Shown here one piece after another: positions 1-64,000 of a DNA stretch of 64,000 bases. Source of the stretch: an uncultured delta proteobacterium (lineage in GTDB: Bacteria; Desulfobacterota; Syntrophorhabdia; Syntrophorhabdales; WCHB1-27); the NCBI GenBank assembly GCA_963810935.1, contig CAWEPK010000008.1, positions 767,483-831,482 of the forward strand, in the 5' to 3' direction. Position 1 is the stretch's first letter. The number at the start of each line of letters is the position of its first letter. The translations under genes were made by a program, and so were the position numbers. The notes beneath the pieces are model-generated. The model ran no database searches, was not told where the DNA came from, and saw nothing but the letters and a program-made list of their open reading frames with translations.

Positions 1-223
1 CAAAGAACGTTTTAAAGCGGATATGGACAGCTACATCGAACGCATCAAAGAAAGCGCAAAAGCGAAGGACATCGAAGAGATCCTCATGCCGGGGGAGCCG
101 GAGATGAGGACCGAGGAGGAAAGGCTAAAGAAGGGCATCCCGGTGGCGGAGGCCACGCTGAGCGAGCTTAAGGCGCTCGGCGCGTCGCTGGGCATCCCGT
201 TCCCGCCGGTCTCATCGCCTTAG
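1..223 (+). CDS. C-terminal fragment of Ldh_2 (type-2 malate/L-lactate dehydrogenase family) oxidoreductase, 5' end outside window
   Basis: Open frame from the window edge; ILMPGEPE...GIPV...L C-terminal pattern typical of the Ldh_2 family. Confidence 0.7.
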   Translation, partial: KERFKADMDSYIERIKESAKAKDIEEILMPGEPEMRTEEERLKKGIPVAEATLSELKALGASLGIPFPPVSSP

Positions 224-298
224 AACGATGCGGCAGGCGGATGACATCGAGCTGTAAAGGGGGAGTTTAGAAACGGTGCGCTATCAACAAAGGAGGGC

Positions 299-769
299 AT
301 GATGATTTCCCTGAAGGTTAACGGTAAGGTTTACCAGGTCGATGTCCCGCCTGACACGCCTCTTCTATGGGTGCTGAGGGACAATCTGAAGCTTATGGGC
401 ACGAAGTACGGCTGCGGCATAGGCGAATGCGGCTCGTGTACCGTCCACGTGGACGGCAAGGCGGTCCGCTCCTGCACTGTTTCGGCCGGCGACATGGGAC
501 GCAAGTCGATCACGACGATCGAGGGCCTCCCGGAAAGCCATCCCGTAAAACGCGCCTGGGTCACGGAGCAGGTCCCGCAGTGCGGTTACTGCCAGCCGGG
601 AGTCATGATGCAGGTAGCGGCCCTCATTGCCGAAACCAAAACACCCGATCCTGAGAAGGTCATTGCAGCAATGGACGACGTTCTCTGCCGCTGCGGGAGT
701 TACCCGGCCATGAAGCGGGGCATTAGGTCGGCCGTCGCGATAGCCAGGAAGGAGGGGCGAAAATCATGA
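299..769 (+). CDS. iorA: (2Fe-2S)-binding small subunit, isoquinoline 1-oxidoreductase alpha / xanthine dehydrogenase family
   Basis: GTKYGCGIGECGSCTV and QCGYCQPG...CRCG motifs; RBS GGAGG upstream. Confidence 0.92.
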   Translation: MMISLKVNGKVYQVDVPPDTPLLWVLRDNLKLMGTKYGCGIGECGSCTVHVDGKAVRSCTVSAGDMGRKSITTIEGLPESHPVKRAWVTEQVPQCGYCQPGVMMQVAALIAETKTPDPEKVIAAMDDVLCRCGSYPAMKRGIRSAVAIARKEGRKS

Positions 770-2959
770 AATCATCCATATCCCGCCGTGATTTCTTGAA
801 AGGGTTTCTGGGCGCCGCCGGATTGACCATCGCTGCCTCCGTGACACCCTTCGGTTATAAGATCCTCAACGCCTCGGACGCAGGAGCGGCGTTCAAGCCG
901 AACGTCTTCTATCAGATAACGCCCGACAACACGGTCAAGGTGTATATACCGAACTCCGAGATGGGCCAGGGTGTCAGGACGGCCTTCGCCATGATCGTCG
1001 CCGAAGAGCTCGACGCGGACTGGGGTCAGGTCAGGGCGGTGCAGGCGCCGAACGCCGACGGGTATAAGAGCCCGATCCTCGGCGCCCAGATAACGGTCGC
1101 GAGCGCCAGCGTAAGGGGTTTCTACGAGCCGCTCCGGAAGGCAGGCGCCGCGGGCCGAATGATGCTGATAAAAGCGGCCGCAGAGACATGGAAGGTGCCG
1201 GAAGACCAGTGCGTAGCCGCACTCGGCAGGGTGAAGAACAAGAAAACGGGGCGCACCCTCACGTACGGCCAACTCTGCGCCAAGGCCTCCGGGCTGGCCG
1301 TCCCGAAGGATGTGGTCTTAAAGAAGGAAGGCGAATTCAGGTATATCGGCAAGCCGATGGCCCGTCTGGACATCCCCGAAAAAGTCAGCGGCAAGGCGGT
1401 CTTCGCCTCCGATATCGTCCTCAAGGACATGCAGTACACCGTCCTCGCGCGGCCGCCGGCCTACGGGGCAAAGCTCGTTTCATTCGAGGGCGCGGCTGCC
1501 GAAAAGGTCAAAGGGGTGCAGAAGATCGTACAGGTCCCGAGGGGCGTGGCCGTCTGCGCGGATTCGGTCGCTGCGGCCCTCAAAGGCCGTGATGCCCTGA
1601 AGGTGACGTGGGACAAGGGGGCCGTGCCCGACATGGACACAGCCTACGTCGAAAAATCCTTGAACGCGGACCTCGAAAAGCCTGGTATCAAGGTGGTCGA
1701 TCAGGGCAACGTCAAGCAGGCCCTGACAGACGCGCCGAAGAAAATGAGCGCGGAATATTATGTCCCCTGCGTCGCCCACATTACGATGGAGCCGATGAGC
1801 TGCGCGGCATACGTGCAGGCGGACAAGTGCGAGCTGTGGGCGCCGACGCAGACCCAGACCGTTTCCATGGTGGTCGCCTCTAAGGTGTCCGGTTTGCCGA
1901 TGAACAAGATCGAGGTCAATACGCCCTTGCTCGGATGCGGTTTCGGAAGGCGGGCACAGCAGGACTATACAGCCGAAGCCGTTTCGGTGTCAAAGGCCGT
2001 CGGTAAACCGGTCCAGGTATTCTGGACGAGGGAGGACGATATCAAGTACGACGGCTTCCGGGGAGCGGCCGCGCACAGGGTGGAGGCGGCCGTAGATACC
2101 CAGGGGAAGCTGGTTGCCTGGTCGCACAAGCTCGCCGCCACTTCTATTTTGCGGGACCTCAACCCGGGCGCGATAAAGAACGGCATCGATTATTACTGCC
2201 TGTGGGGCCTTGCGGACGCCCCCAACTCCCCTACGTGGAACTGCAATTTCCAGTACGAGACGCCGGGCCTGTATATCGAGCTGCTTGCTCTCCTCGCTGC
2301 CCGTGACGTGCCTGCCCTGGAGGTCGGTGCAGAACGGCCCCAACGCCTTCGTCATCGAGTCCTTCATCGACGAGCTTGCCCGCGCGGCCGGCAAAGACCC
2401 GCTGGAGTTCCGCCTGCTCAACCTGAAAAACAACATGCGGGCGAGCCGCGTGCTGAAGGTTGCGGCTGAGAAAGCGGGCTGGGGCAAGCCCCTTTCGAAC
2501 GGCCATGCCCTGGGCATCGCCCAGCACGCCTGCTTCGGGACTTACGTGGCCCAGGTGGCCGATATCTCCGTAGACAAGGCCGGCGGAAAGATAAAGGTGC
2601 ACAAAGTCGTTGCGGCCGTCGATTGCGGCCCTGTGGTCAACCCCGGTCCGCTGGTCGACCAGATACAGGGCGCCATCATAATGTCGCTGAGCGCCGCGCT
2701 CAAGGAAGAGGTGAAGTTTGCAAAAGGCGGCGTCGCCTCGTCGAACTTCGATAACTACCCCATAATGCGTATGAGCGAGGCGCCCGAGATAGACGTGCAT
2801 ATCGTAAAGAGCACGGAGAAGATCGGCGGCATCGGTGAGGTCGGCGTTCCCGCTGCGGCGCCGGCCGTGGCGAACGCGCTGTTCGCGGCCACCGGCGTCC
2901 GCATGAGGCGGCTGCCGATGACTCCCGCGAATGTGCTCAGTGCGTCGAAAAAGGCTTGA
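766..2959 (+). CDS. iorB: Molybdopterin-binding large subunit (IorB-like) with Tat signal; frameshift near 2287
   Basis: SRRDFLK twin-arginine motif, EMGQG, GCGFGRR; the C-terminal WRSV, VDCG and GGIGEVG motifs continue in ORF 2210..2959. Confidence 0.88.
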
Positions 2960-2979
2960 GGAGTAGATACTCTTTTCGA

Positions 2980-3012
2980 CTGGCCCGCCCGATTTCCGGG
3001 CGGGCCGTTTCT
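2980..3012 (+). terminator. Probable intrinsic terminator
   Basis: GGCCCGCCCG-ATTTC-CGGGCGGGCC hairpin followed by GTTTCT. Confidence 0.55.
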
Positions 3013-3038
3013 CTAAAACCGACCGGGGAGGGCGAGAC

Positions 3039-3620
3039 ATGAAGAAGTCGCTTGGTGCAGGTGTATTCGTCGGCGCGACAATAGTGTGGGTCGTGGGAAC
3101 GTACGATAAGGAAGGCAAGCCGAACCTCATGACAGCCGCCTGGGGCGGTGTCTGCTGCTCCGACCCGCCCTGCATCGGCGTCTCGTTAAGGAAGGCTACG
3201 TACAGCTACTCCTCGATAGTCGAGAGGAAGGCGTTCACGGTAAGCATACCGCCTGCGGGTTATGCGAAGGAGACGGACTACGCGGGGATCGCCTCGGGCA
3301 GGGACATAGACAAGTGGCAGGCAACGGGCCTCACGCCGGAACGGAGCAAGCTGGTCGACGCGCCCTACGTTGCGGAATTCCCCCTCGTCATCGAGTGCCG
3401 CCTCGTCCACACTATAGAGCTAGGGCTGCACACGCGCTTCACAGGCGAGATAGCCGACGTAAAGGCGGACCCTTCAGCGCTCGGAGAGGACGGCGCAATC
3501 AACATAGAAAAAGTCGACCCCTTCTTCTACATACCCGGCATCCGCACCTACTATCGGATAGGCCCCTACCTGGGGAAAGCCCACTCGATGGGCGCGGGCC
3601 TGGCGAAGACCCGGAAATAG
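3039..3620 (+). CDS. Flavin reductase family protein (flavoredoxin-like)
   Basis: VGTYDKEGKPNLMTAAWGG, SGRDIDK and PLVIEC motifs. Confidence 0.88.
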   Translation: MKKSLGAGVFVGATIVWVVGTYDKEGKPNLMTAAWGGVCCSDPPCIGVSLRKATYSYSSIVERKAFTVSIPPAGYAKETDYAGIASGRDIDKWQATGLTPERSKLVDAPYVAEFPLVIECRLVHTIELGLHTRFTGEIADVKADPSALGEDGAINIEKVDPFFYIPGIRTYYRIGPYLGKAHSMGAGLAKTRK

Positions 3621-3658
3621 CCTGTTCCCGCCGCAAGGGCCTATCAGACATCTTTCTG

Positions 3659-3687
3659 TTGACATGGACGCGCGCGTGGTATAAACA
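3659..3687 (+). promoter_or_regulatory. Putative sigma70 promoter for the riboswitch leader
   Basis: TTGACA at 3659-3664 and TGgTATAAAC at 3677-3686, just upstream of the riboswitch. Confidence 0.55.
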
Positions 3688-3705
3688 ATATTAACAGTAC
3701 ATCAA

Positions 3706-3888
3706 TGGGCGTAGGATGGCTCATTTGAGCCGAGAAGGGAAGCCGGTGTGATTCCGGCACGGACCCGCCGCTGTGAATGGGGACGAAACCCGGACGTATT
3801 GCCACTGGGCCGTATGCATTAGACGAAACGGCCCGGGAAGGCGCGGGGATTAGGACGATCCATTAGTCAGAAGACCTGCCGCTGCCCA
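3706..3888 (+). ncRNA. Cobalamin (B12) riboswitch
   Basis: Conserved elements in order: AAGGGAAgccGGTG..attCCgg, CCCGCCGCTGTGA, GCCACTGG...CCGGGAAGGC and B12-box AGTCAGAAGACCTGCC; P1 pairing TGGGC..TAGG / CCTG..GCCCA. Confidence 0.93.
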
Positions 3889-3910
3889 CGGTAAAACTTG
3901 GAGAGAAGGT

Positions 3911-3950
3911 AAATCCCCAGGCTGACAATGTCGGTCCGGGGATTTTTTTT
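3911..3950 (+). terminator. Intrinsic terminator, expression platform of the B12 riboswitch
   Basis: AAATCCCC...GGGGATTT stem followed by a T-run, between the aptamer and the first gene. Confidence 0.8.
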
Positions 3951-3978
3951 ATTGCCCCGCCGGCGAAAGGAGTAGGAA

Positions 3979-4275
3979 GTGGCTAACGAGATTTCAATAA
4001 AGATCACGCCCGAGAACTGCCGGGGCTGCCGGCGCTGTCAGCTCGCCTGTTCCTCCTACGACCCGGGCCCGCTCAACCCGCGCCTCGCGGGGATCCAGAT
4101 CCTGAGGCTCGATGACGAAAGCGGGGAATGGCCGGTCGTCAACATGGAGTGCCTGGAGCGGTTCTGCGGAAAGTCGAATGCGCAAATCGGCGCAGAAAGC
4201 AAGCCCGCGTGCGTGGCAGCCTGCCTGTTCGGCGCGCTGGAAATGGAAAAGGAATTACCCAATGAAGAAGAGTAA
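3979..4275 (+). CDS. 4Fe-4S ferredoxin-like subunit of AOR
   Basis: CRGCRRCQLAC and PACVAACLFGAL motifs; overlaps the AOR start; GTG start with RBS AAGGAG. Confidence 0.82.
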   Translation: MANEISIKITPENCRGCRRCQLACSSYDPGPLNPRLAGIQILRLDDESGEWPVVNMECLERFCGKSNAQIGAESKPACVAACLFGALEMEKELPNEEE

Positions 4276-6142
4276 GAAGTGGTACGGATGGAGCGGCACT
4301 ATCCTGGAGGTCGATCTTACCGGCGAATCGGTCCGGAAGGCTGAGCTTTCCGAGGAGCTGGCTTACAATTACCTGGGACAGGCGGGGATCAACGCGCGCA
4401 TATTGCACGACCGCATCCGTCCGGATATGGACCCTCTGGCCCCGGAGGCGCCGCTGATCTTCGGCGTCGGCCCCCTGGGCGGCACGCTCGCCCCATGCTC
4501 CGGAAGGCTTTCCGTAACGTTCAAGTCGCCCCTCACCGGCATATTCGGCGACTCCAACTGCGGGGGCCACTGGGCCTCCGAGCTGAAGATGGCCGGATAC
4601 GACCATATCGTCATCACCGGAAAGGCAAAGCACCCCGTATATCTGTGGATCGACAATGATAAAGTGCAGGTGCGCGACGCGCGGTCCATCTGGGGAATGA
4701 GCACATGGGAGACGGACGAGGCGGTCCGGGACGACGTTGGCGAAAGGACCGCCCAGGTGGCGTGCATAGGACCGGCGGGCGAAAACCTCGTGCGGTTCGC
4801 CGCGATCATATGCAACCGGGCAAGGGCTGCGGCGCGATGCGGTCCGGGTGCTGTCATGGGATCGAAGAACCTCAAAGCGATAGCCGTGCGGGGTGACCGG
4901 GGCATAAACGTGGCCGACAAGCCGGCCCTGCGCGATGCAGTGGACGAAGCAGTAAGCGCCATCCTGGCCGATCCGCTTTATCAGTCGGCCAGCTTGTATG
5001 GGACACTTGCCATCACGCCGCTGGCGCAGGCCCTTGGGTTCCTGCCCACCCGCAACTTTCAGGAATCGACTTTCGAGGGCGCGGACGGGCTGTCTGGAGA
5101 GGTCTTCATAAAACAGTTCGCCACCCGGCACAAGGGGTGTTACAACTGCCCCGTCGCGTGCAGCAGGTTGTACAAAGTCGGCGAAGGGCAGTACGCGACT
5201 GCGGGCGAAGGCCCGGAATACGAGACGGTATCCGCCTTAGGCTCAAAGTGCGGCAACGGCGATTTCGAGTCGATCCTTCATGCCAATACGCTCTGCAACC
5301 AGTTGGGGATGGATACCATCTCGACGGGAAACGTCCTCGCCTGGACAATGGAGTGTTATGAAAAAGACATACTGAGCAAAGAAGACCTCGACGGCCTCGA
5401 CTTGCGCTTCGGCAACGCGGAGGCGATGGTCGAGATGATCAAGAAGATCGCGGCGAGAGACGGCCTGGGCGATGTGCTCGCCGAAGGCGCGTACAGGGCC
5501 GCGCAGCAGCTCGGCGGCGACGCATTCGTGGTGCACGGCAAGGGCATGGACTATCCTGCCGTCGATACGAGGGGGACGAAAGGCATGGCCCTCTCCTTCT
5601 CCGTCTCGCCCAGGGGCGGGGACCATCTGAAAGGTCTCTCCCTCTATGAAGTGGCGCCCGACGTCTACGCAGGGGACATCAGGAAGGAGACGGGCATAAC
5701 CGTCACGCCGCAGTACTGGCTACAATACGAGACCAAGGCGGAATTGATGCGCTGGCATGAAAACTGGCACTGCGTAGTCGATTCACTCGGCCTATGCAAG
5801 CTGGAAGGAATCGCTCTCAAGCCGCTTTTGCCTAGACACTTTCAGCGTCTGCTCTCGGCTGCGACCGGATGGGGCCCATCGGTTGCGGACCTTGAGACGA
5901 TCGGGGAAAGGATCTGGAACCTGGAGCGCCTGTTCAATATAAGGGAAGGTATGGGCAGGCAGGACGACCTGCCGCCCCGCCGCCTGCTGGAAGAGCCCAT
6001 CGCGACGGGGCCTGCAGAGGGGGAGCGGCTTGACCGGGGCCGGTACGAGCGGATGCTCACCGACTATTACCGGCTGCGCGGATGGGACCCGGAGACAGGC
6101 GTGCCGACCGGAGAAAAACAACGCGAGCTGGGATTGGCCTGA
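4262..6142 (+). CDS. aor: Aldehyde:ferredoxin oxidoreductase family protein (W/Mo-pterin)
   Basis: KSPLTG, IGPAGENLV, GAVMGSKNLKAI, CYNCPVAC, GPEYET, GMDTISTG, DSLGLC, YYRLRGWD motifs; start set at MKKSKKW. Confidence 0.93.
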   Translation: MKKSKKWYGWSGTILEVDLTGESVRKAELSEELAYNYLGQAGINARILHDRIRPDMDPLAPEAPLIFGVGPLGGTLAPCSGRLSVTFKSPLTGIFGDSNCGGHWASELKMAGYDHIVITGKAKHPVYLWIDNDKVQVRDARSIWGMSTWETDEAVRDDVGERTAQVACIGPAGENLVRFAAIICNRARAAARCGPGAVMGSKNLKAIAVRGDRGINVADKPALRDAVDEAVSAILADPLYQSASLYGTLAITPLAQALGFLPTRNFQESTFEGADGLSGEVFIKQFATRHKGCYNCPVACSRLYKVGEGQYATAGEGPEYETVSALGSKCGNGDFESILHANTLCNQLGMDTISTGNVLAWTMECYEKDILSKEDLDGLDLRFGNAEAMVEMIKKIAARDGLGDVLAEGAYRAAQQLGGDAFVVHGKGMDYPAVDTRGTKGMALSFSVSPRGGDHLKGLSLYEVAPDVYAGDIRKETGITVTPQYWLQYETKAELMRWHENWHCVVDSLGLCKLEGIALKPLLPRHFQRLLSAATGWGPSVADLETIGERIWNLERLFNIREGMGRQDDLPPRRLLEEPIATGPAEGERLDRGRYERMLTDYYRLRGWDPETGVPTGEKQRELGLA

Positions 6143-6148
6143 AGTGTA

Positions 6149-6604
6149 CTATCCGTACCGCGTCCTGAAGAACTGGTAGAAAAAGGCGACGGTAAGTCCG
6201 AACAGCATGTGGTTAAGGAGCCCGGCAACAAAGGCGGCCGGCCCGAGGAGCTTCGTCATATAAAAGCCCGGAGCGGTGACGACACCCGTTCGCAGACCTG
6301 CGTGGACTAAAGGCAAAGCGCCCATAAAAATGCCCAGGATCAGCCACTGGATCACGCTGAAGAGGAGGCCGAAGCGGTAACCGGGCCATCCGACGCCGGC
6401 CGACCAGAGGGCCGCGTAAATAAACGTAAACCCGACGCCCCAGACGAAGAGAAGAGTAAAGCCGAGGGGTTTGTTTTCTCTCCTCGTGAACATGGTGCTC
6501 AGATAGCGCTCCATGCCCATCAGGTTCATCGTCGTGAGCCGCGTAGTTACGAATAAGACTCCTGTTGCCGCTAGACCCGCTATGAGAGCGCCCGGTATGC
6601 TCAT
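6149..6604 (-). CDS. Hypothetical membrane protein (~4 TM)
   Basis: 151-aa ORF with several hydrophobic helices. Confidence 0.6.
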   Translation of the reverse strand: MSIPGALIAGLAATGVLFVTTRLTTMNLMGMERYLSTMFTRRENKPLGFTLLFVWGVGFTFIYAALWSAGVGWPGYRFGLLFSVIQWLILGIFMGALPLVHAGLRTGVVTAPGFYMTKLLGPAAFVAGLLNHMLFGLTVAFFYQFFRTRYG

Positions 6605-6682
6605 TTATATAGGAAACCTGCGTATGGACTCAAAGGTTTTCAAGGTTGACAAACAGGCCTCCCTGCACGAATATTATTTATA

Positions 6683-7204
6683 ATGCGTAAAATGCGGCGT
6701 TCATTGGTTGTCATCTGGCTGCTTCTACTTGCGCTGCCCGTGCAGGCAGGGGCCGGGCAACCTTATCAGCAGGGAATAGAAGTAGGTATGAGGGGCGAAC
6801 GTTACCCGGCGCCCGGCCAGAAAATAATTGCTGCGTCCGGTTCCCTGACGGGCACAGACGTCGTCGATCCGCAAAGGACTCGACTATGCAGGATCGACAG
6901 CATCGTCCTCGACCTCGCATCCGGTTATATATCCTACGTAGTGGTCCAACCAGGGACGAACGACCGCCTCATCCCCATACCTTTTAGCGCGTTCAGGGCC
7001 ACACCGGGAAAACAGCTCGTCCTCGATATCGACGAAGGCAGGATCTATACGGCGCCGAGCTACCCTAAGGACGCGAAGCCGGACTGGGCCGACCCTGTCT
7101 TCAGCCAAAACGTGGCGGCCTTTTGGGGGACCTTGCCGGCAGGGATTGCAACGGCGCGGACGCAACAGCAGCAGCCACAGTCTCCATCGACAGGGTCTAA
7201 GTGA
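6683..7204 (+). CDS. Secreted PRC-barrel domain protein
   Basis: Signal peptide; ASGSLTGTDVVD..IDSIVLDLASGYISYVVV..IPIPFSAF PRC-barrel pattern. Confidence 0.75.
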   Translation: MRKMRRSLVVIWLLLLALPVQAGAGQPYQQGIEVGMRGERYPAPGQKIIAASGSLTGTDVVDPQRTRLCRIDSIVLDLASGYISYVVVQPGTNDRLIPIPFSAFRATPGKQLVLDIDEGRIYTAPSYPKDAKPDWADPVFSQNVAAFWGTLPAGIATARTQQQQPQSPSTGSK

Positions 7205-7219
7205 TCACCCGTGTTGCCG

Positions 7220-9659
7220 TCACATCTTCAGTGCTTCGGCTTTCAGAGAGACGCGCAGCGCATTTCCCGTCACCGTGATACTGCTCGCGAACATCGCAAA
7301 TACAGCCAGGAGAGGATTGAGAAACCCCGACGCGGCTGCCGGAACGGCAATTGCGTTATAGAAAAAGGCAAACAGCAGGTTCTGCCGCATGGAGCGGGCT
7401 GCGATGACGGAGAGCCTGTAGGCGTCGAGAAATAGAGCGGGGTCGGACGTCGTGAAGCTGAGATCGCACGCCTCGCTCGACAAACCAACAGCGGCACTGA
7501 CGCCACATCCCACGTCTGCTGCCGCGAGGGCGGCTGCATCGTTGATGCCGTCCCCGACCATTGCGACCTTGCGGCCGTCAGCCTGTAAGGCGCGGATGAT
7601 CCCGACCTTATCCGCCGGAAGGGCCTCGCCCTTGAAGCTGCTTATTTCCAGTAAGCAAGCCACGGACCGCGTGGTTTCCATGGAATCGCCTGAGACAAGG
7701 TATACATCCATGCCCCTTGCCCGAAGCGCAGCCACCAGCTCGCGGCTGCGCTGCTTCAGGGTGTCGCCGAGTACGAGGAAGCCCCGCACTGCCCCATCCC
7801 ACGCAAAAAACGCGACGGTCTTTCCTTCCGACTGCCGCAATCCGGCTTCGCGGGCAAACCGGTCGCCTAGCGCCATGGACGAGCATTCCATGAAAGCACG
7901 GCTGCCGATATAAATGTCCAGGCCGCTTGCGCGCCCCTTTACGCCCAAACCGTCGAACGCCTCGAATGCCCCGGCAGGCTCTATTTCTGCACCGATGCGC
8001 CTCGCCTCGCGGACTATCTCGCCTGCTATAAAGTGGTTCGAACGGACTTCGATAGAGGCAAGCCTGGCCAGCAACTCCGGCCGTTCGATCTTCTCGTCAC
8101 AGACTATCGCTTCGAGGGCATACCTGCCTTCCGTGAGCGTCCCCGTTTTGTCGAAGACTACCGTATCGATCTCTTTCATCTTTTCGAGCGCCTCGGCTGT
8201 GCGTATGATAATGCCTTTTTTCCGGGCGGCGCCCATCACTGCCGCCTTGACCAGCGGAACGGCGATGCCGAGGGCACAGGGGCAGGCGATGAGGAGCACG
8301 GCAAGGGACCGCAAAAAAACCTGCTGGGCCGCAATGCCCGTCCACAACGCAAAGAATCCCGTACCTGCGGCAATCGCAATGACGACGGGCACAAAGGCCC
8401 GGCTTGTCCGGTCGGCAAGCAGCTCGTACTTCCCTCTCCGGCCGAGGGCCTCCTCGACAGTCTCCACCATCCTGCCTATGACGCTTTCCCGGCTAGTCCT
8501 TAAAGCCTCAAGAATAACGCCCTCCCCGCCTGCAACGACGCTGCCGCCCGGCGCCTCATCCCCGGTGTTTAAGGCGCGCGCCTTGGATTCACCCGTAAGG
8601 AAGGAGACGTCGAAGAGGCCGCTACCTTTCACGATCCTGCTATCGACGGGCAGGCCGTCGCCCGGTGCAGCGACGAATCTATCGCCCGGCCGTAATGCAT
8701 CAGCCTTTACCCAGTGTTCCCTACCCGCATCGGTTATCCTGACCTTCCCGTCGAGGACGCGGTAAAGCTCCGTAATGCCCGATGTGCTCCGCTGCCGCGC
8801 CCGCATCTCGATATACCGCCCCAAAAGGACGAAAGCTGACGAGCATCGACGACGTATCGAAATAGAGATAGTAAGTCTCCATGCCTACCTGGACCGTACT
8901 GTAAACGTACGATGAGAGTGCGCCGATTGAGACGAGGGTGTCCATGGAAGGAAGGCCGCAAAAAAGGGAAACGGCCCCTCTGCGCAGGATGGGGAGACCT
9001 CCGTAAAAAAGAACGACGGAGGCCATGACCAGCAGAGGATAGGAGAAATAACGGATATCGGCAACATGCAGTTTCAGAAAAAAACCCGAATAAAGGGCAA
9101 AGGAGACCATCATAATATTTGCCGTAAGGATGGCCGAGACGCCGAGCCTCAAAAGCAGCGAACCGGCATCGCGCCCTGCCGCATCATAGCCGTAGCCCGC
9201 CGCCAGGTGATAGCCTAATCTTTCAGCCCTTGCCTCGATGGCCTTTGGCGATATTCTGTGGGGCAGGTATTTTACGCGGAGCGTATCGGTAGCGAACGAG
9301 ACGTCTACGTAAGTGACGCCTTTGCTTCTTGCGAGCACCTCACGGATGAGCCAGGCGCACGATGGGCACCACATACCGGAGACGTGGTAAGTGAGATCGA
9401 GGGGCGCCGGCTCAGTTTGATATTGAGACAGCGCGCCGGCCCCGCCGCCGTTCGATGCGGGTATGATCGCCCACTCCACGCACGCGCGGTAAAGCTCCGT
9501 CTCCCGGAAACCCTCGGGAGGCACGCCATTGGCCGCAGAAAGGATAAGGAAGACCTGCCGGCATCCGTGGCAGCAAAAATGTAACTCCCGGCCGTCCCGG
9601 TGCTCCTCTATTTCGGAAGTTGCCGTCTCCTGACCGCAAAGGTCGCAAGGTTGCGGCAA
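7220..9659 (-). CDS. ccoI: Heavy-metal (Cu) P1B-type ATPase, CcoI/FixI-like; frameshift near 8833
   Basis: N-terminal CDLCG..FCCHGC, HMA GMWCPSC, TGES, CPCALG, DKTGTLT, GDGINDA; split over ORFs 8721..9659 and 7220..8824; last gene of the oxidase operon. Confidence 0.87.
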
Positions 9660-9662
9660 CTG

Positions 9663-10157
9663 CTACCCCCCTTTGAGCGTCCGCAGGAAATCGATCACGG
9701 CCCAGGTATCGGTTGCGTACACGGTCGTATATAACCGGGGGTGCCTCATGTAGCCCAACCTGATTTTCGCGTATAGCTCGCCGTCGCTGTGCAACTGGAC
9801 GTGGCTGGACCGAAGGTCTGCGGGCAGCGGGGAGAAGCTCTGCCCGACCGTACCCAGGCCGTCCGCGCCTGGGCCGTGGCACTGGGCGCAATAATACCCG
9901 TATGCCAGCTTACCCCTGGCGACCGATTCCTTCGTTGACGGCACGGGGTTCCTGAGGGTTGCCGGGTCTGCATTCCTGAGTGCCTGGAACCCGTCGCTGA
10001 CCGGGATCGTCCGCTCGTCCATTACCGGCATCTCTTTCTTGTATGTACGCACCGATTCCTGGTCCCTCATCCGCTGATAGTTACAACCCGTGAGTGCGGC
10101 AAGGCAAGAGAGGGCAACGCAGTACGCAAGGACCTTTTTGACGCGGCTCATTGTCAC
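9663..10157 (-). CDS. actE: Monoheme cytochrome c lipoprotein, ActE-like
   Basis: Lipobox LTGC, MRDQES segment, CAQCH heme motif; ACIII context. Confidence 0.7.
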   Translation of the reverse strand: MTMSRVKKVLAYCVALSCLAALTGCNYQRMRDQESVRTYKKEMPVMDERTIPVSDGFQALRNADPATLRNPVPSTKESVARGKLAYGYYCAQCHGPGADGLGTVGQSFSPLPADLRSSHVQLHSDGELYAKIRLGYMRHPRLYTTVYATDTWAVIDFLRTLKGG

Positions 10158-10603
10158 GGTTGCTGCTCCTTGCTCGGGCCAGGCTCGGGAACGGACGGGA
10201 TTTGATCCGGGCGTAATCCGGTCTTAGCCTCAGGCGGCTTCCGGTTGACATGCTGCGGCTCCGGCTGTTTTGCTTCGCCCCTGTAAGGATAGGTCGAATA
10301 GGCCGATTGCGCGGGCACGTCGGGGATGCTCCCGTAATCCCAGTCTGGGGAGCCTTTGTCCCCTATCACGAAGTAGGCAAAAAACCCGTAAAGCGTAAAC
10401 AGTAATGCGACGGCGCAGACTATCACCCATCCGGTCAGGGCCGTCCGGCCCTCCTTACGGTCTTCTTCGACGCGGGCTTCCTGCTCCGTGGACTTCCGCT
10501 TTCTGCCGAGGAGTGCAAGAAGTGAAAGACCCGTCGCAAGAAGGAGCGTCTTGAAGAGTCCGCCCTGTTTTTCCTTTTCCTGAAGGATCCCGCGCTGCTC
10601 CAT
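10154..10603 (-). CDS. Hypothetical membrane protein in oxidase operon
   Basis: Two hydrophobic segments; overlaps actE start, 15 bp from the upstream gene. Confidence 0.6.
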   Translation of the reverse strand: MEQRGILQEKEKQGGLFKTLLLATGLSLLALLGRKRKSTEQEARVEEDRKEGRTALTGWVIVCAVALLFTLYGFFAYFVIGDKGSPDWDYGSIPDVPAQSAYSTYPYRGEAKQPEPQHVNRKPPEAKTGLRPDQIPSVPEPGPSKEQQP

Positions 10604-10618
10604 TTCAATCCTTTGCCG

Positions 10619-10891
10619 TCAGTAAGGACCGCCTCTGATGCCTACGTAGATCACATAGAAAATCGCCCAGACAACGAACCCGAGACAGATGAAAATGATA
10701 AACGGCGGCATCGGGAGGTCGCCGCCCCGGAGGCCGTCCGGGTACGTAAATTCGCGGCGCGCCTTCTCGCCGGCCCGCGCCTTTGAATAACCGTAGCTCC
10801 TGAAAGCGAGGTATACGAGGATTGCGAGCACGAGGCCGAGGAAAACCGCGAGCAGCCACTGCTGGTAATCCTGTAGAAAAAAGAGCCTCAT
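10619..10891 (-). CDS. Small 2-TM protein (possible CcoQ/CcoP N-terminus-like accessory subunit)
   Basis: 90 aa, two TM helices, EFTYPDGL..PMPPF linker; operon context. Confidence 0.55.
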   Translation of the reverse strand: MRLFFLQDYQQWLLAVFLGLVLAILVYLAFRSYGYSKARAGEKARREFTYPDGLRGGDLPMPPFIIFICLGFVVWAIFYVIYVGIRGGPY

Positions 10892-10898
10892 CTTTTGC

Positions 10899-11174
10899 CT
10901 ATCCCCCGTACTGCTTGAAAACGGCGAAGCCCAAAGTCAGGGCGAGGGCAATAATCGAAGCCGCAATGAGGCCGGCCAATGCATAGACCTCCGGGCTAAG
11001 CTTCACCGAACCTACGGCTTTGAAGGTCTGTTCAAGGTCGCGCAGCGGAAGGTAACGCGCCCTCTCCTGCTCGGCGAGCTGGCCGCTCCTGTAACCCCAG
11101 ACGAGAAGCGCCACCGCGGCAACCAGCCCTGCGGCCATAAGGCAAAACCAGGGAATAAGGCCGCACAGCATCAT
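10899..11174 (-). CDS. ccoS: cbb3-type oxidase maturation protein CcoS/FixS-like
   Basis: TM helix followed by WGYRSGQLAEQERARYLPL, matching the CcoS W..K/RSGQF pattern. Confidence 0.7.
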   Translation of the reverse strand: MMLCGLIPWFCLMAAGLVAAVALLVWGYRSGQLAEQERARYLPLRDLEQTFKAVGSVKLSPEVYALAGLIAASIIALALTLGFAVFKQYGG

Positions 11175-12118
11175 TTCACCCCCTGGGCCGTCTCATACGA
11201 GGCAGGTATCCCCTTCGGCGGCTTCCCTGCGTCCGATTGGCCTATGAACGTGACTGCCACGTAGTCCCCGACGCTCCATATCTTCTGCGATTCAAGGTCT
11301 TTCTTGAAGTACATCATCGCCGTCCCCGTTATACCGTTCATGATCTGATAGTAGAGTATGCCCCCCGTTATCCCCCTGTCTTTCAGGATCGTGAAATTGA
11401 GGGGGGGCGGATAGAGGAAGCGCTCGGCTGGCCCCATGCCGTCGCCTATCGGCCCGTGGCAGCCGATGCAGAAGCTTTCATATATGCGCTTGCCCTGGGC
11501 AAGGCTCCAGTCGGTAGTCGGATACGGGTTCGGCAGCGTCCGCCAGCCGTCAGGCACCCACGAGTGGAGCCAATCAACGTTTTTCTCCGGTCCCTCAAGG
11601 TATGCCGCGATGGCTTGCCCTTTCCAGTAACGTTGCCTTTCGACCCGTAAGTCCGCCATGCGGAAGCCGAGGGATTGCTTGTACGCGACGAGGGCGTTTA
11701 TCTTTTCCGGACCGAGGAACTCAAAGGCCGGCATGATCGACTCGGGCCTGGTGAAACGTGGGTTCGTAAAGTGGGCGATGTGCCAATCGTCCGGCCGCTC
11801 TCCCCCTTCCTGCGACAGGTCGGGGCCTGTCCGTTCCGTGCCGAGGAGGTGCGGCTGGTCGGCAACGTAGTCGCCCACCCTCGCGACGCGCTCAGCCCCG
11901 TGACCCCAATCCAGGTTTCTCACGAACTGCGTATGACAGAAGGTGCAGCCGTTTTGGATATAAACCTTGCGCCCCTCATCTTCAATGGCTGTCCTCGGTC
12001 GGAATATTTTAGAGGGCTCGCCTGGTACAGTCGTCCACGGCAGGATGACGGCGATCAGGAGGACCGCTCCGAAGACTATCAGCCCCCCTATGACGATGAG
12101 GCCCACCGACATTCTCAT
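11171..12118 (-). CDS. ccoO: cbb3-type oxidase subunit II (CcoO) fused to a second c-type heme domain
   Basis: GRKVYIQNGCTFCHTQFVR, GTERTGPDL, PESIMP; second CIGCH; start at MRMSVG. Confidence 0.88.
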   Translation of the reverse strand: MRMSVGLIVIGGLIVFGAVLLIAVILPWTTVPGEPSKIFRPRTAIEDEGRKVYIQNGCTFCHTQFVRNLDWGHGAERVARVGDYVADQPHLLGTERTGPDLSQEGGERPDDWHIAHFTNPRFTRPESIMPAFEFLGPEKINALVAYKQSLGFRMADLRVERQRYWKGQAIAAYLEGPEKNVDWLHSWVPDGWRTLPNPYPTTDWSLAQGKRIYESFCIGCHGPIGDGMGPAERFLYPPPLNFTILKDRGITGGILYYQIMNGITGTAMMYFKKDLESQKIWSVGDYVAVTFIGQSDAGKPPKGIPASYETAQGVK

Positions 12119-13506
12119 GGCGCCTCCTCCCCTGCGCCGGGTCGCGCGCCGCGCAGGCTCATCCATATGTTGAACAGCCCGATACAGGCGCCGACGAGGA
12201 TGAGCATGGCGAATAACAGCCTGAAAATAAAATACGGGTGTAGCTCGGGGAGCATCCTGTAAACCGTCTCTCCGTTGAGCCAGCCGTTGCCCTGGATTAG
12301 ACCCGCAGCGGTAAGGACAAACCAGAAGCCGCCCAGGCCGATAAGCACTAGCCAGTATTGGATGTCCGCAAGCTTCGCGCTGTACAGCGGCCTTCCGGTT
12401 ATCCTCGGTATGATGAAATAGGCAGCGCCGATAGCTATGAAGCCTGAGAAGCCGAGCACCGCTATATGTGAATGGCCCACCACCCAGTTCGTCAGGTGTG
12501 TCACGCGCTGGATAATCGGGAGGGCCTGAAACGGGCCCTGAAGGCAGACGATCAGGTACCAGACGAGGCCCGCGAATATCCACTTTCCCCCGACGTTAGC
12601 GTGCAGCACGGCCAGCCTCCCCCGCATCGTGAGCCACAGGTTCGTCAGTACGGTAAGCACGGGAAGGAGCATGCCGATAGAACCCGTGACCGCGACGACC
12701 TTCAGCCATGTGGGTACCGGGGCTTGCAGCAGGTGATGTGCGCCGATGTGGGGATAAAAAATAAGTATCGACCAAAAGCCTACGAGCGATATGGTGTGGC
12801 TGAAAAGCGGCCTGCCACTCAAAATAGGGACCGCGTAGTAAGAGGCGGCGACGGCCAGCGGCGTCAGGAAAAGCCCGACGATGCCGTGGCCGTAAAACCA
12901 GGCCAGTATGCCGTCGGCTACGCCGGTGATCGCCCCGGTGTAAGGGTGCCAGACAGCGTTCCCGAAGAAGTAGATCCACCAGATGAAGACGATTGCCGCG
13001 AAGGCGTACCAGACGGAGACGTAGAGTATCTTTTCCTGCCGCGCCCGCGCGGTCCTGAAAAGATTTAAGAACGTGATCGCCCAGGTGAAAAGCACCAGTA
13101 TGTCGATGGGCCAGATGTATTCTGCGTACTCCCGGCCCTGGCTGTAACCTAAAAGCAGAGTGACGCTGCCCGCCACTACCACCAGGTTCCAGAGCCACAT
13201 CGAGAGCCGACCGATGAACGGGCTGTACACCGGGGCCCGCACGAGGCGCGGCACATAGTAGTACATGGCGCCCATCAGGCCTGAGCCGACGAACCCGAAG
13301 ATCATGCCGTTCGTGTGCACGGGCCTTACGCGGCTGAAGACGAGCCACGAGATATTCTTATAGAGGAAAAGGTCGGGCGCGACCATCCAGGAGGCAAGGA
13401 TAAAACCACCGAGGGCGAACACGACGAACCAGATCGCCGACGAGAGGAAGAACCCGGCAACCGTGCCCCGCGCCCGATATGTCTCGTTAGTCTCCAGGTC
13501 CATCAT
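12115..13506 (-). CDS. ccoN: cbb3-like heme-copper oxidase subunit I
   Basis: RVRPVHTN, WFYGHGIVG, YPHIGAHH (Tyr at C-family spacing) and WVVGHSH: all six His ligands present. Confidence 0.92.
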   Translation of the reverse strand: MMDLETNETYRARGTVAGFFLSSAIWFVVFALGGFILASWMVAPDLFLYKNISWLVFSRVRPVHTNGMIFGFVGSGLMGAMYYYVPRLVRAPVYSPFIGRLSMWLWNLVVVAGSVTLLLGYSQGREYAEYIWPIDILVLFTWAITFLNLFRTARARQEKILYVSVWYAFAAIVFIWWIYFFGNAVWHPYTGAITGVADGILAWFYGHGIVGLFLTPLAVAASYYAVPILSGRPLFSHTISLVGFWSILIFYPHIGAHHLLQAPVPTWLKVVAVTGSIGMLLPVLTVLTNLWLTMRGRLAVLHANVGGKWIFAGLVWYLIVCLQGPFQALPIIQRVTHLTNWVVGHSHIAVLGFSGFIAIGAAYFIIPRITGRPLYSAKLADIQYWLVLIGLGGFWFVLTAAGLIQGNGWLNGETVYRMLPELHPYFIFRLLFAMLILVGACIGLFNIWMSLRGARPGAGEEAP

Positions 13507-13524
13507 AACTTCGCCTCATATATC

Positions 13525-14070
13525 TCATCTATGACACCCCAGCCAGCAATCCCGCTCAGCATTCATTTTCTTATGGCACTGGATGCAGAAACCCATCTGG
13601 AACTCCAGGCGGCCCAGCCTGTCCATGCTCCGCACGTCGCCGTGGCAGCGGGAGCAGTCGAGCTTTGCCCACGCGACGTGCGGCTCGTGGCGAAAGAAAA
13701 CGTACTCCGGGGTCCAGAAGACCCGTATCCACGGGACGGGTTTTTTTTCATCGAGGTAGCTTTTCTCCTTCTGTATTTCCGGATGGTCGGGGATCACGTA
13801 GTCGTGGCAGAAAAAGCATTTCTCTACTGCCGGCATGCCCGCGTTCTGCGACCTCTCCACTCCGCTATGGCAGAAGCGGCAATCTATCTGCTTTACTCCC
13901 GCGTGGACCCTGTGGCTGAAGGGAATGGGCTGGACAGGGCCCACCACGATGGCGGGATAAGCCGCATAGAAAAAGAACATGGCGGCAAAGATGCAGCCTC
14001 CGAGGACTATTAGAAGATAGCCTTGCCTCACCCCGGCTCGTTCTTTTTGTTCTTTTATGGGCTCATCCAT
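13525..14070 (-). CDS. actA: Membrane-anchored multiheme cytochrome c, ActA/QrcA-like
   Basis: PVQPIPFSHRVH; CRFCH, CFFCH, CSRCH, CIQCH plus terminal CWLGCH; start at MDEPIK. Confidence 0.85.
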   Translation of the reverse strand: MDEPIKEQKERAGVRQGYLLIVLGGCIFAAMFFFYAAYPAIVVGPVQPIPFSHRVHAGVKQIDCRFCHSGVERSQNAGMPAVEKCFFCHDYVIPDHPEIQKEKSYLDEKKPVPWIRVFWTPEYVFFRHEPHVAWAKLDCSRCHGDVRSMDRLGRLEFQMGFCIQCHKKMNAERDCWLGCHR

Positions 14071-15284
14071 CTCTTTTCTTCCAACAGGAACCTGTGGAAC
14101 AGCGGGTCCGAGACAGGCACGATAGGGACCCTTGAGAGAAACGCCATGATGCAAAGCGACACAAGGCCGAAAAAACCCGCCGATACCAATACTTCCAGCA
14201 GCCCGAACGGTATGCCTCGCCGGCCCGCCCACGTGGACGGCACAACAAGAAGGAAGCGCTCCATCCACAGGCCGACGAGCATCATGGTCGTAACAAAGAT
14301 CATCGGGCCGCGCTTTATCTTGATCCTCTTGCTGAGCAGGGTGAAGAAAGGGATGATAAAGACCATGAGGAGCACCGCCCAGCCAAAATGCTCCCACGGG
14401 GCCAGCTTGGCGCGCAGGATCACGAACCTTGTCTCCTCCGGCAGGTTGCCGTACCAGATGACGAGGAGCTGCCCGTAGAACAGATACCCGGTGAAAATGC
14501 AGAACCCGAAGGTCAGCTTGCCGAGGTCGTGAAACTGGCGCGGGTACAGGTACGACGCCAGGGCCAGCCGCCTGCCTGCAATGAGGGCAAATAAATAAAT
14601 GGCGATGATTGCGCTGTAAAAACTTGCGGTGAAGAAATATCCCGGAAAGAGGGTGCTGTACCATTCCGGATCGAGGGACATGACGAGATCGATTGCAAAG
14701 AGCGAAAGGATGAAGCCATACGCTATGGGAAGGACGGGGGAGAACCTCCACTGCGAGCGGAAGGGGCCCGTCCATGGATATCCGGTTGCGACTTGCGGCC
14801 TGCTGTTTGCGAGCCATTGTCTGTCTGCTTTAACGGAATAATAAACCAGGACCAGGGAGAAAACCGTCAGCGCCAGGATGCAGATGCCCTCTCGCGCGAA
14901 CATAAAGCGCGCGTTGAGGAAGGCCGCCTTTTGCGGCACGGGATTGAGCACCCAGCGGAATATGTGTCCTTTACCGGGCCAGAGGACCCAGAAGAGCAGG
15001 AAAGAGACCGGCAGGTAGGCGCCGAAGGACTCGGCGAGGCGCTTAAGCGGCCTGCCCCAGACTGCCTTCGAGAGGTTGAGGACGGCCGAAAATAGGACGG
15101 CGCCGAAAGCGAGGCCCGCCCAGAATACGTAGTTCACGACGTATACCTGCCAGGCCCGCAAAGCCATCTCGCCCGAAATGCCGTAAAGGAACGCGGCTGC
15201 ACCCGCAAGGGTCAAAAGTATAGAGACGGCGATCCAGGTTCCAGGCATCGCAGGATAGATGTCTTTCGGCTCAGGCGCCTGCAT
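14055..15284 (-). CDS. actF: ACIII membrane subunit ActF-like
   Basis: DLVMSLDPEWYSTLF, HDLGKL, QLLVIWYGNLPEET motifs; start at MQAPEP. Confidence 0.85.
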   Translation of the reverse strand: MQAPEPKDIYPAMPGTWIAVSILLTLAGAAAFLYGISGEMALRAWQVYVVNYVFWAGLAFGAVLFSAVLNLSKAVWGRPLKRLAESFGAYLPVSFLLFWVLWPGKGHIFRWVLNPVPQKAAFLNARFMFAREGICILALTVFSLVLVYYSVKADRQWLANSRPQVATGYPWTGPFRSQWRFSPVLPIAYGFILSLFAIDLVMSLDPEWYSTLFPGYFFTASFYSAIIAIYLFALIAGRRLALASYLYPRQFHDLGKLTFGFCIFTGYLFYGQLLVIWYGNLPEETRFVILRAKLAPWEHFGWAVLLMVFIIPFFTLLSKRIKIKRGPMIFVTTMMLVGLWMERFLLVVPSTWAGRRGIPFGLLEVLVSAGFFGLVSLCIMAFLSRVPIVPVSDPLFHRFLLEEKRWMSP

Positions 15285-15783
15285 CGCGTACCCCCTCTGC
15301 GCCGGCTTCCCTGGCGATGCGCTCCGCCTCCGACCGGTCCTCCTCATCCGTTGCGAAGACGATCCCGAATTTGTCGCCGGAAAATTCCTGGTTGTAGCCC
15401 GCATCGACAAACGGCTGGGGGAGGCCTGCCTTGAAGACCCAGGAGATGAAGGCGGAAAGGGAGGCGAGAAGTATAGTCCCCTCGAAGGCGATGACCACCC
15501 AGGGTATCCAGGCTAGGACCGGCTTGCCGTAGACGATCAGCTTGAAGGAGAGGTGCGCATAAGTCGCCAGACCGACAAGCACGCTGCCTCCAGTAAGCCC
15601 TCCGATGAGGGTGAAGAGGCGGGTCTTGCTCACGCTCGTACCGAGGGCCTCCTCTATCTGCGGCAGGCGCACGGGGGAAAAGACCGAATTGATCCGGTAT
15701 CCCTTCTCCTTCAATGTTTTGAGGCACGCAAGGAAATCATCGATGTGGCTGAAGGCCGCGACGAGCATCATTTCACTCTTCAC
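15271..15783 (-). CDS. actD: ACIII subunit ActD (DUF3341)
   Basis: VFSP, GKP..WIPWVVIAFEGTIL motifs; lies between actC and actF. Confidence 0.82.
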   Translation of the reverse strand: MKSEMMLVAAFSHIDDFLACLKTLKEKGYRINSVFSPVRLPQIEEALGTSVSKTRLFTLIGGLTGGSVLVGLATYAHLSFKLIVYGKPVLAWIPWVVIAFEGTILLASLSAFISWVFKAGLPQPFVDAGYNQEFSGDKFGIVFATDEEDRSEAERIAREAGAEGVRDAGA

Positions 15784-17125
15784 GGAACAACCCTCCCTTC
15801 CGCATGGGTATCCCGGCCTCCTTCTTCACCTCCGAAATGGGGATCGACGGCAAAAACTTTGCGAAGAGCATGAAGCAAAGAAGGAGGAAGCAGAACGTGC
15901 CGAAGGTATAGGCAAGCTCAGTCCAATTGGGCCAGTAGAATCCCCACTGGTAGGGAAGAAAATTCTGCGAGAGCGACTGAACGACGATGATGAACCGCTC
16001 CCACAACATGCCGATGTTTATCACTATCGAGATAATAAAGAGCCAGACCGTGTTTGTCCGGAAAGTCCGGATAAAGAAAAGCATCGGGACCGCCACCACA
16101 CAGAAGACGACAAGCCACATGATCCAGCCGTAGTAGCCGGTCAGGCGGAACATGTAAAGCTGGTTCTCGAATATATCCGCAGAGTACCAGGCCATGAAGT
16201 GCTCGGCTGCGTAAGAGTAAGCCAGGATAACGGCAGTCACTATCGAAGTCTCGGCGATAAGCTCCAGTGTGCGCGTTGTGACGATATTCTCGATGCGGAA
16301 GATGCGCCGCATGGGGATAAGCAGGGTCAGCACCATGGCGAGACCCGAATGGATGGCTCCGGCAACGAAGTACGGCGGAAAGATCGTGCTGTGCCATCCC
16401 GGCTGTATGGGGAGTGCGAAGTCCCAGGAGACTACGGTATGGACGGAGATCACGAGCGCCGTCGCGAGACCTGCAAGCAGGAGATAGGACGTGGCGTAAT
16501 GGTGCCATTGTTTGGCGGACCCCGTCCATCCGAGGGCAAAGTAGCCGTAGACCTTGCGCCAGGTGCCCGTCGTCCGGTCACGAATTACGGCCAGATCGGG
16601 CACGAGGCCCGTATACCAGAAGATGAGGCTCACCGTGAAATAGGTGGAGACTGCGAGAACGTCGAAGATCAGGGGCGATATGAAGTCGGGCCATATCTCT
16701 CGCTGGTTGGGGTACGGGAGGAGCCAGTAGAATATCCAGCTCCTGCCCAGGTGTATCAGCGGGTAGGTGCCTGCAATCATGATGCAGATCATCGTCATGG
16801 CCTCTGCCATACGGTTGATGGACGTGCGGAACCGGGCGCGGAACAGGTAAAGGATCGCGGAGATAAAGGTCCCGGAATGCGCGAGCCCTATCCAGAAAAT
16901 AAAGTTGGATATGAAGATGCCCCACATGACGCCCGGCGGGCGGTAGCCCGCCCCGCCGAGGCCGACCGCAACAAGATACCCCCAGGCGCAAAGCCCGCAG
17001 ATGAACCCCAGGGACAGAAGAAAAGCGACAAACCAGTAATATCGGGGCGGACGCCAAAGCGTGCCGAGGATCTCATCGTTGACGTCCCTGAAATCGACCA
17101 CAGGTCCCGTTTCCGGTTCGGCCAT
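15773..17125 (-). CDS. actC: NrfD/PsrC-family quinol-oxidising subunit ActC
   Basis: NFIFWIGLAHSGTFISAIL, HLGRSW, SVHTVVSWDFA, GWHSTIFPPYFVAGAI. Confidence 0.93.
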   Translation of the reverse strand: MAEPETGPVVDFRDVNDEILGTLWRPPRYYWFVAFLLSLGFICGLCAWGYLVAVGLGGAGYRPPGVMWGIFISNFIFWIGLAHSGTFISAILYLFRARFRTSINRMAEAMTMICIMIAGTYPLIHLGRSWIFYWLLPYPNQREIWPDFISPLIFDVLAVSTYFTVSLIFWYTGLVPDLAVIRDRTTGTWRKVYGYFALGWTGSAKQWHHYATSYLLLAGLATALVISVHTVVSWDFALPIQPGWHSTIFPPYFVAGAIHSGLAMVLTLLIPMRRIFRIENIVTTRTLELIAETSIVTAVILAYSYAAEHFMAWYSADIFENQLYMFRLTGYYGWIMWLVVFCVVAVPMLFFIRTFRTNTVWLFIISIVINIGMLWERFIIVVQSLSQNFLPYQWGFYWPNWTELAYTFGTFCFLLLCFMLFAKFLPSIPISEVKKEAGIPMRKGGLFREE

Positions 17126-17139
17126 AGGATCGCCCCTTC

Positions 17140-20058
17140 CTACACCCGGACTGTCCGGGTGATTTTCTTCAGGTAGATAACGGCCGTCTTAGTATTGAGC
17201 CTGCCCAGCACCTGGTAGGCGCGGGACTGGCTCACCAGCTTCGAGACCCGGCTTTCGGGGTCCATAAGGTTGCCGAACGTTATGGCATCGGCTGGACACG
17301 TCTGCGCGCAGGCGGTCGTGAACTCTCCGTCCTTTACCTTGCGCCCCTCAGACGTAGCCATCCTCTTCGCCCCGATGATGCGCTGGATGCAGAAGGAGCA
17401 CTTCTCCATCACTCCTTGCTGCCGCACGGTAACGTCCGGGTTGAGCTGCCATTCCAGGGGGTGGTCGTGCGGCCACTTGTGCCAGTTGAACCTCCGCACT
17501 TTCCAGGGGCAGTTCTGGTTGCAGTCGCGTGTTCCGATGCAGCGGTTGTAGACCTGGTTGTTGATCCCTTCTTTGTTATGGTTCGGCGCGAAGACCGGGC
17601 AGACCGATTCGCACGGCGCGGAGTCGCAATGCTGGCACAGCATCGGCAGGAACCGGATGAAAGGCTGCTCGTGCTCAAGATAGCGCTCGATGTGAAGCCA
17701 GGACATCTCGCGCCCCATTGCGAAATCCATCTTTCCGATGGTTTTCACGTTGTTCTCCGCGTAGCACGCGATCACGCACGCCTGGCAGCCGATGCACCGG
17801 TCTAGGTCGATCGCCATGCCCCAGCGGTAGGCCACGTGCATGTGGATCGGGTAGAAATCGGTCTCCTTCCTCCATCCCGAAGGCAGGGGCATGTTCACTT
17901 CCGGGGCCCTGTCCGGCGTCTCGCCGTATTCCTTGTATGGGATGGTCCGGGCGAGCCTCCGGCCGTGCTGGTAGGCGCTGCCGTCTGCATTTGCCACGAC
18001 GACGGAGCGCCCCGTCTTGGTGATGGTGACCAACTGAAGCGACCGGACGAGCCCCCCTGATGCATCGAGATTGCCTGAGAGCAGCACGTTCGGATTGCCG
18101 CTTGAATCGGGCTCGACGTAGCGGCTGAACGCCTTCGCGTGGCCCTGGCCGAGGGGCATCGCCAGCGTGCCGGGCCGGATGCCCGCATACGGGAAAGCGG
18201 GCGCCTCTATCGTCTTGTTTTCCTCGCGTATCCTGACCACGTCGCCTTTTGCGATATCCATCTGCCTTGCCGTATCAGGGTCGATCTCCACCCAGCCGCC
18301 CCACGCAATCATGGTGACCGGATCGGGCATTTCCTGCAAGAAAGGACGGTTCGCCAGACGGCCGTCGAAGAACTGGATGGTCGGGTAGACAAAGAAATCC
18401 ATCGCGTCCACAGGTCTTTGGACGGGGACACCGGATGGGGGCGAAAATGCAAAGGTGCGCGCCCTGCCCTGTTCCGCCGCCCGGCCGGGCGCGGCCTCTT
18501 CCCAGAGACCTCCCCGCGCGACGCACTGCTGCCAGAAGGCTTCACCGGAAGTGGCCCCGGCCTGCCTCAGGCGTTTCTGCTCCCAGGCGTTTCTCAAGGC
18601 TGCGTAGAAATCTTTCTCAGGGAACTTCGCCTGCCCGGCAGCGGCCTTACCCAGATAAAGCATGATGTCGCCCAGGGGCATCGTGTTGAAAAGCCTGCCC
18701 ATGGCCGGCTGCAAAAGGCCGGTCACATTTGCCGAGGGGCTGTAATCGCCCCATGATTCGAGGAAGGTGTCGGCGGGTAATATAAGGCCCGCGTGGCGGG
18801 TCGTCTCGTCTGGGAAGCTGGAGAGGCTTATTACCAGCGGGACTTTAGCCAGGGCTTTTTCGAACTCCCAGGAGTCGGGGAGGTTGTAAACGGGGTTGGC
18901 TCCGTACAGGAGCAGCGCGCCGACGTTGCCGGCAGCCATGCGCTCCTTCAGCGCCTTTATGTCTGAAGCGGGCGCAGTCCGGCCGAGGGAGGACGGGTTT
19001 CCAAAATCGATGAGCTTTCCACTTTCCGGCGACAGGGTGCAAAGGAGGTTCGCTGCGACCGCGGTCTCCAGTGCATTCGGGTCCTGGAACGCCATGCCTT
19101 CCGCAAGCGCGAGAGGCCGCCTGGCTGCCGAAAACTGTTTGGCGATGGCAGACAGGACGCTTGCCTGCACCCCGGTCCTCGCTTCAACGGCCGCAGGGGT
19201 AAAAGCGACAACGCTGCCCGGAATGCCTGCCGCACCCTCCTGAGCAAGCAGGCGAAGGAGCCCGAGGGCCACATAGCGCTCGCCGCCCGGAGGAACCGGC
19301 ACCCATTGGTCCGCACTGGCCGCAGTCATCGAAAGCCGCGGACCGACAAAAACGAACATGCTCTTCCCGTCACGGCGCGGCTCGTGAAAGGCGGCGAACT
19401 GGCGCGTAAAGTGGACGTTGGATATCCAGGTCTCCAAAAAATAGGCGCCGAACGAAATCAGGAAATCGGCCTCGTCGATGCGGTAGTCGGGTATCCGGGC
19501 GGAGCCGAAGACGATGTCATTGGCCTGCCGCAAGGGCTCGTACGCGAACGGCTCGTAAATAACATACCGGCCGCCCAGCGCGCCCATCAGGCGCTCTGCG
19601 AGGTCCTGCTCCGTGCCGGTCATAAGGTGGGACATGAAGACCGTCTTCTGACCGGCGGCTGACAGCCCATCGGCGGCTATTTTCAGGGCTTTTTCCCAGG
19701 ATACGGGCCGCATAGCGCCGCTTGCGTCTCTCGCCATGGGCTGCGTATACCTGTCCGGGTTGTATATGCCCTGCACGGACGCCTGCCCCCTCGGGCAAAG
19801 CCTGCCCGTGTTCACCGGGTGCTCCGGGTTGCCTTCCACCTTGATGATATGGCCGTCCCTGTTTTTGGTTAGGATGCCGCAGCCGGCCGGGCACTCCCTG
19901 CACGTACCGGCGTACCATGTCGCCTCTCCGGGCACGATGTCCTCCGGCGGGACTACGTAGGGTATCAGGTAGCGCACCTTCTCCGTGCAACCCGATAGGG
20001 TTGCGGAGCCTGCGACACCAAGTGTTTTGAGGAATTGGCGTCTTGAGAGCTTCGCCAT
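17140..20058 (-). CDS. actB: ACIII subunit ActB (molybdopterin-oxidoreductase-like domain + C-terminal FeS domain), Tat-exported
   Basis: MAKLSRRQFLK Tat signal; CRECPAGC..C; C-terminal CIGCQACVIAC, CQHCDSAPCESVCP, CIGTRDCNQNCP, GVMEKCSFC. Confidence 0.92.
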   Translation of the reverse strand: MAKLSRRQFLKTLGVAGSATLSGCTEKVRYLIPYVVPPEDIVPGEATWYAGTCRECPAGCGILTKNRDGHIIKVEGNPEHPVNTGRLCPRGQASVQGIYNPDRYTQPMARDASGAMRPVSWEKALKIAADGLSAAGQKTVFMSHLMTGTEQDLAERLMGALGGRYVIYEPFAYEPLRQANDIVFGSARIPDYRIDEADFLISFGAYFLETWISNVHFTRQFAAFHEPRRDGKSMFVFVGPRLSMTAASADQWVPVPPGGERYVALGLLRLLAQEGAAGIPGSVVAFTPAAVEARTGVQASVLSAIAKQFSAARRPLALAEGMAFQDPNALETAVAANLLCTLSPESGKLIDFGNPSSLGRTAPASDIKALKERMAAGNVGALLLYGANPVYNLPDSWEFEKALAKVPLVISLSSFPDETTRHAGLILPADTFLESWGDYSPSANVTGLLQPAMGRLFNTMPLGDIMLYLGKAAAGQAKFPEKDFYAALRNAWEQKRLRQAGATSGEAFWQQCVARGGLWEEAAPGRAAEQGRARTFAFSPPSGVPVQRPVDAMDFFVYPTIQFFDGRLANRPFLQEMPDPVTMIAWGGWVEIDPDTARQMDIAKGDVVRIREENKTIEAPAFPYAGIRPGTLAMPLGQGHAKAFSRYVEPDSSGNPNVLLSGNLDASGGLVRSLQLVTITKTGRSVVVANADGSAYQHGRRLARTIPYKEYGETPDRAPEVNMPLPSGWRKETDFYPIHMHVAYRWGMAIDLDRCIGCQACVIACYAENNVKTIGKMDFAMGREMSWLHIERYLEHEQPFIRFLPMLCQHCDSAPCESVCPVFAPNHNKEGINNQVYNRCIGTRDCNQNCPWKVRRFNWHKWPHDHPLEWQLNPDVTVRQQGVMEKCSFCIQRIIGAKRMATSEGRKVKDGEFTTACAQTCPADAITFGNLMDPESRVSKLVSQSRAYQVLGRLNTKTAVIYLKKITRTVRV

Positions 20059-20202
20059 CGGTGCCCCTTTTATAACGTATGTACGCAAAGCACGCGCTTC
20101 AAGAGAAAACCGGGTAGGCTGCCGCCCGGACCACAGTATTGATTTTTTGCCGCGGAAGTGCGATATAGGAATAGAAGCTACTGACCAATCGAGGAGGTTG
20201 TC

Positions 20203-20607
20203 ATGGATACTGCTTTGGAATTTTTGAAGGCCAACAAGGTCTTCCACATCGGGACTACCGACGGGGCCAAAGGAAGGGTACGCCCCTTCGCTTTTGTAAT
20301 GAAGAGAAACAATACCATCTATTTTTGCACGGGAAAGATGAAGGAAGTCTACAAGCAGATGAGCCAGTACCCGGACATCGAGATTTCCGCGATGGGCTCG
20401 GACAATACGTGGCTCAGGATACGCGGCAAGATCGCCTTCGATGACACCCGCGATGCAAAAGCGCAGGCCTTCGCCGAGTCCGCCAACCTTATAAACATGT
20501 ACAAGAAAGGGGCCGACGACGAGACATTCGTCACCTTTTACTTTACCGACGGCACGGCAACCCTTTATTCTTTCGGCGGGCCGCCAAAGAACTTGCCGTT
20601 GGCGTAG
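20203..20607 (+). CDS. Pyridoxamine 5'-phosphate oxidase-like FMN-binding protein
   Basis: RVRPF..IYFCT..KEVYKQM..P.IEI..WLRIRG pattern; RBS GAGGAGG. Confidence 0.8.
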   Translation: MDTALEFLKANKVFHIGTTDGAKGRVRPFAFVMKRNNTIYFCTGKMKEVYKQMSQYPDIEISAMGSDNTWLRIRGKIAFDDTRDAKAQAFAESANLINMYKKGADDETFVTFYFTDGTATLYSFGGPPKNLPLA

Positions 20608-20678
20608 AAGACAGCCCTCAAGCGCTTCCCCGCCACCGGGAAAGCGTGGCGCCGAAAGGAAATAGCGCATCAAAATTT

Positions 20679-20720
20679 AAAATAGAGGGGTTAGCCCGTC
20701 CCGGCTGACCCCTCTATTTT
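20679..20720. terminator. Strong bidirectional hairpin terminator
   Basis: AAAATAGAGGGGTTAGCC-CGTCCC-GGCTGACCCCTCTATTTT inverted repeat. Confidence 0.75.
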
Positions 20721-20918
20721 ATCCGGCCCGGCGTTGACCCGCCACGAGCTTCCCGTCCTCTTCGGCCGCATTCAGCCGCGGCTATTTCCCGGCAACCTTC
20801 AAAAGCAGAGGCATAACACCGACTTGCCGGGGAGAATAAAGCATTGTTGACGCGTGAGGACGAACCGATATAGTATACACAAACACCGGCCGGCCTCATC
20901 GCAGCGTTTAGGAATGCT

Positions 20919-22460
20919 TTGGAAGAATCAGCGATACGCCACATTTTAAAGACTTCGTTCGGCATCCAGTCCTTTCGTCACGGCCAATGGGAGATTATCT
21001 CATCGGTGTTGAGCAAACGGGATACACTGGCCGTAATGCCGACGGGCGGAGGAAAATCCCTTTGCTACCAGCTCCCCTCTGTCTGTCAGAAAGGAATTAC
21101 ATTGGTGATAACGCCTCTCATCTCACTGATGAGGGACCAGGTGTCGGCCTTGAAGGCAAGGGGAATCCCTTCCGGATGTATCAATTCCGGCCAGGACGCA
21201 GCCGAAAACCGGCGCGTGTTTCACGAGCTCAGGGCAAGCGATTCATTCCTGCTCTACCTTTCTCCCGAACGAATTCAGAAACCCGGTTTCGACCGCTGGG
21301 TGAAAACCGCACCCATCTCGCTCTTCGCCGTTGACGAGGCCCATTGCGTGTCCCAGTGGGGACATGATTTCAGACCGGATTACGGCAGGCTCAATCTCCT
21401 GCGTACCCTGCGCCCGGATGTTCCCATTCTCGCCACTACTGCGACGGCCACTCCGCAGGTTTTGAGAGACATCGCGAAACAACTTGCGCTTAACGCGCCA
21501 AGCCGGCATGTTTACGGCTTCTATCGCCCTAATCTCTATTACCAGGTCGAGTATTGCGACGACGAGGCAGAGAAGACGGCCCTTGTTCGGGAAGCGATAG
21601 ACCGAACGCCTCAAGGAAGGATTATCATTTACGCAGGAACGCGGAAACAGTGCGAGAACCTCTGTGACGAGCTGCGGACGCGGTATCCCGGCGTTGATTA
21701 TTATCATGCGGGTCTTTCAAGCGAAGAACGCGACTCCGTACAAGGCCGGTACAACAATGGCGCCGTCAGGATACTGGTGGCTACAAATGCCTTCGGCATG
21801 GGTGTCGATAGCCCGGATGTGAGGCTCATCGTTCATTATCAAATGCCTGCCAATCTCGATTATTATTATCAGGAAGTGGGGCGGGCCGGCCGGGACGGAG
21901 AAGAGTCCACCTGTCTTCTGTTGTACGCAAAGAAAGACCGGAGCCTTCAATCATTTTTTATACGCGAAAGAGAAGCCCCGGCTGAAATTAAACAGGCACG
22001 CTGGAAATCTCTCGATGCCATCATTCAGTACGCCGAAGGCGGTGAATGCCGGCACGCAGGGATCCTCACTTACTTTAAGGATGAAAATCGGATTCAGTCG
22101 TGCGGCCATTGCGACGTGTGCGACCCCGGCTCTCCGAGAAGAGTTCCGCATAGCTTCACTGCACAGACACCGACCCGGAAGGGGAAATCGAAGGAGAAGA
22201 AATCTCGCATCGAAAGAGTTGCAGGCCCGATGAGTGCTGAGGAATCCGCCAGGATGAAGGCCATCAAGGACTGGCGGCTCGAATATGCGAGGTCCCAGGA
22301 TATGCCGGCCTTTATAATCTTCAGTAACCGGACGCTGGAAGACCTGGCCAGGAAGAACCCTGAAACATTAACCGGCTTGCAAGAAGTTTACGGACTGGGC
22401 CCCCAGAAGATTGAAGCATTCGGCACAGAACTGCTCGAAATCCTCCGCGAGAATGCCTGA
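20919..22460 (+). CDS. recQ: ATP-dependent DNA helicase RecQ family with Zn-binding and HRDC domains
   Basis: MPTGGGKSLCYQ, VDEAHCVSQWGHDFRP, QEVGRAGRDG, CGHCDVC, C-terminal HRDC. Confidence 0.95.
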   Translation: MEESAIRHILKTSFGIQSFRHGQWEIISSVLSKRDTLAVMPTGGGKSLCYQLPSVCQKGITLVITPLISLMRDQVSALKARGIPSGCINSGQDAAENRRVFHELRASDSFLLYLSPERIQKPGFDRWVKTAPISLFAVDEAHCVSQWGHDFRPDYGRLNLLRTLRPDVPILATTATATPQVLRDIAKQLALNAPSRHVYGFYRPNLYYQVEYCDDEAEKTALVREAIDRTPQGRIIIYAGTRKQCENLCDELRTRYPGVDYYHAGLSSEERDSVQGRYNNGAVRILVATNAFGMGVDSPDVRLIVHYQMPANLDYYYQEVGRAGRDGEESTCLLLYAKKDRSLQSFFIREREAPAEIKQARWKSLDAIIQYAEGGECRHAGILTYFKDENRIQSCGHCDVCDPGSPRRVPHSFTAQTPTRKGKSKEKKSRIERVAGPMSAEESARMKAIKDWRLEYARSQDMPAFIIFSNRTLEDLARKNPETLTGLQEVYGLGPQKIEAFGTELLEILRENA

Positions 22461-22499
22461 AACCGATAAGCAAGCTATCTGTATTAGACAACCATCTTT

Positions 22500-23516
22500 C
22501 TACCGGGCAGCGAGAAATGCAATCAGGTCGTATACGTCATCGTCGGACAGCTTATCTTTGAAGGACGGCATTAGCCTGTAGGGCGTCCGTAATTGCCTGT
22601 AAACATTCTCGGGTGTCGCCTGGCGGCCGCTCACCGGCAACCGGGATCGTTTAAACACCCCTTTCAGTCCGGGACCGGCTATAGTCTCCCTGCTCTCCAC
22701 CGTGTGACAGGTCGCACAGTCAGCATTGAAGAGGGCCTGACCCCTTTTCACGCTCTCCGCATCCGTCCTTATCGGTACCTGTTTTGGCGGCTCTTTTGCC
22801 GGCTGCCCCTGGGGCGCTCCGGTAATCACGTTCACTATGTATGCGAAGAGGCGCCCCGCCTGCTCGTCGCTTATCCGCACTTGAGAGAAGGCAGGCATTA
22901 ACCCTAGCCTCCCCGATGAAAGACGAGGATCGCGTATCCAATGCAGGAACGAAGGGAGATCTTCGAGCTGAGGTGAACCTCTAAGGGGATGAGCAGGGCT
23001 CGCAATGTTAGCGCCGTAAGGATGGCAGCCGCTGCAATTTCCACGAAAGATATGCTCGCCTGCGCGGTATTGGGGGCCACCGGGCGGAGTTCTCCCATCA
23101 TACACAAGATTACCCCCGAAATACCCGAGCCCGATTACGGCGAGCAAGCTCAATACGTAGAGGGTAAAGCACGTTCCTGACATGGGCCTCGGATACCGGC
23201 CGACAATAAGAGCCACAGCCAGCAGGATTACGAGCAGACCCGCGAGGACCAGTTTTATCTTGACGGACAAAAGCCACCCGCCGGCAAAGAAATGCTGCCA
23301 ATCGGCTATGCCAAAGAAGGCCGCTGCAAAGACAGAAACGAACGCAGTAGCCGCGCAGTAACGGGCAGCACGCCGCAGGTGATCGCTGCGCAGCGACAGC
23401 GACAGCAGCCCAAACAGGCAGGCACCGAATATCAGGCCTATCGGGATATGCGTAAACTGGGGGTGAAGTGGATGCGGGTACCCGATAGCTTCCAGCAGGG
23501 CGTATATACGATCCAT
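22500..23516 (-). CDS. DUF2231-like membrane domain fused to two cytochrome c domains
   Basis: HPLHPQFTHIPIG N-terminal motif, 4 TM, then CSGCH and CATCH each followed by MP. Confidence 0.78.
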   Translation of the reverse strand: MDRIYALLEAIGYPHPLHPQFTHIPIGLIFGACLFGLLSLSLRSDHLRRAARYCAATAFVSVFAAAFFGIADWQHFFAGGWLLSVKIKLVLAGLLVILLAVALIVGRYPRPMSGTCFTLYVLSLLAVIGLGYFGGNLVYDGRTPPGGPQYRAGEHIFRGNCSGCHPYGANIASPAHPLRGSPQLEDLPSFLHWIRDPRLSSGRLGLMPAFSQVRISDEQAGRLFAYIVNVITGAPQGQPAKEPPKQVPIRTDAESVKRGQALFNADCATCHTVESRETIAGPGLKGVFKRSRLPVSGRQATPENVYRQLRTPYRLMPSFKDKLSDDDVYDLIAFLAAR

Positions 23517-23755
23517 CGGCTTCTTAGGAATCTATATTTTATGTTTAAGACCCGATACGGCAAACAGCAACCGAATTAGTCTGTTAACACAGGCAGTAGC
23601 CGATCTGATTGACAGCGAGGCGGGACATGCATAAGGTAATAACGTACATCCGTGCGTCTACTCTTCGGCAACCTGGTCCGGTAAGTTCTTCGGGCACTAT
23701 TTGAAGACAACAAAAGAAAGTGGCGTTTCAACCGCATCAAGCGTGGAGAAACCAA

Positions 23756-24997
23756 ATGAAGCATTTCGTGAGATGTTTCTTCCTCTGGAGCGCTTTTCTT
23801 TGGGTCCTGGTCTTTGCCGGTTCTTCCGTCTCCCCAGGATGGGCCGCCAAGTGCAACTCCACCCCCCTCTCCCCTGGATTATACCACTACACGATCGACG
23901 GCCAAACGGTCGTTGTTCGCGTGCCTTCGGGCTACTCCGACCAGACGCCCACGCCGGTCCTTCTCGATCTACACGGGGCCGGCTTGAATGGAGATGCCGA
24001 GGAGCTGATATCCGGGTTCGCGCCCCTCTGCGACGAGCACAATTTTATCGGCGTCTGGCCGAGCGGCGCGAACGGACAATGGCGGACCGATATCAACAAC
24101 CCCCCCACGGATATCCAGTACTTACTGGACGTTGTCGACTATATCCGGACGATTGCGAATGTAGACAGGAGCCGGATATACATCATCGGCATCTCCGAAG
24201 GGGCACAGATGACCAACACAATGGTCTGCCAGGCCGCCGATGTCTTTGCGGCGGCAGCGCCCGACTCCTTCCCCCTGACCGAGACCATCGCTCAGTGCAG
24301 GCCCGTCAGACCGGTTTCGGTCATGGAATGGGCCGGTTACGAGGACCCCATAGTCCCGTACAACGGCGGAGGGACCCTGAATGTCCCCCCTGCCCCCCAA
24401 TCTCTCCTTGAATGGTCACAGATAATGGGCTGCACCGGCAATCCTGTCACGACCGCTCCGCCGGACGGCTCGGGGCAGGTTCAAACGTACGAGACATGCA
24501 GCGCAGGGACCGAAGTCGGACTCGGAAGCATACACGGCACCCACGGCCTTTACGCCCAGTTCAATATCCAGGAATATACCTGGGCCTACCTTACCAAGTT
24601 CACCCTGCCCCTTACCCAGGATCAGCTTAACGCGTGCCCCGGTGACCCGAGTCCGGCGTCCGGTGGGGGTGATGGAGGCGGCGGAGGGGGCGGCAGTTGT
24701 TTCATCGCGACGGCTGTCTACGGGTCTTACCTCCACCCGCACGTGGCCGTATTGAAGGACTTCAGGGACAAGCGGCTGCTGACGAATGAGCCGGGCAGGG
24801 CCTTCGTCAGGCTTTACTACCGATACTCCCCTCCCGTGGCCGCCATGATAGATAGGCGCCCCGTTCTCAGGACAGCAGCCCGAGCCGGCCTCACCCCTAT
24901 CGTTTGCGCAGTCAAGCACCCCTACGGTGCGCTGACCTTCGCAATCCTGGCGGTGGGCGCCGTGTGGATAATTCGGAAGAGGATAACAAAGCGATAA
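23756..24997 (+). CDS. Secreted PHB-depolymerase/LpqC-like esterase with C-terminal CFI-box-CTERM region
   Basis: Signal peptide, DLHG oxyanion motif, GISEG nucleophile elbow, Gly linker, CFIATAVYGS..FRD..L..GRAFV..YY..SP and C-terminal TM. Confidence 0.8.
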   Translation: MKHFVRCFFLWSAFLWVLVFAGSSVSPGWAAKCNSTPLSPGLYHYTIDGQTVVVRVPSGYSDQTPTPVLLDLHGAGLNGDAEELISGFAPLCDEHNFIGVWPSGANGQWRTDINNPPTDIQYLLDVVDYIRTIANVDRSRIYIIGISEGAQMTNTMVCQAADVFAAAAPDSFPLTETIAQCRPVRPVSVMEWAGYEDPIVPYNGGGTLNVPPAPQSLLEWSQIMGCTGNPVTTAPPDGSGQVQTYETCSAGTEVGLGSIHGTHGLYAQFNIQEYTWAYLTKFTLPLTQDQLNACPGDPSPASGGGDGGGGGGGSCFIATAVYGSYLHPHVAVLKDFRDKRLLTNEPGRAFVRLYYRYSPPVAAMIDRRPVLRTAARAGLTPIVCAVKHPYGALTFAILAVGAVWIIRKRITKR

Positions 24998-25383
24998 GGT
25001 GGCCGTACGGAAGCCCGAAGGACCGTGTGCCCCCTGCCGTTGATAATCGATGCCCCCTTGTTCTTCAAAGTTATTCTATGTTGACAATTGACAGTTCGTC
25101 AATACGTACATACGTTTAGAGTCAGACCCATTCTAATAGGGAGTTTCAGAAATTGATCCGACTCTCTATTTGGGCATAAGTCCTGATCGATATAACGGAA
25201 AGAACAAAACAAAGGAAACCCCCGATGTGGAGCGAGCCACTTCCGAGGGTCGGGGTGAAGCGGAGGCCTGCGAGCCGACGGGTATCGCCGGGTGGAGGTG
25301 TATGCCCGAAAAGCGCGCCGTAGCTGCTTGCCGGTCAGACGGCGGACACGACGGGCAGCATTGCTACTCCGGAGGGGCATCGC

Positions 25384-26368
25384 TTGAACGCTCTTGTAAC
25401 GGGCGGAACAGGATTTATTGGTAGTCACCTGGTGGACTCTCTCGTGAGCGCGAACTGGGCCGTCCGCTGCCTCGTGCGTAGAAACAGCGGCGGCGCCTCC
25501 TGGCTCCGAGGGCTCCCGATCGAGCGTTGCTCCGGGGATTGCCGTTATTCGACGTCGCTCCGGGAAGCAGTAAAGGGGGTGGATGTCATATTCCATCTGG
25601 CAGGCGCGACCAGTGCGCTCGACGCCCGAACATATTTCGAGGTTAATGCGGTTGGAACCGACAACCTTTTGAGCGCCTGTGCAGAATTCAACCCGCACGT
25701 CAAAGCGTTCGTCTACGTTTCCAGCCAGGCTGCAGCCGGTCCGAGTGCCGGAGTTGCCTGCACCGAGGCGGACCCGTGCGCTCCCGTGTCCGCCTATGGA
25801 CGCAGCAAACGGCGAGGCGAGGAGCTTGCCCTGGGAATGTCCGCAAAGATTCCCGTTGTCGTCATCCGGCCTCCCGCCGTATACGGACCGAGGGACCGGG
25901 GCCTTCTCCCATTGTTCAAGCTTCTCTCATGGGGCATTCAACCACGCCTTGCCCGAAGGGGCCAGCGCTTCAGTCTCTGTTACGTGGAGGACCTGAGTTC
26001 GCGGCCTGCTGCTTGTCGCTGAAAAGGAGGAGGCCCGAGGAGAAATTTTCTTTCTTTCCGACGGGAAGGACTACGGTTGGAAGGAAATAGGCGATGCCTT
26101 CGCCAGGGCTGCCGGACGAAGGGCGACCCGGGATTTTACGGTCCCTGAATCCTTCATCCGGACATACGCCGCCATCGCCGATATGGTCGCGACAGTAAGG
26201 CGCAGGCCGGCGCTCCTCAACAGTGACAAAGTGAAGGAAATGGTCCAGCCGGGCTGGGTTTGCGATAACGGCAAATCGAGAAGATTGCTAGGTTTTGAGC
26301 CGCGCGTGACCCTCGACGAGGGCGCCCGGCTGACTTTCGGATGGTACAAGGAGGCAAAATGGCTTTAG
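25384..26368 (+). CDS. NAD-dependent epimerase/dehydratase-family (extended SDR) reductase, CerR-like; frameshift near 25996
   Basis: LVTGGTGFIG, HLAG, VSSQAAAG, YGRSK; continuation EDLVRGLLL..FGWYKEAKWL in another frame; overlaps spt start. Confidence 0.8.
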
Positions 26369-27574
26369 AAAACGCTCGGTGCACTTATTCACCAGTAGAC
26401 TTGTTCGACAAATGTGCCGGAATGAACGAGTTCGTTCGTTCGTTACGAGAGAGCGGTTGCTATTTTTTCTTCAGGAAGATCGAGTCCGCACAGGATACGG
26501 AGGTCACGATCGACGGCCGGCGGGTCATAATGGCGGGTTCCAATAATTATCTCGGCCTGGCGAGTCATCCCCGCGTCAAGGAGGCGGCTATCCGCGCTGT
26601 GGAGCGATACGGCACGGGCTGCGCGGGCTCGCGCGTCTTGAACGGCAACCTTGACATCCACGAGGAGCTGGAAAGCAAGCTGGCCAAGTTTTTCCGCAAG
26701 GAGGCAGCCCTGGTCTTTGCCGCAGGATACCAGGCGAACCTTGGCATCATTTCCGCGCTGGTCGGCAGGCAAGACAGCGCCGTCATCGACAAATACGACC
26801 ATGCGAGCATCATTGATGGATGCCGCCTTTCTTTCGGCAAGGTGAGAAAATTCGATCACAATAATATCGAGGACCTCGCCAATGTTCTCCGTAACGCAAA
26901 TAGCGGCGGCTGCCTGATTATTGTAGACGGCGTCTTCAGCATGGAGGGCGATATCGCCGACCTGCCCGCGATTACGAAACTCGCTAACGAGTGCGGGGCG
27001 CGGGTGATGGTGGACGATGCACACGGCATCGGTGTTCTGGGCAAAGGGGGAAGGGGCACGGCCGAACATTTCGGCGTGGAAGATGATGTCGATCTCATCA
27101 TGGGGACGTACAGCAAATCGCTGGCCGGAATCGGGGGCTTCGTCGCCGGGGCGGCCGACGTCATCCGGTACATCCGCCATGTCGGCCGTTCAATGCTCTT
27201 CAGCGCCGCCCTGCCGCCGCCGCTCGTCGCGGCAGTGAGTACCGCCCTGGATATCGTCGACGAGGAACCGGAGCTCCGGGAGCGCCTGTGGAAGAACACC
27301 CGAAAGATGCTGGAGGGATTCAGAGAGATGGGTTACGACATCGGCCGCAGCCAGACGCCTATCATCCCGATCATCATAAAGGACAACGCCAAGGTGTACC
27401 AGATGTGCCGGCTCCTTTTCGAGCAGGGCGTTTTTGTCAACCCCGTCATTAGCCCGGCGGTCCCCCCGGGCGAGAGCCCTGCGCACGAGCTATATGGCGA
27501 CGCATACAGATGAGCAGCTCGACCGTATCCTGGAGGCCTTCCGCACAGTGGGCAGGCAGGTGGAAGTAATCTAA
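26359..27574 (+). CDS. spt: Alpha-oxoamine synthase, serine palmitoyltransferase-like; frameshift near 27477
   Basis: GSNNYLGL, GCAGSRVLNG, HASIIDG, DGVFSMEGD, DDAH, PLP-lysine motif GTYSKS; tail LRTSYMATH in another frame. Confidence 0.8.
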
Positions 27575-27596
27575 AAGAACAGGAGGGTTGTGAGCG

Positions 27597-28714
27597 ATGG
27601 GTAATTTGGCCCTATGCGAGGCGACCGAAGAAAAAGAACGCATGCTTTTCGTCCGGTGCCCGTGGGATATTTACTCGGGGGACCGCTACTGGGTCCCGCC
27701 GCTCATACGGGAAACCATCGCCAAGATCAGTCCTAACCACCCCTTTTATTCCCATGCCGACCTGTCGCTCTTCATTGCGAGGAAAAACGGCCGTGTTGTC
27801 GGCCGTGTTGCGGCCATTATCGACCGCCACTACCTTGAGTTCCATGGCCGTAAGACAGGGTTCTTCGGGTTTTTTGAATCTTTACCCGATCCCGATATCG
27901 CCCCGGCGCTCCTGGAAGCGGCGCGGCACTGGCTGAAGGAGCGGGGCATGGAAGAGATGGCCGGACCCATGAACCCTTCGACAAATGATGAATGCGGCCT
28001 GCTGGTGAACGGTTTCGATTCCAGCCCCTGCTTCATGATGCCCTACAACCCGTCTTATTATCCAACGCTGCTGGAAGACTACGGCCTGCGCAAGTCGATG
28101 GACCTGCTGGCTTATGTGGTGGAGGAGCCGTCACGCGGGTTCCGTCGTCTGGAAGCTCTGGCGGAGCGCATCCGCCGAAAGGAGCCGTCTCTCACTGTAC
28201 GGCCTGTCAATCTGAAACGTTTCGATGAGGAGTGCAGAAGGTGAGAGACATCTACAACCAGGCATGGAGCAAGAACTGGGGGTTTGTGCCGTTCACTGAT
28301 GCCGAACTCGAGTATGCGGCCGCTAATTTAAAGCAATTGATTGTCCCGGACCTCTTCCTGTTTGCCTACTTCGGAGAAGAGCCCATCGGTTTCTCCCTCA
28401 CCATGCCCGACTACAACCTTGCCCTGAAACGTATGAACGGGAATGCCGGTCTGCTGGGGACGCTGCGGTTTCTATATTTCTCGCGGAAGATCAGAAGCCT
28501 CCGGGTCATGCTGCTCGGCATAAAGCATGCTTTCCAAAAGAGGGGCGCCGAAGGGCTGCTCATTCTGGAGACGTTCCTGCGGGCCATGGCACGGGGCTAC
28601 CGGAGCGGCGAATGCTCCTGGATTCTGGAGGACAACCTCCTCATGCAGCACGGGATCGAGGCGGTGGGCGGAAAGCAGTACAAGACGTACCGCATTTATC
28701 GAATGCCTATTTAA
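27597..28714 (+). CDS. GNAT-family N-acyltransferase, bacterial ceramide synthase (bCerS/YghO)-like; frameshift near 28232
   Basis: WVPPL, GRVAAI, FFGFFE, GPMNPSTN..GLLV.GF, MPYNP.YY, NWGFVP, SWILEDN, KTYRIY. Confidence 0.8.
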
Positions 28715-28869
28715 ATATCCTGCTGCAAGCAGCAGGATATTAAAGCAAGCGTAGCGCGGCGCCGAGCGGGGAGGCTCCGCGAGCTTTGCTCGTGGAGGGG
28801 GTGCTGAACCCCAATAATTGTCACGGAGCGAAGCGGAAACATCGATCTCCCTGCAGCAAGCTGCAGGGA
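28714..28869. repeat. Two related palindromic hairpins bracketing ~105 bp; IS200/IS605-type end / PATE- or REP-like remnant
   Basis: AATATCCTGCTG-CAAG-CAGCAGGATATT (28714-28741) and TCCCTGCAG-CAAG-CTGCAGGGA (28848-28869). Confidence 0.5.
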
Positions 28870-28945
28870 ATCCACAAGTTGAACAAAGACCGACATCGGT
28901 TTATTGCGCAACGAACGAACTAACGACCATGAGGCTATTTGGGAA

Positions 28946-30262
28946 ATGGTCCCGGTAATTCACAAGCCCATGAATGCCACTGAAGCCCCCGCGCGCTATC
29001 CGGCGCTCACGCTGGACCGGATGCTGCACCTGGCCCGCCACCTGCACGACGGGCAGAGCCGATACCTCGTCACCTTTTCCGGACGCCTCGATACTGAGCG
29101 GATAGCCCGGGCCTTCGAGCTGAGTCTCGATGCCGAGCCTGTCCTGGGTTGCAGGTTCGTCGACCACCCCTGGCGCCCGTACTGGGAACGGCTCCCCTGC
29201 GTGAAACGGGTCTCCCCTCTTTCGATCGTGGAAACGGATAACGAGCATTCAGTGCACGCCTGGCTGGGGGCCCCTCTCGACGCTTCAGCGGGTGTCCAGG
29301 TCCGCGCGTCTCTTTTTAGGAGGTCCACGGAAAAACTCGCAGTCAAACTGAGCCACGAAGCGGCCGATTTCGGAGGGTCGATCGATTACCTCGGTATCCT
29401 AAGCACCATTTACCGGGAGTTGCGGACCAACCCCGCATACGTTCCCCGGCCGCGGACAGCAAGGCTTGGACAGGGCCCGGTGCTGCGCGGCGCGGGCTTC
29501 CGCCAACTGCTGCGAGGCTGCTTTCATTTCTCGGCCCCGAACGCGGGGATTGATTTCGGGGTCTCCGCTGACGGGATTGGGGAGCCGGCCTTCGCCGAGC
29601 GTCACCTCGAGCCTGACGGTTTCCTCCGCATTCGGGAGTACTGCCGCACGCGCGGGACCACAATAAATGAAGTCGCCCTGGCCGCTTTTTATCGCGCCCA
29701 TTTTCAGGTCTTCGCGCCCCCGGCTGGTGCAAAGCTGACTATTCCGATCCCGGTAAACCTTCGCCGTCACCTGCCCGCTGACAGCTCGGCGGGCGTCTGC
29801 AACCTCCCGGCGATATTCTTTGCGGGGGTGAAAGATCAGCGCTTCGATGCCCTGGCCGCGGATGTTCGCCGGCTCATGGCGTCCGCCCGCCTCAACACGC
29901 CCTGGCTCGGGCAAGCCGTTCTGGTCGAGCTGATGTTCCTCCTGCCGTACGCTCTCCTTCGGTGGATAGCCAGGCGGCGTATACCTCGCCAGATCGCATC
30001 AGGGAAGATCTATCCTTACATCTCGAACGACGGGATCATCGACACCCGCCGCTTCGATTTCGGAGATCCTGCGATATGTGACTTCGACACATGGGGCCCG
30101 GTGCCCAACCACCCGCTTCCCACTATCTCCGTTTACTCGGTCGGCGACAAATTAAAGACTTCGATAGCGACCCGGGACCGGCCGAATGGCCGTTGGGCGG
30201 AGCGTCTCCTGGACGCTTATATGCGAGAATTGCCGGGGCAAGCTCCCCCGGCAGCATCTTAG
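28946..30262 (+). CDS. Stand-alone condensation-domain / CoA-dependent acyltransferase, copy 1
   Basis: HxxxD motif LSHEAADFGG, TINEV.LAA, IPVNLRR, VCNL, YISNDG; start uncertain (28904-28970). Confidence 0.78.
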   Translation: MVPVIHKPMNATEAPARYPALTLDRMLHLARHLHDGQSRYLVTFSGRLDTERIARAFELSLDAEPVLGCRFVDHPWRPYWERLPCVKRVSPLSIVETDNEHSVHAWLGAPLDASAGVQVRASLFRRSTEKLAVKLSHEAADFGGSIDYLGILSTIYRELRTNPAYVPRPRTARLGQGPVLRGAGFRQLLRGCFHFSAPNAGIDFGVSADGIGEPAFAERHLEPDGFLRIREYCRTRGTTINEVALAAFYRAHFQVFAPPAGAKLTIPIPVNLRRHLPADSSAGVCNLPAIFFAGVKDQRFDALAADVRRLMASARLNTPWLGQAVLVELMFLLPYALLRWIARRRIPRQIASGKIYPYISNDGIIDTRRFDFGDPAICDFDTWGPVPNHPLPTISVYSVGDKLKTSIATRDRPNGRWAERLLDAYMRELPGQAPPAAS

Positions 30263-30272
30263 GACAGGGTGC

Positions 30273-31610
30273 ATGAACGCTGAATCCAGAGAAATGCACA
30301 AGGCCATAAAAGCCACGGAGGCCCCCAGACGCTATCCGGCGCCTGCGCTCGATCGAATTCTGCACCTGGCCCGCTGCCTGCACGACGGGCAGAGCCGAAG
30401 CGTGGTCACCTTTTCCGGCAGCCTCGATACGGAGCGGATGGCCCGCGCTTTCCGACTCAGCCTCGATGCCGAGCCTGTCCTGGGCTGCCGGTTCGTTGCC
30501 CACCCCTGGCGCCCGTACTGGGAACGGCTCCCGGATGCGAAGCTGGTCTCCCCCCTGTCGGTCGTGGAAACGGGAAGCGAGAATTCACTCCACGACTGGC
30601 TGGCGGGTCCTCTCGATGCTTCAGCGGACATCCAGGTCCGCGCTTGCCTTTTTCGGGGTTCCAAAGAAAAACTGGCTGTCAAGCTGAGCCACGAAGCAGC
30701 CGATGCGAGCGGCATGCTCGACTACCTCAACCTCGTCGCCGCTATTTACCGCGAGCTGCGGACCAATCCCGGCTACGTTCCCTTGCGACGGGAAGGAAGG
30801 CTCGGGCAGGGCCCGGTGCTGCGCAGCGCCGGCTTCCGCCAACTGCTCCGGGGTTGCCTTCATTTCTCCTCCCCCGGCCCGGGGGTCGATTCACCTGTCG
30901 AAACGCTTGGGGAGCCGGTCTTCGCCTTGCGCCGCATAGAGCCTGAAACCGTCGCCCGCATCCTTGAATACTGCCGCAAGCATGACGTAACGGTCAATGA
31001 AGTGGTTTTGGCCGCCTTCTATCGTGCCGAATTCGCGAGGTCGGCTGCACCGCCCTACACGACGCTCACGATTCCGGTCCCGATCAACCTTCGCCGGTTC
31101 CTGCCTGCGGGCAGCAAGTGGGGTGTTTGCAACCTCTCGGCGGTCTTCTTTGCGGGTATGAGAAATCAGAGCTTCGACGCCATGGTTGCATCTGTTCACC
31201 GGCTGATGGCGTCCGCCCGCTCCGATACGCCCTGGCTCGGGCAGGCCGTGCTGCTTGAGCTGATGTTCCTCCTGCCCTATGCCGTTATCGCACGTCTGGT
31301 CAGGAGGTCGATACTCCGCCAAATTGCATCCGGAAGGCTCTATCCCTACATCGCGAATCACGGGATTATCGATACGGCCGGGATCGATTTCGAAGGAGTC
31401 CCGGTAAGCGATTTCGAAACGTGGAGCCCGGTCCCCAACCACACCGTCCCCATGCTCGGCGTCTATACGGTCGGCGGCGCACTCATGGTGGCGATGGTCA
31501 CCAGGGACCGGCCGAACGGCAGGAAGGCAGACCAGTTCCTGGACGCTTACTTAAAAGAGTTGCCGGGCCAATGTTTCCCGACCGCATATAAGGAGAGGGA
31601 TACCGCATGA
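30273..31610 (+). CDS. Stand-alone condensation-domain / CoA-dependent acyltransferase, copy 2 (tandem paralogue)
   Basis: LSHEAADASG, TVNEV.LAA, VPINLRR, YIANHG; long identical blocks shared with copy 1. Confidence 0.78.
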   Translation: MNAESREMHKAIKATEAPRRYPAPALDRILHLARCLHDGQSRSVVTFSGSLDTERMARAFRLSLDAEPVLGCRFVAHPWRPYWERLPDAKLVSPLSVVETGSENSLHDWLAGPLDASADIQVRACLFRGSKEKLAVKLSHEAADASGMLDYLNLVAAIYRELRTNPGYVPLRREGRLGQGPVLRSAGFRQLLRGCLHFSSPGPGVDSPVETLGEPVFALRRIEPETVARILEYCRKHDVTVNEVVLAAFYRAEFARSAAPPYTTLTIPVPINLRRFLPAGSKWGVCNLSAVFFAGMRNQSFDAMVASVHRLMASARSDTPWLGQAVLLELMFLLPYAVIARLVRRSILRQIASGRLYPYIANHGIIDTAGIDFEGVPVSDFETWSPVPNHTVPMLGVYTVGGALMVAMVTRDRPNGRKADQFLDAYLKELPGQCFPTAYKERDTA

Positions 31611-32419
31611 ATCATGGGATTCATTCAAGATCGGCCCAGCCGCCGGGTTTCCTCAGGCCCGCGACTCGCGCAATCCTTTTGCCGCTCGTAGTTCTTTTGC
31701 TGGTGTTGCTCGCGTACGGGCCGTCGAGCGCCCAGGACGCGCACGGCATCGTGGATGCGGCGGTACGCTACTACCGTGGAAAGTCCTCGGTCTGCGTCAT
31801 CGATATGAAGATCTCACGCCCCGGTTGGAGCCGCGAGATGTCGATGAGGGCCTGGACCAAGGGGCAGAAAGACAGCCTCTTCACCATCGTTGCCCCGCCG
31901 AAAGACGAGGGTAACGGGACGTTGAAGAAGGGGCGGGAAATGTCGACGTACAACCCGAAGGTCAACCGGGTCATCAAGCTGCCCCCCTCGATGATGTCCC
32001 AGTCTTGGATGGGCTCCGACTTCTCTAATGAAGACCTCGCCAAGTCCGACAGCATAGTCGATGACTACACGCACAGCCTCGAAGGCACCGAAATCCACGA
32101 AGGGAAGACGGTCTACGTAATCAAGTGCACACCGAAGCCGGGCGCGGCCGTCGTCTGGGGGGCGCAAAGGCTGAAGATCAGGGAGGACCGTATCCTTTTG
32201 CTTGAGGAATTTTACGATGAGGATGGGAAGCTGGTCAAAGCCCTTGCGGGTTCGGAGATCCGACAGATGGGGGGCAAGCTGTTCCCAAAAGTCTGGACGA
32301 TGCGGAAAGGGACCGAAGGAACGGAATTCACCGTCGTGACGTACAAGGACATCCGTTTCGATGTGGACATTCCCAACTACTTCTTCAGAGAATCTTCCCT
32401 GAAGAGCGCCTGGAGGTAG
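31607..32419 (+). CDS. LolA-like outer membrane lipoprotein-sorting protein
   Basis: Signal peptide; LPPSMMSQSWMGSDFSNEDL signature. Confidence 0.85.
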   Translation: MNHGIHSRSAQPPGFLRPATRAILLPLVVLLLVLLAYGPSSAQDAHGIVDAAVRYYRGKSSVCVIDMKISRPGWSREMSMRAWTKGQKDSLFTIVAPPKDEGNGTLKKGREMSTYNPKVNRVIKLPPSMMSQSWMGSDFSNEDLAKSDSIVDDYTHSLEGTEIHEGKTVYVIKCTPKPGAAVVWGAQRLKIREDRILLLEEFYDEDGKLVKALAGSEIRQMGGKLFPKVWTMRKGTEGTEFTVVTYKDIRFDVDIPNYFFRESSLKSAWR

Positions 32420-32423
32420 CACG

Positions 32424-33653
32424 TTGCTCTACGTCCGGATGGCCTGGCGTAACATATGGCGCAACCCCAGGCGATCTCTTTTGACTATGGGGGCAGTCGC
32501 CTTTGCCACGGTGCTTCTCGTTTTCATGCTGTCGCTGCAATTCGGGAACTACGCGACGATGATCGATTCGGCGGTGAAGCTGCGCACCGGCCATCTGCAG
32601 GTCCAGGCAAAGGGATATATGGAACGCAGGGACATCCGTCTGGTAGTCTCCGACCCTGCGTCGGTAGCGGGTATGCTTGGCCGCCTGCCCGGCGTGAGCG
32701 CTTATGCTTTTCGCGCCAGCGCCTTCGCGCTGGTTTCGTCCAAGAACCGGACCTACGGCACGGTCGTGACCGGGATCAGCGACCGCGAGGCAACCGTCTC
32801 GACCCTTTCGCGGACCCTCCGTCAGGGGCAATTCCTCTCGGCAGCCGATGGCGGACAGGCCCTGGTGGGAAGCATCCTGTCGAAGAACCTTCAGGTGAAG
32901 CCCGGGGACGAGGTGGCCGTCCTCGGACAGGCGTGGGATGGCTCCGTAGCGGCTACGGTGGTTCGCGTCAAAGGCATTATCAGCTCAGGCCAGGACGATT
33001 TTGACCGCATCAGCTTCTACCTGCCTTTGCCGTATTTCCAGAGTGTCTTCGCTATGGACAACTCGGTGCACGAGGTCGTCGCAACTGTCAGGACGCTGGA
33101 TGATGTGCCGCGGATCAAGCAGGCGCTGGGAGAGATGGTCCGTAAGGGCCCTAACCCGGACCTCAGGGTGCTCGACTGGAAGGAACTTACGCCCGGCCTC
33201 ATGGAAGTCATCACTTTCGACCTGGTGGCCGGTCTTCTGTTTTATCTCGTCTTGATCGTCGTCGTGGCTTTCAGCATCCTCAATACCTTTTTCATGGCGA
33301 TCTTCGAGCGGAAAAGGGAATTTGGCGTCATGATGGCCCTGGGCAGCCGGCCTGCCCACATCACGAAACTCCTATCAATCGAGTCCATGATGATCATCGC
33401 CATGGGTTCGGCGGCCGGCATCATCTTCGGAATCATCGTAACGCTCTATTTTGAATCACACGGCATCACGATTCCGGGCGCGGCCGAGCTGGCCCGGCTC
33501 TATGGCGTCCCCGAGCGCATGTTTCCGAGACTCTCGTTTCTTTCTCTTGCAATCGGCTCCGGCCTTGTGGTCGCAATCAGCATTGTCACGACTGTGATCC
33601 CGGTCTTCAAGGTCCGGCGTCTCCGTCCGGTGCAGGCGATGGGGGCGTCATGA
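32424..33653 (+). CDS. ABC transporter permease, LolC/E-FtsX-like
   Basis: MAWRNIWRNPRRS, NTFFMAIFERKREFG motifs. Confidence 0.9.
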   Translation: MLYVRMAWRNIWRNPRRSLLTMGAVAFATVLLVFMLSLQFGNYATMIDSAVKLRTGHLQVQAKGYMERRDIRLVVSDPASVAGMLGRLPGVSAYAFRASAFALVSSKNRTYGTVVTGISDREATVSTLSRTLRQGQFLSAADGGQALVGSILSKNLQVKPGDEVAVLGQAWDGSVAATVVRVKGIISSGQDDFDRISFYLPLPYFQSVFAMDNSVHEVVATVRTLDDVPRIKQALGEMVRKGPNPDLRVLDWKELTPGLMEVITFDLVAGLLFYLVLIVVVAFSILNTFFMAIFERKREFGVMMALGSRPAHITKLLSIESMMIIAMGSAAGIIFGIIVTLYFESHGITIPGAAELARLYGVPERMFPRLSFLSLAIGSGLVVAISIVTTVIPVFKVRRLRPVQAMGAS

Positions 33654-34873
33654 GGTTTTTCGGGCTTGCATGGCGCAACGTGTGGCGGACCCCCCGCAGG
33701 ACGCTCGTGGTCCTCATGGCCGCTACCATTGCAGTCTGGAGCATGATCGTCTCCAGTGCCCTGATGAGGGGCATCACCGATCAGATGGTCAGCAACGGGA
33801 TTGCAACGCTCACCGGTCATATTCAGATCCACGAACGGGGGTATCGGAACGATCCTGCAGTTGAAACGAGCATGAAGGACCCGGCCGCGCTGGTTAAGGC
33901 CATCGAGCCTCATCTGCCCCCCGGCGCCTTACGGGCCGACCGGGTCCGCGTCAATGCAATCGCGAGCAACGCGCGCCACTCGGAGGGGGTCACACTGGTC
34001 GGGGTCGACCCGGGCAAGGAAAAACAAATCTCGTTCATCGCGCGGTCCGTCACTTCCGGAAGCTATCTCCAACCGGACGACGGCTACAGCGTTCTGATCG
34101 GCAAAGCATTGATGGACAGGCTGGAAACCCACATCGGGCGCAAGCTGATACTGATGTCCCAGGACACGGACAAAGAGATCGCCTCGCGCGCCTTCCGCAT
34201 CTCGGGCGTTTTCAGGGCGGAGCTCGAGGCGACGGAGAGGCAGTTTGTCTTCATCACCCTTCCGGCGGCCAGGGACATGCTGAAGATGAAACAGTCTTTG
34301 TCCGAAGTCAGCGTGGTCCTGCCCGACCGGGCGAAGGTGGAGGAGACCGCGGCCGCTTTGCGCTCGGCCCTCCCTTCCGGCTACGAAGTCCATACATGGC
34401 AGGAGCTGCTGCCGCTGGCTACGGCGATGTTGAAGATGTACGAAGCGCTCATATACCTGTGGTATCTGGTCGCCTTCATTGCCATGGGCTTCGGTATTGT
34501 CAATACGATCCTCATGGCCGTGCTCGAACGCACCCGCGAGTTCGGGCTTCTGCGGGCGCTCGGGATGAGGCCCGGATGGATCGTGGAGGAGGTCTTGACG
34601 GAGTCGCTCCTGCTGCTCGTCATGGGCACGGGACTCGGGACCTGCCTGGGAATGCTTTGTGCGGCCGTCCTCTCTTATACGGGCATCGATCTTTCGATCG
34701 TGGCAGGCGGCGTAAAGACGTTCGGGCTTCCCCGCGTCATATACCCGGTCGTGCGGCTGCCGGACGTCATTCTGGCGAACGTGGTCGTCTTTGTACTCGG
34801 GCTGCTCGTCAGCGCCTATCCGGCCGTCAAAGCTTCGCGCTTCACGCCGGTGAAGGCCATGGCCCACACGTAA
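33650..34873 (+). CDS. ABC transporter permease, LolC/E-FtsX-like
   Basis: LAWRNVWR, NTILMAVLERTREFG, YPAVKASR. Confidence 0.9.
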   Translation: MRFFGLAWRNVWRTPRRTLVVLMAATIAVWSMIVSSALMRGITDQMVSNGIATLTGHIQIHERGYRNDPAVETSMKDPAALVKAIEPHLPPGALRADRVRVNAIASNARHSEGVTLVGVDPGKEKQISFIARSVTSGSYLQPDDGYSVLIGKALMDRLETHIGRKLILMSQDTDKEIASRAFRISGVFRAELEATERQFVFITLPAARDMLKMKQSLSEVSVVLPDRAKVEETAAALRSALPSGYEVHTWQELLPLATAMLKMYEALIYLWYLVAFIAMGFGIVNTILMAVLERTREFGLLRALGMRPGWIVEEVLTESLLLLVMGTGLGTCLGMLCAAVLSYTGIDLSIVAGGVKTFGLPRVIYPVVRLPDVILANVVVFVLGLLVSAYPAVKASRFTPVKAMAHT

Positions 34874-34895
34874 CTTTTTGCGATGAGGAGCGTCG

Positions 34896-35570
34896 ATGAC
34901 GATCATTGAGTGTGAAAACCTTAAGAAGACTTACCACCAGGGCACCCAGGAGATTACGGCCCTCGACGGTGTCAGCCTGGCTATCGGAAAAGGGGAGTTT
35001 CTCGCGCTGGCCGGACCCTCGGGATCGGGCAAGACCACGCTGCTCAATATCATCGGAGGACTTGACCATTCCGATGAGGGCCGGGTGGCGCTGGACGGGA
35101 CCGCCCTGAACGGCATGAGCGCCTCCGGGCTCGCCGACCTGCGCTTGCGCAAGGTGGGCTTCGTCTTTCAGGCCTTTAACCTGATTCCCGTCCTCTCTGC
35201 CCTCGAGAACGTGGAATTTGTCATGCTTCTTCAGGGGGTGCCCGCCACCGAGCGGGCGGAGAGGGCCCGGACCATCCTGGACGAAGTCGGTCTCCAGGGC
35301 ATGCACAGACGGCGGCCGGCCGAGCTATCCGGCGGCCAGCAGCAGCGGGTCGCTGTCGCCAGGGCTATCGTAGGAAACCCATCCATCGTCCTGGCCGACG
35401 AGCCGACGGCGAACCTCGATTCCAAGACCGGCGCGCGGCTGCTCGCCATAATGAAGGAAATGAACCTGCGGCGAAACATCACCTTTATTTTTTCCACCCA
35501 TGACCGAATGGTCATGGAATACGCCAGCCGCCTGGTGCGGCTAAAGGATGGGAAAATTGCTGATGAATAA
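34896..35570 (+). CDS. ABC transporter ATP-binding protein, LolD-like
   Basis: GPSGSGKT, LSGGQQQRVA, LADEPTANLD. Confidence 0.93.
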   Translation: MTIIECENLKKTYHQGTQEITALDGVSLAIGKGEFLALAGPSGSGKTTLLNIIGGLDHSDEGRVALDGTALNGMSASGLADLRLRKVGFVFQAFNLIPVLSALENVEFVMLLQGVPATERAERARTILDEVGLQGMHRRRPAELSGGQQQRVAVARAIVGNPSIVLADEPTANLDSKTGARLLAIMKEMNLRRNITFIFSTHDRMVMEYASRLVRLKDGKIADE

Positions 35571-36946
35571 ATCAGAGAGCCTATTCATCAAAGCAGGGTG
35601 TATCTCACTAACGGTGGCCGCGGCGCTCCTTGCCGTCTGGCTGCCAATCGCTGCAGGTCAGGTCGCATCGGCCGAACCGTCCACAGATGAAACACTTTCC
35701 ATCCCGGCGTCTGCTAAACCGCCCGGGGAAGAGAAGTTCTTCAGGCTGAGTGGAGAGATAAAGGGCATCGGCTCGGCATCATGGCCCGGAAGCGGGACGC
35801 TGCTCCAGCCGTCGGGCGACAAGACGTACTATGACGGCCTCCTCGAAGGCCGGCTCAAGGGCCACTTTTTTTTCACCGATTGGGCGAACCTGGAGGTCCA
35901 CGATTTGATCGGAGGTACAGGCGGCGACACCAGGCAGGCCGCCATCCAAACGTCCTTCCCCCTCTACCTCAACCAGGGCGACATCCCCGGCAGCCCCAGT
36001 TCGGATAAACGGCAGTTGCTCAATATGTCCTGGACCTGGGGCGGGCGTGATGAATTTGTTGGTTACGACCGGGTGGACAGGTTGGCGCTCACGCTTAAGC
36101 AGGACCCGGTCATCGCGACTCTCGGAAGGCAGGCGATTACCTGGGGCAACGGTATGGTTTTCAATCCCATGGACCTGATCAATCCCTTCGGGCCTACGGA
36201 CGTGGTTCGCGAATACAAGGTCGGCCAGGATATGGCTTTCGCCCAGGTCTCCGCGGGAGGTTACGGCAACATTCAGACTCCTCTGGGCGCCGAGGAGGGA
36301 TCCGAACACGGGAATAATTCAGGAGGACCAATCGGCCTTTGCCACCAAGGCCCGCTTCGGGGCGGGAAATGCGGATTTCGACGTCATGGTCGCGAAGAAT
36401 TTCGGCAGCAAGATCATCGGCGTGGGTGGGAACGGCCACCTTGGCGACGCGGTATGGCGCGCCGACATAACATACACCACGCCCCAGGACGTATTTTCGC
36501 AACAGCCTTATGTTTCGGGAGTGACCAACCTCGATTACTCATGGAACTGGTGGGGCAAGAACTGGTACGGGTTCATTGAGGCCTTTTACAGCGGCGTCGG
36601 CAAGAACGATTACGGAGTGGCTCTCACCAACCCGTACATCCAGCAAAAAATCAGCGAAGGCGTACTCTTCACGCTTGCCAAATGGTATGGGGACGCAAGC
36701 GTCCGCGTCGAGCTGCACCCGCTGTTTAACGCCTACCTGACGGTTATCACCAATGTAGAAGACCCTTCATGGATTGTCCAGCCCAAGGTGAGCTGGGACT
36801 TTGCGCGCAGCTTCAGGCTCACTGTGTGGGCAAATATTGCCTTCGGCCGGAACGGATCGGAATACGGTGGTTTTACCGTGCCGGGCACGAACCTGAAGCA
36901 ACAGCCCCCGAGCGGGGCCTTTACGTGGATAAGCTATTATTTCTAA
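35563..36946 (+). CDS. Putative outer-membrane beta-barrel protein; frameshift near 36277
   Basis: Signal peptide, LGRQAITWG..FNPMDL motif, alternating beta-strand pattern, C-terminal ...SYYF. Confidence 0.7.
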
Positions 36947-36985
36947 TGTTAGTATCATGGAACCGGGCAAAGAACTCCGAGGAGG

Positions 36986-37453
36986 TTGAAAAACATTCTC
37001 ATGATAACCGGGGGCCGGAATGGAAACGATAGAAAAGCCATTGCTGAGCTTTTGCGCATGCCGGAAACAATGGTTGGCGTCGATCGATACTTGTATGCCC
37101 CGGCTTTCCCGGATGAAGTAAAGGCCTGGAAGCTTATCGGACAATCCGACCCCGCTTTGCGTAGTTATCAGAATGCCCTTTATTATCCGCCGACTGCATT
37201 AATGAGCCTGCTCGATCTCGTAACCGAATTGCTTTTCAGGCTCAGGTTCAACCAGACGGACGCGATGCCTGCGCTGATAGCTAACGAGTCAAGATTTCGA
37301 AAACCGGTCATACCTGAAAATGAAATACTCATACAGGTAAAGCTGCTGCGCAATTACAAAGGAAGAATCGGTATATTCTCGGGTGTCATCGCCAACCGTG
37401 AGGGAGATATCGTTGCGGAAAATCTCTCCAAAGGGACAATTATCAGGACCTGA
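36986..37453 (+). CDS. Hotdog-fold FabZ/FabA-like protein, divergent
   Basis: VDR near N-terminus and RFRKPVIP..I.I.V motif; lacks canonical HFP..PGV..E. Confidence 0.55.
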   Translation: MKNILMITGGRNGNDRKAIAELLRMPETMVGVDRYLYAPAFPDEVKAWKLIGQSDPALRSYQNALYYPPTALMSLLDLVTELLFRLRFNQTDAMPALIANESRFRKPVIPENEILIQVKLLRNYKGRIGIFSGVIANREGDIVAENLSKGTIIRT

Positions 37454-37533
37454 TCTGAAGGAAAGACCGGCAAAGACCCCCCCGTCAATCGAAATATCCC
37501 TGGCAATCGATCCCCTGTTTCGCCCCGGCAACC

Positions 37534-38835
37534 TTATTTAATAAACAGATTGGGCATGAAGGTAGCCATGCCCGGGAATAGAAAGAGGAGAACGGTGACC
37601 GCTACGAGGCTTATGAGGAAGGGATAAACCCCGCTGTAGATTACGCCGAGCGGGACCTTGGTGATATTCTTTACGACGAAGACGTTGGAGGCGACCGGTG
37701 GGATGACGCAGCCGATCATGACGGTAAGGCCGACGAGTATAGAGAACCAGAGGGGATCGAAACCGAGCTTCATCGCCACCGGAAACAAGATCGGCGTGGC
37801 GAGGATCATGAAAGCGAGATCGTCTATGAACGAACCCCCTACCTGGTAGATAAGACTGATGAGGATCATGACGACGTACCGGTTCACCGACAGACCGGCA
37901 ACCCAGTCGGCCGCCATAATGGGTATCTTGGTCACCGCCAGAAAATGGCCGAGTATCGTGGATCCCGCTATGAGCATGAGAACCATGCAGGCCGTCCTCA
38001 GAGACTCCATTAGAGATTTCACGTAGCCCTTGAAATCGATATCCCTCTTTGCGAGGGACAGCAGGAGGACGGCCATCGTGCCGACGCTGCCTGCCTCGGT
38101 GGGTGTGAAGAACCCGTGCATCAGGCCCACGACAAGAAGAACGAAAATAACAGCTATTAACGCCACTTCGGGAAGCGACCTCAGCCTCGACCCCCAGCTC
38201 GACCGCCCGCCTTTCGGCCCGATTGACGGGTTGATCCTCGACCAGCCGTAGATGACCACCATGAAGAAGAAGGCTGTGAGCAGACCCGGCAAAGTCCCGG
38301 CCATGAACAATTTGGCAATGGACTGCTCCGTGATGATGCCGAAGACAATCAGAGTGACGCTCGGGGGAAGGAGTATGCCGAGCGTCCCTACGCTTGCGAC
38401 GATCCCGGTCGACAATTTCTTGGCATAACCATATCGATCCATCTCAGGGACGGCGACACTCGCGAACGTGGCGGCCGTGGCGGGAGAAGAGCCGCAGATG
38501 GCCTTGAACGCCGTCGCCCCTGCTACCGTCGCCATGGCCAGCCCTCCGGGAATGTGCCCGATAAATGTGTATGCCGCGCTGTACAGCCTTTTTGCGATAC
38601 CCGCGTTAAAGGCGATCTGACCCATGAGAACGAACAGAGGGATTACGGTAAAACTGTACGCCGTAAATACGTCATACATATCAACGGCCACGAGGTTGCA
38701 TGCGGAGCTGAAACCCTTGAGGATGCCGAAACCGATAAAGCCTATTATCGCCATCGCAAAGCCCAGCTCGACACCGGTGAGAAACAGCACCATAAGCACC
38801 ATAAGCGAAAAAATACCGAGAGCCACCTCACTCAT
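37534..38835 (-). CDS. dctM: TRAP transporter large permease
   Basis: IPLFVLMG, GTLGILLPPS, FTPTEAG; ~12 TM. Confidence 0.93.
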   Translation of the reverse strand: MSEVALGIFSLMVLMVLFLTGVELGFAMAIIGFIGFGILKGFSSACNLVAVDMYDVFTAYSFTVIPLFVLMGQIAFNAGIAKRLYSAAYTFIGHIPGGLAMATVAGATAFKAICGSSPATAATFASVAVPEMDRYGYAKKLSTGIVASVGTLGILLPPSVTLIVFGIITEQSIAKLFMAGTLPGLLTAFFFMVVIYGWSRINPSIGPKGGRSSWGSRLRSLPEVALIAVIFVLLVVGLMHGFFTPTEAGSVGTMAVLLLSLAKRDIDFKGYVKSLMESLRTACMVLMLIAGSTILGHFLAVTKIPIMAADWVAGLSVNRYVVMILISLIYQVGGSFIDDLAFMILATPILFPVAMKLGFDPLWFSILVGLTVMIGCVIPPVASNVFVVKNITKVPLGVIYSGVYPFLISLVAVTVLLFLFPGMATFMPNLFIK

Positions 38836-39310
38836 ACTTCCCTCCCGCTATCCTGACGATGTCGGCAATCAAAACCAGACATTCGACCGCGCAGGCGAGC
38901 CCTATTCCGAATATCACCGGATAGAAGGGGAGCTGGAGGGTAGGTGAAACCTCCCGGGTGCCGTAAAGGTACAATCCCTGTTTGAAGAGGTTGACGCTCG
39001 CTATGATGAAGAACGCAATCACCATCGACCGTGTAAGTATATTGGCTGCGTCCCGTTTTCCCCGGGGGAGCTTTTGAATCACGAAATCGACGTATATATG
39101 GCCTCTTGCCAACGACGTCATGGGAATGGCGAACCCGACGATCACCCCTCCCATAAACCCGACAAGCTCATAGGTGCCCACGATGGATGTCCTGAACGCC
39201 CTGAGGATCACGTCGAGCGTAGTGAGCAGCATGATGAACGTGAGGCAGACTGCGGCAACGGCGTTCATGAAACCGCTGATTCCCTTTATCCCCTTGAGAT
39301 ACGCTTCCAA
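38828..39310 (-). CDS. dctQ: TRAP transporter small permease
   Basis: TTG start with GGAGG RBS; DVILR, GHIYVD, 4 TM. Confidence 0.85.
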   Translation of the reverse strand: MEAYLKGIKGISGFMNAVAAVCLTFIMLLTTLDVILRAFRTSIVGTYELVGFMGGVIVGFAIPMTSLARGHIYVDFVIQKLPRGKRDAANILTRSMVIAFFIIASVNLFKQGLYLYGTREVSPTLQLPFYPVIFGIGLACAVECLVLIADIVRIAGGKYE

Positions 39311-39381
39311 CCCGTCTGCCTCCCGGTCGGTTAAGAAAGAGAGGAGAGGGGTAATCGAGCGCCCTCCCCGATCATGCGCAC

Positions 39382-40408
39382 CTACTTGTCGATCCTCTTC
39401 AGCCTCTGCCAGGCAAAAACCGAGCGCCTCTTTTCCCGGTAGACCTTGCTTCTTCATATTCTCCACATATTCATCGAGCAGGGGGCGGACGAGCTGCGCC
39501 CATCTTGCGTTTTCCGTGGCCGAAAGAGGAATGACCTTCTTGCCGAGCGAAGCCATCCAGCCTTCAGCCCTCTTGGCGGCGAGGTCCCATTCGGTCCCGT
39601 TCTTGTCCGCCCACTCCCTGTTGACGTCTCTAAAAATCTTCTGCACATCGGGAGGCAGAGAATTCCACTTCTTCTTGTTCATCACAATGAAGAAGCCCGT
39701 GCTATAACCCGCGCCGAAGCTTTGCGTCGACGCAGCGATAACCTCGCCCCATCTCCAGCCTTGCGTCGATTCCTGCGGCCCCAGCGTGCCGTCGACCACG
39801 CCCCTGCTCAAGGAGTCATAGGTGTCGCTCATGGGCATCGCGACGGGCGTAGCGCCCAGCTTACCCACTATCTTGGCGGCCAGGCCGGTGCAACGAATCT
39901 TCTGTCCTTTCAGGTCTTCGAGCTTGTAGACTGCTTTTTTTGAATGCACTATGCCGGGACTGTGGGCCATGAAGTACATCACTTCCGTCTCGGCGAATTC
40001 CTTGGGCTTGAATTTCTCGTAGAAGCTGTTGATCAACGTAGTCGCAGCGGCACCGGTCTTGTAGCCGAGCGGCAGGTCTATGACCTCCGACAAGGGGAAT
40101 TTCCCCCTCGTGTAAGCCATGCAGGACTGCCCCATATCGGCTATTCCCGTCACTATGCCGCTGTAAGTCTTGTCTGCGGCGATCAGCGTCCCGCCCGAGA
40201 AGACGGTGATCTTCACCCTGCCGTGCGTTCTCTTTTCGATCTCCTTTGCGTACGATTCGGAAAGCTTCGTGTTGAAGTGAGCGGCAGGTTGGAACTGGGC
40301 ATAGGTAAGCTCTATTGGTTTAGCCTGAGAGAAGACCTGCGACGCCGGGAAGCAAAAACCGATCACCGATAAGCATAAGAAAAACAGCATCGGCCTCGAA
40401 GCTCTCAT
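39382..40408 (-). CDS. dctP: TRAP substrate-binding protein; frameshift near 39403 just before stop
   Basis: Signal peptide, EKRTHGRV, LKGQKIR, MNKKKWNSLP; removing one base gives ...LAELKRIDK-stop. Confidence 0.88.
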
Positions 40409-40500
40409 ACGTTTCCCTCCTTTTTGCTCTCTCACACGGTCCGTCATTCCTTGATTTGCGCCTCCCGCGCTGCCGGCTGCCCGCACTGTCAATATGCAGT

Positions 40501-42100
40501 CTATCCTTGCTCGAACCCTTTGTTCAGCGCCTCTCCGGCAGCCTTTACATATTCATTCCCGAGCTTCGCTTTTTCTATCTTGCCGGCGGGATTGCGGGGT
40601 ATCTCCGCATACGCGAATTTCTCGGGCCATTTATACTTGGCGAGACCCATCTCTCTGCAAAAGTCTATGACTTCCCGGTCCTCGATGACGGCGCCGGCCC
40701 TCGGCTGGATTATCGCCATCCCGATTTCGACAAGGCGCGGATGGGGATACCCGATGACCGCAGCGTCTTTGATCTTGGGATGCTTGCGAAGTATGTCCTC
40801 TATCTCTGCCGGGAATATGTTTTCGCCGCCGCGTATGATCAGGTCTTTTGCCCTGTCCGCAAAATAGAGGTAGCCGTCTTCGTCGTAGTAGGCCAGGTCC
40901 CCGGTATGGAGCCACCCGTCCGTTACCGTCTGTGCTGTCATCACCGGATTGAATGCGTACTCTTTCATCAAACGGGGGCCTTTGACGAGCATCTCACCGA
41001 CAGTACCGGGAGGCGAGCTCGTTCCCCCGGCTGTCGACGATCTTCACATCCATGAACGGACCGGGCTGGCCGATGGAGCCCGCTTTCCTCACGATATCCT
41101 CGTCGTACAAAGCCACCGAGCACCCGCCGCCGCCCTCCGTAATGCCGTACGTATTCATCATCTTCAGGCCGGGGAAGAACCGTTTACCCTCCTCGATGAT
41201 GACCCTGGGGACGGGTTGAGCCCCCATTGCAATGTACCGTAATCGGGAGAGATCGTAGTCGCCTATGTTTATCTCTCCCGATTTGACTGCGTTGAGAATA
41301 TCGGACCAGATCGGAACGCTTATCCAGCCGCCCGTGGCTTTCTCCACCGCTATAGACTCTATCAACGACTTCGGCTGGAGCTCCATCGGCATGAGCACCT
41401 TGCCCGCAGACATGTATTCAGCAAACGAGTAGAAGAGCGAGCCGCTGTGATAAAGGGGATGCGGGGCTATATAGACGCTCTCGTAACCCTCGCCGAAGGT
41501 GAGCGCATTGCTTATAGCGATGTAAAAAAGAGTCTCGTGGGTGTGACAAACGGGCTTGGGCGCGCCCGTTGTGCCTGACGTGAACATCAGCTCCGCCATG
41601 TCGCCGTCTTGCGTGTCGGCAAGAATAGCCGATCTGTCCCCCCGTTCCAATGCCTCCGCGTAAGGCGTCACAAACTCCGGCAGCCCTGTCCCGACGCCTA
41701 TGAACCGCTGCACGTAGTCGAGCTGATTCACTATGGGCTCTATCTTCGATACAAGAGCCGCATCAACGACGAGGACCTTGCATCTCGCCACGTCGGCGGC
41801 GTATTTCACGTCATTCGCAGCGAACCGGAAATTAAGAGGAGTCACGACGGCGCCGGTTTTCAGGACGGCCATGTAAACTACCCACCAGTCCACGCCGTTC
41901 GTCATGAATTGAAGGACGATCTCTCCTTTCCTGACTCCGCATTCCTTCACCATGTAGTTCGCCAGTCTGTCGGTCTTCTCATCGAACTCGCCCCAGGTAA
42001 GACTCCTTCGCAAACCTTTAGAGGGCCAGCTCTCGATCAGGAATTCCCTTTTGGGAAATTTCTTTGCGTTGAGCGCGCAGAACCTCGCAAAGTTCATCAT
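40501..42100 (-). CDS. Acyl-CoA synthetase (AMP-forming); frameshift near 41014
   Basis: FTSGTTGAPK, YGITE, WLHTGD, IIRGGENIFP, GKIEK. Confidence 0.88.
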
Positions 42101-42267
42101 TCTCCCCTATCTCGTTGTCCCCGGAATCGATTTACCAATATCTTGTGAAAGCGCAAGGAAGCCTTGCAACTCGAATATATCCCGGCTTCCTCCGCCTCGG
42201 TCAAATCATCCGGCCAGGATAGCCGGGTGTCCCCCGACACTAACGTAAGTACTAACCGGTCTTCCTG

Positions 42268-43200
42268 TCAATCGCCGTCATGTCGGGCCGCGCCTCCCTC
42301 CTGGTCTTCGTCGTTTCCGAGTTCCGACACGTAGCGGAACCGGGCGACGCCCGGCACTGCGCAGGTCAGGAGAGGGCGTGCGGGCTCGCCTTTCACGTAA
42401 TGGTCCATAAAGGCAAGGCCGTATGAAATCATATGGGAGTGGGCTTTCCTGAAGATGGGGAGGCCCGTCCAGGAAAGATGGTTTGCCCTGTTGAACTCCA
42501 CGTAGTACTTCGGCGGCGGAGTGAGATCGTAGCCTCCCCCCGGCTTGCGGACCGCCGGCGTGACGCCCGGGTCCCATGTGCCCCCCTGATACATGACGGG
42601 CGCCGATACGTTCTTAAGGGTCCCGTAGACGATGAATGGACGGACGTAGGGTGACATTGCAAGGACGGCGCTGACGCCCGGCATTTTCCAGCCGGGCCAG
42701 GCGCCGGCCAGCGCGAGGGCCGTATATCCCCCGAGGGAGTGTCCCGCGAGACCGAGGCGGGACCAATCGGCCTCGCTGTATCGCACGTCGGCTCTGAGAA
42801 CGTCGATAAGGCGGCGGATGTCTTCCCCTCGATCCCGGAACGTTGTTTCGTCCCATTGCTCCGGCTTCCTGAATGGCACCTCGGGTCTTCCGAACAAACT
42901 CGCTTGACCGCCGTGACAGACCGCGTCCCGGTGGTTGGGGGCAAATACGAGATAGCCCGCGGACGCGAAAGCCTCCATAAGAAAGCGCGACTGGATTGCG
43001 CAACCGTGAAACCCGTGAGAAAAGATGATGACGGGCTGCTTCGCCGCCACATACGAGTGCTGAGACCAAACGGTCACGCTCATGCCCGCCATAGTCTCTG
43101 TATGCTCCACGACCTGTGCAGCGCCGATACTCGCGCACAGTAGCACGATCGCTGTAATTATCGGACCAACTATCAGCACCCCGGCTTTTCGTACCTGCAT
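42268..43200 (-). CDS. Secreted alpha/beta hydrolase (dienelactone hydrolase/PAF-AH-like)
   Basis: Signal peptide, FSHG, GHSLGG, D and H triad candidates. Confidence 0.8.
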   Translation of the reverse strand: MQVRKAGVLIVGPIITAIVLLCASIGAAQVVEHTETMAGMSVTVWSQHSYVAAKQPVIIFSHGFHGCAIQSRFLMEAFASAGYLVFAPNHRDAVCHGGQASLFGRPEVPFRKPEQWDETTFRDRGEDIRRLIDVLRADVRYSEADWSRLGLAGHSLGGYTALALAGAWPGWKMPGVSAVLAMSPYVRPFIVYGTLKNVSAPVMYQGGTWDPGVTPAVRKPGGGYDLTPPPKYYVEFNRANHLSWTGLPIFRKAHSHMISYGLAFMDHYVKGEPARPLLTCAVPGVARFRYVSELGNDEDQEGGAARHDGD

Positions 43201-43297
43201 AACTCAATTATAAAGCTTATCCTCGGCCGAGGACAGGCGGTGGATGATTTCGCCCCTGGTGGCCCGCACCGGCGGTTAGCCTGTTTGTTATATAGAC

Positions 43298-43329
43298 AGA
43301 TGGCCAGGGGGGGCGCCCCCCTGGCCATC
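43298..43329. terminator. GC-rich hairpin downstream of the 43359 gene
   Basis: GATGGCCAGGGGGG..CCCCCCTGGCCATC inverted repeat. Confidence 0.55.
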
Positions 43330-43358
43330 CTGAGCCCCGGCTTGTTGCGCGTCGCGGG

Positions 43359-43652
43359 CTAGTTCTTAGGCGTCATTGGAGTAAGCTGATAGAGGCTGCC
43401 GTCATTGAGCATCAAGATTCCGGTCTTCTTTGCCAGGGAAAGCCTGTTGCCCGTCTGCCAGTTCGAATAGAACATGCCGATAATGCAGCCGACCATGAGC
43501 GTGATGAGGAAGTAGAAGAGGAGCTTGTGGACGATCCTCTTCGTCATTTGCTTCTCCTCGCTGGCGAAAATCTCGGTCTTCAACCTCTCGATCAACTCAT
43601 GCGACTCCGCTACCCTGGCTATGAGGGCGTTGTTTTCTCCCGCTATTTCCAT
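43359..43652 (-). CDS. Small protein with coiled-coil N-terminus and one TM helix
   Basis: 97 aa, RBS GGAGAGG, overlaps the stop of the transglycosylase gene. Confidence 0.6.
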   Translation of the reverse strand: MEIAGENNALIARVAESHELIERLKTEIFASEEKQMTKRIVHKLLFYFLITLMVGCIIGMFYSNWQTGNRLSLAKKTGILMLNDGSLYQLTPMTPKN

Positions 43653-44204
43653 GATCCTCTCCTTTTAAGCTGGGTCTCGTACAGTCTCATGACCTCCGTA
43701 GCCTGGTCCCGGGCGTCCTCATTGTCCTTCCCACCTTTATAGCGGGCGACGGCCTCGAACATGTCTCCCTTCGACAGACTCGAGCTTGTCCCGAAGGATC
43801 TCGGCCCCTTCCAGAATATTGACCGACGAAAACTCGGAAAATCGCTTCGTCTGGGCCTCCCCTTTGTATCCCTTCTCGCTCACCGCATCTTTCCTGAACC
43901 CGGACTCCGTATGGAGCAGGCAAACGAGGAGAATGGGGTCGACATGGGTCACGCCGGAGGCGGACCTGATCCATCGGTTGAGGGACGCCACCCTCTCCTT
44001 TGGCGCGCGCAGGTCGATGAGCGTCTCTTTCACTACGTCCTTCTTGGCTATCAGCTTTGGATTTTGACCTATCGGCCTTATATTTTGAGCCGTCGGTCCT
44101 GGAACCGAGAACATCCTTTCGTTTCTGCTGTTCGCATAGAGAAGGCCGGAAATACATAAGATGATGAGAGTGAGCTTTAGTCCTATTTCCGGGTAGCTGA
44201 GCAT
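43643..44204 (-). CDS. Lytic transglycosylase (SLT-like) with N-terminal signal/anchor; frameshift near 43778
   Basis: LLHTESGF catalytic ES motif, GEAQ, and after correction AVARYKGG; strong RBS AAGGAGG. Confidence 0.65.
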
Positions 44205-44814
44205 CGCACGCCCCTCCTTTACCCGAATAAGGCAAATTTGCCTATTCGTCCCTTTGAAATCGTTTTAACAGACTAAACCAAGATTCCTAACCTTCCGTCT
44301 CATCGCTGGCAGGGTTGGCTTCCTTAGGCTCGTTTCCATTGTCACATGACGTTAAACGTTCTGTCAAGGCAAAACAGGGGCAGAGACGCAGCGCGGTCTC
44401 CGACAAGAAACACTTTCCGAATACCTGCACGTTGATATTTCGTGGATTGACAAGCAAATTACCAATAGGCTCGATCGACTGAAAGAGGAATTAGGAGAAG
44501 TACCTTGCGGCGGTTTACTTGCCTGATGCGTGATTGAGCAATACCAGGCAAAGCGGTCAGCTCGCGGCAAGACCCGGAAATATGCCGTGAGCGCCTTCCC
44601 CCGGAGCATCTTCGGTCTGCTATCGACAAAATGCCTCAAGTCATGCAGCCTCAGGATCCAAGCTTTCACGGCGTAACCAGTTGGGCATGGTGTATGAAGG
44701 TAACCTACCTTTCGCGCATCGATCCGTTCAAGGTGCGATGCATCATGCCCCGGTACGCGCACCGAGAGTCCGCCTATCTTGCCGGCATCTTGTCTCCCGG
44801 TCCGCGCAAGGTGC

Positions 44815-45396
44815 TCACAGCCCGCGTCCGTTCACGCCGGCGGCCAGTAAACGCTGCTTGAGACTATCGTTTGAGTAGGCAACATTGAAATTGCTACTGC
44901 AAAACCCGCCGCCGCACCGTTCGGACGACGTGCCATAACTCAACCCTATTGTGACCGTATCAGAGGTACCAGGGGCCTGAAGTCCCTGCCATGCGCTGTA
45001 ATTAGACCCCGATTGCGTTGGCGAGCCGTATTTGGACTGGATGACGGCTAAGAATTGCTGATATGCACGTGATTCCAAATTACCGACACCATCCTCATGA
45101 TGAAAATCGAAGCTGCCGCTGTAAAAGGTGTTGTTGATAAACCAAAATCTCGCATGGCCGTAAGATCCGGCGAGAGTGCCATAATAAGAAAACACGCGAC
45201 TCCCATCATTTATGACGTAATAGTGAGTGGTGTCTCCCTCCGAGATGAACCCTTGCTGCCCCATAGCCTGATCGACCTGGGACTTGCCTGCTCCCCACGA
45301 CACACCGGCAAAACCGTCCGGTCCCGCCGCATACACCGAAAGACCGATGGCGAGAAGACAAAATAGACTGGCAAGCGTGAAAACTTTTCGGTTCAT
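44815..45396 (-). CDS. Secreted hypothetical protein
   Basis: Signal peptide, GFAGVSWG N-terminal motif, KYGSP; RBS GGAGG. Confidence 0.7.
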   Translation of the reverse strand: MNRKVFTLASLFCLLAIGLSVYAAGPDGFAGVSWGAGKSQVDQAMGQQGFISEGDTTHYYVINDGSRVFSYYGTLAGSYGHARFWFINNTFYSGSFDFHHEDGVGNLESRAYQQFLAVIQSKYGSPTQSGSNYSAWQGLQAPGTSDTVTIGLSYGTSSERCGGGFCSSNFNVAYSNDSLKQRLLAAGVNGRGL

Positions 45397-46048
45397 GCTA
45401 TCCCTCCGTAATTCTAAAATAGCCATCTTTGTAGATGCCCTTAATCAAACCGGGTATTTGATAACTCTTGTTTCACTACCATGAACGGGAGACCGTAAAC
45501 AAGATGTTTTTTACCATTGCTGCTCAAGGTCATGTGGAAAATAATGCATGCTCTAACTTCATCGAACCATTATTGACAATTATGTAACTGATGATAATGA
45601 CTGCCATAATGAAGCTATCTACCGCTCGCGGGTAAAGACTGAACCTCCGTGCTGCATGACATCTCCATTAATGACGAAGGTACCCATATTTATTCCCCCC
45701 TTCGTTCCGTACTGTGTTTCATGTAGCATGAGATGCAGACGTTAAACAAGGTTTTTTTAACCTTTCCGCTCATCGCTCAGTATTTCTATCCCGTGTTTCG
45801 GGCTCTGTTTCGAGCATGGATGCATGGTCGGCCGTTGTTCCTCGGCTAACGCCTTGTCGAACGCTTGCCTCTTTCAGAGGCGTTGCTTTCGCAAGCTCCC
45901 CTCTTGATTCCGCTTATTCGACGGCACTAGATTATGACAAGCCACTGGATCGATTTGCGGGCAATAATCAATAACAAAAGGAAGGAAGGGAACGGAAAGA
46001 GAAGTATCCCCCTTCGTTTCCTTGCCGTAAGAAAGTACGGGGCAAGCC

Positions 46049-47758
46049 ATGCCGGCCGGCACGAGGGAAGACTTCGAATTGCTGCCCCTCAACCTGATGG
46101 TGGAGAAGAGCGCGGCCCTGCATGACGGCAGAATTGCCCTCAGAAAGCGTTTCGGCCCCGGCTGGAATGAATACTCCTACAAACAGTTGCTCTCCTCGGT
46201 AAAACGCGTCGCGCGCTTCCTGAAAGAATCAGGCTGCAAGAAAGCGGATCACGTGGGAATACTGGGGGACAACAGCCCCGAGTGGATGATCGCGTATATG
46301 GCGTGTCAATGGCTGGGCGCCGTGGCAGTACCGTTCGATGGGAAGGCGCGGGAAACGGAAATAAGATCGATCATCGTGCACGGCGATGTCACCAGTATTT
46401 TCGTAGATCTTCGGCATCTGGCGCTCATCGAAGGGATTGCCAAAGCAAGCCTTTTGCCATTTCAAATCGCCATCGTCGCGATGGAAGGACACAGCTCTTA
46501 CCACAACATTCCCGCCATTTTGGCAGGCTTTGAGGAAGACCGGGAGGAAAGCAGGGTGGATCTTGACGACCTGGCGATGATCGTCTACACATCAGGGACG
46601 ACCGGGGATCCGAAAGGCGTAATGCTTACGCACAGAAATATCGTCTCCAACATCGATTCCATGCACCAGACGATTCCTTTCGGGGAAAAAGACCGTTTCT
46701 TTTCAGTGCTCCCCCTGTCGCACATGTACGAGCTTACCGCAGGAAACTGCCTCCCCCTCTGCGTTGGCGCCTCCGTTTCGTATTCCAGATCGTTGAAGCC
46801 TCGGGAGATGCTCGAGGACATCAAGGATACGGAGCCGACGATTATGCTTGCCGTGCCCCTTCTTCTCGAAAAGATCCTGGCGGGCTTACACAGGAAACTA
46901 GGAAGCGCTCCCTTACATGTGAAGTGTATGCTTCGATTGATAAAAATAGCTGCAGGGACCTGCAACATTATCCGGGAGGGGCTGGGAAGCGCCATTTTCT
47001 TTCGGAGCCTCAAGGAACGGATGGGATTCGGCAAGCTGAGGTTCTTTGTCTCCGGGGGGTCGGCCCTCTCCATGTCCACCCAGGTCGATCTCGAGCACTT
47101 GGGTTTTAAGGTGCTTCAGGGTTATGGCCTTACCGAAACGGCGCCGGTGCTAACCTGCACGCGTGAAAATGCAATCAAGCCGGGCTGCGCTGGTCAGCCG
47201 TTGCCAAACGTCACAGTGGAGATCGTGAACAGGAACTCGGAAGGGATCGGAGAAATAGCGGTGAAGGGACCCAACGTGATGAAAGGCTATTACAAGAACG
47301 AGGAGGAGACGAAGCGCGTCCTTACCGAGGAAGGATACTTCCTCACTGGGGATGTCGGTTATTTCGACTCCGCGCAGTCTCTCTACATTACGGGCAGGTC
47401 AAAATCGGTTATTGTGACGAAGGGCGGGCTTAATATCTTTCCCGAAGAGATAGAAGAAGTCATGCTCCAATCGCCCCTTATACAGGAAATTATGGTCTTT
47501 GGCGGAATAAATGCGAGAACCGGCGATGAAGAGGTACACGCCATAGTTTATCCCAACGCGGAAAATGTGCTCAATCATTTTTCGAGGAAAGGAGTGATAA
47601 ATCCTGCTCCGGACGATGTCGCGGCCCTGCTGGGTTGCGCAGTAGAAGAATGCGGCAGGAGGCTGGCCGCCTATAAAAGAATCAGGAACATCAGCCTGCG
47701 AGAAACGGAGTTTCCGAAAACAGCACTCAACAAAATCAGGCGGTATCTGCTGCAGTAA
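46049..47758 (+). CDS. Long-chain fatty acid-CoA ligase (AMP-binding)
   Basis: YTSGTTGDPKGVML, QGYGLTET, TGD, ITGRSKSVIV..NIFPEEIE. Confidence 0.9.
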   Translation: MPAGTREDFELLPLNLMVEKSAALHDGRIALRKRFGPGWNEYSYKQLLSSVKRVARFLKESGCKKADHVGILGDNSPEWMIAYMACQWLGAVAVPFDGKARETEIRSIIVHGDVTSIFVDLRHLALIEGIAKASLLPFQIAIVAMEGHSSYHNIPAILAGFEEDREESRVDLDDLAMIVYTSGTTGDPKGVMLTHRNIVSNIDSMHQTIPFGEKDRFFSVLPLSHMYELTAGNCLPLCVGASVSYSRSLKPREMLEDIKDTEPTIMLAVPLLLEKILAGLHRKLGSAPLHVKCMLRLIKIAAGTCNIIREGLGSAIFFRSLKERMGFGKLRFFVSGGSALSMSTQVDLEHLGFKVLQGYGLTETAPVLTCTRENAIKPGCAGQPLPNVTVEIVNRNSEGIGEIAVKGPNVMKGYYKNEEETKRVLTEEGYFLTGDVGYFDSAQSLYITGRSKSVIVTKGGLNIFPEEIEEVMLQSPLIQEIMVFGGINARTGDEEVHAIVYPNAENVLNHFSRKGVINPAPDDVAALLGCAVEECGRRLAAYKRIRNISLRETEFPKTALNKIRRYLLQ

Positions 47759-48007
47759 AGCACATAGCGGATCCGGAATCAGCCGCGTGAGCCATTCCGG
47801 CTGAGCGCCGGGCGGGGTCACGCGGCTGTGCATGTCGTTGACCCGGAGTGACCCTCTCTGTCGCAGCGCAAAAGCCCGATTCCTCTGTTATCGTTGCTTT
47901 TAGTTGGTAATCCCTACTTTATCGCAACTGTCCCTTAGGAATACCCTATTGCAAATCGCAATCGGGAGTTCATCTCGGTTAGAATGGCCGCACCATCATG
48001 CCTTACG

Positions 48008-49207
48008 TCATTTCGTGAAATAAAATATTACGCACCCGTTGTATATCGTATAGAGGTCTATCTCAACGAGGGCGACATTGCTCCACACTATCCCGGAGCC
48101 AACCGCAGCGCTCAACGCGCCGGGCGAGAGTTCTCCCGAGTCGTAGTATCTGTTATTGCCCGTAGTATCCTTCATGTAGACCCTCAATCCTGTTATAAGC
48201 TTGCCGCCTGCCACGGCGCCTTCGTTCGTCCCGTCGCCCAGCCGGTAGTCCCAGCTTAGCGTGCCGATGGTACCGTCGGCGTTAAGGTGCACCGTCGGCA
48301 CTACTACGGGCAGGTCAGAGGGGGCCGTGGACTGGTCAGGCAGAACGAATGTGAGGGGGCCGCCGTTGTATGTAGCCGTATAGTTGCCACCCGGCGGTGT
48401 CGTGGGGCTGAAGGAGTTGGTGCAATACCTCCCCGGACCGTCGGCGACAGCGGCGCCGCTCGAAAGACCCGCGGCGGACGGCAGCGTGAAACTCACTGCT
48501 GAGACAGGCGGCGGATTGGCATCGATGCTCTTGAAGCAGAAATCGAAATGGTCGAACGACAGAGGTGTGCTGACCCTGCCGACTGTGCCGCCCGAGAAAG
48601 CGCCATTGATGTAGTAGCCCATATACGGCAGGAAAAACCTTCCCTCAAGGACGTCAATCACGCCGTTGCCGTTAGCGTCCGGCTCAACCGCCACGGACGA
48701 AAAAGTCGAGCTCAAGAGCCTGAGCGCCCTCACCTCGGCCGGGTTGAAGTCAAAGTCGCCATCGCTGAACGGGTCCCGGCCAGGCAGCACCACACCTCCT
48801 GAAATGGTCATAGTGCTCAGGTTCAAGACGGTACCCTTCAAATCCCCTAGAGGTATGGAGTTGATCAACTCGGCGGAAAACTCGAGATACGGGTTGCCGG
48901 GGCCCACGAAAACCAGGGCTGCCGGGTTCTGATTCGTTGAGTATGCGTAAACACTGAAGCTCCCGTCGGCCGCGACTGTCCCTTTGTTGGGTGCCCCGGC
49001 CCAATCGCGGGTAATGGCAAGCACGGTCGAGAACCCGGTTGAAGACAGTTTCCCTTCAATCGTGACTCCCGCGGGGCCGGGGGGCGGATCTCCGCCGCTG
49101 CTGCTGTGGCCACAGCCGGATGTCAGGGCAACCGCGACGAAGCAGCCGACGAGTAAAGCAGTTCCCGCAAGTCTCATAGGCCCTCCTGCGTTTTCAGCCG
49201 GGGACAT
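48008..49207 (-). CDS. Hypothetical lipoprotein
   Basis: Lipobox LTSGC, Ser/Gly/Pro linker, DANGNGVID Ca-loop-like motif; start may be 49177. Confidence 0.65.
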   Translation of the reverse strand: MSPAENAGGPMRLAGTALLVGCFVAVALTSGCGHSSSGGDPPPGPAGVTIEGKLSSTGFSTVLAITRDWAGAPNKGTVAADGSFSVYAYSTNQNPAALVFVGPGNPYLEFSAELINSIPLGDLKGTVLNLSTMTISGGVVLPGRDPFSDGDFDFNPAEVRALRLLSSTFSSVAVEPDANGNGVIDVLEGRFFLPYMGYYINGAFSGGTVGRVSTPLSFDHFDFCFKSIDANPPPVSAVSFTLPSAAGLSSGAAVADGPGRYCTNSFSPTTPPGGNYTATYNGGPLTFVLPDQSTAPSDLPVVVPTVHLNADGTIGTLSWDYRLGDGTNEGAVAGGKLITGLRVYMKDTTGNNRYYDSGELSPGALSAAVGSGIVWSNVALVEIDLYTIYNGCVIFYFTK

Positions 49208-49700
49208 CGGTCTCTTAGCGCCCTTACCCTCTCTAATCCAATAGTGATCACGTTATCAATTATTGTCAACTAGCGATAAAGAAGAATAGTTTCCTTATCT
49301 TGTGCAGCCATAGGGGCGTTCTTCTTTTAATTGTCAATCAGCACATTACCCTTTTTTTTGCGCATTCACGGATGGCAATCAGAGGCTTCGACATTGCCCT
49401 TTTCATGAGCGCCATTACAGGCTAAGGCGCCATTTATGGCGCATGTAGCCCTCCAGGTGCTCCTTAACGTCTTTAACAGAAAACATCAAAAGATTTTTGT
49501 TATTTTTTTTGAGCGGGACGCTCGGCAACACTACCTGCCGAGTCAACATACATCGGACCTATGGGAGGCATCTCCCATAGGTCCATTTTTATAGCGCCCC
49601 TCTTTCGGCCCTCGCCATTAGCCTCAGGCTTCTCTTAGTGCATGATCTTCCTGACCGGCAGGTGCCATTAAAGCCGGACGCACGGCAGCGAAGAGCTCGC

Positions 49701-51008
49701 TCACTTCCCCATGATCAGATTGGGCAACCAGGTCGCTGTCCCGGGAAACATGAAGAGTATAGCCCCTAAAACAACGAAACTTATCAGAAAGGGGACGACG
49801 CCCGAATAGATCGTATTAAAAGATTCCCCGGTAATGTTCTTCACGATAAAGACGCTGACGGCTACGGGAGGTATGATTGACCCGACCATCAGTGTAACCC
49901 CGACCATGACGCCAAACCACACGGGATCGTACCCGAGTTTCACGACAGCGGGGAACAGGATTGGAGTAATGAGGATGACAAATGCCATGTCGTCGATAAA
50001 AGAACCACCTAACAGATAGAAAAGGAAGATGATGATCATCACCAGGACCCTGTGAAGAGGGAGACTGGTTAGCCAATCGCCCGCAACTTGTGGTATCTGC
50101 GTGATGGCCAGGAAATGACCGAGCACGGCAGAACAGGCAATGATGGTGAGGATCATGAGCGAGGACCTCATCGACTCGTCCACCGAAGCCGCGAAGATCT
50201 TAAAAGACATGCCCTTTTTGATCACGGCAAGGATGAATATGGCAATCGTTCCTATGGTGCCGGCTTCCGTAGGGGTAAACATGCCGGCCATGAGCCCGCC
50301 GATTACTACGCCAAAAATCACGACCACCGATACGAATTCAGGCAGGCTCCGCAATTTGTCTTTCATTGAAAAGGTCTCGGTACTGGGAGGAGCAAGTTTG
50401 GGGTTAATCTTAGACCATACGTAGATTACGGCGATGAATAATCCTGCGATCATCAATCCCGGTATGATTCCTGCAAGGAAGAGCCTGCCTATGGACTGCT
50501 CGGTGATGATGCCGTAAATGATCATACTAATGCTCGGGGGTATCAGCATACCGATGGTTCCGACACTAGCCACTATCCCTGTTGAGAGCCTCTTGCTGTA
50601 GTTGTATCGGCTCATCTGCGGGATTGCCACACTGGAAAATGTTGCGGAAGTCGCGAAAGTCGAACCGCACATAGCCTTAAACATGGTCGCCGCAAGTACT
50701 GTGGCCATGGCTAAACCGCCAGGGACGCGACCAACTAACTTATACGCTGCATCGTATAATCGCTGGGCTATACCTGCATGGAAAGCTATCTGACCCATAA
50801 GCATAAACAGGGGGATGACCGTGAGACCGTACGAACCCAAGGTGTCGTAGAAATCTTGGGTAACTGTATTGAAGGCAACACTAAAACCGGACGTGATTAT
50901 AAGACCGGCAACTCCTACTAATACTATGCCAAAGGCAATCTCGATACCCGTCATGAGAAAGAGAATCAGAAAGACACAGGCGGATATTCCTAAGACGTAC
51001 TCATTCAT
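49701..51008 (-). CDS. dctM: TRAP transporter large permease
   Basis: IPLFMLMG, GMLIPPS, FTPTEAG; paralogue of 37534..38835. Confidence 0.93.
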   Translation of the reverse strand: MNEYVLGISACVFLILFLMTGIEIAFGIVLVGVAGLIITSGFSVAFNTVTQDFYDTLGSYGLTVIPLFMLMGQIAFHAGIAQRLYDAAYKLVGRVPGGLAMATVLAATMFKAMCGSTFATSATFSSVAIPQMSRYNYSKRLSTGIVASVGTIGMLIPPSISMIIYGIITEQSIGRLFLAGIIPGLMIAGLFIAVIYVWSKINPKLAPPSTETFSMKDKLRSLPEFVSVVVIFGVVIGGLMAGMFTPTEAGTIGTIAIFILAVIKKGMSFKIFAASVDESMRSSLMILTIIACSAVLGHFLAITQIPQVAGDWLTSLPLHRVLVMIIIFLFYLLGGSFIDDMAFVILITPILFPAVVKLGYDPVWFGVMVGVTLMVGSIIPPVAVSVFIVKNITGESFNTIYSGVVPFLISFVVLGAILFMFPGTATWLPNLIMGK

Positions 51009-51480
51009 TACCTTTCTCCTCCCTTTCAAACATCTGATAGACAGCGACAATGGCTTCAACTACAAAACTGAATGCCATCACGAATACGACGGGATAGAAA
51101 GGGACCCTTAGAGTCATGGTAACGTTTTTAGTCGCAATAAAGCTGTGTGCCATATCTACGAAATACCAGGCGCCGATCAGGAAGAAGGCAGCCACCAGTA
51201 TCCGTGTAATGATCAAAACAACCAATCTGGCTCTCAAGGATGCCTTCTCGACCACTAAGTCCACTCCCACGTGCGCCTTCATCAGGGAAGAGCGCGGGAG
51301 GACAAAACCGGCAACGGCAACTCCGAGAAATCCGACAACCTCGTAAACGCCCGGGATCGGCGCCCAGAAGATTCGCATTACTATATCCGCGAAGGTGAGC
51401 AGTGCCATGAAGACAAGAATCACTCCTGCCGCCGCAGACATGGCAGTGGACAACGTATAGATGAACTTTCGCATAAACAT
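51001..51480 (-). CDS. dctQ: TRAP transporter small permease
   Basis: DIVMR, AHVGVD, 4 TM. Confidence 0.87.
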   Translation of the reverse strand: MFMRKFIYTLSTAMSAAAGVILVFMALLTFADIVMRIFWAPIPGVYEVVGFLGVAVAGFVLPRSSLMKAHVGVDLVVEKASLRARLVVLIITRILVAAFFLIGAWYFVDMAHSFIATKNVTMTLRVPFYPVVFVMAFSFVVEAIVAVYQMFEREEKGNE

Positions 51481-51560
51481 TCTCCATTCGACCTGGATTA
51501 CGGGGATGCAGCAACGCCGGCGCGATCGCTGCATCCCGAAAAATGCCTATCGCTCAAGGA

Positions 51561-52586
51561 TCACGGATGAGCTTTTAAGTAATCGATACAGAACTTCACG
51601 GATTCCTCTCCGGGCAAGCCCTTCGCTTTCATATCATCCACGTAAGCCTTAAAAAGAGGTTTCACTTTCTCTACCGACTTCCGCGCCTCTTCGCCTGAAA
51701 TGTTGACGATCTTCATGCCTTTTGAGATGCCGAATTCCCTTCCCTCATTGTCAAGCTTTAGCCATAGCTCGCCGTGCTTTACCGCCCATTCATCATCGAT
51801 CCCATCGATAATCTTCTGGATATCGCGGGGCAAGGAATTCCACTTGTTCTTATTCATTACAAACACTGTCAAACCCGCGTAGTTAATTGAAGGGTTATCC
51901 TGCAGCCCCCTGATATTATCTCCATACTTCCACCCTTTCAGCGCTTCGGGATAGAAGAGTATGCCGTCGAGGAGGCCCCTCTGCAAACCCTCGTACACGT
52001 CCGACATAGGGACGGACACCGGTACGGCGCCCATTGCAGCAACAATCTTAGCCTCGTTCCCTCCGGCCCGTATTTTCAAACCTTTTAGCCCCTCTATGGA
52101 AGGGGTAGGCTTCTTGGTGAGGAAAACACCCGGACCCATGGCCGACAACCAAAGCATCTTGGTATCTTCGAATTCCTTCGGCTTGAATTTCTTGTACCAT
52201 GCGTTTGCGAGCCCGGTAGACTGCACCGCCGTTTTGAACCCTAACGGAAGAGCCAGAACTTCTGCCATAGGGAACCTTCCGGCGGTCCATGACGGAGCCG
52301 CCAAAGCGATATCTGCGATGTCCTTAACGACCGCCTCGTATGCCTGAACTGCCGGTACCAGTGTGCCCCCCGGAAAATAGACAACCTTGACCCTGCCGTT
52401 GGTCCTCTTTTCTACTTCCTTACACCATGCCTCTTCTATCGTAATAGCAACTTTATGCATAGGCGGCATGTAGCTCGCGAACTTTAGTTTGATGACCGGC
52501 CCTTCGGCCTGCGCAGAAAAACACGCAGCGCTAAAACAAACCAGAACGAAGAAGAAAACAAAGCTGAATCGTTGAAGACCTTTCAT
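51561..52586 (-). CDS. dctP: TRAP substrate-binding protein
   Basis: Signal peptide, EKRTNGRV, LKGLKIR, MNKNKWNSLP. Confidence 0.9.
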   Translation of the reverse strand: MKGLQRFSFVFFFVLVCFSAACFSAQAEGPVIKLKFASYMPPMHKVAITIEEAWCKEVEKRTNGRVKVVYFPGGTLVPAVQAYEAVVKDIADIALAAPSWTAGRFPMAEVLALPLGFKTAVQSTGLANAWYKKFKPKEFEDTKMLWLSAMGPGVFLTKKPTPSIEGLKGLKIRAGGNEAKIVAAMGAVPVSVPMSDVYEGLQRGLLDGILFYPEALKGWKYGDNIRGLQDNPSINYAGLTVFVMNKNKWNSLPRDIQKIIDGIDDEWAVKHGELWLKLDNEGREFGISKGMKIVNISGEEARKSVEKVKPLFKAYVDDMKAKGLPGEESVKFCIDYLKAHP

Positions 52587-52746
52587 AGAACCCTCCCATA
52601 TGCGTTCGGTCCTTGCAGACATTTATTCCGTGCTCCATGAATCTACCAACTTCTGTCCCGAATAGTACAGTCCTGTTAAGCCTTCATGACATCGATATTG
52701 CGTATCGAGCGCTTGCCGAAACCGTGCAATTTCGTATAAACGTATT

Positions 52747-52804
52747 TAGACCGAGCGCTCTATTCATATTCGCCACTATAGCAGTTGGCCATGCCCCATG
52801 TCAA
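52747..52804 (-). promoter_or_regulatory. Putative dctP promoter with degenerate operator copy
   Basis: Minus-strand TTGACA (52799-52804) and TATAGT (52775-52780); TAGACCGAGCGCTCTATTCA at 52747-52766. Confidence 0.5.
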
Positions 52805-52929
52805 GATTTTTTAAAGTATTCAAAAAAGAGCTTCGCCCATCTCAGCCGACTCTACGGTCGTCCTCCACCGGCGGGGCGTCTCAATTCAATACCCTCCGGT
52901 CGAAAAGGAGCATTAGAGAGAAAAAAGAG

Positions 52930-52989
52930 TTGACAACATTTAGTTAATTGCCTAATAATGAACAAGTCATAAATCGAGGGCTTGATCTA
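52930..52989 (+). promoter_or_regulatory. sigma70 promoter plus 20-bp palindromic operator
   Basis: TTGACA..TAATAAT then TAAATCGAGGGCTTGATCTA (52970-52989). Confidence 0.75.
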
Positions 52990-53169
52990 TAACAGGTAAA
53001 GCTCCGTTTCGAGGCCTCCTCTATGGGCCGGCAGGATGGAACTGCAAACAGGCACATTACGAGGCCCGGCTGAGCATATAGGAAATCGCGTAAAATGGGA
53101 ATCGGCAACAGGTCGGCAAGCAGGAAATCAGGGAACAAAAAATAGCTACGGACACGGAGGATTCGCAGA

Positions 53170-54747
53170 ATGGTACAAAATCGCTGGTTAACGGCAAAAG
53201 ACGTACTAAGGGTGAACGCGTTTGTGCATGCGAACAAAACAGGTGTGAAGGACCTGAACAAGTCATTCACGTTCAAGGAATGGAACGAGCGCTCATGCAG
53301 GTTGGCCAATGCGCTGGCCGATCTGGGAATGAAGAAAGGGGACCGTTTTGTCGTCTTGGCTTACAATTGCGTTGAATGGATGGATTTCTACGCTGCGGCC
53401 GCCAAGGGCGGGTTTGTCTGTGTACCACTGATGTTCAGGCTGGCAGCGCCGGAAATGGAATATATTGTGAACCATTGCGAGGCAAAGGTCTTCATCGTGC
53501 AGGACCAGTGGCTTGACCATGTAAATGGATTCAGGGCGAAACTGCCCACGGTCGAGAAATATATTTCTTTTGCCGTTAGGGATGAAGATTTTGAGGGCTA
53601 CTTGCCTTATGAGAAACTACTGGCGAAGGCCAGCCCCGACGAACCGGGCACTATTGTAGACCTCGAAGATATATGGGTGCTCATGTATACAGGCGGCACT
53701 ACCGGGTTTCCGAAAGGGGTTATGAAGAGCCACGGCTCTCTGGTCGCCTCCTATCTTGTTGAGATTTTCGAGCATAGGTTCGAAACAACCGATGTCTGCC
53801 TGCTCGTGATGCCATGCTGCCACGTTAATTCACTCTATATGTCATTTGCCGTTACGTGGGTCGGCGGCGCCGTCATGTGCTACAACATGAATAGCTTCGA
53901 TCCTGAAGACCTGCTCGGAGTTTTCTCCGAACATGGGGTAACCTTCACTTCCTTAGTACCCACGCATTACACTATGCTGCTGAATCTGCCTGAGGCCGTG
54001 AAGAACAAATATAATCGAGGGTCTGTAAAGAAGCTTCTCATCTCTTCTGCCCCTGCTCGAAGGGATACTAAACTGGCCATAATGGAGATGTTCCCGAATA
54101 GCGAACTCTACGAGGCGTACGGGTCGACGGAAACGGGTCTTGTTACTGTCCTCAAGCCCGAGGAACAACTGTCCAAGCTTGGCTCTTGCGGCCGCGAAGC
54201 GATCGGCACGGACATTGTCCTCTTGTACGACGAAAATGGCGAAATTGTTACCGAACCGAACAAGATCGGAGAGATTTATGCCAGAAGCCCCATGATGCTG
54301 TCAGGCTACTGGAAGGACCCGGATAAATTCGCTTCCGCCAGGAAAGGCGAGTATTTCAGCGCCGGCGACATGGGCATGCGGGACGAGGACGGCTACCTGT
54401 ATCTCGTTGACCGGAAAGCCAACATGATCATCACGGGGGGGGAGAACGTCTATCCCACCGAGGTGGAGGCCTGCGTTGGAAGTCATCCGAAGGTGAAAGA
54501 AGTTGCCGTCATCGGCATACCTCATAAAAAATGGGGCGAAGAGGTGACTGCGGTAGTGGTGATTCGGGAAGGGGAGACTGCGACCCCGGAAGAGATATCG
54601 CTCTATTGCAGGGGAAAGATTGCCGGGTTTAAGGTCCCGAAAAAAGTTATCTTCATCCAAGACGAGGAGATGCCGAGAACCGGCGTGGGCAAGATATTGC
54701 ATCGGGTGCTTCGCGAGAAATACGGCATGTGGAAGGACCAGGTGTAG
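53170..54747 (+). CDS. Acyl-CoA synthetase (AMP-forming)
   Basis: YTGGTTGFPKG, YGSTE, GDMG, IITGGENVYP, GKIL. Confidence 0.92.
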   Translation: MVQNRWLTAKDVLRVNAFVHANKTGVKDLNKSFTFKEWNERSCRLANALADLGMKKGDRFVVLAYNCVEWMDFYAAAAKGGFVCVPLMFRLAAPEMEYIVNHCEAKVFIVQDQWLDHVNGFRAKLPTVEKYISFAVRDEDFEGYLPYEKLLAKASPDEPGTIVDLEDIWVLMYTGGTTGFPKGVMKSHGSLVASYLVEIFEHRFETTDVCLLVMPCCHVNSLYMSFAVTWVGGAVMCYNMNSFDPEDLLGVFSEHGVTFTSLVPTHYTMLLNLPEAVKNKYNRGSVKKLLISSAPARRDTKLAIMEMFPNSELYEAYGSTETGLVTVLKPEEQLSKLGSCGREAIGTDIVLLYDENGEIVTEPNKIGEIYARSPMMLSGYWKDPDKFASARKGEYFSAGDMGMRDEDGYLYLVDRKANMIITGGENVYPTEVEACVGSHPKVKEVAVIGIPHKKWGEEVTAVVVIREGETATPEEISLYCRGKIAGFKVPKKVIFIQDEEMPRTGVGKILHRVLREKYGMWKDQV

Positions 54748-54799
54748 GGGGCCCGTAATCGTAAGAACGGCGGATGCGCCCGATGAAGAGGGAGATACC

Positions 54800-55959
54800 A
54801 TGGCCGAAACGGGACAGCAAAGTGGCTTGACCGACGTTTCGAAACATTATGCGGAATACGGAATAAGGGCGAAGGAACTCAAAGATTCGGGCAAGACCGT
54901 AATTGGTTATCTTACGGCTCTTATGCCGGTTGAGATTCTGACTGCGGCCGGAGTGATACCCTTGCGACTGAAGGGAAACGCGGGGGAACCGACAACGAAA
55001 GCCGATCGGTGCATGGAGACTATAGTCTGTCCCTTCGTTCGCAGCGTGTTTGATTCGGCGCTCAAAGGCAAATATAAATTTTTGGACGGCATCGTATTAC
55101 CCCATCTATGCGATAGTATCGAAAAAACAAACGACGTGTGGAGGTACAATCTGAACCTGCCGTACTGGTATTTTCTGAATGTACCGCACCTGGCGGATGG
55201 ACCATCGGTAAAGCTCATGAGCTACATACTCAAAGAATTCATTCGAAGTCTGGAAGGATTTACCGGCAATGCGATCACGGACGAGGCTCTCGCCCTTGCG
55301 ATCAGGGCGCATAATGAGAACCGGCGGGTCATGCGCGACCTTTACCTCCTGAGGCGAACGAGCCCCCCTCTTATCTCCGGTGTGGAAATGATGAAGGTCC
55401 TCGTGGCAGCAATGAGCCTCCCCGTTCAGGAATCGAGCGATCTGATTGGAAAAGTGACGGAAGAGGTGAAAGGCAGAATAAGGCCGCCACAGGATGGTAA
55501 GCCGCGTATCATGCTTGTGGGAGACCAGGTGGATGATACCGCCCTCGTAGAAGCGATTGAGGAAGCGGGGGCCTGGGTGACAATGGACGATATCTCCATC
55601 GGAAGCAAGATGTACTGGAATGATGTCGATGAGACCGCCGACCCGATTGAAGGTATCGCGGAACGCTACCTGAAGAAGTTAAAACTACCGACGACCTTTA
55701 TTAGTTCCGGTCACGGTTACGAAAAGGACCTGGAAACCCGCTTCGTTCACCTGAAGGAGTACGCCGAGGATTTCAACGTAACGGCGGTAATTCTTCTTAC
55801 CTATAAGTGCTGTGATCCGTATGGCTTTGAAGCGCCGGCGCTCGAGAGCTATCTGACCGCTACGGGCAGGTCGGTACTCCACATCGAGGATGAGTATCAG
55901 TCTTTTGCCCTTCAACGGGTAAAGACTAGGTCGAGGCGTTCCTCGAAATGATTGTCTAG
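54800..55959 (+). CDS. 2-hydroxyacyl-CoA dehydratase / benzoyl-CoA reductase subunit (BzdN/BcrC/HgdB-like); frameshift near 55930
   Basis: MPVEILTAAG, CPFVRS, HLCDS, KCCDP; corrected end KTRVEAFLEMIV. Confidence 0.85.
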
Positions 55960-55973
55960 AGAGGACTTTGCAA

Positions 55974-57305
55974 ATGGCTGAGCAGAAGGCAACAAGGGCC
56001 GTAGCGACGCGGGCAGCAGCAAAAATACCTCAGTTGGCAAGAAACAATCTTGCCGCTACGGTAAGGGCGAAACAAGAAGGGAAGAAGGTTGCGTACGCAT
56101 TCATATTCGATCAACATGACGAAATCATGAGGGCTATGGATATCGTCCCGGCATGGGGCGAAAGCTTTTCGGGCATATGCGCAGCCAAGCGTGTGGCGGA
56201 ACGCTATTTGAGTAAAGCCGAAACGGGAGGTTTTTCCCGCTCACTCTGCACCTATGCGACGTGTAATCTCGGTCTTGACATAATGCGGGAAGAACTGGAT
56301 GGCGAAATGCCGCCTAACGTTCCCTGGGGAGGTATAGGCAGACCCGACATGATCTTGGGGAGCGCACAGCAGGCCTGTGATCCCCGGTTCAAGTGGCCCC
56401 AGGCAACGCAACATTACCTGCGCGATGTCCCCGTCTTTGTCGGCGGTATGTATTATCCGCCCTGGGATCCAGAAACGGACCACAGGACCCAGGAGAAGTA
56501 CTACGTGGAATACGTTGCCGACGAGCTTCGGGAATGCGTGCGTTTCTGCGAAAGAGTGACCGGCAAGAAAATGGATTGGGATAAGCTTGAAGCCATAGTG
56601 GACCTGACGGACCGGACCTGGAATATCTTCTTTGAAACGTACGAGCTGCGTAAAGCTGTCCCTGCCCCCATGGACACGGGCGATGCGATGAATACTATGG
56701 TGCCCTTCGCGTTCAATATGGGCACCCAAGAAGCCTATGATTTCTATGTCGATCTTCAGCAAGAGCTCAAGGAAAGGGTTCAGAATAAGGAAGGCGTCGC
56801 GGAGGATGAGAAACACCGGCTCATTTGGGCGGCGGGACTCCCTTCCTGGTTTGCGCTGGGTGATTTTCAGTACTTCAACGGCAAAGGCGCTGTTTTCCCT
56901 GTAGAGATCGCCTACCGAAATGGCGAAATATTGAACAGGCTCGATCTTCCGAAAGTGAGCGATCCCCTTGAGCACATTGCCTGGCGTTGGGTGCGATATA
57001 AAACGCACTGGTACGACAAAGCACGGCAGCGTCCCGGCTCTCTTCCCGCTGTAGAGCGCATCATTGAGTATATTGAGGAATACAAGCTTGACGGCGCGGT
57101 ATTCCATTCCGCCTTTTCATGCCGCACCGAACACACTGGAATCCTTCTCCAGGCGGAGATCCTCAAGAAGGTCTACCCGAATATACCGATTCTCCTTATG
57201 GAGGGCGACATAGTGGATATAAGCTCTTACAACGAGGCCGACACGCACAGCAGGATCGACTCCTTCGTAGAAGTTCTTTCAGCTAAGGGGAATAGGTGCG
57301 GTTGA
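55974..57305 (+). CDS. 2-hydroxyacyl-CoA dehydratase / benzoyl-CoA reductase subunit (BzdO/BcrB/HgdA-like)
   Basis: SLCTYA, ACD, DGAVFH..SCR, EGDIVD, RIDSFVE. Confidence 0.85.
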   Translation: MAEQKATRAVATRAAAKIPQLARNNLAATVRAKQEGKKVAYAFIFDQHDEIMRAMDIVPAWGESFSGICAAKRVAERYLSKAETGGFSRSLCTYATCNLGLDIMREELDGEMPPNVPWGGIGRPDMILGSAQQACDPRFKWPQATQHYLRDVPVFVGGMYYPPWDPETDHRTQEKYYVEYVADELRECVRFCERVTGKKMDWDKLEAIVDLTDRTWNIFFETYELRKAVPAPMDTGDAMNTMVPFAFNMGTQEAYDFYVDLQQELKERVQNKEGVAEDEKHRLIWAAGLPSWFALGDFQYFNGKGAVFPVEIAYRNGEILNRLDLPKVSDPLEHIAWRWVRYKTHWYDKARQRPGSLPAVERIIEYIEEYKLDGAVFHSAFSCRTEHTGILLQAEILKKVYPNIPILLMEGDIVDISSYNEADTHSRIDSFVEVLSAKGNRCG

Positions 57306-57418
57306 AGACGACGGAATCGCTGGAGTAGCCCCCTTTTCAACCGGACACCCATACAAACCTAATTTTGGTTGTAGTAATAGCCTCAGTGCTAGTACTATAA
57401 CCAAGTACAAGGAGGCGT

Positions 57419-57796
57419 ATGGGTCCGGTAGAGATCATCACATCCGTGCAGAGAAGAAGGCATTGGACGGCAAAGCAGAAGAAGGCCATGGTGGAAGAGG
57501 CGGACCAGCCGGGCAACAGCCTTTCTTCTGTAGCCAGGAAGTATGAGGTCCATCCCAACCAGCTGTTCAGGTGGAGACGCCTCATGCAGGAAGGCGCCCT
57601 GGTTGCCGCAGGCTCCGAAGACCAGGTGGTCCCCCTCTCCGAGGTAAAGGAGCTTAAGGCCGAGATCAAGGAGCTGCAAAGGCTTCTTGGTAAGAAGACC
57701 ATGGAAGTAGAGATTCTCAAGGACGCTATCCGGATAGCCCGTGAAAAAAAACTTATCTCGCGCGTGCCCTTGTCCATGAAGGACGATACAAAATGA
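57419..57796 (+). CDS. IS3 transposase OrfA (HTH)
   Basis: RRRHW..KK, VARKYEVHPNQLFRWRR, leucine zipper; A8 slippery run at 57744-57751. Confidence 0.92.
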   Translation: MGPVEIITSVQRRRHWTAKQKKAMVEEADQPGNSLSSVARKYEVHPNQLFRWRRLMQEGALVAAGSEDQVVPLSEVKELKAEIKELQRLLGKKTMEVEILKDAIRIAREKKLISRVPLSMKDDTK

Positions 57797-58620
57797 AGAC
57801 CATTACTGACACCCTGGAAATATCACGGTCCAATCAGCATGATCAGAGGAAGGCCAGGACACGCTACCATAAGCCCGATGACGAGAAGGACCTGTCATTG
57901 ATAAAGAGCTTGACCGACCAAAGACCTACCTGGGGCTACAGGAGGGTATGCGCTCTTTTGAACAGAAGCCTTGTAAATAAGGGGCAACCGAGGGTGAACC
58001 ACAAAAGGGTCTATCGCCTGATGAAGCTCCACCATCTCCTTCTCCAGAAACATACCGGCAGACCGATCCGCCTGCATGAAGGCACCGTCATTACCCTGAA
58101 AAGCAATATGCGCTGGTGCTCCGATATGTTCGAGATACCCTGTTGGAACGGCCAGAAGGTAAGAGTCGTCTTTGCCCTGGACTGTTCCGACAGGGAGGTC
58201 TTGAGTTACTTAGCAACTACGGGAGGCATATCCGGGGAGATGGTAAGAGACGTCATGGCCCTGGCCATAGAAAACCGCTTCGGGTCGGGGGCAAAACCCC
58301 ATGTCATCCAGTGGCTCTCTGATAATGGCTCCGCTTATACAGCCTATGAGACGCAGTCCTTTGCCCGGTTCATTGGCCTGGAGCCCCGCACAACCCCTTA
58401 CTATAGTCCTGAGTCTAACGGGATGGCCGAATCCTTCGTTAAGACCTTCAAACGGGACTACATGGCCATGCATAATCTTGATACTGCCGAAAGGGTTATG
58501 GAACAGCTTCCTTCCTGGTTCGAGGACTATAACGAGTATCATCCCCACAAGGGGCTTAAAATGAAGTCGCCGAGGGAGTATAGGAGGTCGTTGGCTAAGT
58601 TAGAGGGGTGTCCGGTTTGA
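57793..58620 (+). CDS. IS3 transposase OrfB (DDE integrase core)
   Basis: WGYRR, NHKRVYR, WCSD, SDNGS, NGMAESFVKTFKRDY. Confidence 0.95.
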   Translation: MKTITDTLEISRSNQHDQRKARTRYHKPDDEKDLSLIKSLTDQRPTWGYRRVCALLNRSLVNKGQPRVNHKRVYRLMKLHHLLLQKHTGRPIRLHEGTVITLKSNMRWCSDMFEIPCWNGQKVRVVFALDCSDREVLSYLATTGGISGEMVRDVMALAIENRFGSGAKPHVIQWLSDNGSAYTAYETQSFARFIGLEPRTTPYYSPESNGMAESFVKTFKRDYMAMHNLDTAERVMEQLPSWFEDYNEYHPHKGLKMKSPREYRRSLAKLEGCPV

Positions 58621-58736
58621 TAGGGGCAACTCCAATCGCATGATGCGTGAAACGTCACCACAGGCGGGCGGACGCAACATGATGCGTAATTATTATCAGT
58701 CCGCCCACCTGGGTCACGAAAGGACGATAGCTCCTG

Positions 58737-59927
58737 CTACTCTGTCTTCTCGATGATAATCGCTTCTCCGTGACCGCTGCCGCCGCAGAGCGTAGCGAGG
58801 CCGCGCGTGAGACCGCGCTTTTCCATCTCATGGATCAGGGTCACCACGAGCCTGCAGCCGGTATTGCCGATGGGATGGCCGAGGGCTATGCCCCCTCCAT
58901 TCACATTCAGGATATCCGTTGACATCCCGAGTTCCCGCACTACAGCAACACATGGAGCCGCGAAGGCCTCGTTCATCTCTATGAGCTCCATATCCGCTAC
59001 CTTCAGGCCTGTTTTCTTCATTAACTTTCTCACCGCCGGAATGGGGCCGATCCCCATGATCTTCGGGTCTACTCCGACCGCGGCGGCGCCCACTATTCTC
59101 CACCTCCTGGTCAGGTTAAGCCTGTCGGCAAGCTCTCTCGATACTATTAAGACTGCGGAGGCGCCGTCATTGAGGCCTGATGAATTTCCGGCAGTAACTG
59201 TCCCGTCATCCTTGAACGCGGGGGGCAATTTGGCCAGGCCTTCAAGGGTAGTATCGGGACGCGGGTGCTCGTCGGTATCAAAAACCTTGTCTGGTTTTCC
59301 CCGCTTTTTGGGAACAGTGACGGGAACTATTTCGTCTCTGAAGCGTCCCTCCTCGAGCGCCTTCTTTGCGCGCATCTGGCTGGTGTAGGAGAAGAGGTCC
59401 TGATCCTCGCGTGTGACGTGGAACTGTTCGGCTACGTTTTCCGCGGTCATTCCCATGAGGAGACCGGCGGCCTGATCGAAAAGACCGTCCCACATGCCGT
59501 CTGACAGCACCTGGTGCCTGAGCCTTAAGCCCCATCGGGCATTCTTTATGTTATATGCAACATTGCTCATGCTTTCACCGCCGCCAGCCAGTATAGCGTC
59601 CGCTTCCCCCAGACGGATGGCCATAGACCCTATCCTGATTGCCTCCATCGAAGAGCAGCAAGCCCTGGAAAGCTGAACCGCCGACACCTCCTCAGGAATG
59701 CCTGCATTCAACTCCGCGCAGCGGGCTAGCCCATTTTCATCGCTGTTGAGCATAACTGTGCCCCAGAAGACGTCGCCCAGCTCGTGTTTGGGAAAGTTGA
59801 TCCTTTCACATACCTCCCTCATCATAATAGTGGCCAGTTCGGTATGGGATACCTCCCTCAGGCCGCTCCCGAAATCGGCGATAGCTGTCCTTACTGCCGA
59901 GACAATGATAGGGTCTCTCTTGTCCAT
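58737..59927 (-). CDS. Acetyl-CoA C-acyltransferase (thiolase)
   Basis: SAVRTA, ACCSS catalytic Cys, NEAFA, GHPIG, LCGGSG. Confidence 0.93.
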   Translation of the reverse strand: MDKRDPIIVSAVRTAIADFGSGLREVSHTELATIMMREVCERINFPKHELGDVFWGTVMLNSDENGLARCAELNAGIPEEVSAVQLSRACCSSMEAIRIGSMAIRLGEADAILAGGGESMSNVAYNIKNARWGLRLRHQVLSDGMWDGLFDQAAGLLMGMTAENVAEQFHVTREDQDLFSYTSQMRAKKALEEGRFRDEIVPVTVPKKRGKPDKVFDTDEHPRPDTTLEGLAKLPPAFKDDGTVTAGNSSGLNDGASAVLIVSRELADRLNLTRRWRIVGAAAVGVDPKIMGIGPIPAVRKLMKKTGLKVADMELIEMNEAFAAPCVAVVRELGMSTDILNVNGGGIALGHPIGNTGCRLVVTLIHEMEKRGLTRGLATLCGGSGHGEAIIIEKTE

Positions 59928-59973
59928 ACAATTCTCCTTTTGTCGTTTCTCTACTAACGCGTGGTCGGGTCTT

Positions 59974-60771
59974 CTATCTTCCCTTGAATCGCGGACGCCG
60001 CTTCTCCGTAAAAGCCTTCAGCCCCTCTTTCTGATCTTCAGTACTGTAGAGCATGGAAAAACCGAGTTTCTCCAGTTCGAGGGCGTCATCAAGTCCCATA
60101 TTAATGCCTTTGTCAATTACAGTCTTTGCGACCTGCAGGCCGAAAGGAGGCAATGCCTTGAATTTGCCGGCATAAGCCTTTGCTTCACTAAGAAGAGTAC
60201 CCTCTTTCACGACTTTAGTCAGGAGACCGAGCTCATATGCCCGATTCCCAGTGACGGGCTCGCCGGTGAGAACAAGCTCTTTTGTCCTTGCGACTCCAAT
60301 CAGTCGCGACAGACGCTGAGTCCCGCCGGCTCCGGGCATAATACCGAGGGTTATTTCCGGCAAACCCAATTTTACGTTCTCCGTACCGACCCTGAAGTCG
60401 CAGCATAGAGCCATCTCGAGGCCTCCGCCGAAGGCGTACCCGGCTATCGCGGCGATTGTCGGTTTACTCATTCGTGACAGGTGTCGATAGACGGCCTGAG
60501 TCGGATAATGCATTTCATACATCCTCACGGGAGTCGGCTCTTCGCCGTGACCGGCGACGATGTCGTTCACATCGGTACCCGCAATAAAGAATTTTTCGCC
60601 CCCGGTTATGACCACGGCAGCAATATCCGCATCACTTTCCGCATCGAAGAGTGCACTGTCGATTTCTCCAGCCATTTGCGCTGTTATGGCATTCCTCTTA
60701 TGAGGAAGATTGAACGTGATTATGGCTACGCCTTCCTCTTTCGCGTAGAGGATCGACTGATATGCCATCAT
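59974..60771 (-). CDS. Enoyl-CoA hydratase/isomerase (crotonase family)
   Basis: AGTD, GGGLEMALCCD, LPEITLG..PGAGGTQRL, EKRRPRF. Confidence 0.93.
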   Translation of the reverse strand: MMAYQSILYAKEEGVAIITFNLPHKRNAITAQMAGEIDSALFDAESDADIAAVVITGGEKFFIAGTDVNDIVAGHGEEPTPVRMYEMHYPTQAVYRHLSRMSKPTIAAIAGYAFGGGLEMALCCDFRVGTENVKLGLPEITLGIMPGAGGTQRLSRLIGVARTKELVLTGEPVTGNRAYELGLLTKVVKEGTLLSEAKAYAGKFKALPPFGLQVAKTVIDKGINMGLDDALELEKLGFSMLYSTEDQKEGLKAFTEKRRPRFKGR

Positions 60772-61634
60772 CCCTCCCCCTTTGCCGGATAATCAAACCA
60801 TCCCTTCGACGCTTTTCTCCCGGTGTGCCCCGCCTCTACCTTTCTCTTTAAGATAGGCGGCGGCCTGAAGCGATCTCCGTACTCCTCTTGAAGCATACTC
60901 GTAACTGCAAACGCCAGATCAATACCTACCAGGTCCTGACTATCGAATATCCCCACCGGATGGTTCAGCCCTAACTTGACGGCTTTATCTATGTCGGCAG
61001 GCGATGCTACCCCTTCGTAGACTATCCTCCATGCCTCGTTGAAGAACGCAAAAAGCAACCTGTTAACTACAAATCCCGCACAGTCCGCGACTCTTATGGG
61101 CTCCTTGTTGATGCTCCTCACTATCGCCGTCGCCCTTATGGCCGTCTCTTCACCGGTACCCATGCCGGGGATCACCTCCACCAACTTCATTACGGAGGCC
61201 GGGCTAAAAAAATGCAACCCTATGAACTTGTCGGGTCGCGCGGTAGAAGCAGCGAGCCGGCTGATAGGAATGGAAGACGTGTTCGTTGCGATAATACAAT
61301 CGGCATTGCAGACAGCGCCTAGTTCCTTGTAGACCGTTTTCTTGACCTCTGCCTGCTCGACAACGGCCTCGATCACTATTTCAGCCTTTTCAAAACCCTC
61401 GTATGTCGCTAAGGGCACGATGCGATCTATAACCTTCGTTTGTTCCTCGCTCGCAATGCGTCCCTTCTGGACCCACCTGCCCAGCACCCGTTCAGCTTTG
61501 GCACGTCCGGCAGCCGCCAGCTCCAGGCTTGCGTCCTTCAGCAATACCTTACTGCCGCTAAGCGCAAAGCAGAGGGCGATCTCTGCCCCCATCATCCCGG
61601 CTCCCACAACGCCAACGTCCTTCACGGTCTCCAT
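60768..61634 (-). CDS. 3-hydroxyacyl-CoA dehydrogenase
   Basis: GAGMMG, EAVVE, NTSSI, GLHFFSP, GFVVNR. Confidence 0.93.
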   Translation of the reverse strand: METVKDVGVVGAGMMGAEIALCFALSGSKVLLKDASLELAAAGRAKAERVLGRWVQKGRIASEEQTKVIDRIVPLATYEGFEKAEIVIEAVVEQAEVKKTVYKELGAVCNADCIIATNTSSIPISRLAASTARPDKFIGLHFFSPASVMKLVEVIPGMGTGEETAIRATAIVRSINKEPIRVADCAGFVVNRLLFAFFNEAWRIVYEGVASPADIDKAVKLGLNHPVGIFDSQDLVGIDLAFAVTSMLQEEYGDRFRPPPILKRKVEAGHTGRKASKGWFDYPAKGEG

Positions 61635-61726
61635 GTCTTAACCTCCTACCCCATTTCTTAATCCTCAGCTCTCAGGAAAACCGGACCACCGAGGCCGTAT
61701 CAGCCAGCAGAACTTTCTCTGCGATT

Positions 61727-61787
61727 TAGATCAAGCACTCGATTTATGACAATGGTTATTATCGGGCAATCGGACAATCGTTGTCAA
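61727..61787 (-). promoter_or_regulatory. sigma70 promoter plus 20-bp palindromic operator for the HAD-ECH-thiolase operon
   Basis: Minus strand TTGACAAC..ATTGCC..GATAAT..GTCATAAATCGAGTGCTTGATCTA, closely similar to 52930-52989. Confidence 0.78.
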
Positions 61788-62036
61788 GCCTTTTCTTTCC
61801 TATGAAATATCACCCCTAACAACAGCAAAGGCGCCGAAGGGAGGTGCTCCGGTGGAAAAGGGAGTAGCTTTCATGGCAGAAAGGGCAAGGGGTTTGCTTT
61901 CTGAAGACCGGTCCTAATCTTCTCCTCGTAATGACAAAAACCGGGAGGAAACACCGAAACGAATACTTTTACGTCAGCGGCCTCATTATGACCAGGGCCG
62001 AAAAAAGGGAAGGTCTGCTTCTTCCCGAACGGCACA

Positions 62037-62708
62037 TCACGGTTCAGCTAAGCCTAATCCCCGTAAAATAAAGTCAACCATGGTGTCGCGAACCTCCTCG
62101 GACGACTTGTGTTTCACAGTCCAGCCCCTCATAGGCTGAAAAAGCTGAAGGAAAAGAATTTCGTTTGCCAGAACCTCGATGTCGCCCTTGATCGGCCTAT
62201 CCGCGTTTACCGCTTCCAGAAGACCACGCCAGAACATGACGCTATGCTCGTAGTCAAGTTTCAAAACAGTGCGCAGGTGCTCTCTTTCCATATTCTTGCT
62301 TTCGGTGATGACAAAACGGAAGAGACTACCATTCTCAAGAATGAAATCCAAAGAGCTGCGAAGGGCGGCTCTCAGCCTTTCTATCGGATCCCCTATGCTC
62401 TCGACCTTCAGCGTCTTCAAATACTCGCGCCACAACTTGATCATGTGCTTATGAAGCAGATAAAGCACGTCGTCTTTTGAGGATACGTAGTGGTAAAACT
62501 GGCCCATGGACATTTCGCACGCTTCTGCGAGCTCTCGGGTCGTAGTCGGGTGAAACCCTTTTTTGAAAAGGACCTTGGATGTCCCTGCAACGATTCTTTC
62601 GTGTTTATCCTCGATAAGCTTGGCATTCTTCGAAGAGGACAGAAGAAGATCGTCGGATAGTTCAACTGCCTGCCCTTTCTTACTTGATTTTTTCACGTTA
62701 GGAACCAT
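62037..62708 (-). CDS. TetR/AcrR family transcriptional regulator
   Basis: F.KKGFHPTTTRELAEAC.MSMG.FYHY..SKDDVL HTH. Confidence 0.92.
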   Translation of the reverse strand: MVPNVKKSSKKGQAVELSDDLLLSSSKNAKLIEDKHERIVAGTSKVLFKKGFHPTTTRELAEACEMSMGQFYHYVSSKDDVLYLLHKHMIKLWREYLKTLKVESIGDPIERLRAALRSSLDFILENGSLFRFVITESKNMEREHLRTVLKLDYEHSVMFWRGLLEAVNADRPIKGDIEVLANEILFLQLFQPMRGWTVKHKSSEEVRDTMVDFILRGLGLAEP

Positions 62709-62827
62709 AAGTCATTTCTCCTGATCGACCAAGTGAATGGGAAAACTGTCGCAGATCCATTCGTTTTGTAGTCTTCCATCATCACAGGTCAGTCATTCCA
62801 TAAGTACAGTTCCAGCCAACTTTCCTC

Positions 62828-63646
62828 CTACACGCCCCACTTAACACCCGCGCTGGCCAGACTTGCACCTGCTACGTCAACGACGGCAGCACCCCCATCG
62901 ATCAGGAGGACTGATCCTGTCATAAAGGACGAGTCATCACTCGCCAGATAGCTGCAGATACCCGTGATCTCCTCAGGCGCCGCAAAACGCCGCAAGGGGA
63001 GGTTAGAGGATATCACCTTGAACACCCCGTCCAGATCCGTGTTGAGGGTTTTTTTCAGGCGGCCGAGTGAATGTTCCGTCATGGTAGTCCTAACGCCGCC
63101 CGGACATACGACATTGCTTCTGACTTTGTAAGGCCCGTAATCCATAGCGACCTGCTGAGTAAGCATGATCAGGCCCGCCTTTGACGACGCGTATGCCGGC
63201 ATACCGGTCAGACAGCGGAGACCGCCGATAGAGGCGATGTTTATGATCGAACCTCCTCCGTTCTCGATCATATGCGGTATAGCTGCCTTCATAAGAAGGA
63301 AGGGGCCGGTTAGGTTTGTCTCGATCATCCTGCGCCACAGCTCCGGATCGACGTTGACTACAGTTCCGCCCTGGTCTATGGCTGCGTTGTTCACCAGTAC
63401 GTCAATTTTGCCTCCGAAGTCCACAGTTGCTTTCACCATCCGAGCGGCATCTTCCAAGTTTGAGACATCGCCGGCGCAGGTTGTCGCTGAGCCCGCCGGG
63501 AGATCACCGGCTATCTTGTCAAGTTTTGCCTGGTTTCGCCCCGTTATGCAAACTCTCGCTCCATCCGCGACGAATCGCTGCGCAATCGCACTGCCTATGC
63601 CCTGACCTCCCCCCGTTATGAGCGCTACTTTTCTGTTTAGATTCAC
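62828..63646 (-). CDS. Short-chain dehydrogenase/reductase (SDR)
   Basis: TGGGQGIG, NNAA, YASSK, VCPG, IDGG. Confidence 0.93.
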   Translation of the reverse strand: MNLNRKVALITGGGQGIGSAIAQRFVADGARVCITGRNQAKLDKIAGDLPAGSATTCAGDVSNLEDAARMVKATVDFGGKIDVLVNNAAIDQGGTVVNVDPELWRRMIETNLTGPFLLMKAAIPHMIENGGGSIINIASIGGLRCLTGMPAYASSKAGLIMLTQQVAMDYGPYKVRSNVVCPGGVRTTMTEHSLGRLKKTLNTDLDGVFKVISSNLPLRRFAAPEEITGICSYLASDDSSFMTGSVLLIDGGAAVVDVAGASLASAGVKWGV

Positions 63647-63757
63647 GTCTTCATCTCCTTATCCAAAAAACAGGACTCAAAATTAAAGAGCCTCTATATG
63701 CCATGGAAAAACCGGTCAGCCGTCAATCCCGACCGACGGTGTCGTGGATCTCCCACA

Positions 63758-63811
63758 TCGATCAACCACTCGATCTATATACTTTAACAGATTGTTGAGC
63801 CGAATTGTCAA
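63758..63811 (-). promoter_or_regulatory. sigma70 promoter plus third operator copy upstream of SDR-tetR
   Basis: Minus strand TTGACA (63806-63811) and TAGATCGAGTGGTTGATCGA (63758-63777). Confidence 0.68.
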
Positions 63812-63889
63812 GCAATTTTGGACTTAAACTATAGGGTGCGGCGACCCGGGAAGCAGTGAGTTCCCCCGCCTTTTCTGGAGCATGAGCTG

Positions 63890-63936
63890 CCAAAATTAGG
63901 TTTGTATGGGTGTCCGGATGAAGGGGGGCTACTCCA
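63890..63936 (-). mobile_element. Solo inverted copy of the left end (IRL) of the same IS3 element
   Basis: Reverse complement TGGAGTAGCCCCC..CCGGACACCCATACAAACCTAATTTTGG matches 57321-57368 almost base for base, then similarity stops. Confidence 0.88.
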
Positions 63937-64000
63937 GGGTATAAATAGGGCAGAAATTATGGTTCGTACGATTCTTATCAGTATAACAAGACTTGATTTT

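Follow-up and report, generated by a model that had tools for sequence, protein, structure and literature searches.

A corrinoid riboswitch with a terminator-overlapping hairpin precedes a ferredoxin-aldehyde oxidoreductase operon in anaerobes of two phyla

Background

Corrinoid riboswitches are the textbook OFF switches for genes of B12 synthesis, B12 uptake and B12-independent isoenzymes. We know of no link between tungsten-type aldehyde oxidoreductases (AORs) and B12, nor of any AOR enzyme that uses a corrinoid. In the reporter sets of the Taga laboratory, 38 functional corrinoid riboswitches acted by repression (PMC9600662, part available to us) and one was activating (PMC10653944). The latter, the validated ON riboswitch of Alkalihalobacillus halodurans cobT (Procknow et al. 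2023, mBio, PMC10653944), consists in its Table S1 sequence of an aptamer, a short linker and one hairpin with a 9-10-nt GG loop, the 3' strand of which is at the same time the 5' arm of the terminator, so that no separate antiterminator is present. Its L5 loop belongs to the (U/A)CCCG type (L5 consensus UCCCG; PMC10653944). The repressing metE riboswitch of Priestia megaterium (PMC10653944) likewise pairs a class-I aptamer with an intrinsic terminator, follows kissing-loop logic and is laid out as P13, antiterminator and terminator, with the 3' strand of P13 shared with the antiterminator.

On the enzyme side, the closest described systems are the AOR of Pyrococcus furiosus (1aor) and AorABC of Aromatoleum aromaticum (8c0z), in which a separate gene for an Fe-S subunit (aorA) lies upstream of the catalytic gene. 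A cofactor-sensing riboswitch before an AOR-type operon has a precedent in the Moco/Tuco riboswitch (Regulski et al. 2008, PMC2408646, part available to us), which senses the enzyme's own pterin cofactor, unlike the RNA described here, a predicted corrinoid sensor. Literature searches turned up no paper in which a cobalamin riboswitch is described as preceding an AOR or CbpB gene, which for PMC3766115 and PMC13119186 refers to the main text, their supplements being places where one could be listed.

Organization of the locus

The window analysed here is a 64-kb stretch of DNA, in which RF00174 was the only Rfam match. The features of the locus are as follows.

3659..3685, + strand: promoter-like region read from the sequence, with hexamers TTGACA (-35, 3659-3664) and TATAAA (-10, 3680-3685)
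3696-3897, + strand: Cobalamin (corrinoid) riboswitch aptamer (RF00174) with P6 extension and B12 box; L5 context at 3761-3769
3897..3921, + strand: conserved post-aptamer hairpin, putative antiterminator and candidate P13/L13 (5' strand 3897-3904, 9-nt loop 3905-3913, 3' strand 3914-3921)
3911..3950, + strand: intrinsic terminator (5' arm 3911-3926, loop 3927-3929, 3' arm 3930-3945, T8 3943-3950)
3979-4275, + strand: ferredoxin-like (Fd-like) ORF, 98 aa, GTG start, 8 Cys, weak Fer4 matches
4262-6142, + strand: AOR ORF, 626 aa (PF02730, 3.3e-81; PF01314, 1.7e-139)
6149-6604, - strand: convergent ORF of no known family, 151 aa, marking the 3' boundary of the operon

The aptamer matched the covariance model over its full length (positions 1-189 of 189; E 6.2e-24) with a score of 100.4 bits, far above the gathering score of 31.5, and its B12-box stretch aligned to the RF00174 consensus. 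In a pattern search the L5 context read ACCCG in the window and A/UCCCG in 34/34 leaders. The initial annotation, made from the letters alone, had described a full B12 aptamer together with a promoter, a terminator, ferredoxin and AOR genes and a closing convergent gene, and had suggested a check with the Rfam Cobalamin model; all of these parts were present as noted. It was also right that no btu, cob, cbi, metE or nrd gene lies nearby, as none was found within about 6 kb of the leader.

The candidate promoter has a spacer of 15 nt and a TG two bases upstream of the -10 hexamer (TG-extended), and was missed at 3659..3685 by a consensus scan because the latter considered spacers of 16-18 nt; TTGACA was seen by eye at the equivalent position in many aligned orthologous leaders. 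The terminator, an interrupted stem of 15-16 bp followed by T8, was present in both the minimum free energy (MFE) and centroid folds (hairpin about -21 kcal/mol) and was not among the calls of a simple terminator pattern scan. A hairpin followed by a U-tract occurred at the equivalent place in 18/18 genome leaders and 22/22 metagenome leaders (the latter by eye). The AOR gene starts 14 nt before the end of the Fd-like gene, and the 151-aa convergent ORF was not conserved at other loci. Taken together, the locus is a self-contained Fd-AOR operon that is predicted to be governed by corrinoid-controlled transcription attenuation through a class-I riboswitch.

The AOR and its iron-sulfur subunit

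By sequence, the 626-aa product is an aldehyde:ferredoxin oxidoreductase of the AOR sensu stricto clade. Its best match in the PDB was 1aor (2.3e-140, aligned over residues 8-626), and full-length similarity extended to 8c0z (6.7e-121). The CxxCxxxC motif, the distal C, EGPEYE and RGGxH were all aligned; the former two we take to be the [4Fe-4S] cysteines, and the latter two the catalytic Glu and His motifs. The AOR thus looks catalytically intact.

The best PDB matches of the 98-aa protein were Fe-S subunits of AOR-family complexes (8c0z_C, 1e-6; 9mqx_E, 3.3e-4; 6x6u_B, 7.5e-4; 4z3w_E, 5.6e-3), and tblastn located the Fd-like gene between riboswitch and AOR at 18/18 loci (at L023 the match covered residues 1-40 only). 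A partnership of the two proteins is suggested by this synteny and these sequence matches. The 98-aa protein is probably a shortened version of the subunit that transfers electrons in AOR complexes, its 8 Cys pointing to two clusters, not four. The order of the two genes is that of A. aromaticum; the subunit differs from that of AorABC in length (98 aa compared to 192 aa for 8c0z_C), and the window operon in having no gene for a FAD/NAD subunit and in its B12 riboswitch control. The product would be a dedicated tungsten/molybdenum-pterin enzyme with a small 2x[4Fe-4S] electron-transfer subunit, the metal and the activity being predicted.

Conservation of the riboswitch-AOR pairing

A riboswitch was found upstream of Fd-AOR in 17/17 genome loci and 22/23 metagenome loci where the AOR was at least 63% identical, and before none of the scanned loci with AORs of at most 46% identity (18 sources in one scan, 13 in another). 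The order aptamer-terminator-Fd-AOR was accordingly present in 39/40 other AOR-clade loci with enough upstream DNA, and aptamer scores ranged from 92 to 137 bits across all 40 leaders. At the remaining clade locus (L129), which sits behind ECF-transporter genes, no riboswitch was found within 1.5 kb upstream. The pairing that the initial annotation had called unusual is therefore real and strongly conserved, and as close AOR orthologues keep the riboswitch, the chance rearrangement which it had offered as a possible refutation fails.

When ORFs from 19 loci were clustered, Fd and AOR were the only common clusters. The flanking genes were not conserved, from which it follows that the unit from aptamer to AOR travels as a block: aptamer, hairpin, terminator, Fd and AOR have passed together, by descent and by transfer, among Thermodesulfobacteriota and Bacillota that are strict anaerobes. 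In two Bacillota loci a ThiS/MoaD-like ORF (weak Pfam matches, 0.0086 and 0.001) lies 3' of the AOR gene.

Structure of the expression platform

The post-aptamer hairpin is 8 bp long and contains a conserved mismatch; the invariant positions of its loop are an A, GG and AAA. Once the terminator 3' arm was omitted it was the MFE fold in 19/19 leaders, at -5.2 to -13.3 kcal/mol, compared to -16 to -31 kcal/mol for the terminators of the same leaders. Its pairing is supported by strong covariation: 81.3% of cells were paired, a value reached by 0/500 shuffles (64.4% paired in shuffles) and compared with at most 59.8% in slid controls, and both-side changes were seen at 8/8 pairs. Positions 3914-3921, the 3' strand of the hairpin, fall within the 5' arm of the terminator (3911-3926), which overlaps the end of the hairpin loop too; hairpin and terminator are therefore mutually exclusive. 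In 37/40 leaders the loop motif starts 3-12 nt past the aptamer match (7 nt in the window), leaving no room for a second hairpin, and such small hairpins as occur in the stretch from the 3' end of P1 to the 5' strand of the conserved hairpin were, by eye, not conserved. In the three other leaders, which are of Bacillota type (L015, L021 and L128), an extra hairpin with CGGG in its loop stands between P1 and the conserved hairpin.

In its topology (aptamer, short linker, one GG-loop hairpin whose 3' strand is the terminator 5' arm, no separate antiterminator) and its L5 type the window leader resembles the A. halodurans cobT riboswitch. It differs in its longer hairpin, its much stronger terminator and its cargo, an AOR operon instead of a cobamide gene. 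It shares aptamer class, intrinsic terminator and, as proposed below, kissing-loop logic with the P. megaterium metE riboswitch, but lacks any hairpin in the interval from P1 to the hairpin that overlaps the terminator, so that the metE mechanism cannot be drawn for it.

Complementarity between L5 and the hairpin loop amounts to only 2-3 bp; the third pair was Watson-Crick in 25/34 leaders, with two independent double changes, a covariation that is suggestive only. In canonical leaders of the same genomes, too, the terminator is overlapped by a hairpin whose conserved loop is A-rich and contains GG, and conservation of the loop alone is thus no proof of a kissing loop.

Genes sharing the platform

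A mechanical rule assigned a platform of the window type to 27/77 riboswitches in 18 genomes, namely all 18 AOR leaders, five before cobT (one in each of five genomes, as in A. halodurans), three before cbpAB (in one case followed by cobT) and one before a gene for an aromatic-compound outer-membrane channel (PF13557). The 50 riboswitches without such a platform preceded cobU, cbiM, TonB receptor, FecCD, CbiK, CobC and other genes; the eight of these that were folded had a separate hairpin upstream, and canonical leaders of the cobU/cbiM/btu type resemble the P. megaterium metE layout, as do the three Bacillota-type AOR leaders. By a crude estimate, the net gain from antiterminator formation had a median of -2.6 kcal/mol for window-type leaders (n=26) versus -4.4 kcal/mol for the others (n=39).

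CbpA/CbpB is a cassette of a 30-aa peptide and a radical SAM/SPASM maturase (NCBIfam TIGR04163 'rSAM_cobopep'), and thus unlike the AOR operon in its products. It belongs to the same platform-subtype regulon, and in the source genome a paralogous leader (G000 C7:97805-98009) with near-identical riboswitch and platform precedes cbpAB, which is followed by cbiMNQO, after gaps of 319 and 269 nt. In three other genomes examined, cbiMNQO was not part of the cbpAB unit. When 401 genomes of the phylum were scanned for the loop-plus-arm pattern, 15 matched, six of which (one genus) have real riboswitch leaders before ThiC-family (ThiC/BzaF-like) genes. The other nine matches outside the source genome had no terminator and were taken as chance.

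Direction of the switch

The initial annotation had reasoned from the repression normal for B12 riboswitches. This premise is not secured here, the platform topology being that of the only validated activating corrinoid riboswitch. MFE folds of whole leaders always comprised aptamer plus terminator and were uninformative on direction. On the reading that seems to us slightly the likelier, and to which we give a probability of about 0.5, corrinoid would activate Fd-AOR. Without ligand, the weak, mismatch-containing hairpin would be displaced and transcription would stop ahead of the Fd gene. With corrinoid bound, L5 of the aptamer would form a kissing loop with the invariant loop GG and so hold the hairpin in place; the terminator would then be blocked and Fd-AOR transcribed, as with A. 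halodurans cobT. The three Bacillota-type orthologues with their extra hairpin depart from that model.

The same parts might also be read with the opposite sign, as a conventional OFF switch through which AOR would be made when B12 is scarce, and we regard this as a strong contender, if not quite an even bet. Without ligand, the small hairpin and/or a complementary aptamer segment would hold the terminator 5' arm (in Bacillota-type leaders, an extended antiterminator, dissolved by a ligand-locked P13); with corrinoid, the aptamer would lock, the arm would be freed and transcription would terminate. The AOR could then help to make cobamides, under co-repression with cobT, cbpAB and BzaF-like genes. 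Alternatively, it could be a B12-independent outlet that unloads reduced ferredoxin onto carboxylic acids whenever methylmalonyl-CoA mutase or the acetyl-CoA pathway, which depends on corrinoids, comes to a halt; only with an OFF switch is a bypass of a B12-dependent step, as the initial annotation had considered, possible. The prior favours repression, 38 of the functional riboswitches tested having repressed (PMC9600662, part available to us), and so does the extra hairpin of L015, L021 and L128, which resembles a canonical P13 and overlaps an extended antiterminator with its 3' strand; the other 37/40 leaders, however, have no separate P13. The terminator 5' arm has a complement within the aptamer, the segment [U/C]GGGGA (duplex about -10.6 kcal/mol), which could be the apo-state antiterminator of an OFF switch. 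Compensatory changes retain this pairing in two lineages (L011/L145 and L142/L143), but it is broken in two others (L012 and L013/L127), and a comparable 4-bp match was seen by eye in the validated ON riboswitch. The small hairpin itself (about -6 kcal/mol against -21 kcal/mol for the terminator) would make a poor apo-state antiterminator, and in leaders lacking a separate P13 the kissing loop, needed by all studied corrinoid riboswitches, would have no place to form except on the hairpin by which the terminator is blocked. The cbiMNQO genes behind cbpAB in the source genome count against activation because cobalt uptake is expected to be B12-repressed, though cbiMNQO does not belong to that unit in the other three genomes examined. 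Repression would also suit the full-length CFeSP large subunit encoded in 15/17 carrier genomes and in the source genome, which places corrinoid-dependent carbon metabolism at the centre in these organisms.

Two further explanations were considered. Ethanolamine ammonia-lyase and diol dehydratase, both B12-dependent, release aldehydes, and an AOR oxidising these could be coupled to them by B12 control, to which an ON switch would be well suited. We rate this as very improbable: none of the loci examined has eut or pdu genes nearby, and EutB (PF06751) was found neither in the source genome (93% complete) nor in any of the 17 other carriers (E. coli control positive), on which ground the ethanolamine link was rejected. 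A search of the source genome for the large subunit of diol dehydratase (PF02286) was negative too, a weak blank as no control genome was positive. Chance juxtaposition, or a decaying riboswitch without regulatory role, has only the unusual cargo in its favour and may practically be dismissed, given aptamers of 92-137 bits in 40/40 leaders and a hairpin, terminator and gene order kept across two phyla, with compensatory changes.

Possible role of the AOR

The initial annotation had proposed that the AOR serves corrinoid metabolism, through acetaldehyde released by anaerobic ring contraction or through lower-ligand precursors. The acetaldehyde idea found no support, since the associated cargo is late-stage, not early-stage. 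For a link with corrinoid metabolism, and more narrowly with the lower ligand, there is circumstantial support in the platform shared with cobT, cbpA/cbpB, ThiC/BzaF-like genes and the aromatic-compound channel. More tentatively, because this subtype is common to cobT, cbpA/cbpB and BzaF-like genes, the AOR may share its regulation with the final stage in which cobamides are assembled (lower ligand and nucleotide loop). It would probably work as a redox partner of low potential, or else make or use up an aldehyde or acid intermediate. An extension that we put forward tentatively, and think rather unlikely to hold as a whole, is a widespread natural class of activating corrinoid riboswitches, built of a single kissing hairpin fused to a terminator, which would switch on a late-cobamide regulon (cobT, BzaF-like, CbpA/CbpB, aromatic-base channel) with corrinoid, perhaps incomplete. 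The tungsten AOR and its mini-ferredoxin would be a member, carrying out an undescribed redox or precursor-supplying step by which the lower ligand is provided or corrinoids are reduced from Co(II) to Co(I).

A corrinoid riboswitch is here locked to a tungsten-type AOR across two phyla and dozens of anaerobes. If activation is true, these leaders would add dozens to the single natural activating corrinoid riboswitch described so far, and would provide a simple sequence rule (a single hairpin fused to the terminator, no separate P13). Whichever the sign, the AOR shares its platform with cobT, a BzaF-like gene and the uncharacterised CbpA/CbpB cassette. This offers a testable way into a poorly known matter, how anaerobes supply lower ligands or reducing power when cobamides are assembled. 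The source genome alone has eight AFOR_C paralogues, one of which, the window AOR, is preceded by a riboswitch, giving a defined physiological context to one of many orphan AOR paralogues.

A cobalamin riboswitch before an aldehyde:ferredoxin oxidoreductase gene

The pairing of a cobalamin riboswitch with an aldehyde:ferredoxin oxidoreductase (AOR) gene, which the initial annotation had called unusual, is real, conserved and previously undescribed: full-text literature searching (two papers by terms in the main text only) returned no account of such a riboswitch upstream of an AOR gene. All the parts first noted were present (promoter, full aptamer, terminator, ferredoxin and AOR genes, convergent gene, no B12 gene). 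The covariance-model search that had been proposed gave, as the single Rfam match of the whole window, a full-length aptamer scoring well over the gathering score.

Features of the riboswitch-AOR locus (window positions)
3659-3664 and 3680-3685: promoter-like hexamers upstream of the aptamer, TTGACA and TG-extended TATAAA
3696-3897, + strand: Cobalamin riboswitch aptamer RF00174, 100.4 bits (gathering score 31.5), E 6.2e-24, model positions 1-189 of 189
3911-3926 / 3930-3945: long interrupted terminator hairpin, then T8 (3943-3950), from RNA folding
3979-4275, + strand: 98-aa ferredoxin-like (Fd-like) ORF, eight cysteines, weak 4Fe-4S matches
4262-6142, + strand: 626-aa AOR ORF, AFOR_N 3.3e-81, AFOR_C 1.7e-139

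The hairpin-T8 at 3911-3950 was not among the calls of a simple terminator scan, and the promoter scan used rejects a 15-nt spacer, the spacing between the two hexamers here. Genes for a Mo-hydroxylase and a flavin reductase, a convergent ORF without family assignment, and genes for a PRC-barrel protein, a P-type ATPase and cbb3 oxidase make up the neighbourhood, none of them a B12 gene. The Mo-hydroxylase large-subunit gene (766-2959, + strand) was apparently split into two ORFs (766-2469 and 2210-2959) that overlap in different frames and each match parts of MoCoBD profiles, the cause being a frameshift or else an error of assembly. The heavy-metal P-type ATPase (7220-9659, - strand) was likewise divided, with the HMA N-terminus in ORF 8721-9659 and the ATPase core in the overlapping ORF 7220-8824.

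The nearest solved structure to the AOR was that of Pyrococcus furiosus (1aor, 2.3e-140), followed by bacterial AORs (9mqx_D, 9g7j_A, 8c0z_A); the motifs EGPEYE and RGGxH lined up, as did the cluster cysteines. The best solved relatives of the Fd-like protein were Fe-S subunits of AOR-family complexes (8c0z_C at 1e-6, 9mqx_E, the WOR5 B subunit and BamC), about twice its length, and the pair is read as a predicted two-subunit enzyme.

Conservation of the pairing

Protein-guided retrieval, with one genome per species, yielded 36 loci. RF00174 (102-137 bits) lay some 400-600 nt upstream of the AOR start in 17/17 genome loci that had an AOR 63-84% identical and upstream DNA, and was found in none of 18 other genome sources (AOR identity 30-45%, plus L027, a clade member cut at its 5' end); L014 was likewise cut. 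A metagenome scan produced 80 loci, with the riboswitch in 22 of 23 clade loci (66-85% identity, at least 744 nt upstream; four with less than 450 nt were left out) and in none of 13 scanned loci at 39-43% identity; these counts are not independent, some metagenome loci being near-duplicates of genome loci. The AOR clade thus keeps its riboswitch, a point on which the initial annotation had sought a check. In the exception (L129, 1-1514), no riboswitch lay within 1.5 kb upstream of the Fd-AOR pair, which was found 40 nt downstream of genes for an ECF T component of CbiQ type and for a 190-aa membrane protein without family assignment, possibly an S component.

The Fd-like gene stood between riboswitch and AOR in 18/18 loci (partial match only in L023), each with a hairpin and U-tract 3' of the aptamer, and flanks of different loci had no common clusters but Fd and AOR. 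Genomes with this block (carriers) were named as Syntrophales, Syntrophorhabdales, Desulfomonilaceae, Desulfatitalea, Desulfovermiculus, Desulfonatronospira, Peptococcaceae and Desulfallas, one MAG being labelled Bacteroidales, and protein matches added Acetohalobium, Natroniella and Desulfitibacter. This genome (GCA_963810935.1) has eight AFOR_C paralogues and five cobalamin riboswitches, and the window AOR is its only AOR with a riboswitch. Directly after AOR, a ThiS/MoaD-like ORF of about 95 aa (weak Pfam match) was seen only in two Bacillota genome loci (L015, 4896-5186; L021, 4879-5166), and one metagenome locus (L128) carried a c-di-GMP-I riboswitch (3975-4064, 74.6 bits) about 600 nt downstream of AOR.

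Expression platform and its distribution

Right after helix P1, an 8-bp hairpin (5' strand 3897-3904, 9-nt loop 3905-3913, 3' strand 3914-3921) places its 3' strand within the terminator 5' arm. With the terminator 3' arm withheld it was the MFE structure in 19/19 leaders, at -5.2 to -13.3 kcal/mol versus -16 to -31 for the terminators. Among 34 leaders having the loop motif in common, 81.3% of cells were paired versus 64.4% in shuffles (0/500 reaching the observed value; slid controls at most 59.8%), with changes on both sides in 8/8 pairs; kinship among leaders inflates these figures, yet the stems differ completely across subgroups. Within the loop, A, GG and AAA are invariant, and the third stem pair is usually mismatched.

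Cobalamin leaders (n = 77) were surveyed as all 72 RF00174 matches of 17 carriers and five of this genome, the platform being scored by the loop motif, at least 4/6 flanking pairs and a 3' partner before the U-run. Positives numbered 27: 18/18 AOR leaders, five cobT, three cbpA/cbpB (a 30-aa peptide and a radical SAM/SPASM enzyme) and one before a PF13557 outer-membrane channel gene; a fourth cbpAB leader (L099) had the loop motif and failed the rule. The AOR-type platform was absent from the other 50, which included cobU (9), cbiM (4), acsC (4) and one cobT leader, besides those of TonB-dependent receptors, FecCD, CbiK, a CobC-type phosphatase, CbiZ, CbiJ, CobN and NrdDG. Scanning 401 genomes of the phylum for the motif added six from one genus, with the platform before ThiC-family (BzaF-like) genes.

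In those six (L046-L051), the hairpin stem was only about 4 bp and the ThiC-family radical SAM genes encoded 436 or 407 aa, BzaF/BzaAB-like. The channel gene (L105, G412 C37) is of the 'phenol degradation MetA-type' (2.4e-42) and could possibly serve uptake of an aromatic lower-ligand base. In this genome, a leader nearly identical to that of the AOR (C7:97805-98009; L002/L058) drives the 30-aa peptide and CbpB (TIGR04163, 657 bits); a 206-aa ORF and cbiMNQO come next, the gaps being 319 and 269 nt. Further cbpAB leaders were L078, L080 and L099; a conserved Tyr-containing motif is common to the cbpA peptides, and in genome G403 cobT directly followed cbpB.

Direction of the switch

Two corrinoid riboswitches were dissected by Procknow et al. 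(2023; PMC10653944). The repressing metE riboswitch combines P13, a separate antiterminator using the 3' side of P13, and a terminator; in Alkalihalobacillus halodurans cobT, the first activating one, P13 and terminator are mutually exclusive, and a ligand-stabilised kissing loop turns P13 into an antiterminator. The window leader has the cobT topology, hairpin and terminator sharing a strand, unlike eight folded leaders from the platform-negative set, which resemble the metE model in having a separate hairpin with a C-G-Y-G-G loop (motif identified by eye) between P1 and the terminator-overlapping hairpin. We slightly favour, at a probability of roughly 0.5, a switch in which corrinoid would turn Fd-AOR on through a hairpin that blocks the terminator. 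Besides the topology of a validated activator, this reading draws on the 37 of 40 leaders that leave no room for another hairpin, on the weak, mismatch-containing hairpin, and on a net antiterminator gain crudely estimated at a median of -2.6 versus -4.4 kcal/mol in other leaders.

Conventional repression by corrinoid is a serious contender, at somewhat below even odds. The premise of the initial annotation that B12 riboswitches normally repress holds for nearly all corrinoid riboswitches tested (PMC9600662), but is less than certain for this leader with its activating-type topology. An extra P13-like hairpin, its 3' strand overlapping an extended antiterminator, is present in three Bacillota-type AOR leaders (L015, L021, L128) and missing from a fourth (L141). 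Canonical leaders, too, retain a hairpin that overlaps the terminator and has a conserved loop, and pairing of L5 with the hairpin loop amounts to only 2-3 bp. Complementarity also exists between a segment of the aptamer and the terminator 5' arm, with compensation in two lineages but disruption in two. Repression would also suit the paralogous cbpAB leader upstream of cbiMNQO, although cbpB has no cobalt transporter after it in three other genomes. Activation by corrinoid, as the natural function of this leader, is a credible but unproven case.

Possible role of the enzyme

Since the platform rule marks cobT and cbpAB and not cobU- or cbiM-type leaders, AOR groups with late cobamide genes: its platform subtype is common to late, lower-ligand-related genes, not to uptake or early-pathway genes. 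Grouped by regulation with cobT, BzaF-like genes, CbpAB and an aromatic-compound channel, the AOR points, by guilt by association, to a role in late cobamide assembly. It could conceivably supply or consume an aldehyde or acid intermediate, or provide electrons of very low potential, the acid/aldehyde couple being one of the few that can reduce Co(II) corrinoids. Were the switch repressing, a B12-sparing ferredoxin outlet would be equally plausible.

Carriers are corrinoid-rich anaerobes: in this genome 14 matches to B12-binding domains exceeded the cut-off, and a full-length CFeSP large subunit occurs in 15/17 carriers and this genome. ThiC-family matches over 18 carriers were single in 13, absent in two and several in three (those of G401 being pieces of one broken gene), so most probably have no BzaF paralogue and would have to obtain a lower ligand otherwise. 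A tie to B12-dependent aldehyde formation found no support, and the ethanolamine route was rejected, EutB being absent from this genome and found in 0/17 carriers.

Tandem cobalamin riboswitches, two or three aptamers in about 1 kb, preceded genes for CbiZ, a 545-aa secreted protein and a NifH-like/Oxidored_nitro protein in carriers (L060, L066, L069). In the acs operon of this genome (C16:126944-127121; L001) and of 3/17 carriers (L075, L076, L081), a cobalamin riboswitch lies between acsB and acsC (corrinoid Fe-S protein large subunit), without a terminator and with a Shine-Dalgarno sequence close by; B12 repression of the gene for a B12-binding subunit would be odd.

What the first reader, a model, noticed from the sequence alone, without database searches (positions are those of the whole stretch)
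25384..37453. Ceramide pathway followed by two stand-alone condensation acyltransferases and a dedicated Lol-like export set: candidate undescribed modified-sphingolipid system
Seen: a same-strand, mostly overlapping run of extended-SDR reductase, alpha-oxoamine synthase (GTYSKS), GNAT acyltransferase, two HxxxD condensation-fold proteins, a LolA-like protein, two LolC/E-type permeases, a LolD-type ATPase, an OM barrel and a FabZ-like protein. Established: Spt + GNAT ceramide synthase (bCerS) + reductase (CerR) is the bacterial ceramide route defined in Caulobacter. HxxxD CAT/condensation-fold enzymes (PapA5, WS/DGAT, NRPS C domains) form esters or amides. Inference: the cluster makes a ceramide, acylates it further (e.g. 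O-acyl-ceramide) and delivers it to or through the outer membrane by its own route. I am not aware of this combination being characterised.
Basis: partly seen in the sequence, partly recalled or inferred. Interest (0 to 1): 0.85.

Follow-up and report, generated by a model that had tools for sequence, protein, structure and literature searches.

The report
Sphingolipid operon fused to export cassette
An uncultured soil bacterium has joined the three standard genes for ceramide-type lipids to two extra fat-adding enzymes and to a widespread, unstudied five-gene envelope transporter, which hints at an extra-acylated sphingolipid carried to the outer membrane; none of this has been tested at the bench.

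Summary
The gene run is real. Five apparent breaks (SDR, 3' end of the synthase, GNAT, barrel) are assembly indels, because short-read contigs from four soil runs correct every one.

- **Core genes.** The synthase groups with solved serine palmitoyltransferases (429 bits, against 284 for the next, a BioF/Kbl-type enzyme). An SDR lies just upstream in all 11 relatives' loci examined. A GNAT lies directly downstream in 35 of 48 Spt-positive genomes of the phylum sample. This part is the known CerR-Spt-bCerS type.
- **Lol-like set.** It is not dedicated to sphingolipids. It is an autonomous five-gene cassette found in 56 of 301 phylum genomes. None of 20 fetched loci outside the family had an Spt gene nearby, and there is no genome-level link to Spt. 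This scan has noted the cassette at least 16 times elsewhere.
- **HxxxD family.** It stands alone in 73 of 74 loci.
- **Local coupling.** The C2 stop overlaps the LolA-like start (ATGA). A sister genus has Spt followed directly by the cassette. Metagenome contigs carry a GNAT-remnant plus C-gene block inside a cassette.

Best reading (0.5): a lineage-specific composite operon that makes an additionally acylated ceramide-type lipid and exports it. This is a new variant of a known kind.

The parts
25384..26368 (+). Extended SDR reductase (CerR-like). It is read in two frames in the window (25384-26022 and 25997-26368) because of one extra base near 25995/25996.
   Evidence: PF01370, E 2.9e-34. 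The C-terminal half lies in the second frame. One letter is left out at 25995 in contigs of 3 runs. An SDR lies directly upstream of the Spt-like gene in all 11 relatives' loci examined.
26341..27574 (+). Spt-like alpha-oxoamine synthase. The window ORF stops at 27513 because two bases are missing, at 27461 and 27477. The conserved C-terminus continues in the frame that ends at 27574.
   Evidence: GTYSKS motif. NF047600 (CFB-type Spt) is the best model at 518 bits, cut-off 640. PDB: Spt 3a2b/8guh 429 bits, against 284 for a BioF/Kbl-type enzyme, 255 for cysteate acyltransferase and 246-249 for Kbl. Insertions at these places in contigs of 3 runs.
27597..28714 (+). GNAT-family acyl-CoA N-acyltransferase (bCerS-like), one gene of about 373 aa. 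It is split in the window at about 28233 by a missing base.
   Evidence: Both halves align collinearly on single 373-386-aa homologues. C is put in after 28232 in 2 runs. A homologue lies directly downstream of Spt in 35 of 48 Spt-positive genomes. Homologues carry PF00583.
28715..28900 (.). Dispersed intergenic repeat with palindromic units. It fills the GNAT-to-C1 gap.
   Evidence: 57 matches in G000. Depth 52-56 against about 5, with many joints and loose ends. Palindromes visible in the sequence.
28946..30262 (+). C1, a stand-alone condensation-fold (HxxxD) acyltransferase of 438 aa.
   Evidence: 66% identical to C2. HEAAD motif. Weak Condensation and PapA_C hits, below cut-off.
30273..31610 (+). 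C2, a stand-alone condensation-fold (HxxxD) acyltransferase of 445 aa. Its stop overlaps the LolA-like start (ATGA).
   Evidence: Model pLDDT 90.5. Foldseek top hits are 8s6l, NRPS C domains, CDA-C1 and PapA5 1q9j. Profile against PDB: PapA5 5e-8, WS/DGAT 7e-6. ATGA overlap.
31607..32419 (+). LolA_like periplasmic carrier. It has a signal peptide and no lipobox cysteine.
   Evidence: PF17131, 158 bits. PDB 4z48, 3buu, 3bk5. N-terminal sequence.
32424..33653 (+). FtsX/MacB-type permease 1.
   Evidence: PF02687 and PF12704. lolCE model 100 bits, cut-off 362.
33650..34873 (+). FtsX/MacB-type permease 2.
   Evidence: PF12704 and PF02687. lolCE model 124 bits, cut-off 362.
34896..35570 (+). ABC ATPase (LolD/MacB-type).
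   Evidence: PF00005, E 4.5e-34. TIGR02211 232 bits, cut-off 308.
35548..36946 (+). Outer-membrane beta-barrel of about 466 aa, unnamed family. It is split in the window at about 36277 by one extra base.
   Evidence: L012 has one intact 466-aa frame. One letter is left out at 36277 in 3 runs. The model of the L012 copy has pLDDT 74, is nearly all strands, and hits porins, OccK and AlgE at TM about 0.5. It has a signal peptide and a C-terminal aromatic residue.
36986..37453 (+). Small hotdog-fold protein with weak FabZ/ApeP-like similarity.
   Evidence: PF07977, E 0.009. PDB FabZ, E 0.036. Atlas lead ApeP-like, 0.93. Homologues were found only beside the Spt-linked cassettes of G002 and G019.

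Best explanation
This is a lineage-specific composite operon built from three separable blocks.

**Block 1, the core.** It is the standard bacterial sphingolipid core.
- The Spt-like synthase condenses an amino acid (most likely serine) with an acyl thioester.
- The GNAT N-acylates the product.
- The extended SDR reduces the 3-oxo group.
- All three lack signal peptides, so a ceramide-type lipid is made on the cytoplasmic side.

**Block 2, the acyltransferases.** Two tandem, cytoplasmic, PapA5/NRPS-C-like HxxxD acyltransferases (C1, C2) add further acyl groups. The simplest scheme is esterification of the two free hydroxyls of the ceramide, or of a hydroxy-acyl chain, which would give a wax-like poly-acylated sphingolipid.

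**Block 3, the export cassette.**
- It hands the lipid to a soluble LolA-fold carrier.
- The carrier delivers it to a private outer-membrane barrel of about 18 strands.
- The trailing hotdog protein may be a leftover of, or helper for, dedicated acyl-chain synthesis. In G019 it is followed by a ketosynthase and a ketoreductase.

**What is shown:** gene identities, folds, intactness, synteny and coupling.
**What is inferred:** every substrate, the order of steps, the position and type (ester or amide) of the extra acylations, and that the cassette's cargo is this lipid.
For: **Core**
- Spt grouping.
- SDR-Spt adjacency in all 11 relatives' loci examined.
- Spt followed directly by a GNAT in 35 of 48 Spt-positive genomes; a GNAT homologue somewhere in 46 of 48.
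- Among 40 relatives, 9 have both genes, 2 only the GNAT, 2 only Spt and 27 neither.
- Published pathway and clustering (PMC11087976, PMC11334938, PMC11324152; passages only).

**Intactness**
- All frame breaks are corrected by independent short-read contigs.

**C1 and C2**
- Invariant H and D and a confident condensation fold.
- Tandem pairs also share a contig in three other assemblies (P0002/P0008, P0004/P0006, P0005/P0009).
- A 78%-identical GNAT (P0171) reports the same longest-contig length, 24335 bp, as the pair P0005/P0009.

**Coupling to the cassette**
- ATGA overlap between C2 and the LolA-like gene, and gaps of 4-23 nt or overlaps through the cassette.
- G019, in another genus, has SDR-Spt-LolA-FtsX-FtsX-ABC-barrel-hotdog with different flanks.
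- The Spt genes of G000 and G019 form their own clade, support 99/100.
- L172 and L173 carry a GNAT-remnant plus C block inserted between the ABC and barrel genes of a cassette, on the opposite strand.

**Cassette anatomy**
- Signal peptides, barrel model and LolA-fold hits.
Against: - The cassette is mostly unrelated to sphingolipids. None of the 20 fetched loci outside the family has Spt, SDR, GNAT or C genes within the stretch held.
- Only 7 of 55 cassette-positive genomes are Spt-positive, against about 8.8 expected by chance.
- Elsewhere the cassette sits beside TetR regulators in 4 of 13 loci, as efflux systems do.
- The C-family is solitary, in unrelated contexts, in 73 of 74 genome loci, including monoderm bacteria and archaea. 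Membership says nothing about its substrate.
- C1 and C2 occur in only 2 of 22 genomes of the family. G019 does without them.
- In L172 the GNAT is decayed while the C gene is intact.
- No ACP or acyl-activating gene lies in the operon.
- The Spt score is below NCBIfam's curated cut-off, 518-557 against 640.
- Homology of the GNAT and SDR to the characterised Caulobacter proteins could not be tested directly.
- The only experimentally implicated bacterial sphingolipid transporter is Lpt-like, not Lol-like (bioRxiv 10.64898/2026.04.12.717747, passages).
- No RNA run holds the locus.
Confidence: 0.5

Rival explanations
1. Three modules that are neighbours but work independently. The core makes ordinary ceramide. 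C1 and C2 are general wax-ester/acyl-ester synthases for another alcohol. The cassette is a general TetR-type hydrophobe or lipid exporter whose cargo is not a sphingolipid.
For: - The cassette and the C-family each occur on their own in almost all other genomes.
- There is no genome-level association between cassette and Spt: 7 observed against about 8.8 expected.
- TetR lies beside the cassette in 4 of 13 other loci.
- The related DUF1302/LolA-superfamily system AmeABCD exports monoterpenes (PMC6394551, passages).
Against: - ATGA translational overlap between C2 and the LolA-like gene.
- Spt is directly followed by the cassette in a second genus, with different flanks.
- A C gene is inserted inside a cassette in L172 and L173.
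- No TetR gene lies in this operon.
Confidence: 0.25
2. The same operon logic with different chemistry. Either the Spt-like enzyme uses another amino acid (alanine, glycine or cysteate, giving 1-deoxy or sulfono bases), or C1 and C2 form amides like NRPS starter C domains. The exported product would then be an acylated aminolipid other than an O-acyl-ceramide.
For: - Spt is below the equivalog cut-off in the window and in three intact homologues.
- Cysteate acyltransferase is also a clear relative, at 255 bits.
- Structural neighbours of C2 include the lipoinitiation domain CDA-C1 and dehydrating C domains as well as PapA5.
- Black Sea lipidomics links Desulfobacterota to 1-deoxy and sulfono-1-deoxy ceramides with very long 'fatty acid' parts (PMC11334938, passages).
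Against: - The best solved relatives are true serine palmitoyltransferases, by a margin of 145 bits.
- The GNAT already provides the N-acylation step.
- Homologous Spt genes in the same family (69-71% identical) sit beside a PAP2_3 (AUR1-like) head-group transferase, which needs a 1-hydroxyl.
Confidence: 0.15
3. A decaying, non-functional cluster in which the frameshifts in four genes are real mutations.
For: The window shows frame breaks in the SDR, the 3' end of Spt, the GNAT and the barrel.
Against: - Contigs of two or three of the four runs laid restore each frame; the other runs either do not cover the place or, at two places, show no change.
- L012 carries different indels, and agrees with the corrections at or within a few bases of these places.
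Confidence: 0.03

Closest known systems
Caulobacter crescentus ceramide pathway Spt / bCerS (CC_1154) / CerR (CC_1164)
   Same: A soluble Spt-type PLP enzyme, an N-acyltransferase and an NAD-type reductase are encoded together. The gene trio is widespread in bacteria (PMC11087976, PMC11324152, PMC11334938; passages). The SDR-Spt-GNAT order is shared with many genomes of this phylum.
   Different: There is no dedicated ACP or acyl-ACP synthetase gene here. The SDR has no visible signal peptide, whereas CerR is reported to be periplasmic. C1, C2 and the cassette are additions.
LptF2/LptG2/LptC2 with LptB, the sphingolipid transporter of Caulobacter (bioRxiv 10.64898/2026.04.12.717747; PMC11324152)
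   Same: A paralogue of a housekeeping envelope ABC system is encoded inside a sphingolipid locus and proposed to move the lipid from the inner to the outer membrane.
   Different: That system is Lpt-type and borrows LptB. This one is Lol/MacB-type, with its own ATPase, a soluble LolA-fold carrier and its own barrel. It is not specific to sphingolipid producers.
Mycobacterial PDIM assembly and export: PapA5 with DrrABC, MmpL7 and the lipoprotein LppX
   Same: A stand-alone condensation-fold enzyme esterifies the two hydroxyls of a long-chain diol to a wax. An ABC transporter and a lipid-binding carrier take it to the outer membrane (PMC3544749, passages). PapA5 is a sequence and fold relative of C1 and C2.
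   Different: Similarity to PapA5 is remote: 14% identity and below family cut-offs. There is no PKS or Mas partner and no MmpL. The ABC type differs (FtsX/MacB, not Drr). The organism is a diderm with a barrel. That LppX has a LolA-like fold is recalled and was not checked here.
LolCDE-LolA(-LolB) lipoprotein sorting
   Same: Two different FtsX-type permeases with MacB periplasmic domains, a LolD-like ATPase and a LolA-fold periplasmic protein.
   Different: The permeases score 100-124 bits against a cut-off of 362. A true LolCE lies elsewhere in the genome at 381 bits. The carrier is PF17131, not the LolA family proper. A barrel stands in place of LolB.
AmeABCD of Castellaniella defragrans and DUF1302/DUF1329 cassettes (PMC6394551)
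   Same: An outer-membrane barrel and a LolA-superfamily periplasmic protein work with an inner-membrane pump to export hydrophobic molecules. The LolA-like protein here hits the same solved structures that the paper names: 4Z48, 3BUU and 3BK5.
   Different: That pump is a proton-driven HAE3 RND protein; this one is an ABC machine. The barrel here has only one marginal DUF1302 hit, in one homologue (E 0.013).

Membership tests
Bacterial serine palmitoyltransferase (alpha-oxoamine synthase family) | PLP-binding lysine in the GTxSKS motif, and the class I/II aminotransferase fold | tested here: met
   GTYSKS is in the translation. PF00155, E 8.7e-55.
Bacterial serine palmitoyltransferase (alpha-oxoamine synthase family) | Closer to characterised Spt than to BioF, Kbl, ALAS, CqsA or cysteate acyltransferase | tested here: met
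   PDB: Spt 3a2b/8guh 429 bits; next are a BioF/Kbl-type enzyme at 284, cysteate acyltransferase at 255, Kbl at 246-249 and BioF at 190-198. The NCBIfam top model is the CFB-type Spt, by more than 100 bits.
Bacterial serine palmitoyltransferase (alpha-oxoamine synthase family) | Reaches NCBIfam's curated equivalog cut-off | tested here: not met
   518 bits for the window. Intact homologues give 525 (G019), 556 (G024) and 557 (G010). The cut-off is 640.
Bacterial serine palmitoyltransferase (alpha-oxoamine synthase family) | Uses serine and a long-chain acyl thioester | not testable with these tools
   This needs an enzyme assay or lipid analysis.
Bacterial ceramide synthase bCerS | Acyl-CoA N-acyltransferase (GNAT) fold, soluble, about 370 aa | tested here: met
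   Homologues of 373-386 aa. PF00583 is found in the Spt-adjacent homologues, E 1e-7 to 4e-7. Sources name them 'acyl-CoA N-acyltransferase'. The window's two halves alone give no Pfam hit.
Bacterial ceramide synthase bCerS | Encoded next to, or co-occurring with, spt | tested here: met
   Directly downstream on the same strand in 35 of 48 Spt-positive genomes, present elsewhere in 11, and not found in 2. However, 46 further genomes have family members without a close Spt.
Bacterial ceramide synthase bCerS | Sequence homology to the characterised Caulobacter CC_1154 / CCNA_01212 | not testable with these tools
   No reference sequence could be fetched. The defining paper is not held. There is no NCBIfam model hit and no solved structure.
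Ceramide reductase CerR | Extended SDR with an NAD(P) glycine motif, encoded beside spt | tested here: met
   TGGTGFIG motif and PF01370. Directly upstream of Spt in all 11 relatives' loci. The nearest named lipid reductase models, OleD and HpnA, hit only weakly.
Ceramide reductase CerR | Periplasmic location, as reported for Caulobacter CerR | tested here: inconclusive
   No N-terminal signal peptide is visible; the frame opens straight into the Rossmann motif. It is not known whether location is a defining feature.
Condensation / CAT-fold acyltransferases (PapA5, WS/DGAT, NRPS C domains) | Catalytic HxxxD in a two-lobed condensation fold | tested here: met
   H140 and D144 are invariant in 33 sequences. 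The model has pLDDT 90.5. Foldseek E values 5e-21 to 1e-19 to 8s6l, SrfA-C, CDA-C1 and PapA5.
Condensation / CAT-fold acyltransferases (PapA5, WS/DGAT, NRPS C domains) | Passes the curated thresholds of PapA5, WS/DGAT or Pfam Condensation | tested here: not met
   PF00668 15 bits (cut-off 30.6). PF16911 16-28 bits (cut-off 30). NF006787 22-23 bits (cut-off 396). TIGR02946 22 bits (cut-off 310). This is a distinct family of the superfamily.
LolCDE-LolA lipoprotein pathway | LolC/E and LolD equivalogs and a LolA-family carrier | tested here: not met
   TIGR02212 100 and 124 bits (cut-off 362). TIGR02211 232 bits (cut-off 308). A true LolCE lies at G000 C3, 381 bits. The carrier is PF17131 only.
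Uncharacterised LolA_like / 2x FtsX / ABC / barrel cassette | Five genes in this order with a private barrel | tested here: met
   All five genes are present in 14 of 20 fetched loci from other families; most of the remaining six are cut by contig ends. Found in 56 of 301 genomes of the phylum. Barrel fold.

The most novel reading that the evidence does not exclude
The operon reveals a cargo class for a widespread orphan envelope machine. In this lineage the LolA-like/MacB-type/barrel cassette would be a Lol-like route, distinct from the Lpt-like route of Caulobacter, that carries sphingolipids to the outer membrane or surface. The two PapA5-like enzymes would make a previously undescribed PDIM-like di-O-acyl (tri- or tetra-acyl) ceramide wax in a Gram-negative anaerobe.
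Probability: 0.22. Interest if true: 0.75.

Novelty: new variant of a known kind. Interest (0 to 1): 0.55.

Why it matters
How bacteria move sphingolipids to the outer membrane is barely known. One 2026 preprint implicates Lpt paralogues in Caulobacter, and a 2024 paper stated that no transporter had been identified.

Separately, the five-gene LolA-like/FtsX/ABC/barrel cassette is common in many phyla and has no known cargo. An operon in which that cassette is translationally coupled to lipid-building genes gives a concrete, testable cargo hypothesis for the cassette.

It also points to a candidate new lipid class, ceramide with extra acyl chains. Such a lipid could be looked for in soils and in environmental lipidomes, where unusually long 'fatty acid' parts of sphingolipids have been reported.

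If the blocks turn out to be independent neighbours, the locus is an ordinary sphingolipid cluster beside an ordinary efflux-type module.

Tried and rejected
- **Pseudogene reading.** Rejected: the frame breaks are assembly indels.
- **The 232-nt gap as a promoter region or operon boundary.** It is a dispersed repeat. The promoter and terminator scan gave nothing above shuffles: 6 promoter-like sites against 4.1 expected, and no convincing terminator in the gap.
- **Inferring the C-family's substrate from its neighbours elsewhere.** 69 neighbouring proteins from 17 loci showed no recurrent partner.
- **Genome-level co-occurrence of cassette and Spt.** None: 7 observed against about 8.8 expected.
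- **Direct comparison of the GNAT and SDR with the characterised Caulobacter enzymes.**
  - The defining paper is not held.
  - No paper held all three terms bCerS, GNAT and Caulobacter, and the search with CCNA_01212 listed nothing useful.
  - There is no NCBIfam model and no solved relative.
- **Atlas look-ups.** These gave leads only: a Bacteroidota-rich hypothetical family for the GNAT N-half and ApeP-like for the hotdog.
- **Expression.** No RNA run holds the stretch.
- **Context of the closest C-pair homologues** (contigs of 257375 and 40784 bp). This could not be seen because the look-up tool for encoding contigs is closed. Only the coincidence of contig length (24335 bp) links P0171 with P0005/P0009.
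- **Literature.** Searches for Spt with LolA-type transport and for bacterial O-acyl or acyl-ceramides listed no paper describing this gene combination.
- **Earlier notes by place.** None.

Full report
**Source.** The window is contig C8:767483-831482 of a 4.06-Mb genome in 21 contigs, 93% complete and 7% contaminated. The nearest named relatives of its proteins are Syntrophorhabdaceae and other 'delta proteobacterium' metagenome bins. The stretch is held by four soil-metagenome runs of one study.

**Observation.** Searches confirm the reported run on the + strand:
- SDR, 25384-26368
- alpha-oxoamine synthase, 26341-27513
- GNAT-type gene, 27597-28714
- two HxxxD proteins, 28946-30262 and 30273-31610
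- LolA_like, 31607-32419
- two FtsX/MacB_PCD permeases, 32424-33653 and 33650-34873
- ABC ATPase, 34896-35570
- barrel, 35548-36946
- hotdog protein, 36986-37453

The flanks are unrelated. Upstream lie a RecQ helicase, a cytochrome c and an esterase with a CFI-box C-terminal domain. Downstream lie convergent TRAP-transporter genes.

**Frame breaks are assembly errors.** In the window the SDR, the GNAT and the barrel each fall into two frames, and the last ~30 residues of the synthase are out of frame.
- Comparison with the same-genus locus L012 (92-94% identity over 14.9 kb) shows single-base differences at or within a few bases of these places. L012 also carries many indels of its own.
- Logan contigs of the four runs settle the matter (table 4):

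| Place | Change in the contigs | Runs showing it |
|---|---|---|
| 25995 | one letter left out | X1, X2, X3 |
| 27461 | C put in | X2, X3, X4 |
| 27477 | T put in | X2, X3, X4 |
| 28232 | C put in | X2, X4 |
| 36277 | one letter left out | X1, X2, X4 |

- The only other indel listed is in the intergenic repeat (an A put in behind 28902, in one run), and none lies in C1, C2 or the other transporter genes. The genes are therefore intact in the population.
- The 232-nt gap before C1 is a dispersed repeat, with 57 matches in the genome and tenfold higher depth in two runs. It is no argument for a separate transcription unit.

**The core genes.**
- *Synthase.* The best NCBIfam model is the CFB-type serine palmitoyltransferase, at 518 bits. 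This is below the 640 cut-off but more than 100 bits above every BioF, Kbl or ALAS model. Intact homologues behave the same way, at 525-557 bits. Against solved structures it scores 429 bits with Spt 3a2b/8guh, 284 with the next entry (a BioF/Kbl-type enzyme), 255 with a cysteate acyltransferase and 246-249 with Kbl.
- *SDR.* An SDR lies directly upstream of the Spt-like gene in all 11 relatives' loci examined.
- *GNAT.* Its two halves align collinearly on single 373-386-aa homologues. Sources name these 'acyl-CoA N-acyltransferase'.
- *Phylum sample.* In 300 genomes of the phylum, 48 have a close Spt (E <= 1e-110). By my reading of the coordinates, 35 of these have a GNAT homologue directly downstream on the same strand, 11 have one elsewhere, and 2 have none at the threshold. 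A further 46 genomes have family members without a close Spt, so the family is broader than this role.
- *Literature.* This is the arrangement described as Spt/bCerS/CerR (PMC11087976, PMC11324152, PMC11334938; passages read).
- *Limit.* Direct homology to the Caulobacter enzymes could not be tested.

**Two kinds of Spt locus in this family**.
- Type A occurs in six genomes of four genera. It has nearly identical Spt sequences and the order SDR-Spt-PAP2_3, then ACP-KS-MBL further downstream. The GNAT lies about 19-24 kb away beside PKS-like genes.
- Type B occurs in G000, G002 and G019. Its Spt forms its own clade (support 99/100), sister (89/99) to the SDR-Spt-GNAT trios of other families, and it is joined to the Lol-like cassette and the hotdog gene.
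- No genome searched has both types.

**The HxxxD proteins.**
- C1 and C2 are 66% identical.
- The family is small. There are 46 hits at E <= 0.001 among the 8000 candidates scored, and 93 stretches in the collection of 185,579 species genomes.
- H140 and D144 are invariant.
- The C2 model is confident (pLDDT 90.5) and is a complete two-lobed condensation fold. The nearest structures are 8s6l, NRPS C domains including the lipoinitiation domain CDA-C1, and PapA5. By sequence profile, PapA5 scores 5e-8 and WS/DGAT 7e-6. All curated family thresholds are missed.
- Neither protein has a signal peptide.
- The fold does not tell ester from amide formation.
- Of 74 genome loci, only L012 has Spt, GNAT or cassette genes nearby. 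The others, which include Chloroflexota, Bacillota, Coriobacteriia and archaeal bins, show no recurrent neighbour.
- Within the family of 22 genomes, only G000 and G002 have C1 and C2.

**The transport genes.**
- The permeases and the ATPase are Lol/MacB-like but below the Lol cut-offs. A true LolCE lies elsewhere in the genome, at 381 bits.
- The carrier has a cleavable signal peptide without a lipobox. It hits the LolA-superfamily structures 4z48, 3buu and 3bk5.
- The barrel was modelled from the intact L012 copy (pLDDT 74). It is nearly all strands and resembles 16-18-strand porins, OccK channels and AlgE at TM about 0.5. It has a signal peptide and a terminal aromatic residue.
- The five genes form a module of their own. 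A LolA-like homologue (E <= 1e-20) occurs in 56 of 301 genomes of the phylum.
- Of 20 loci fetched from other families, 14 show all five genes; most of the others are cut by contig ends. None has an Spt, SDR, GNAT or C gene in the stretch held.
- Only 7 of the 55 positive genomes are also Spt-positive, against about 8.8 expected.
- Elsewhere a TetR gene lies directly beside the cassette in 4 of 13 loci, and a VTT/DedA gene in 3 of 13.
- Earlier notes of this scan describe the same cassette in at least 16 other genomes as uncharacterised. I used them only as leads, and checked the AmeABCD paper myself.

**Evidence that the blocks are nevertheless coupled here.**
1. The C2 stop overlaps the LolA-like start (ATGA). 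Spacing through the cassette is 4-23 nt or overlapping.
2. G019, in another genus, has SDR-Spt followed after about 45 nt by LolA-FtsX-FtsX-ABC-barrel-hotdog. A ketosynthase comes next, with a ketoreductase and a distant GNAT on the other strand. Its flanks are different, with an integrase upstream.
3. Two metagenome contigs, L172 and L173, carry a C homologue (43-44% identical) preceded by decayed GNAT fragments. This block is inserted between the ABC and barrel genes of a cassette, on the opposite strand. This is a second, differently built association of the GNAT-C block with the cassette.
4. A 78%-identical GNAT (P0171) reports the same longest-contig length, 24335 bp, as the C pair P0005/P0009.

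**Mechanism proposed.** The cytoplasmic steps are Spt, then N-acylation by the GNAT, then 3-oxo reduction by the SDR. This order is as proposed for Caulobacter and was not tested here. C1 and C2 then add further acyl groups. The ABC machine extracts the lipid, the LolA-fold protein carries it, and it passes to the barrel.

The nearest functional picture is mycobacterial PDIM. There PapA5 esterifies a diol, and an ABC transporter and a carrier lipoprotein export the wax (PMC3544749, passages; the LolA-like fold of LppX is recalled). Ceramide likewise offers two hydroxyls, and there are two paralogous enzymes. This match is suggestive but is inference only.

**Literature on transport and on the combination.**
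- The published bacterial sphingolipid transporter candidates are Lpt paralogues (bioRxiv 10.64898/2026.04.12.717747 and PMC11324152, passages).
- PMC11087976 stated in 2024 that no transporter was known.
- My searches listed no paper on this gene combination.

**Verdict.**
- The ceramide core is an ordinary member of a known kind.
- The local coupling is real and recurs in a second arrangement, so an additionally acylated, exported sphingolipid is the best single reading. I put it at about 0.5.
- Interest is moderate. The locus offers a testable cargo hypothesis for a common orphan cassette and a candidate new lipid, in an uncultured organism and without any expression or chemical data.

Noticed in passing
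window 28715-28900, and 56 other places in G000: A dispersed intergenic repeat family with units of about 100-170 bp and near-perfect palindromes. It has 57 matches in the genome and is strongly over-represented in the soil runs.
   Followed up: partly
window 25995, 27461, 27477, 28232, 28902, 36277: Six single-base assembly indels in 13 kb, relative to short-read contigs. Other split genes in the window may be artefacts as well, for example the AMP-binding gene at 40994-42100 with the overlapping frame 40456-41055.
   Followed up: partly
L164, L165, L166, L167, L168, L169 (G010, G017, G003, G008, G013, G009): 'Type A' sphingolipid loci of the same family: SDR-Spt, and in the two loci annotated (L164, L166) a PAP2_3 (AUR1-like) gene next, with ACP, ketosynthase and metallo-beta-lactamase-fold genes further downstream. 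The Spt sequences are almost identical across four genera. The GNAT lies 19-24 kb away, beside PfaD-like, KS-AT, KR and PPTase genes in the one locus annotated (L102).
   Followed up: partly
L103 (G037): An SDR-Spt-GNAT trio embedded among ketosynthase and chain-length-factor-like genes, three B12-binding proteins (two with a radical-SAM domain hit), an alpha/beta hydrolase, a GT2 glycosyltransferase and an LpxL-like acyltransferase. This is a larger unusual-lipid cluster.
   Followed up: no
L036 and L046 (Firmicutes and Syntrophomonas bins); L020, L021, L022 (archaeal bins): Six copies of the HxxxD family within about 11 kb in each of two syntroph bins. Single copies occur in Heimdallarchaeota and Methanocellaceae bins.
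   Followed up: no
L140, L146, L147, L154; L141, L142, L147: In other families the LolA-like/FtsX/ABC/barrel cassette has a TetR regulator directly beside it (4 of 13 loci). A VTT/DedA-domain membrane protein lies nearby in 3 of 13.
   Followed up: no
window 23720-24997: A PHB-depolymerase-family esterase with a CFI-box-CTERM sorting domain (NF041770, 101 bits), 387 nt upstream of the operon on the same strand. It is conserved in L012 but not in G019.
   Followed up: partly
L172 3-2054 (minus strand): The cassette barrel in this metagenome contig carries an N-terminal extension of about 300 residues. I did not characterise it.
   Followed up: no
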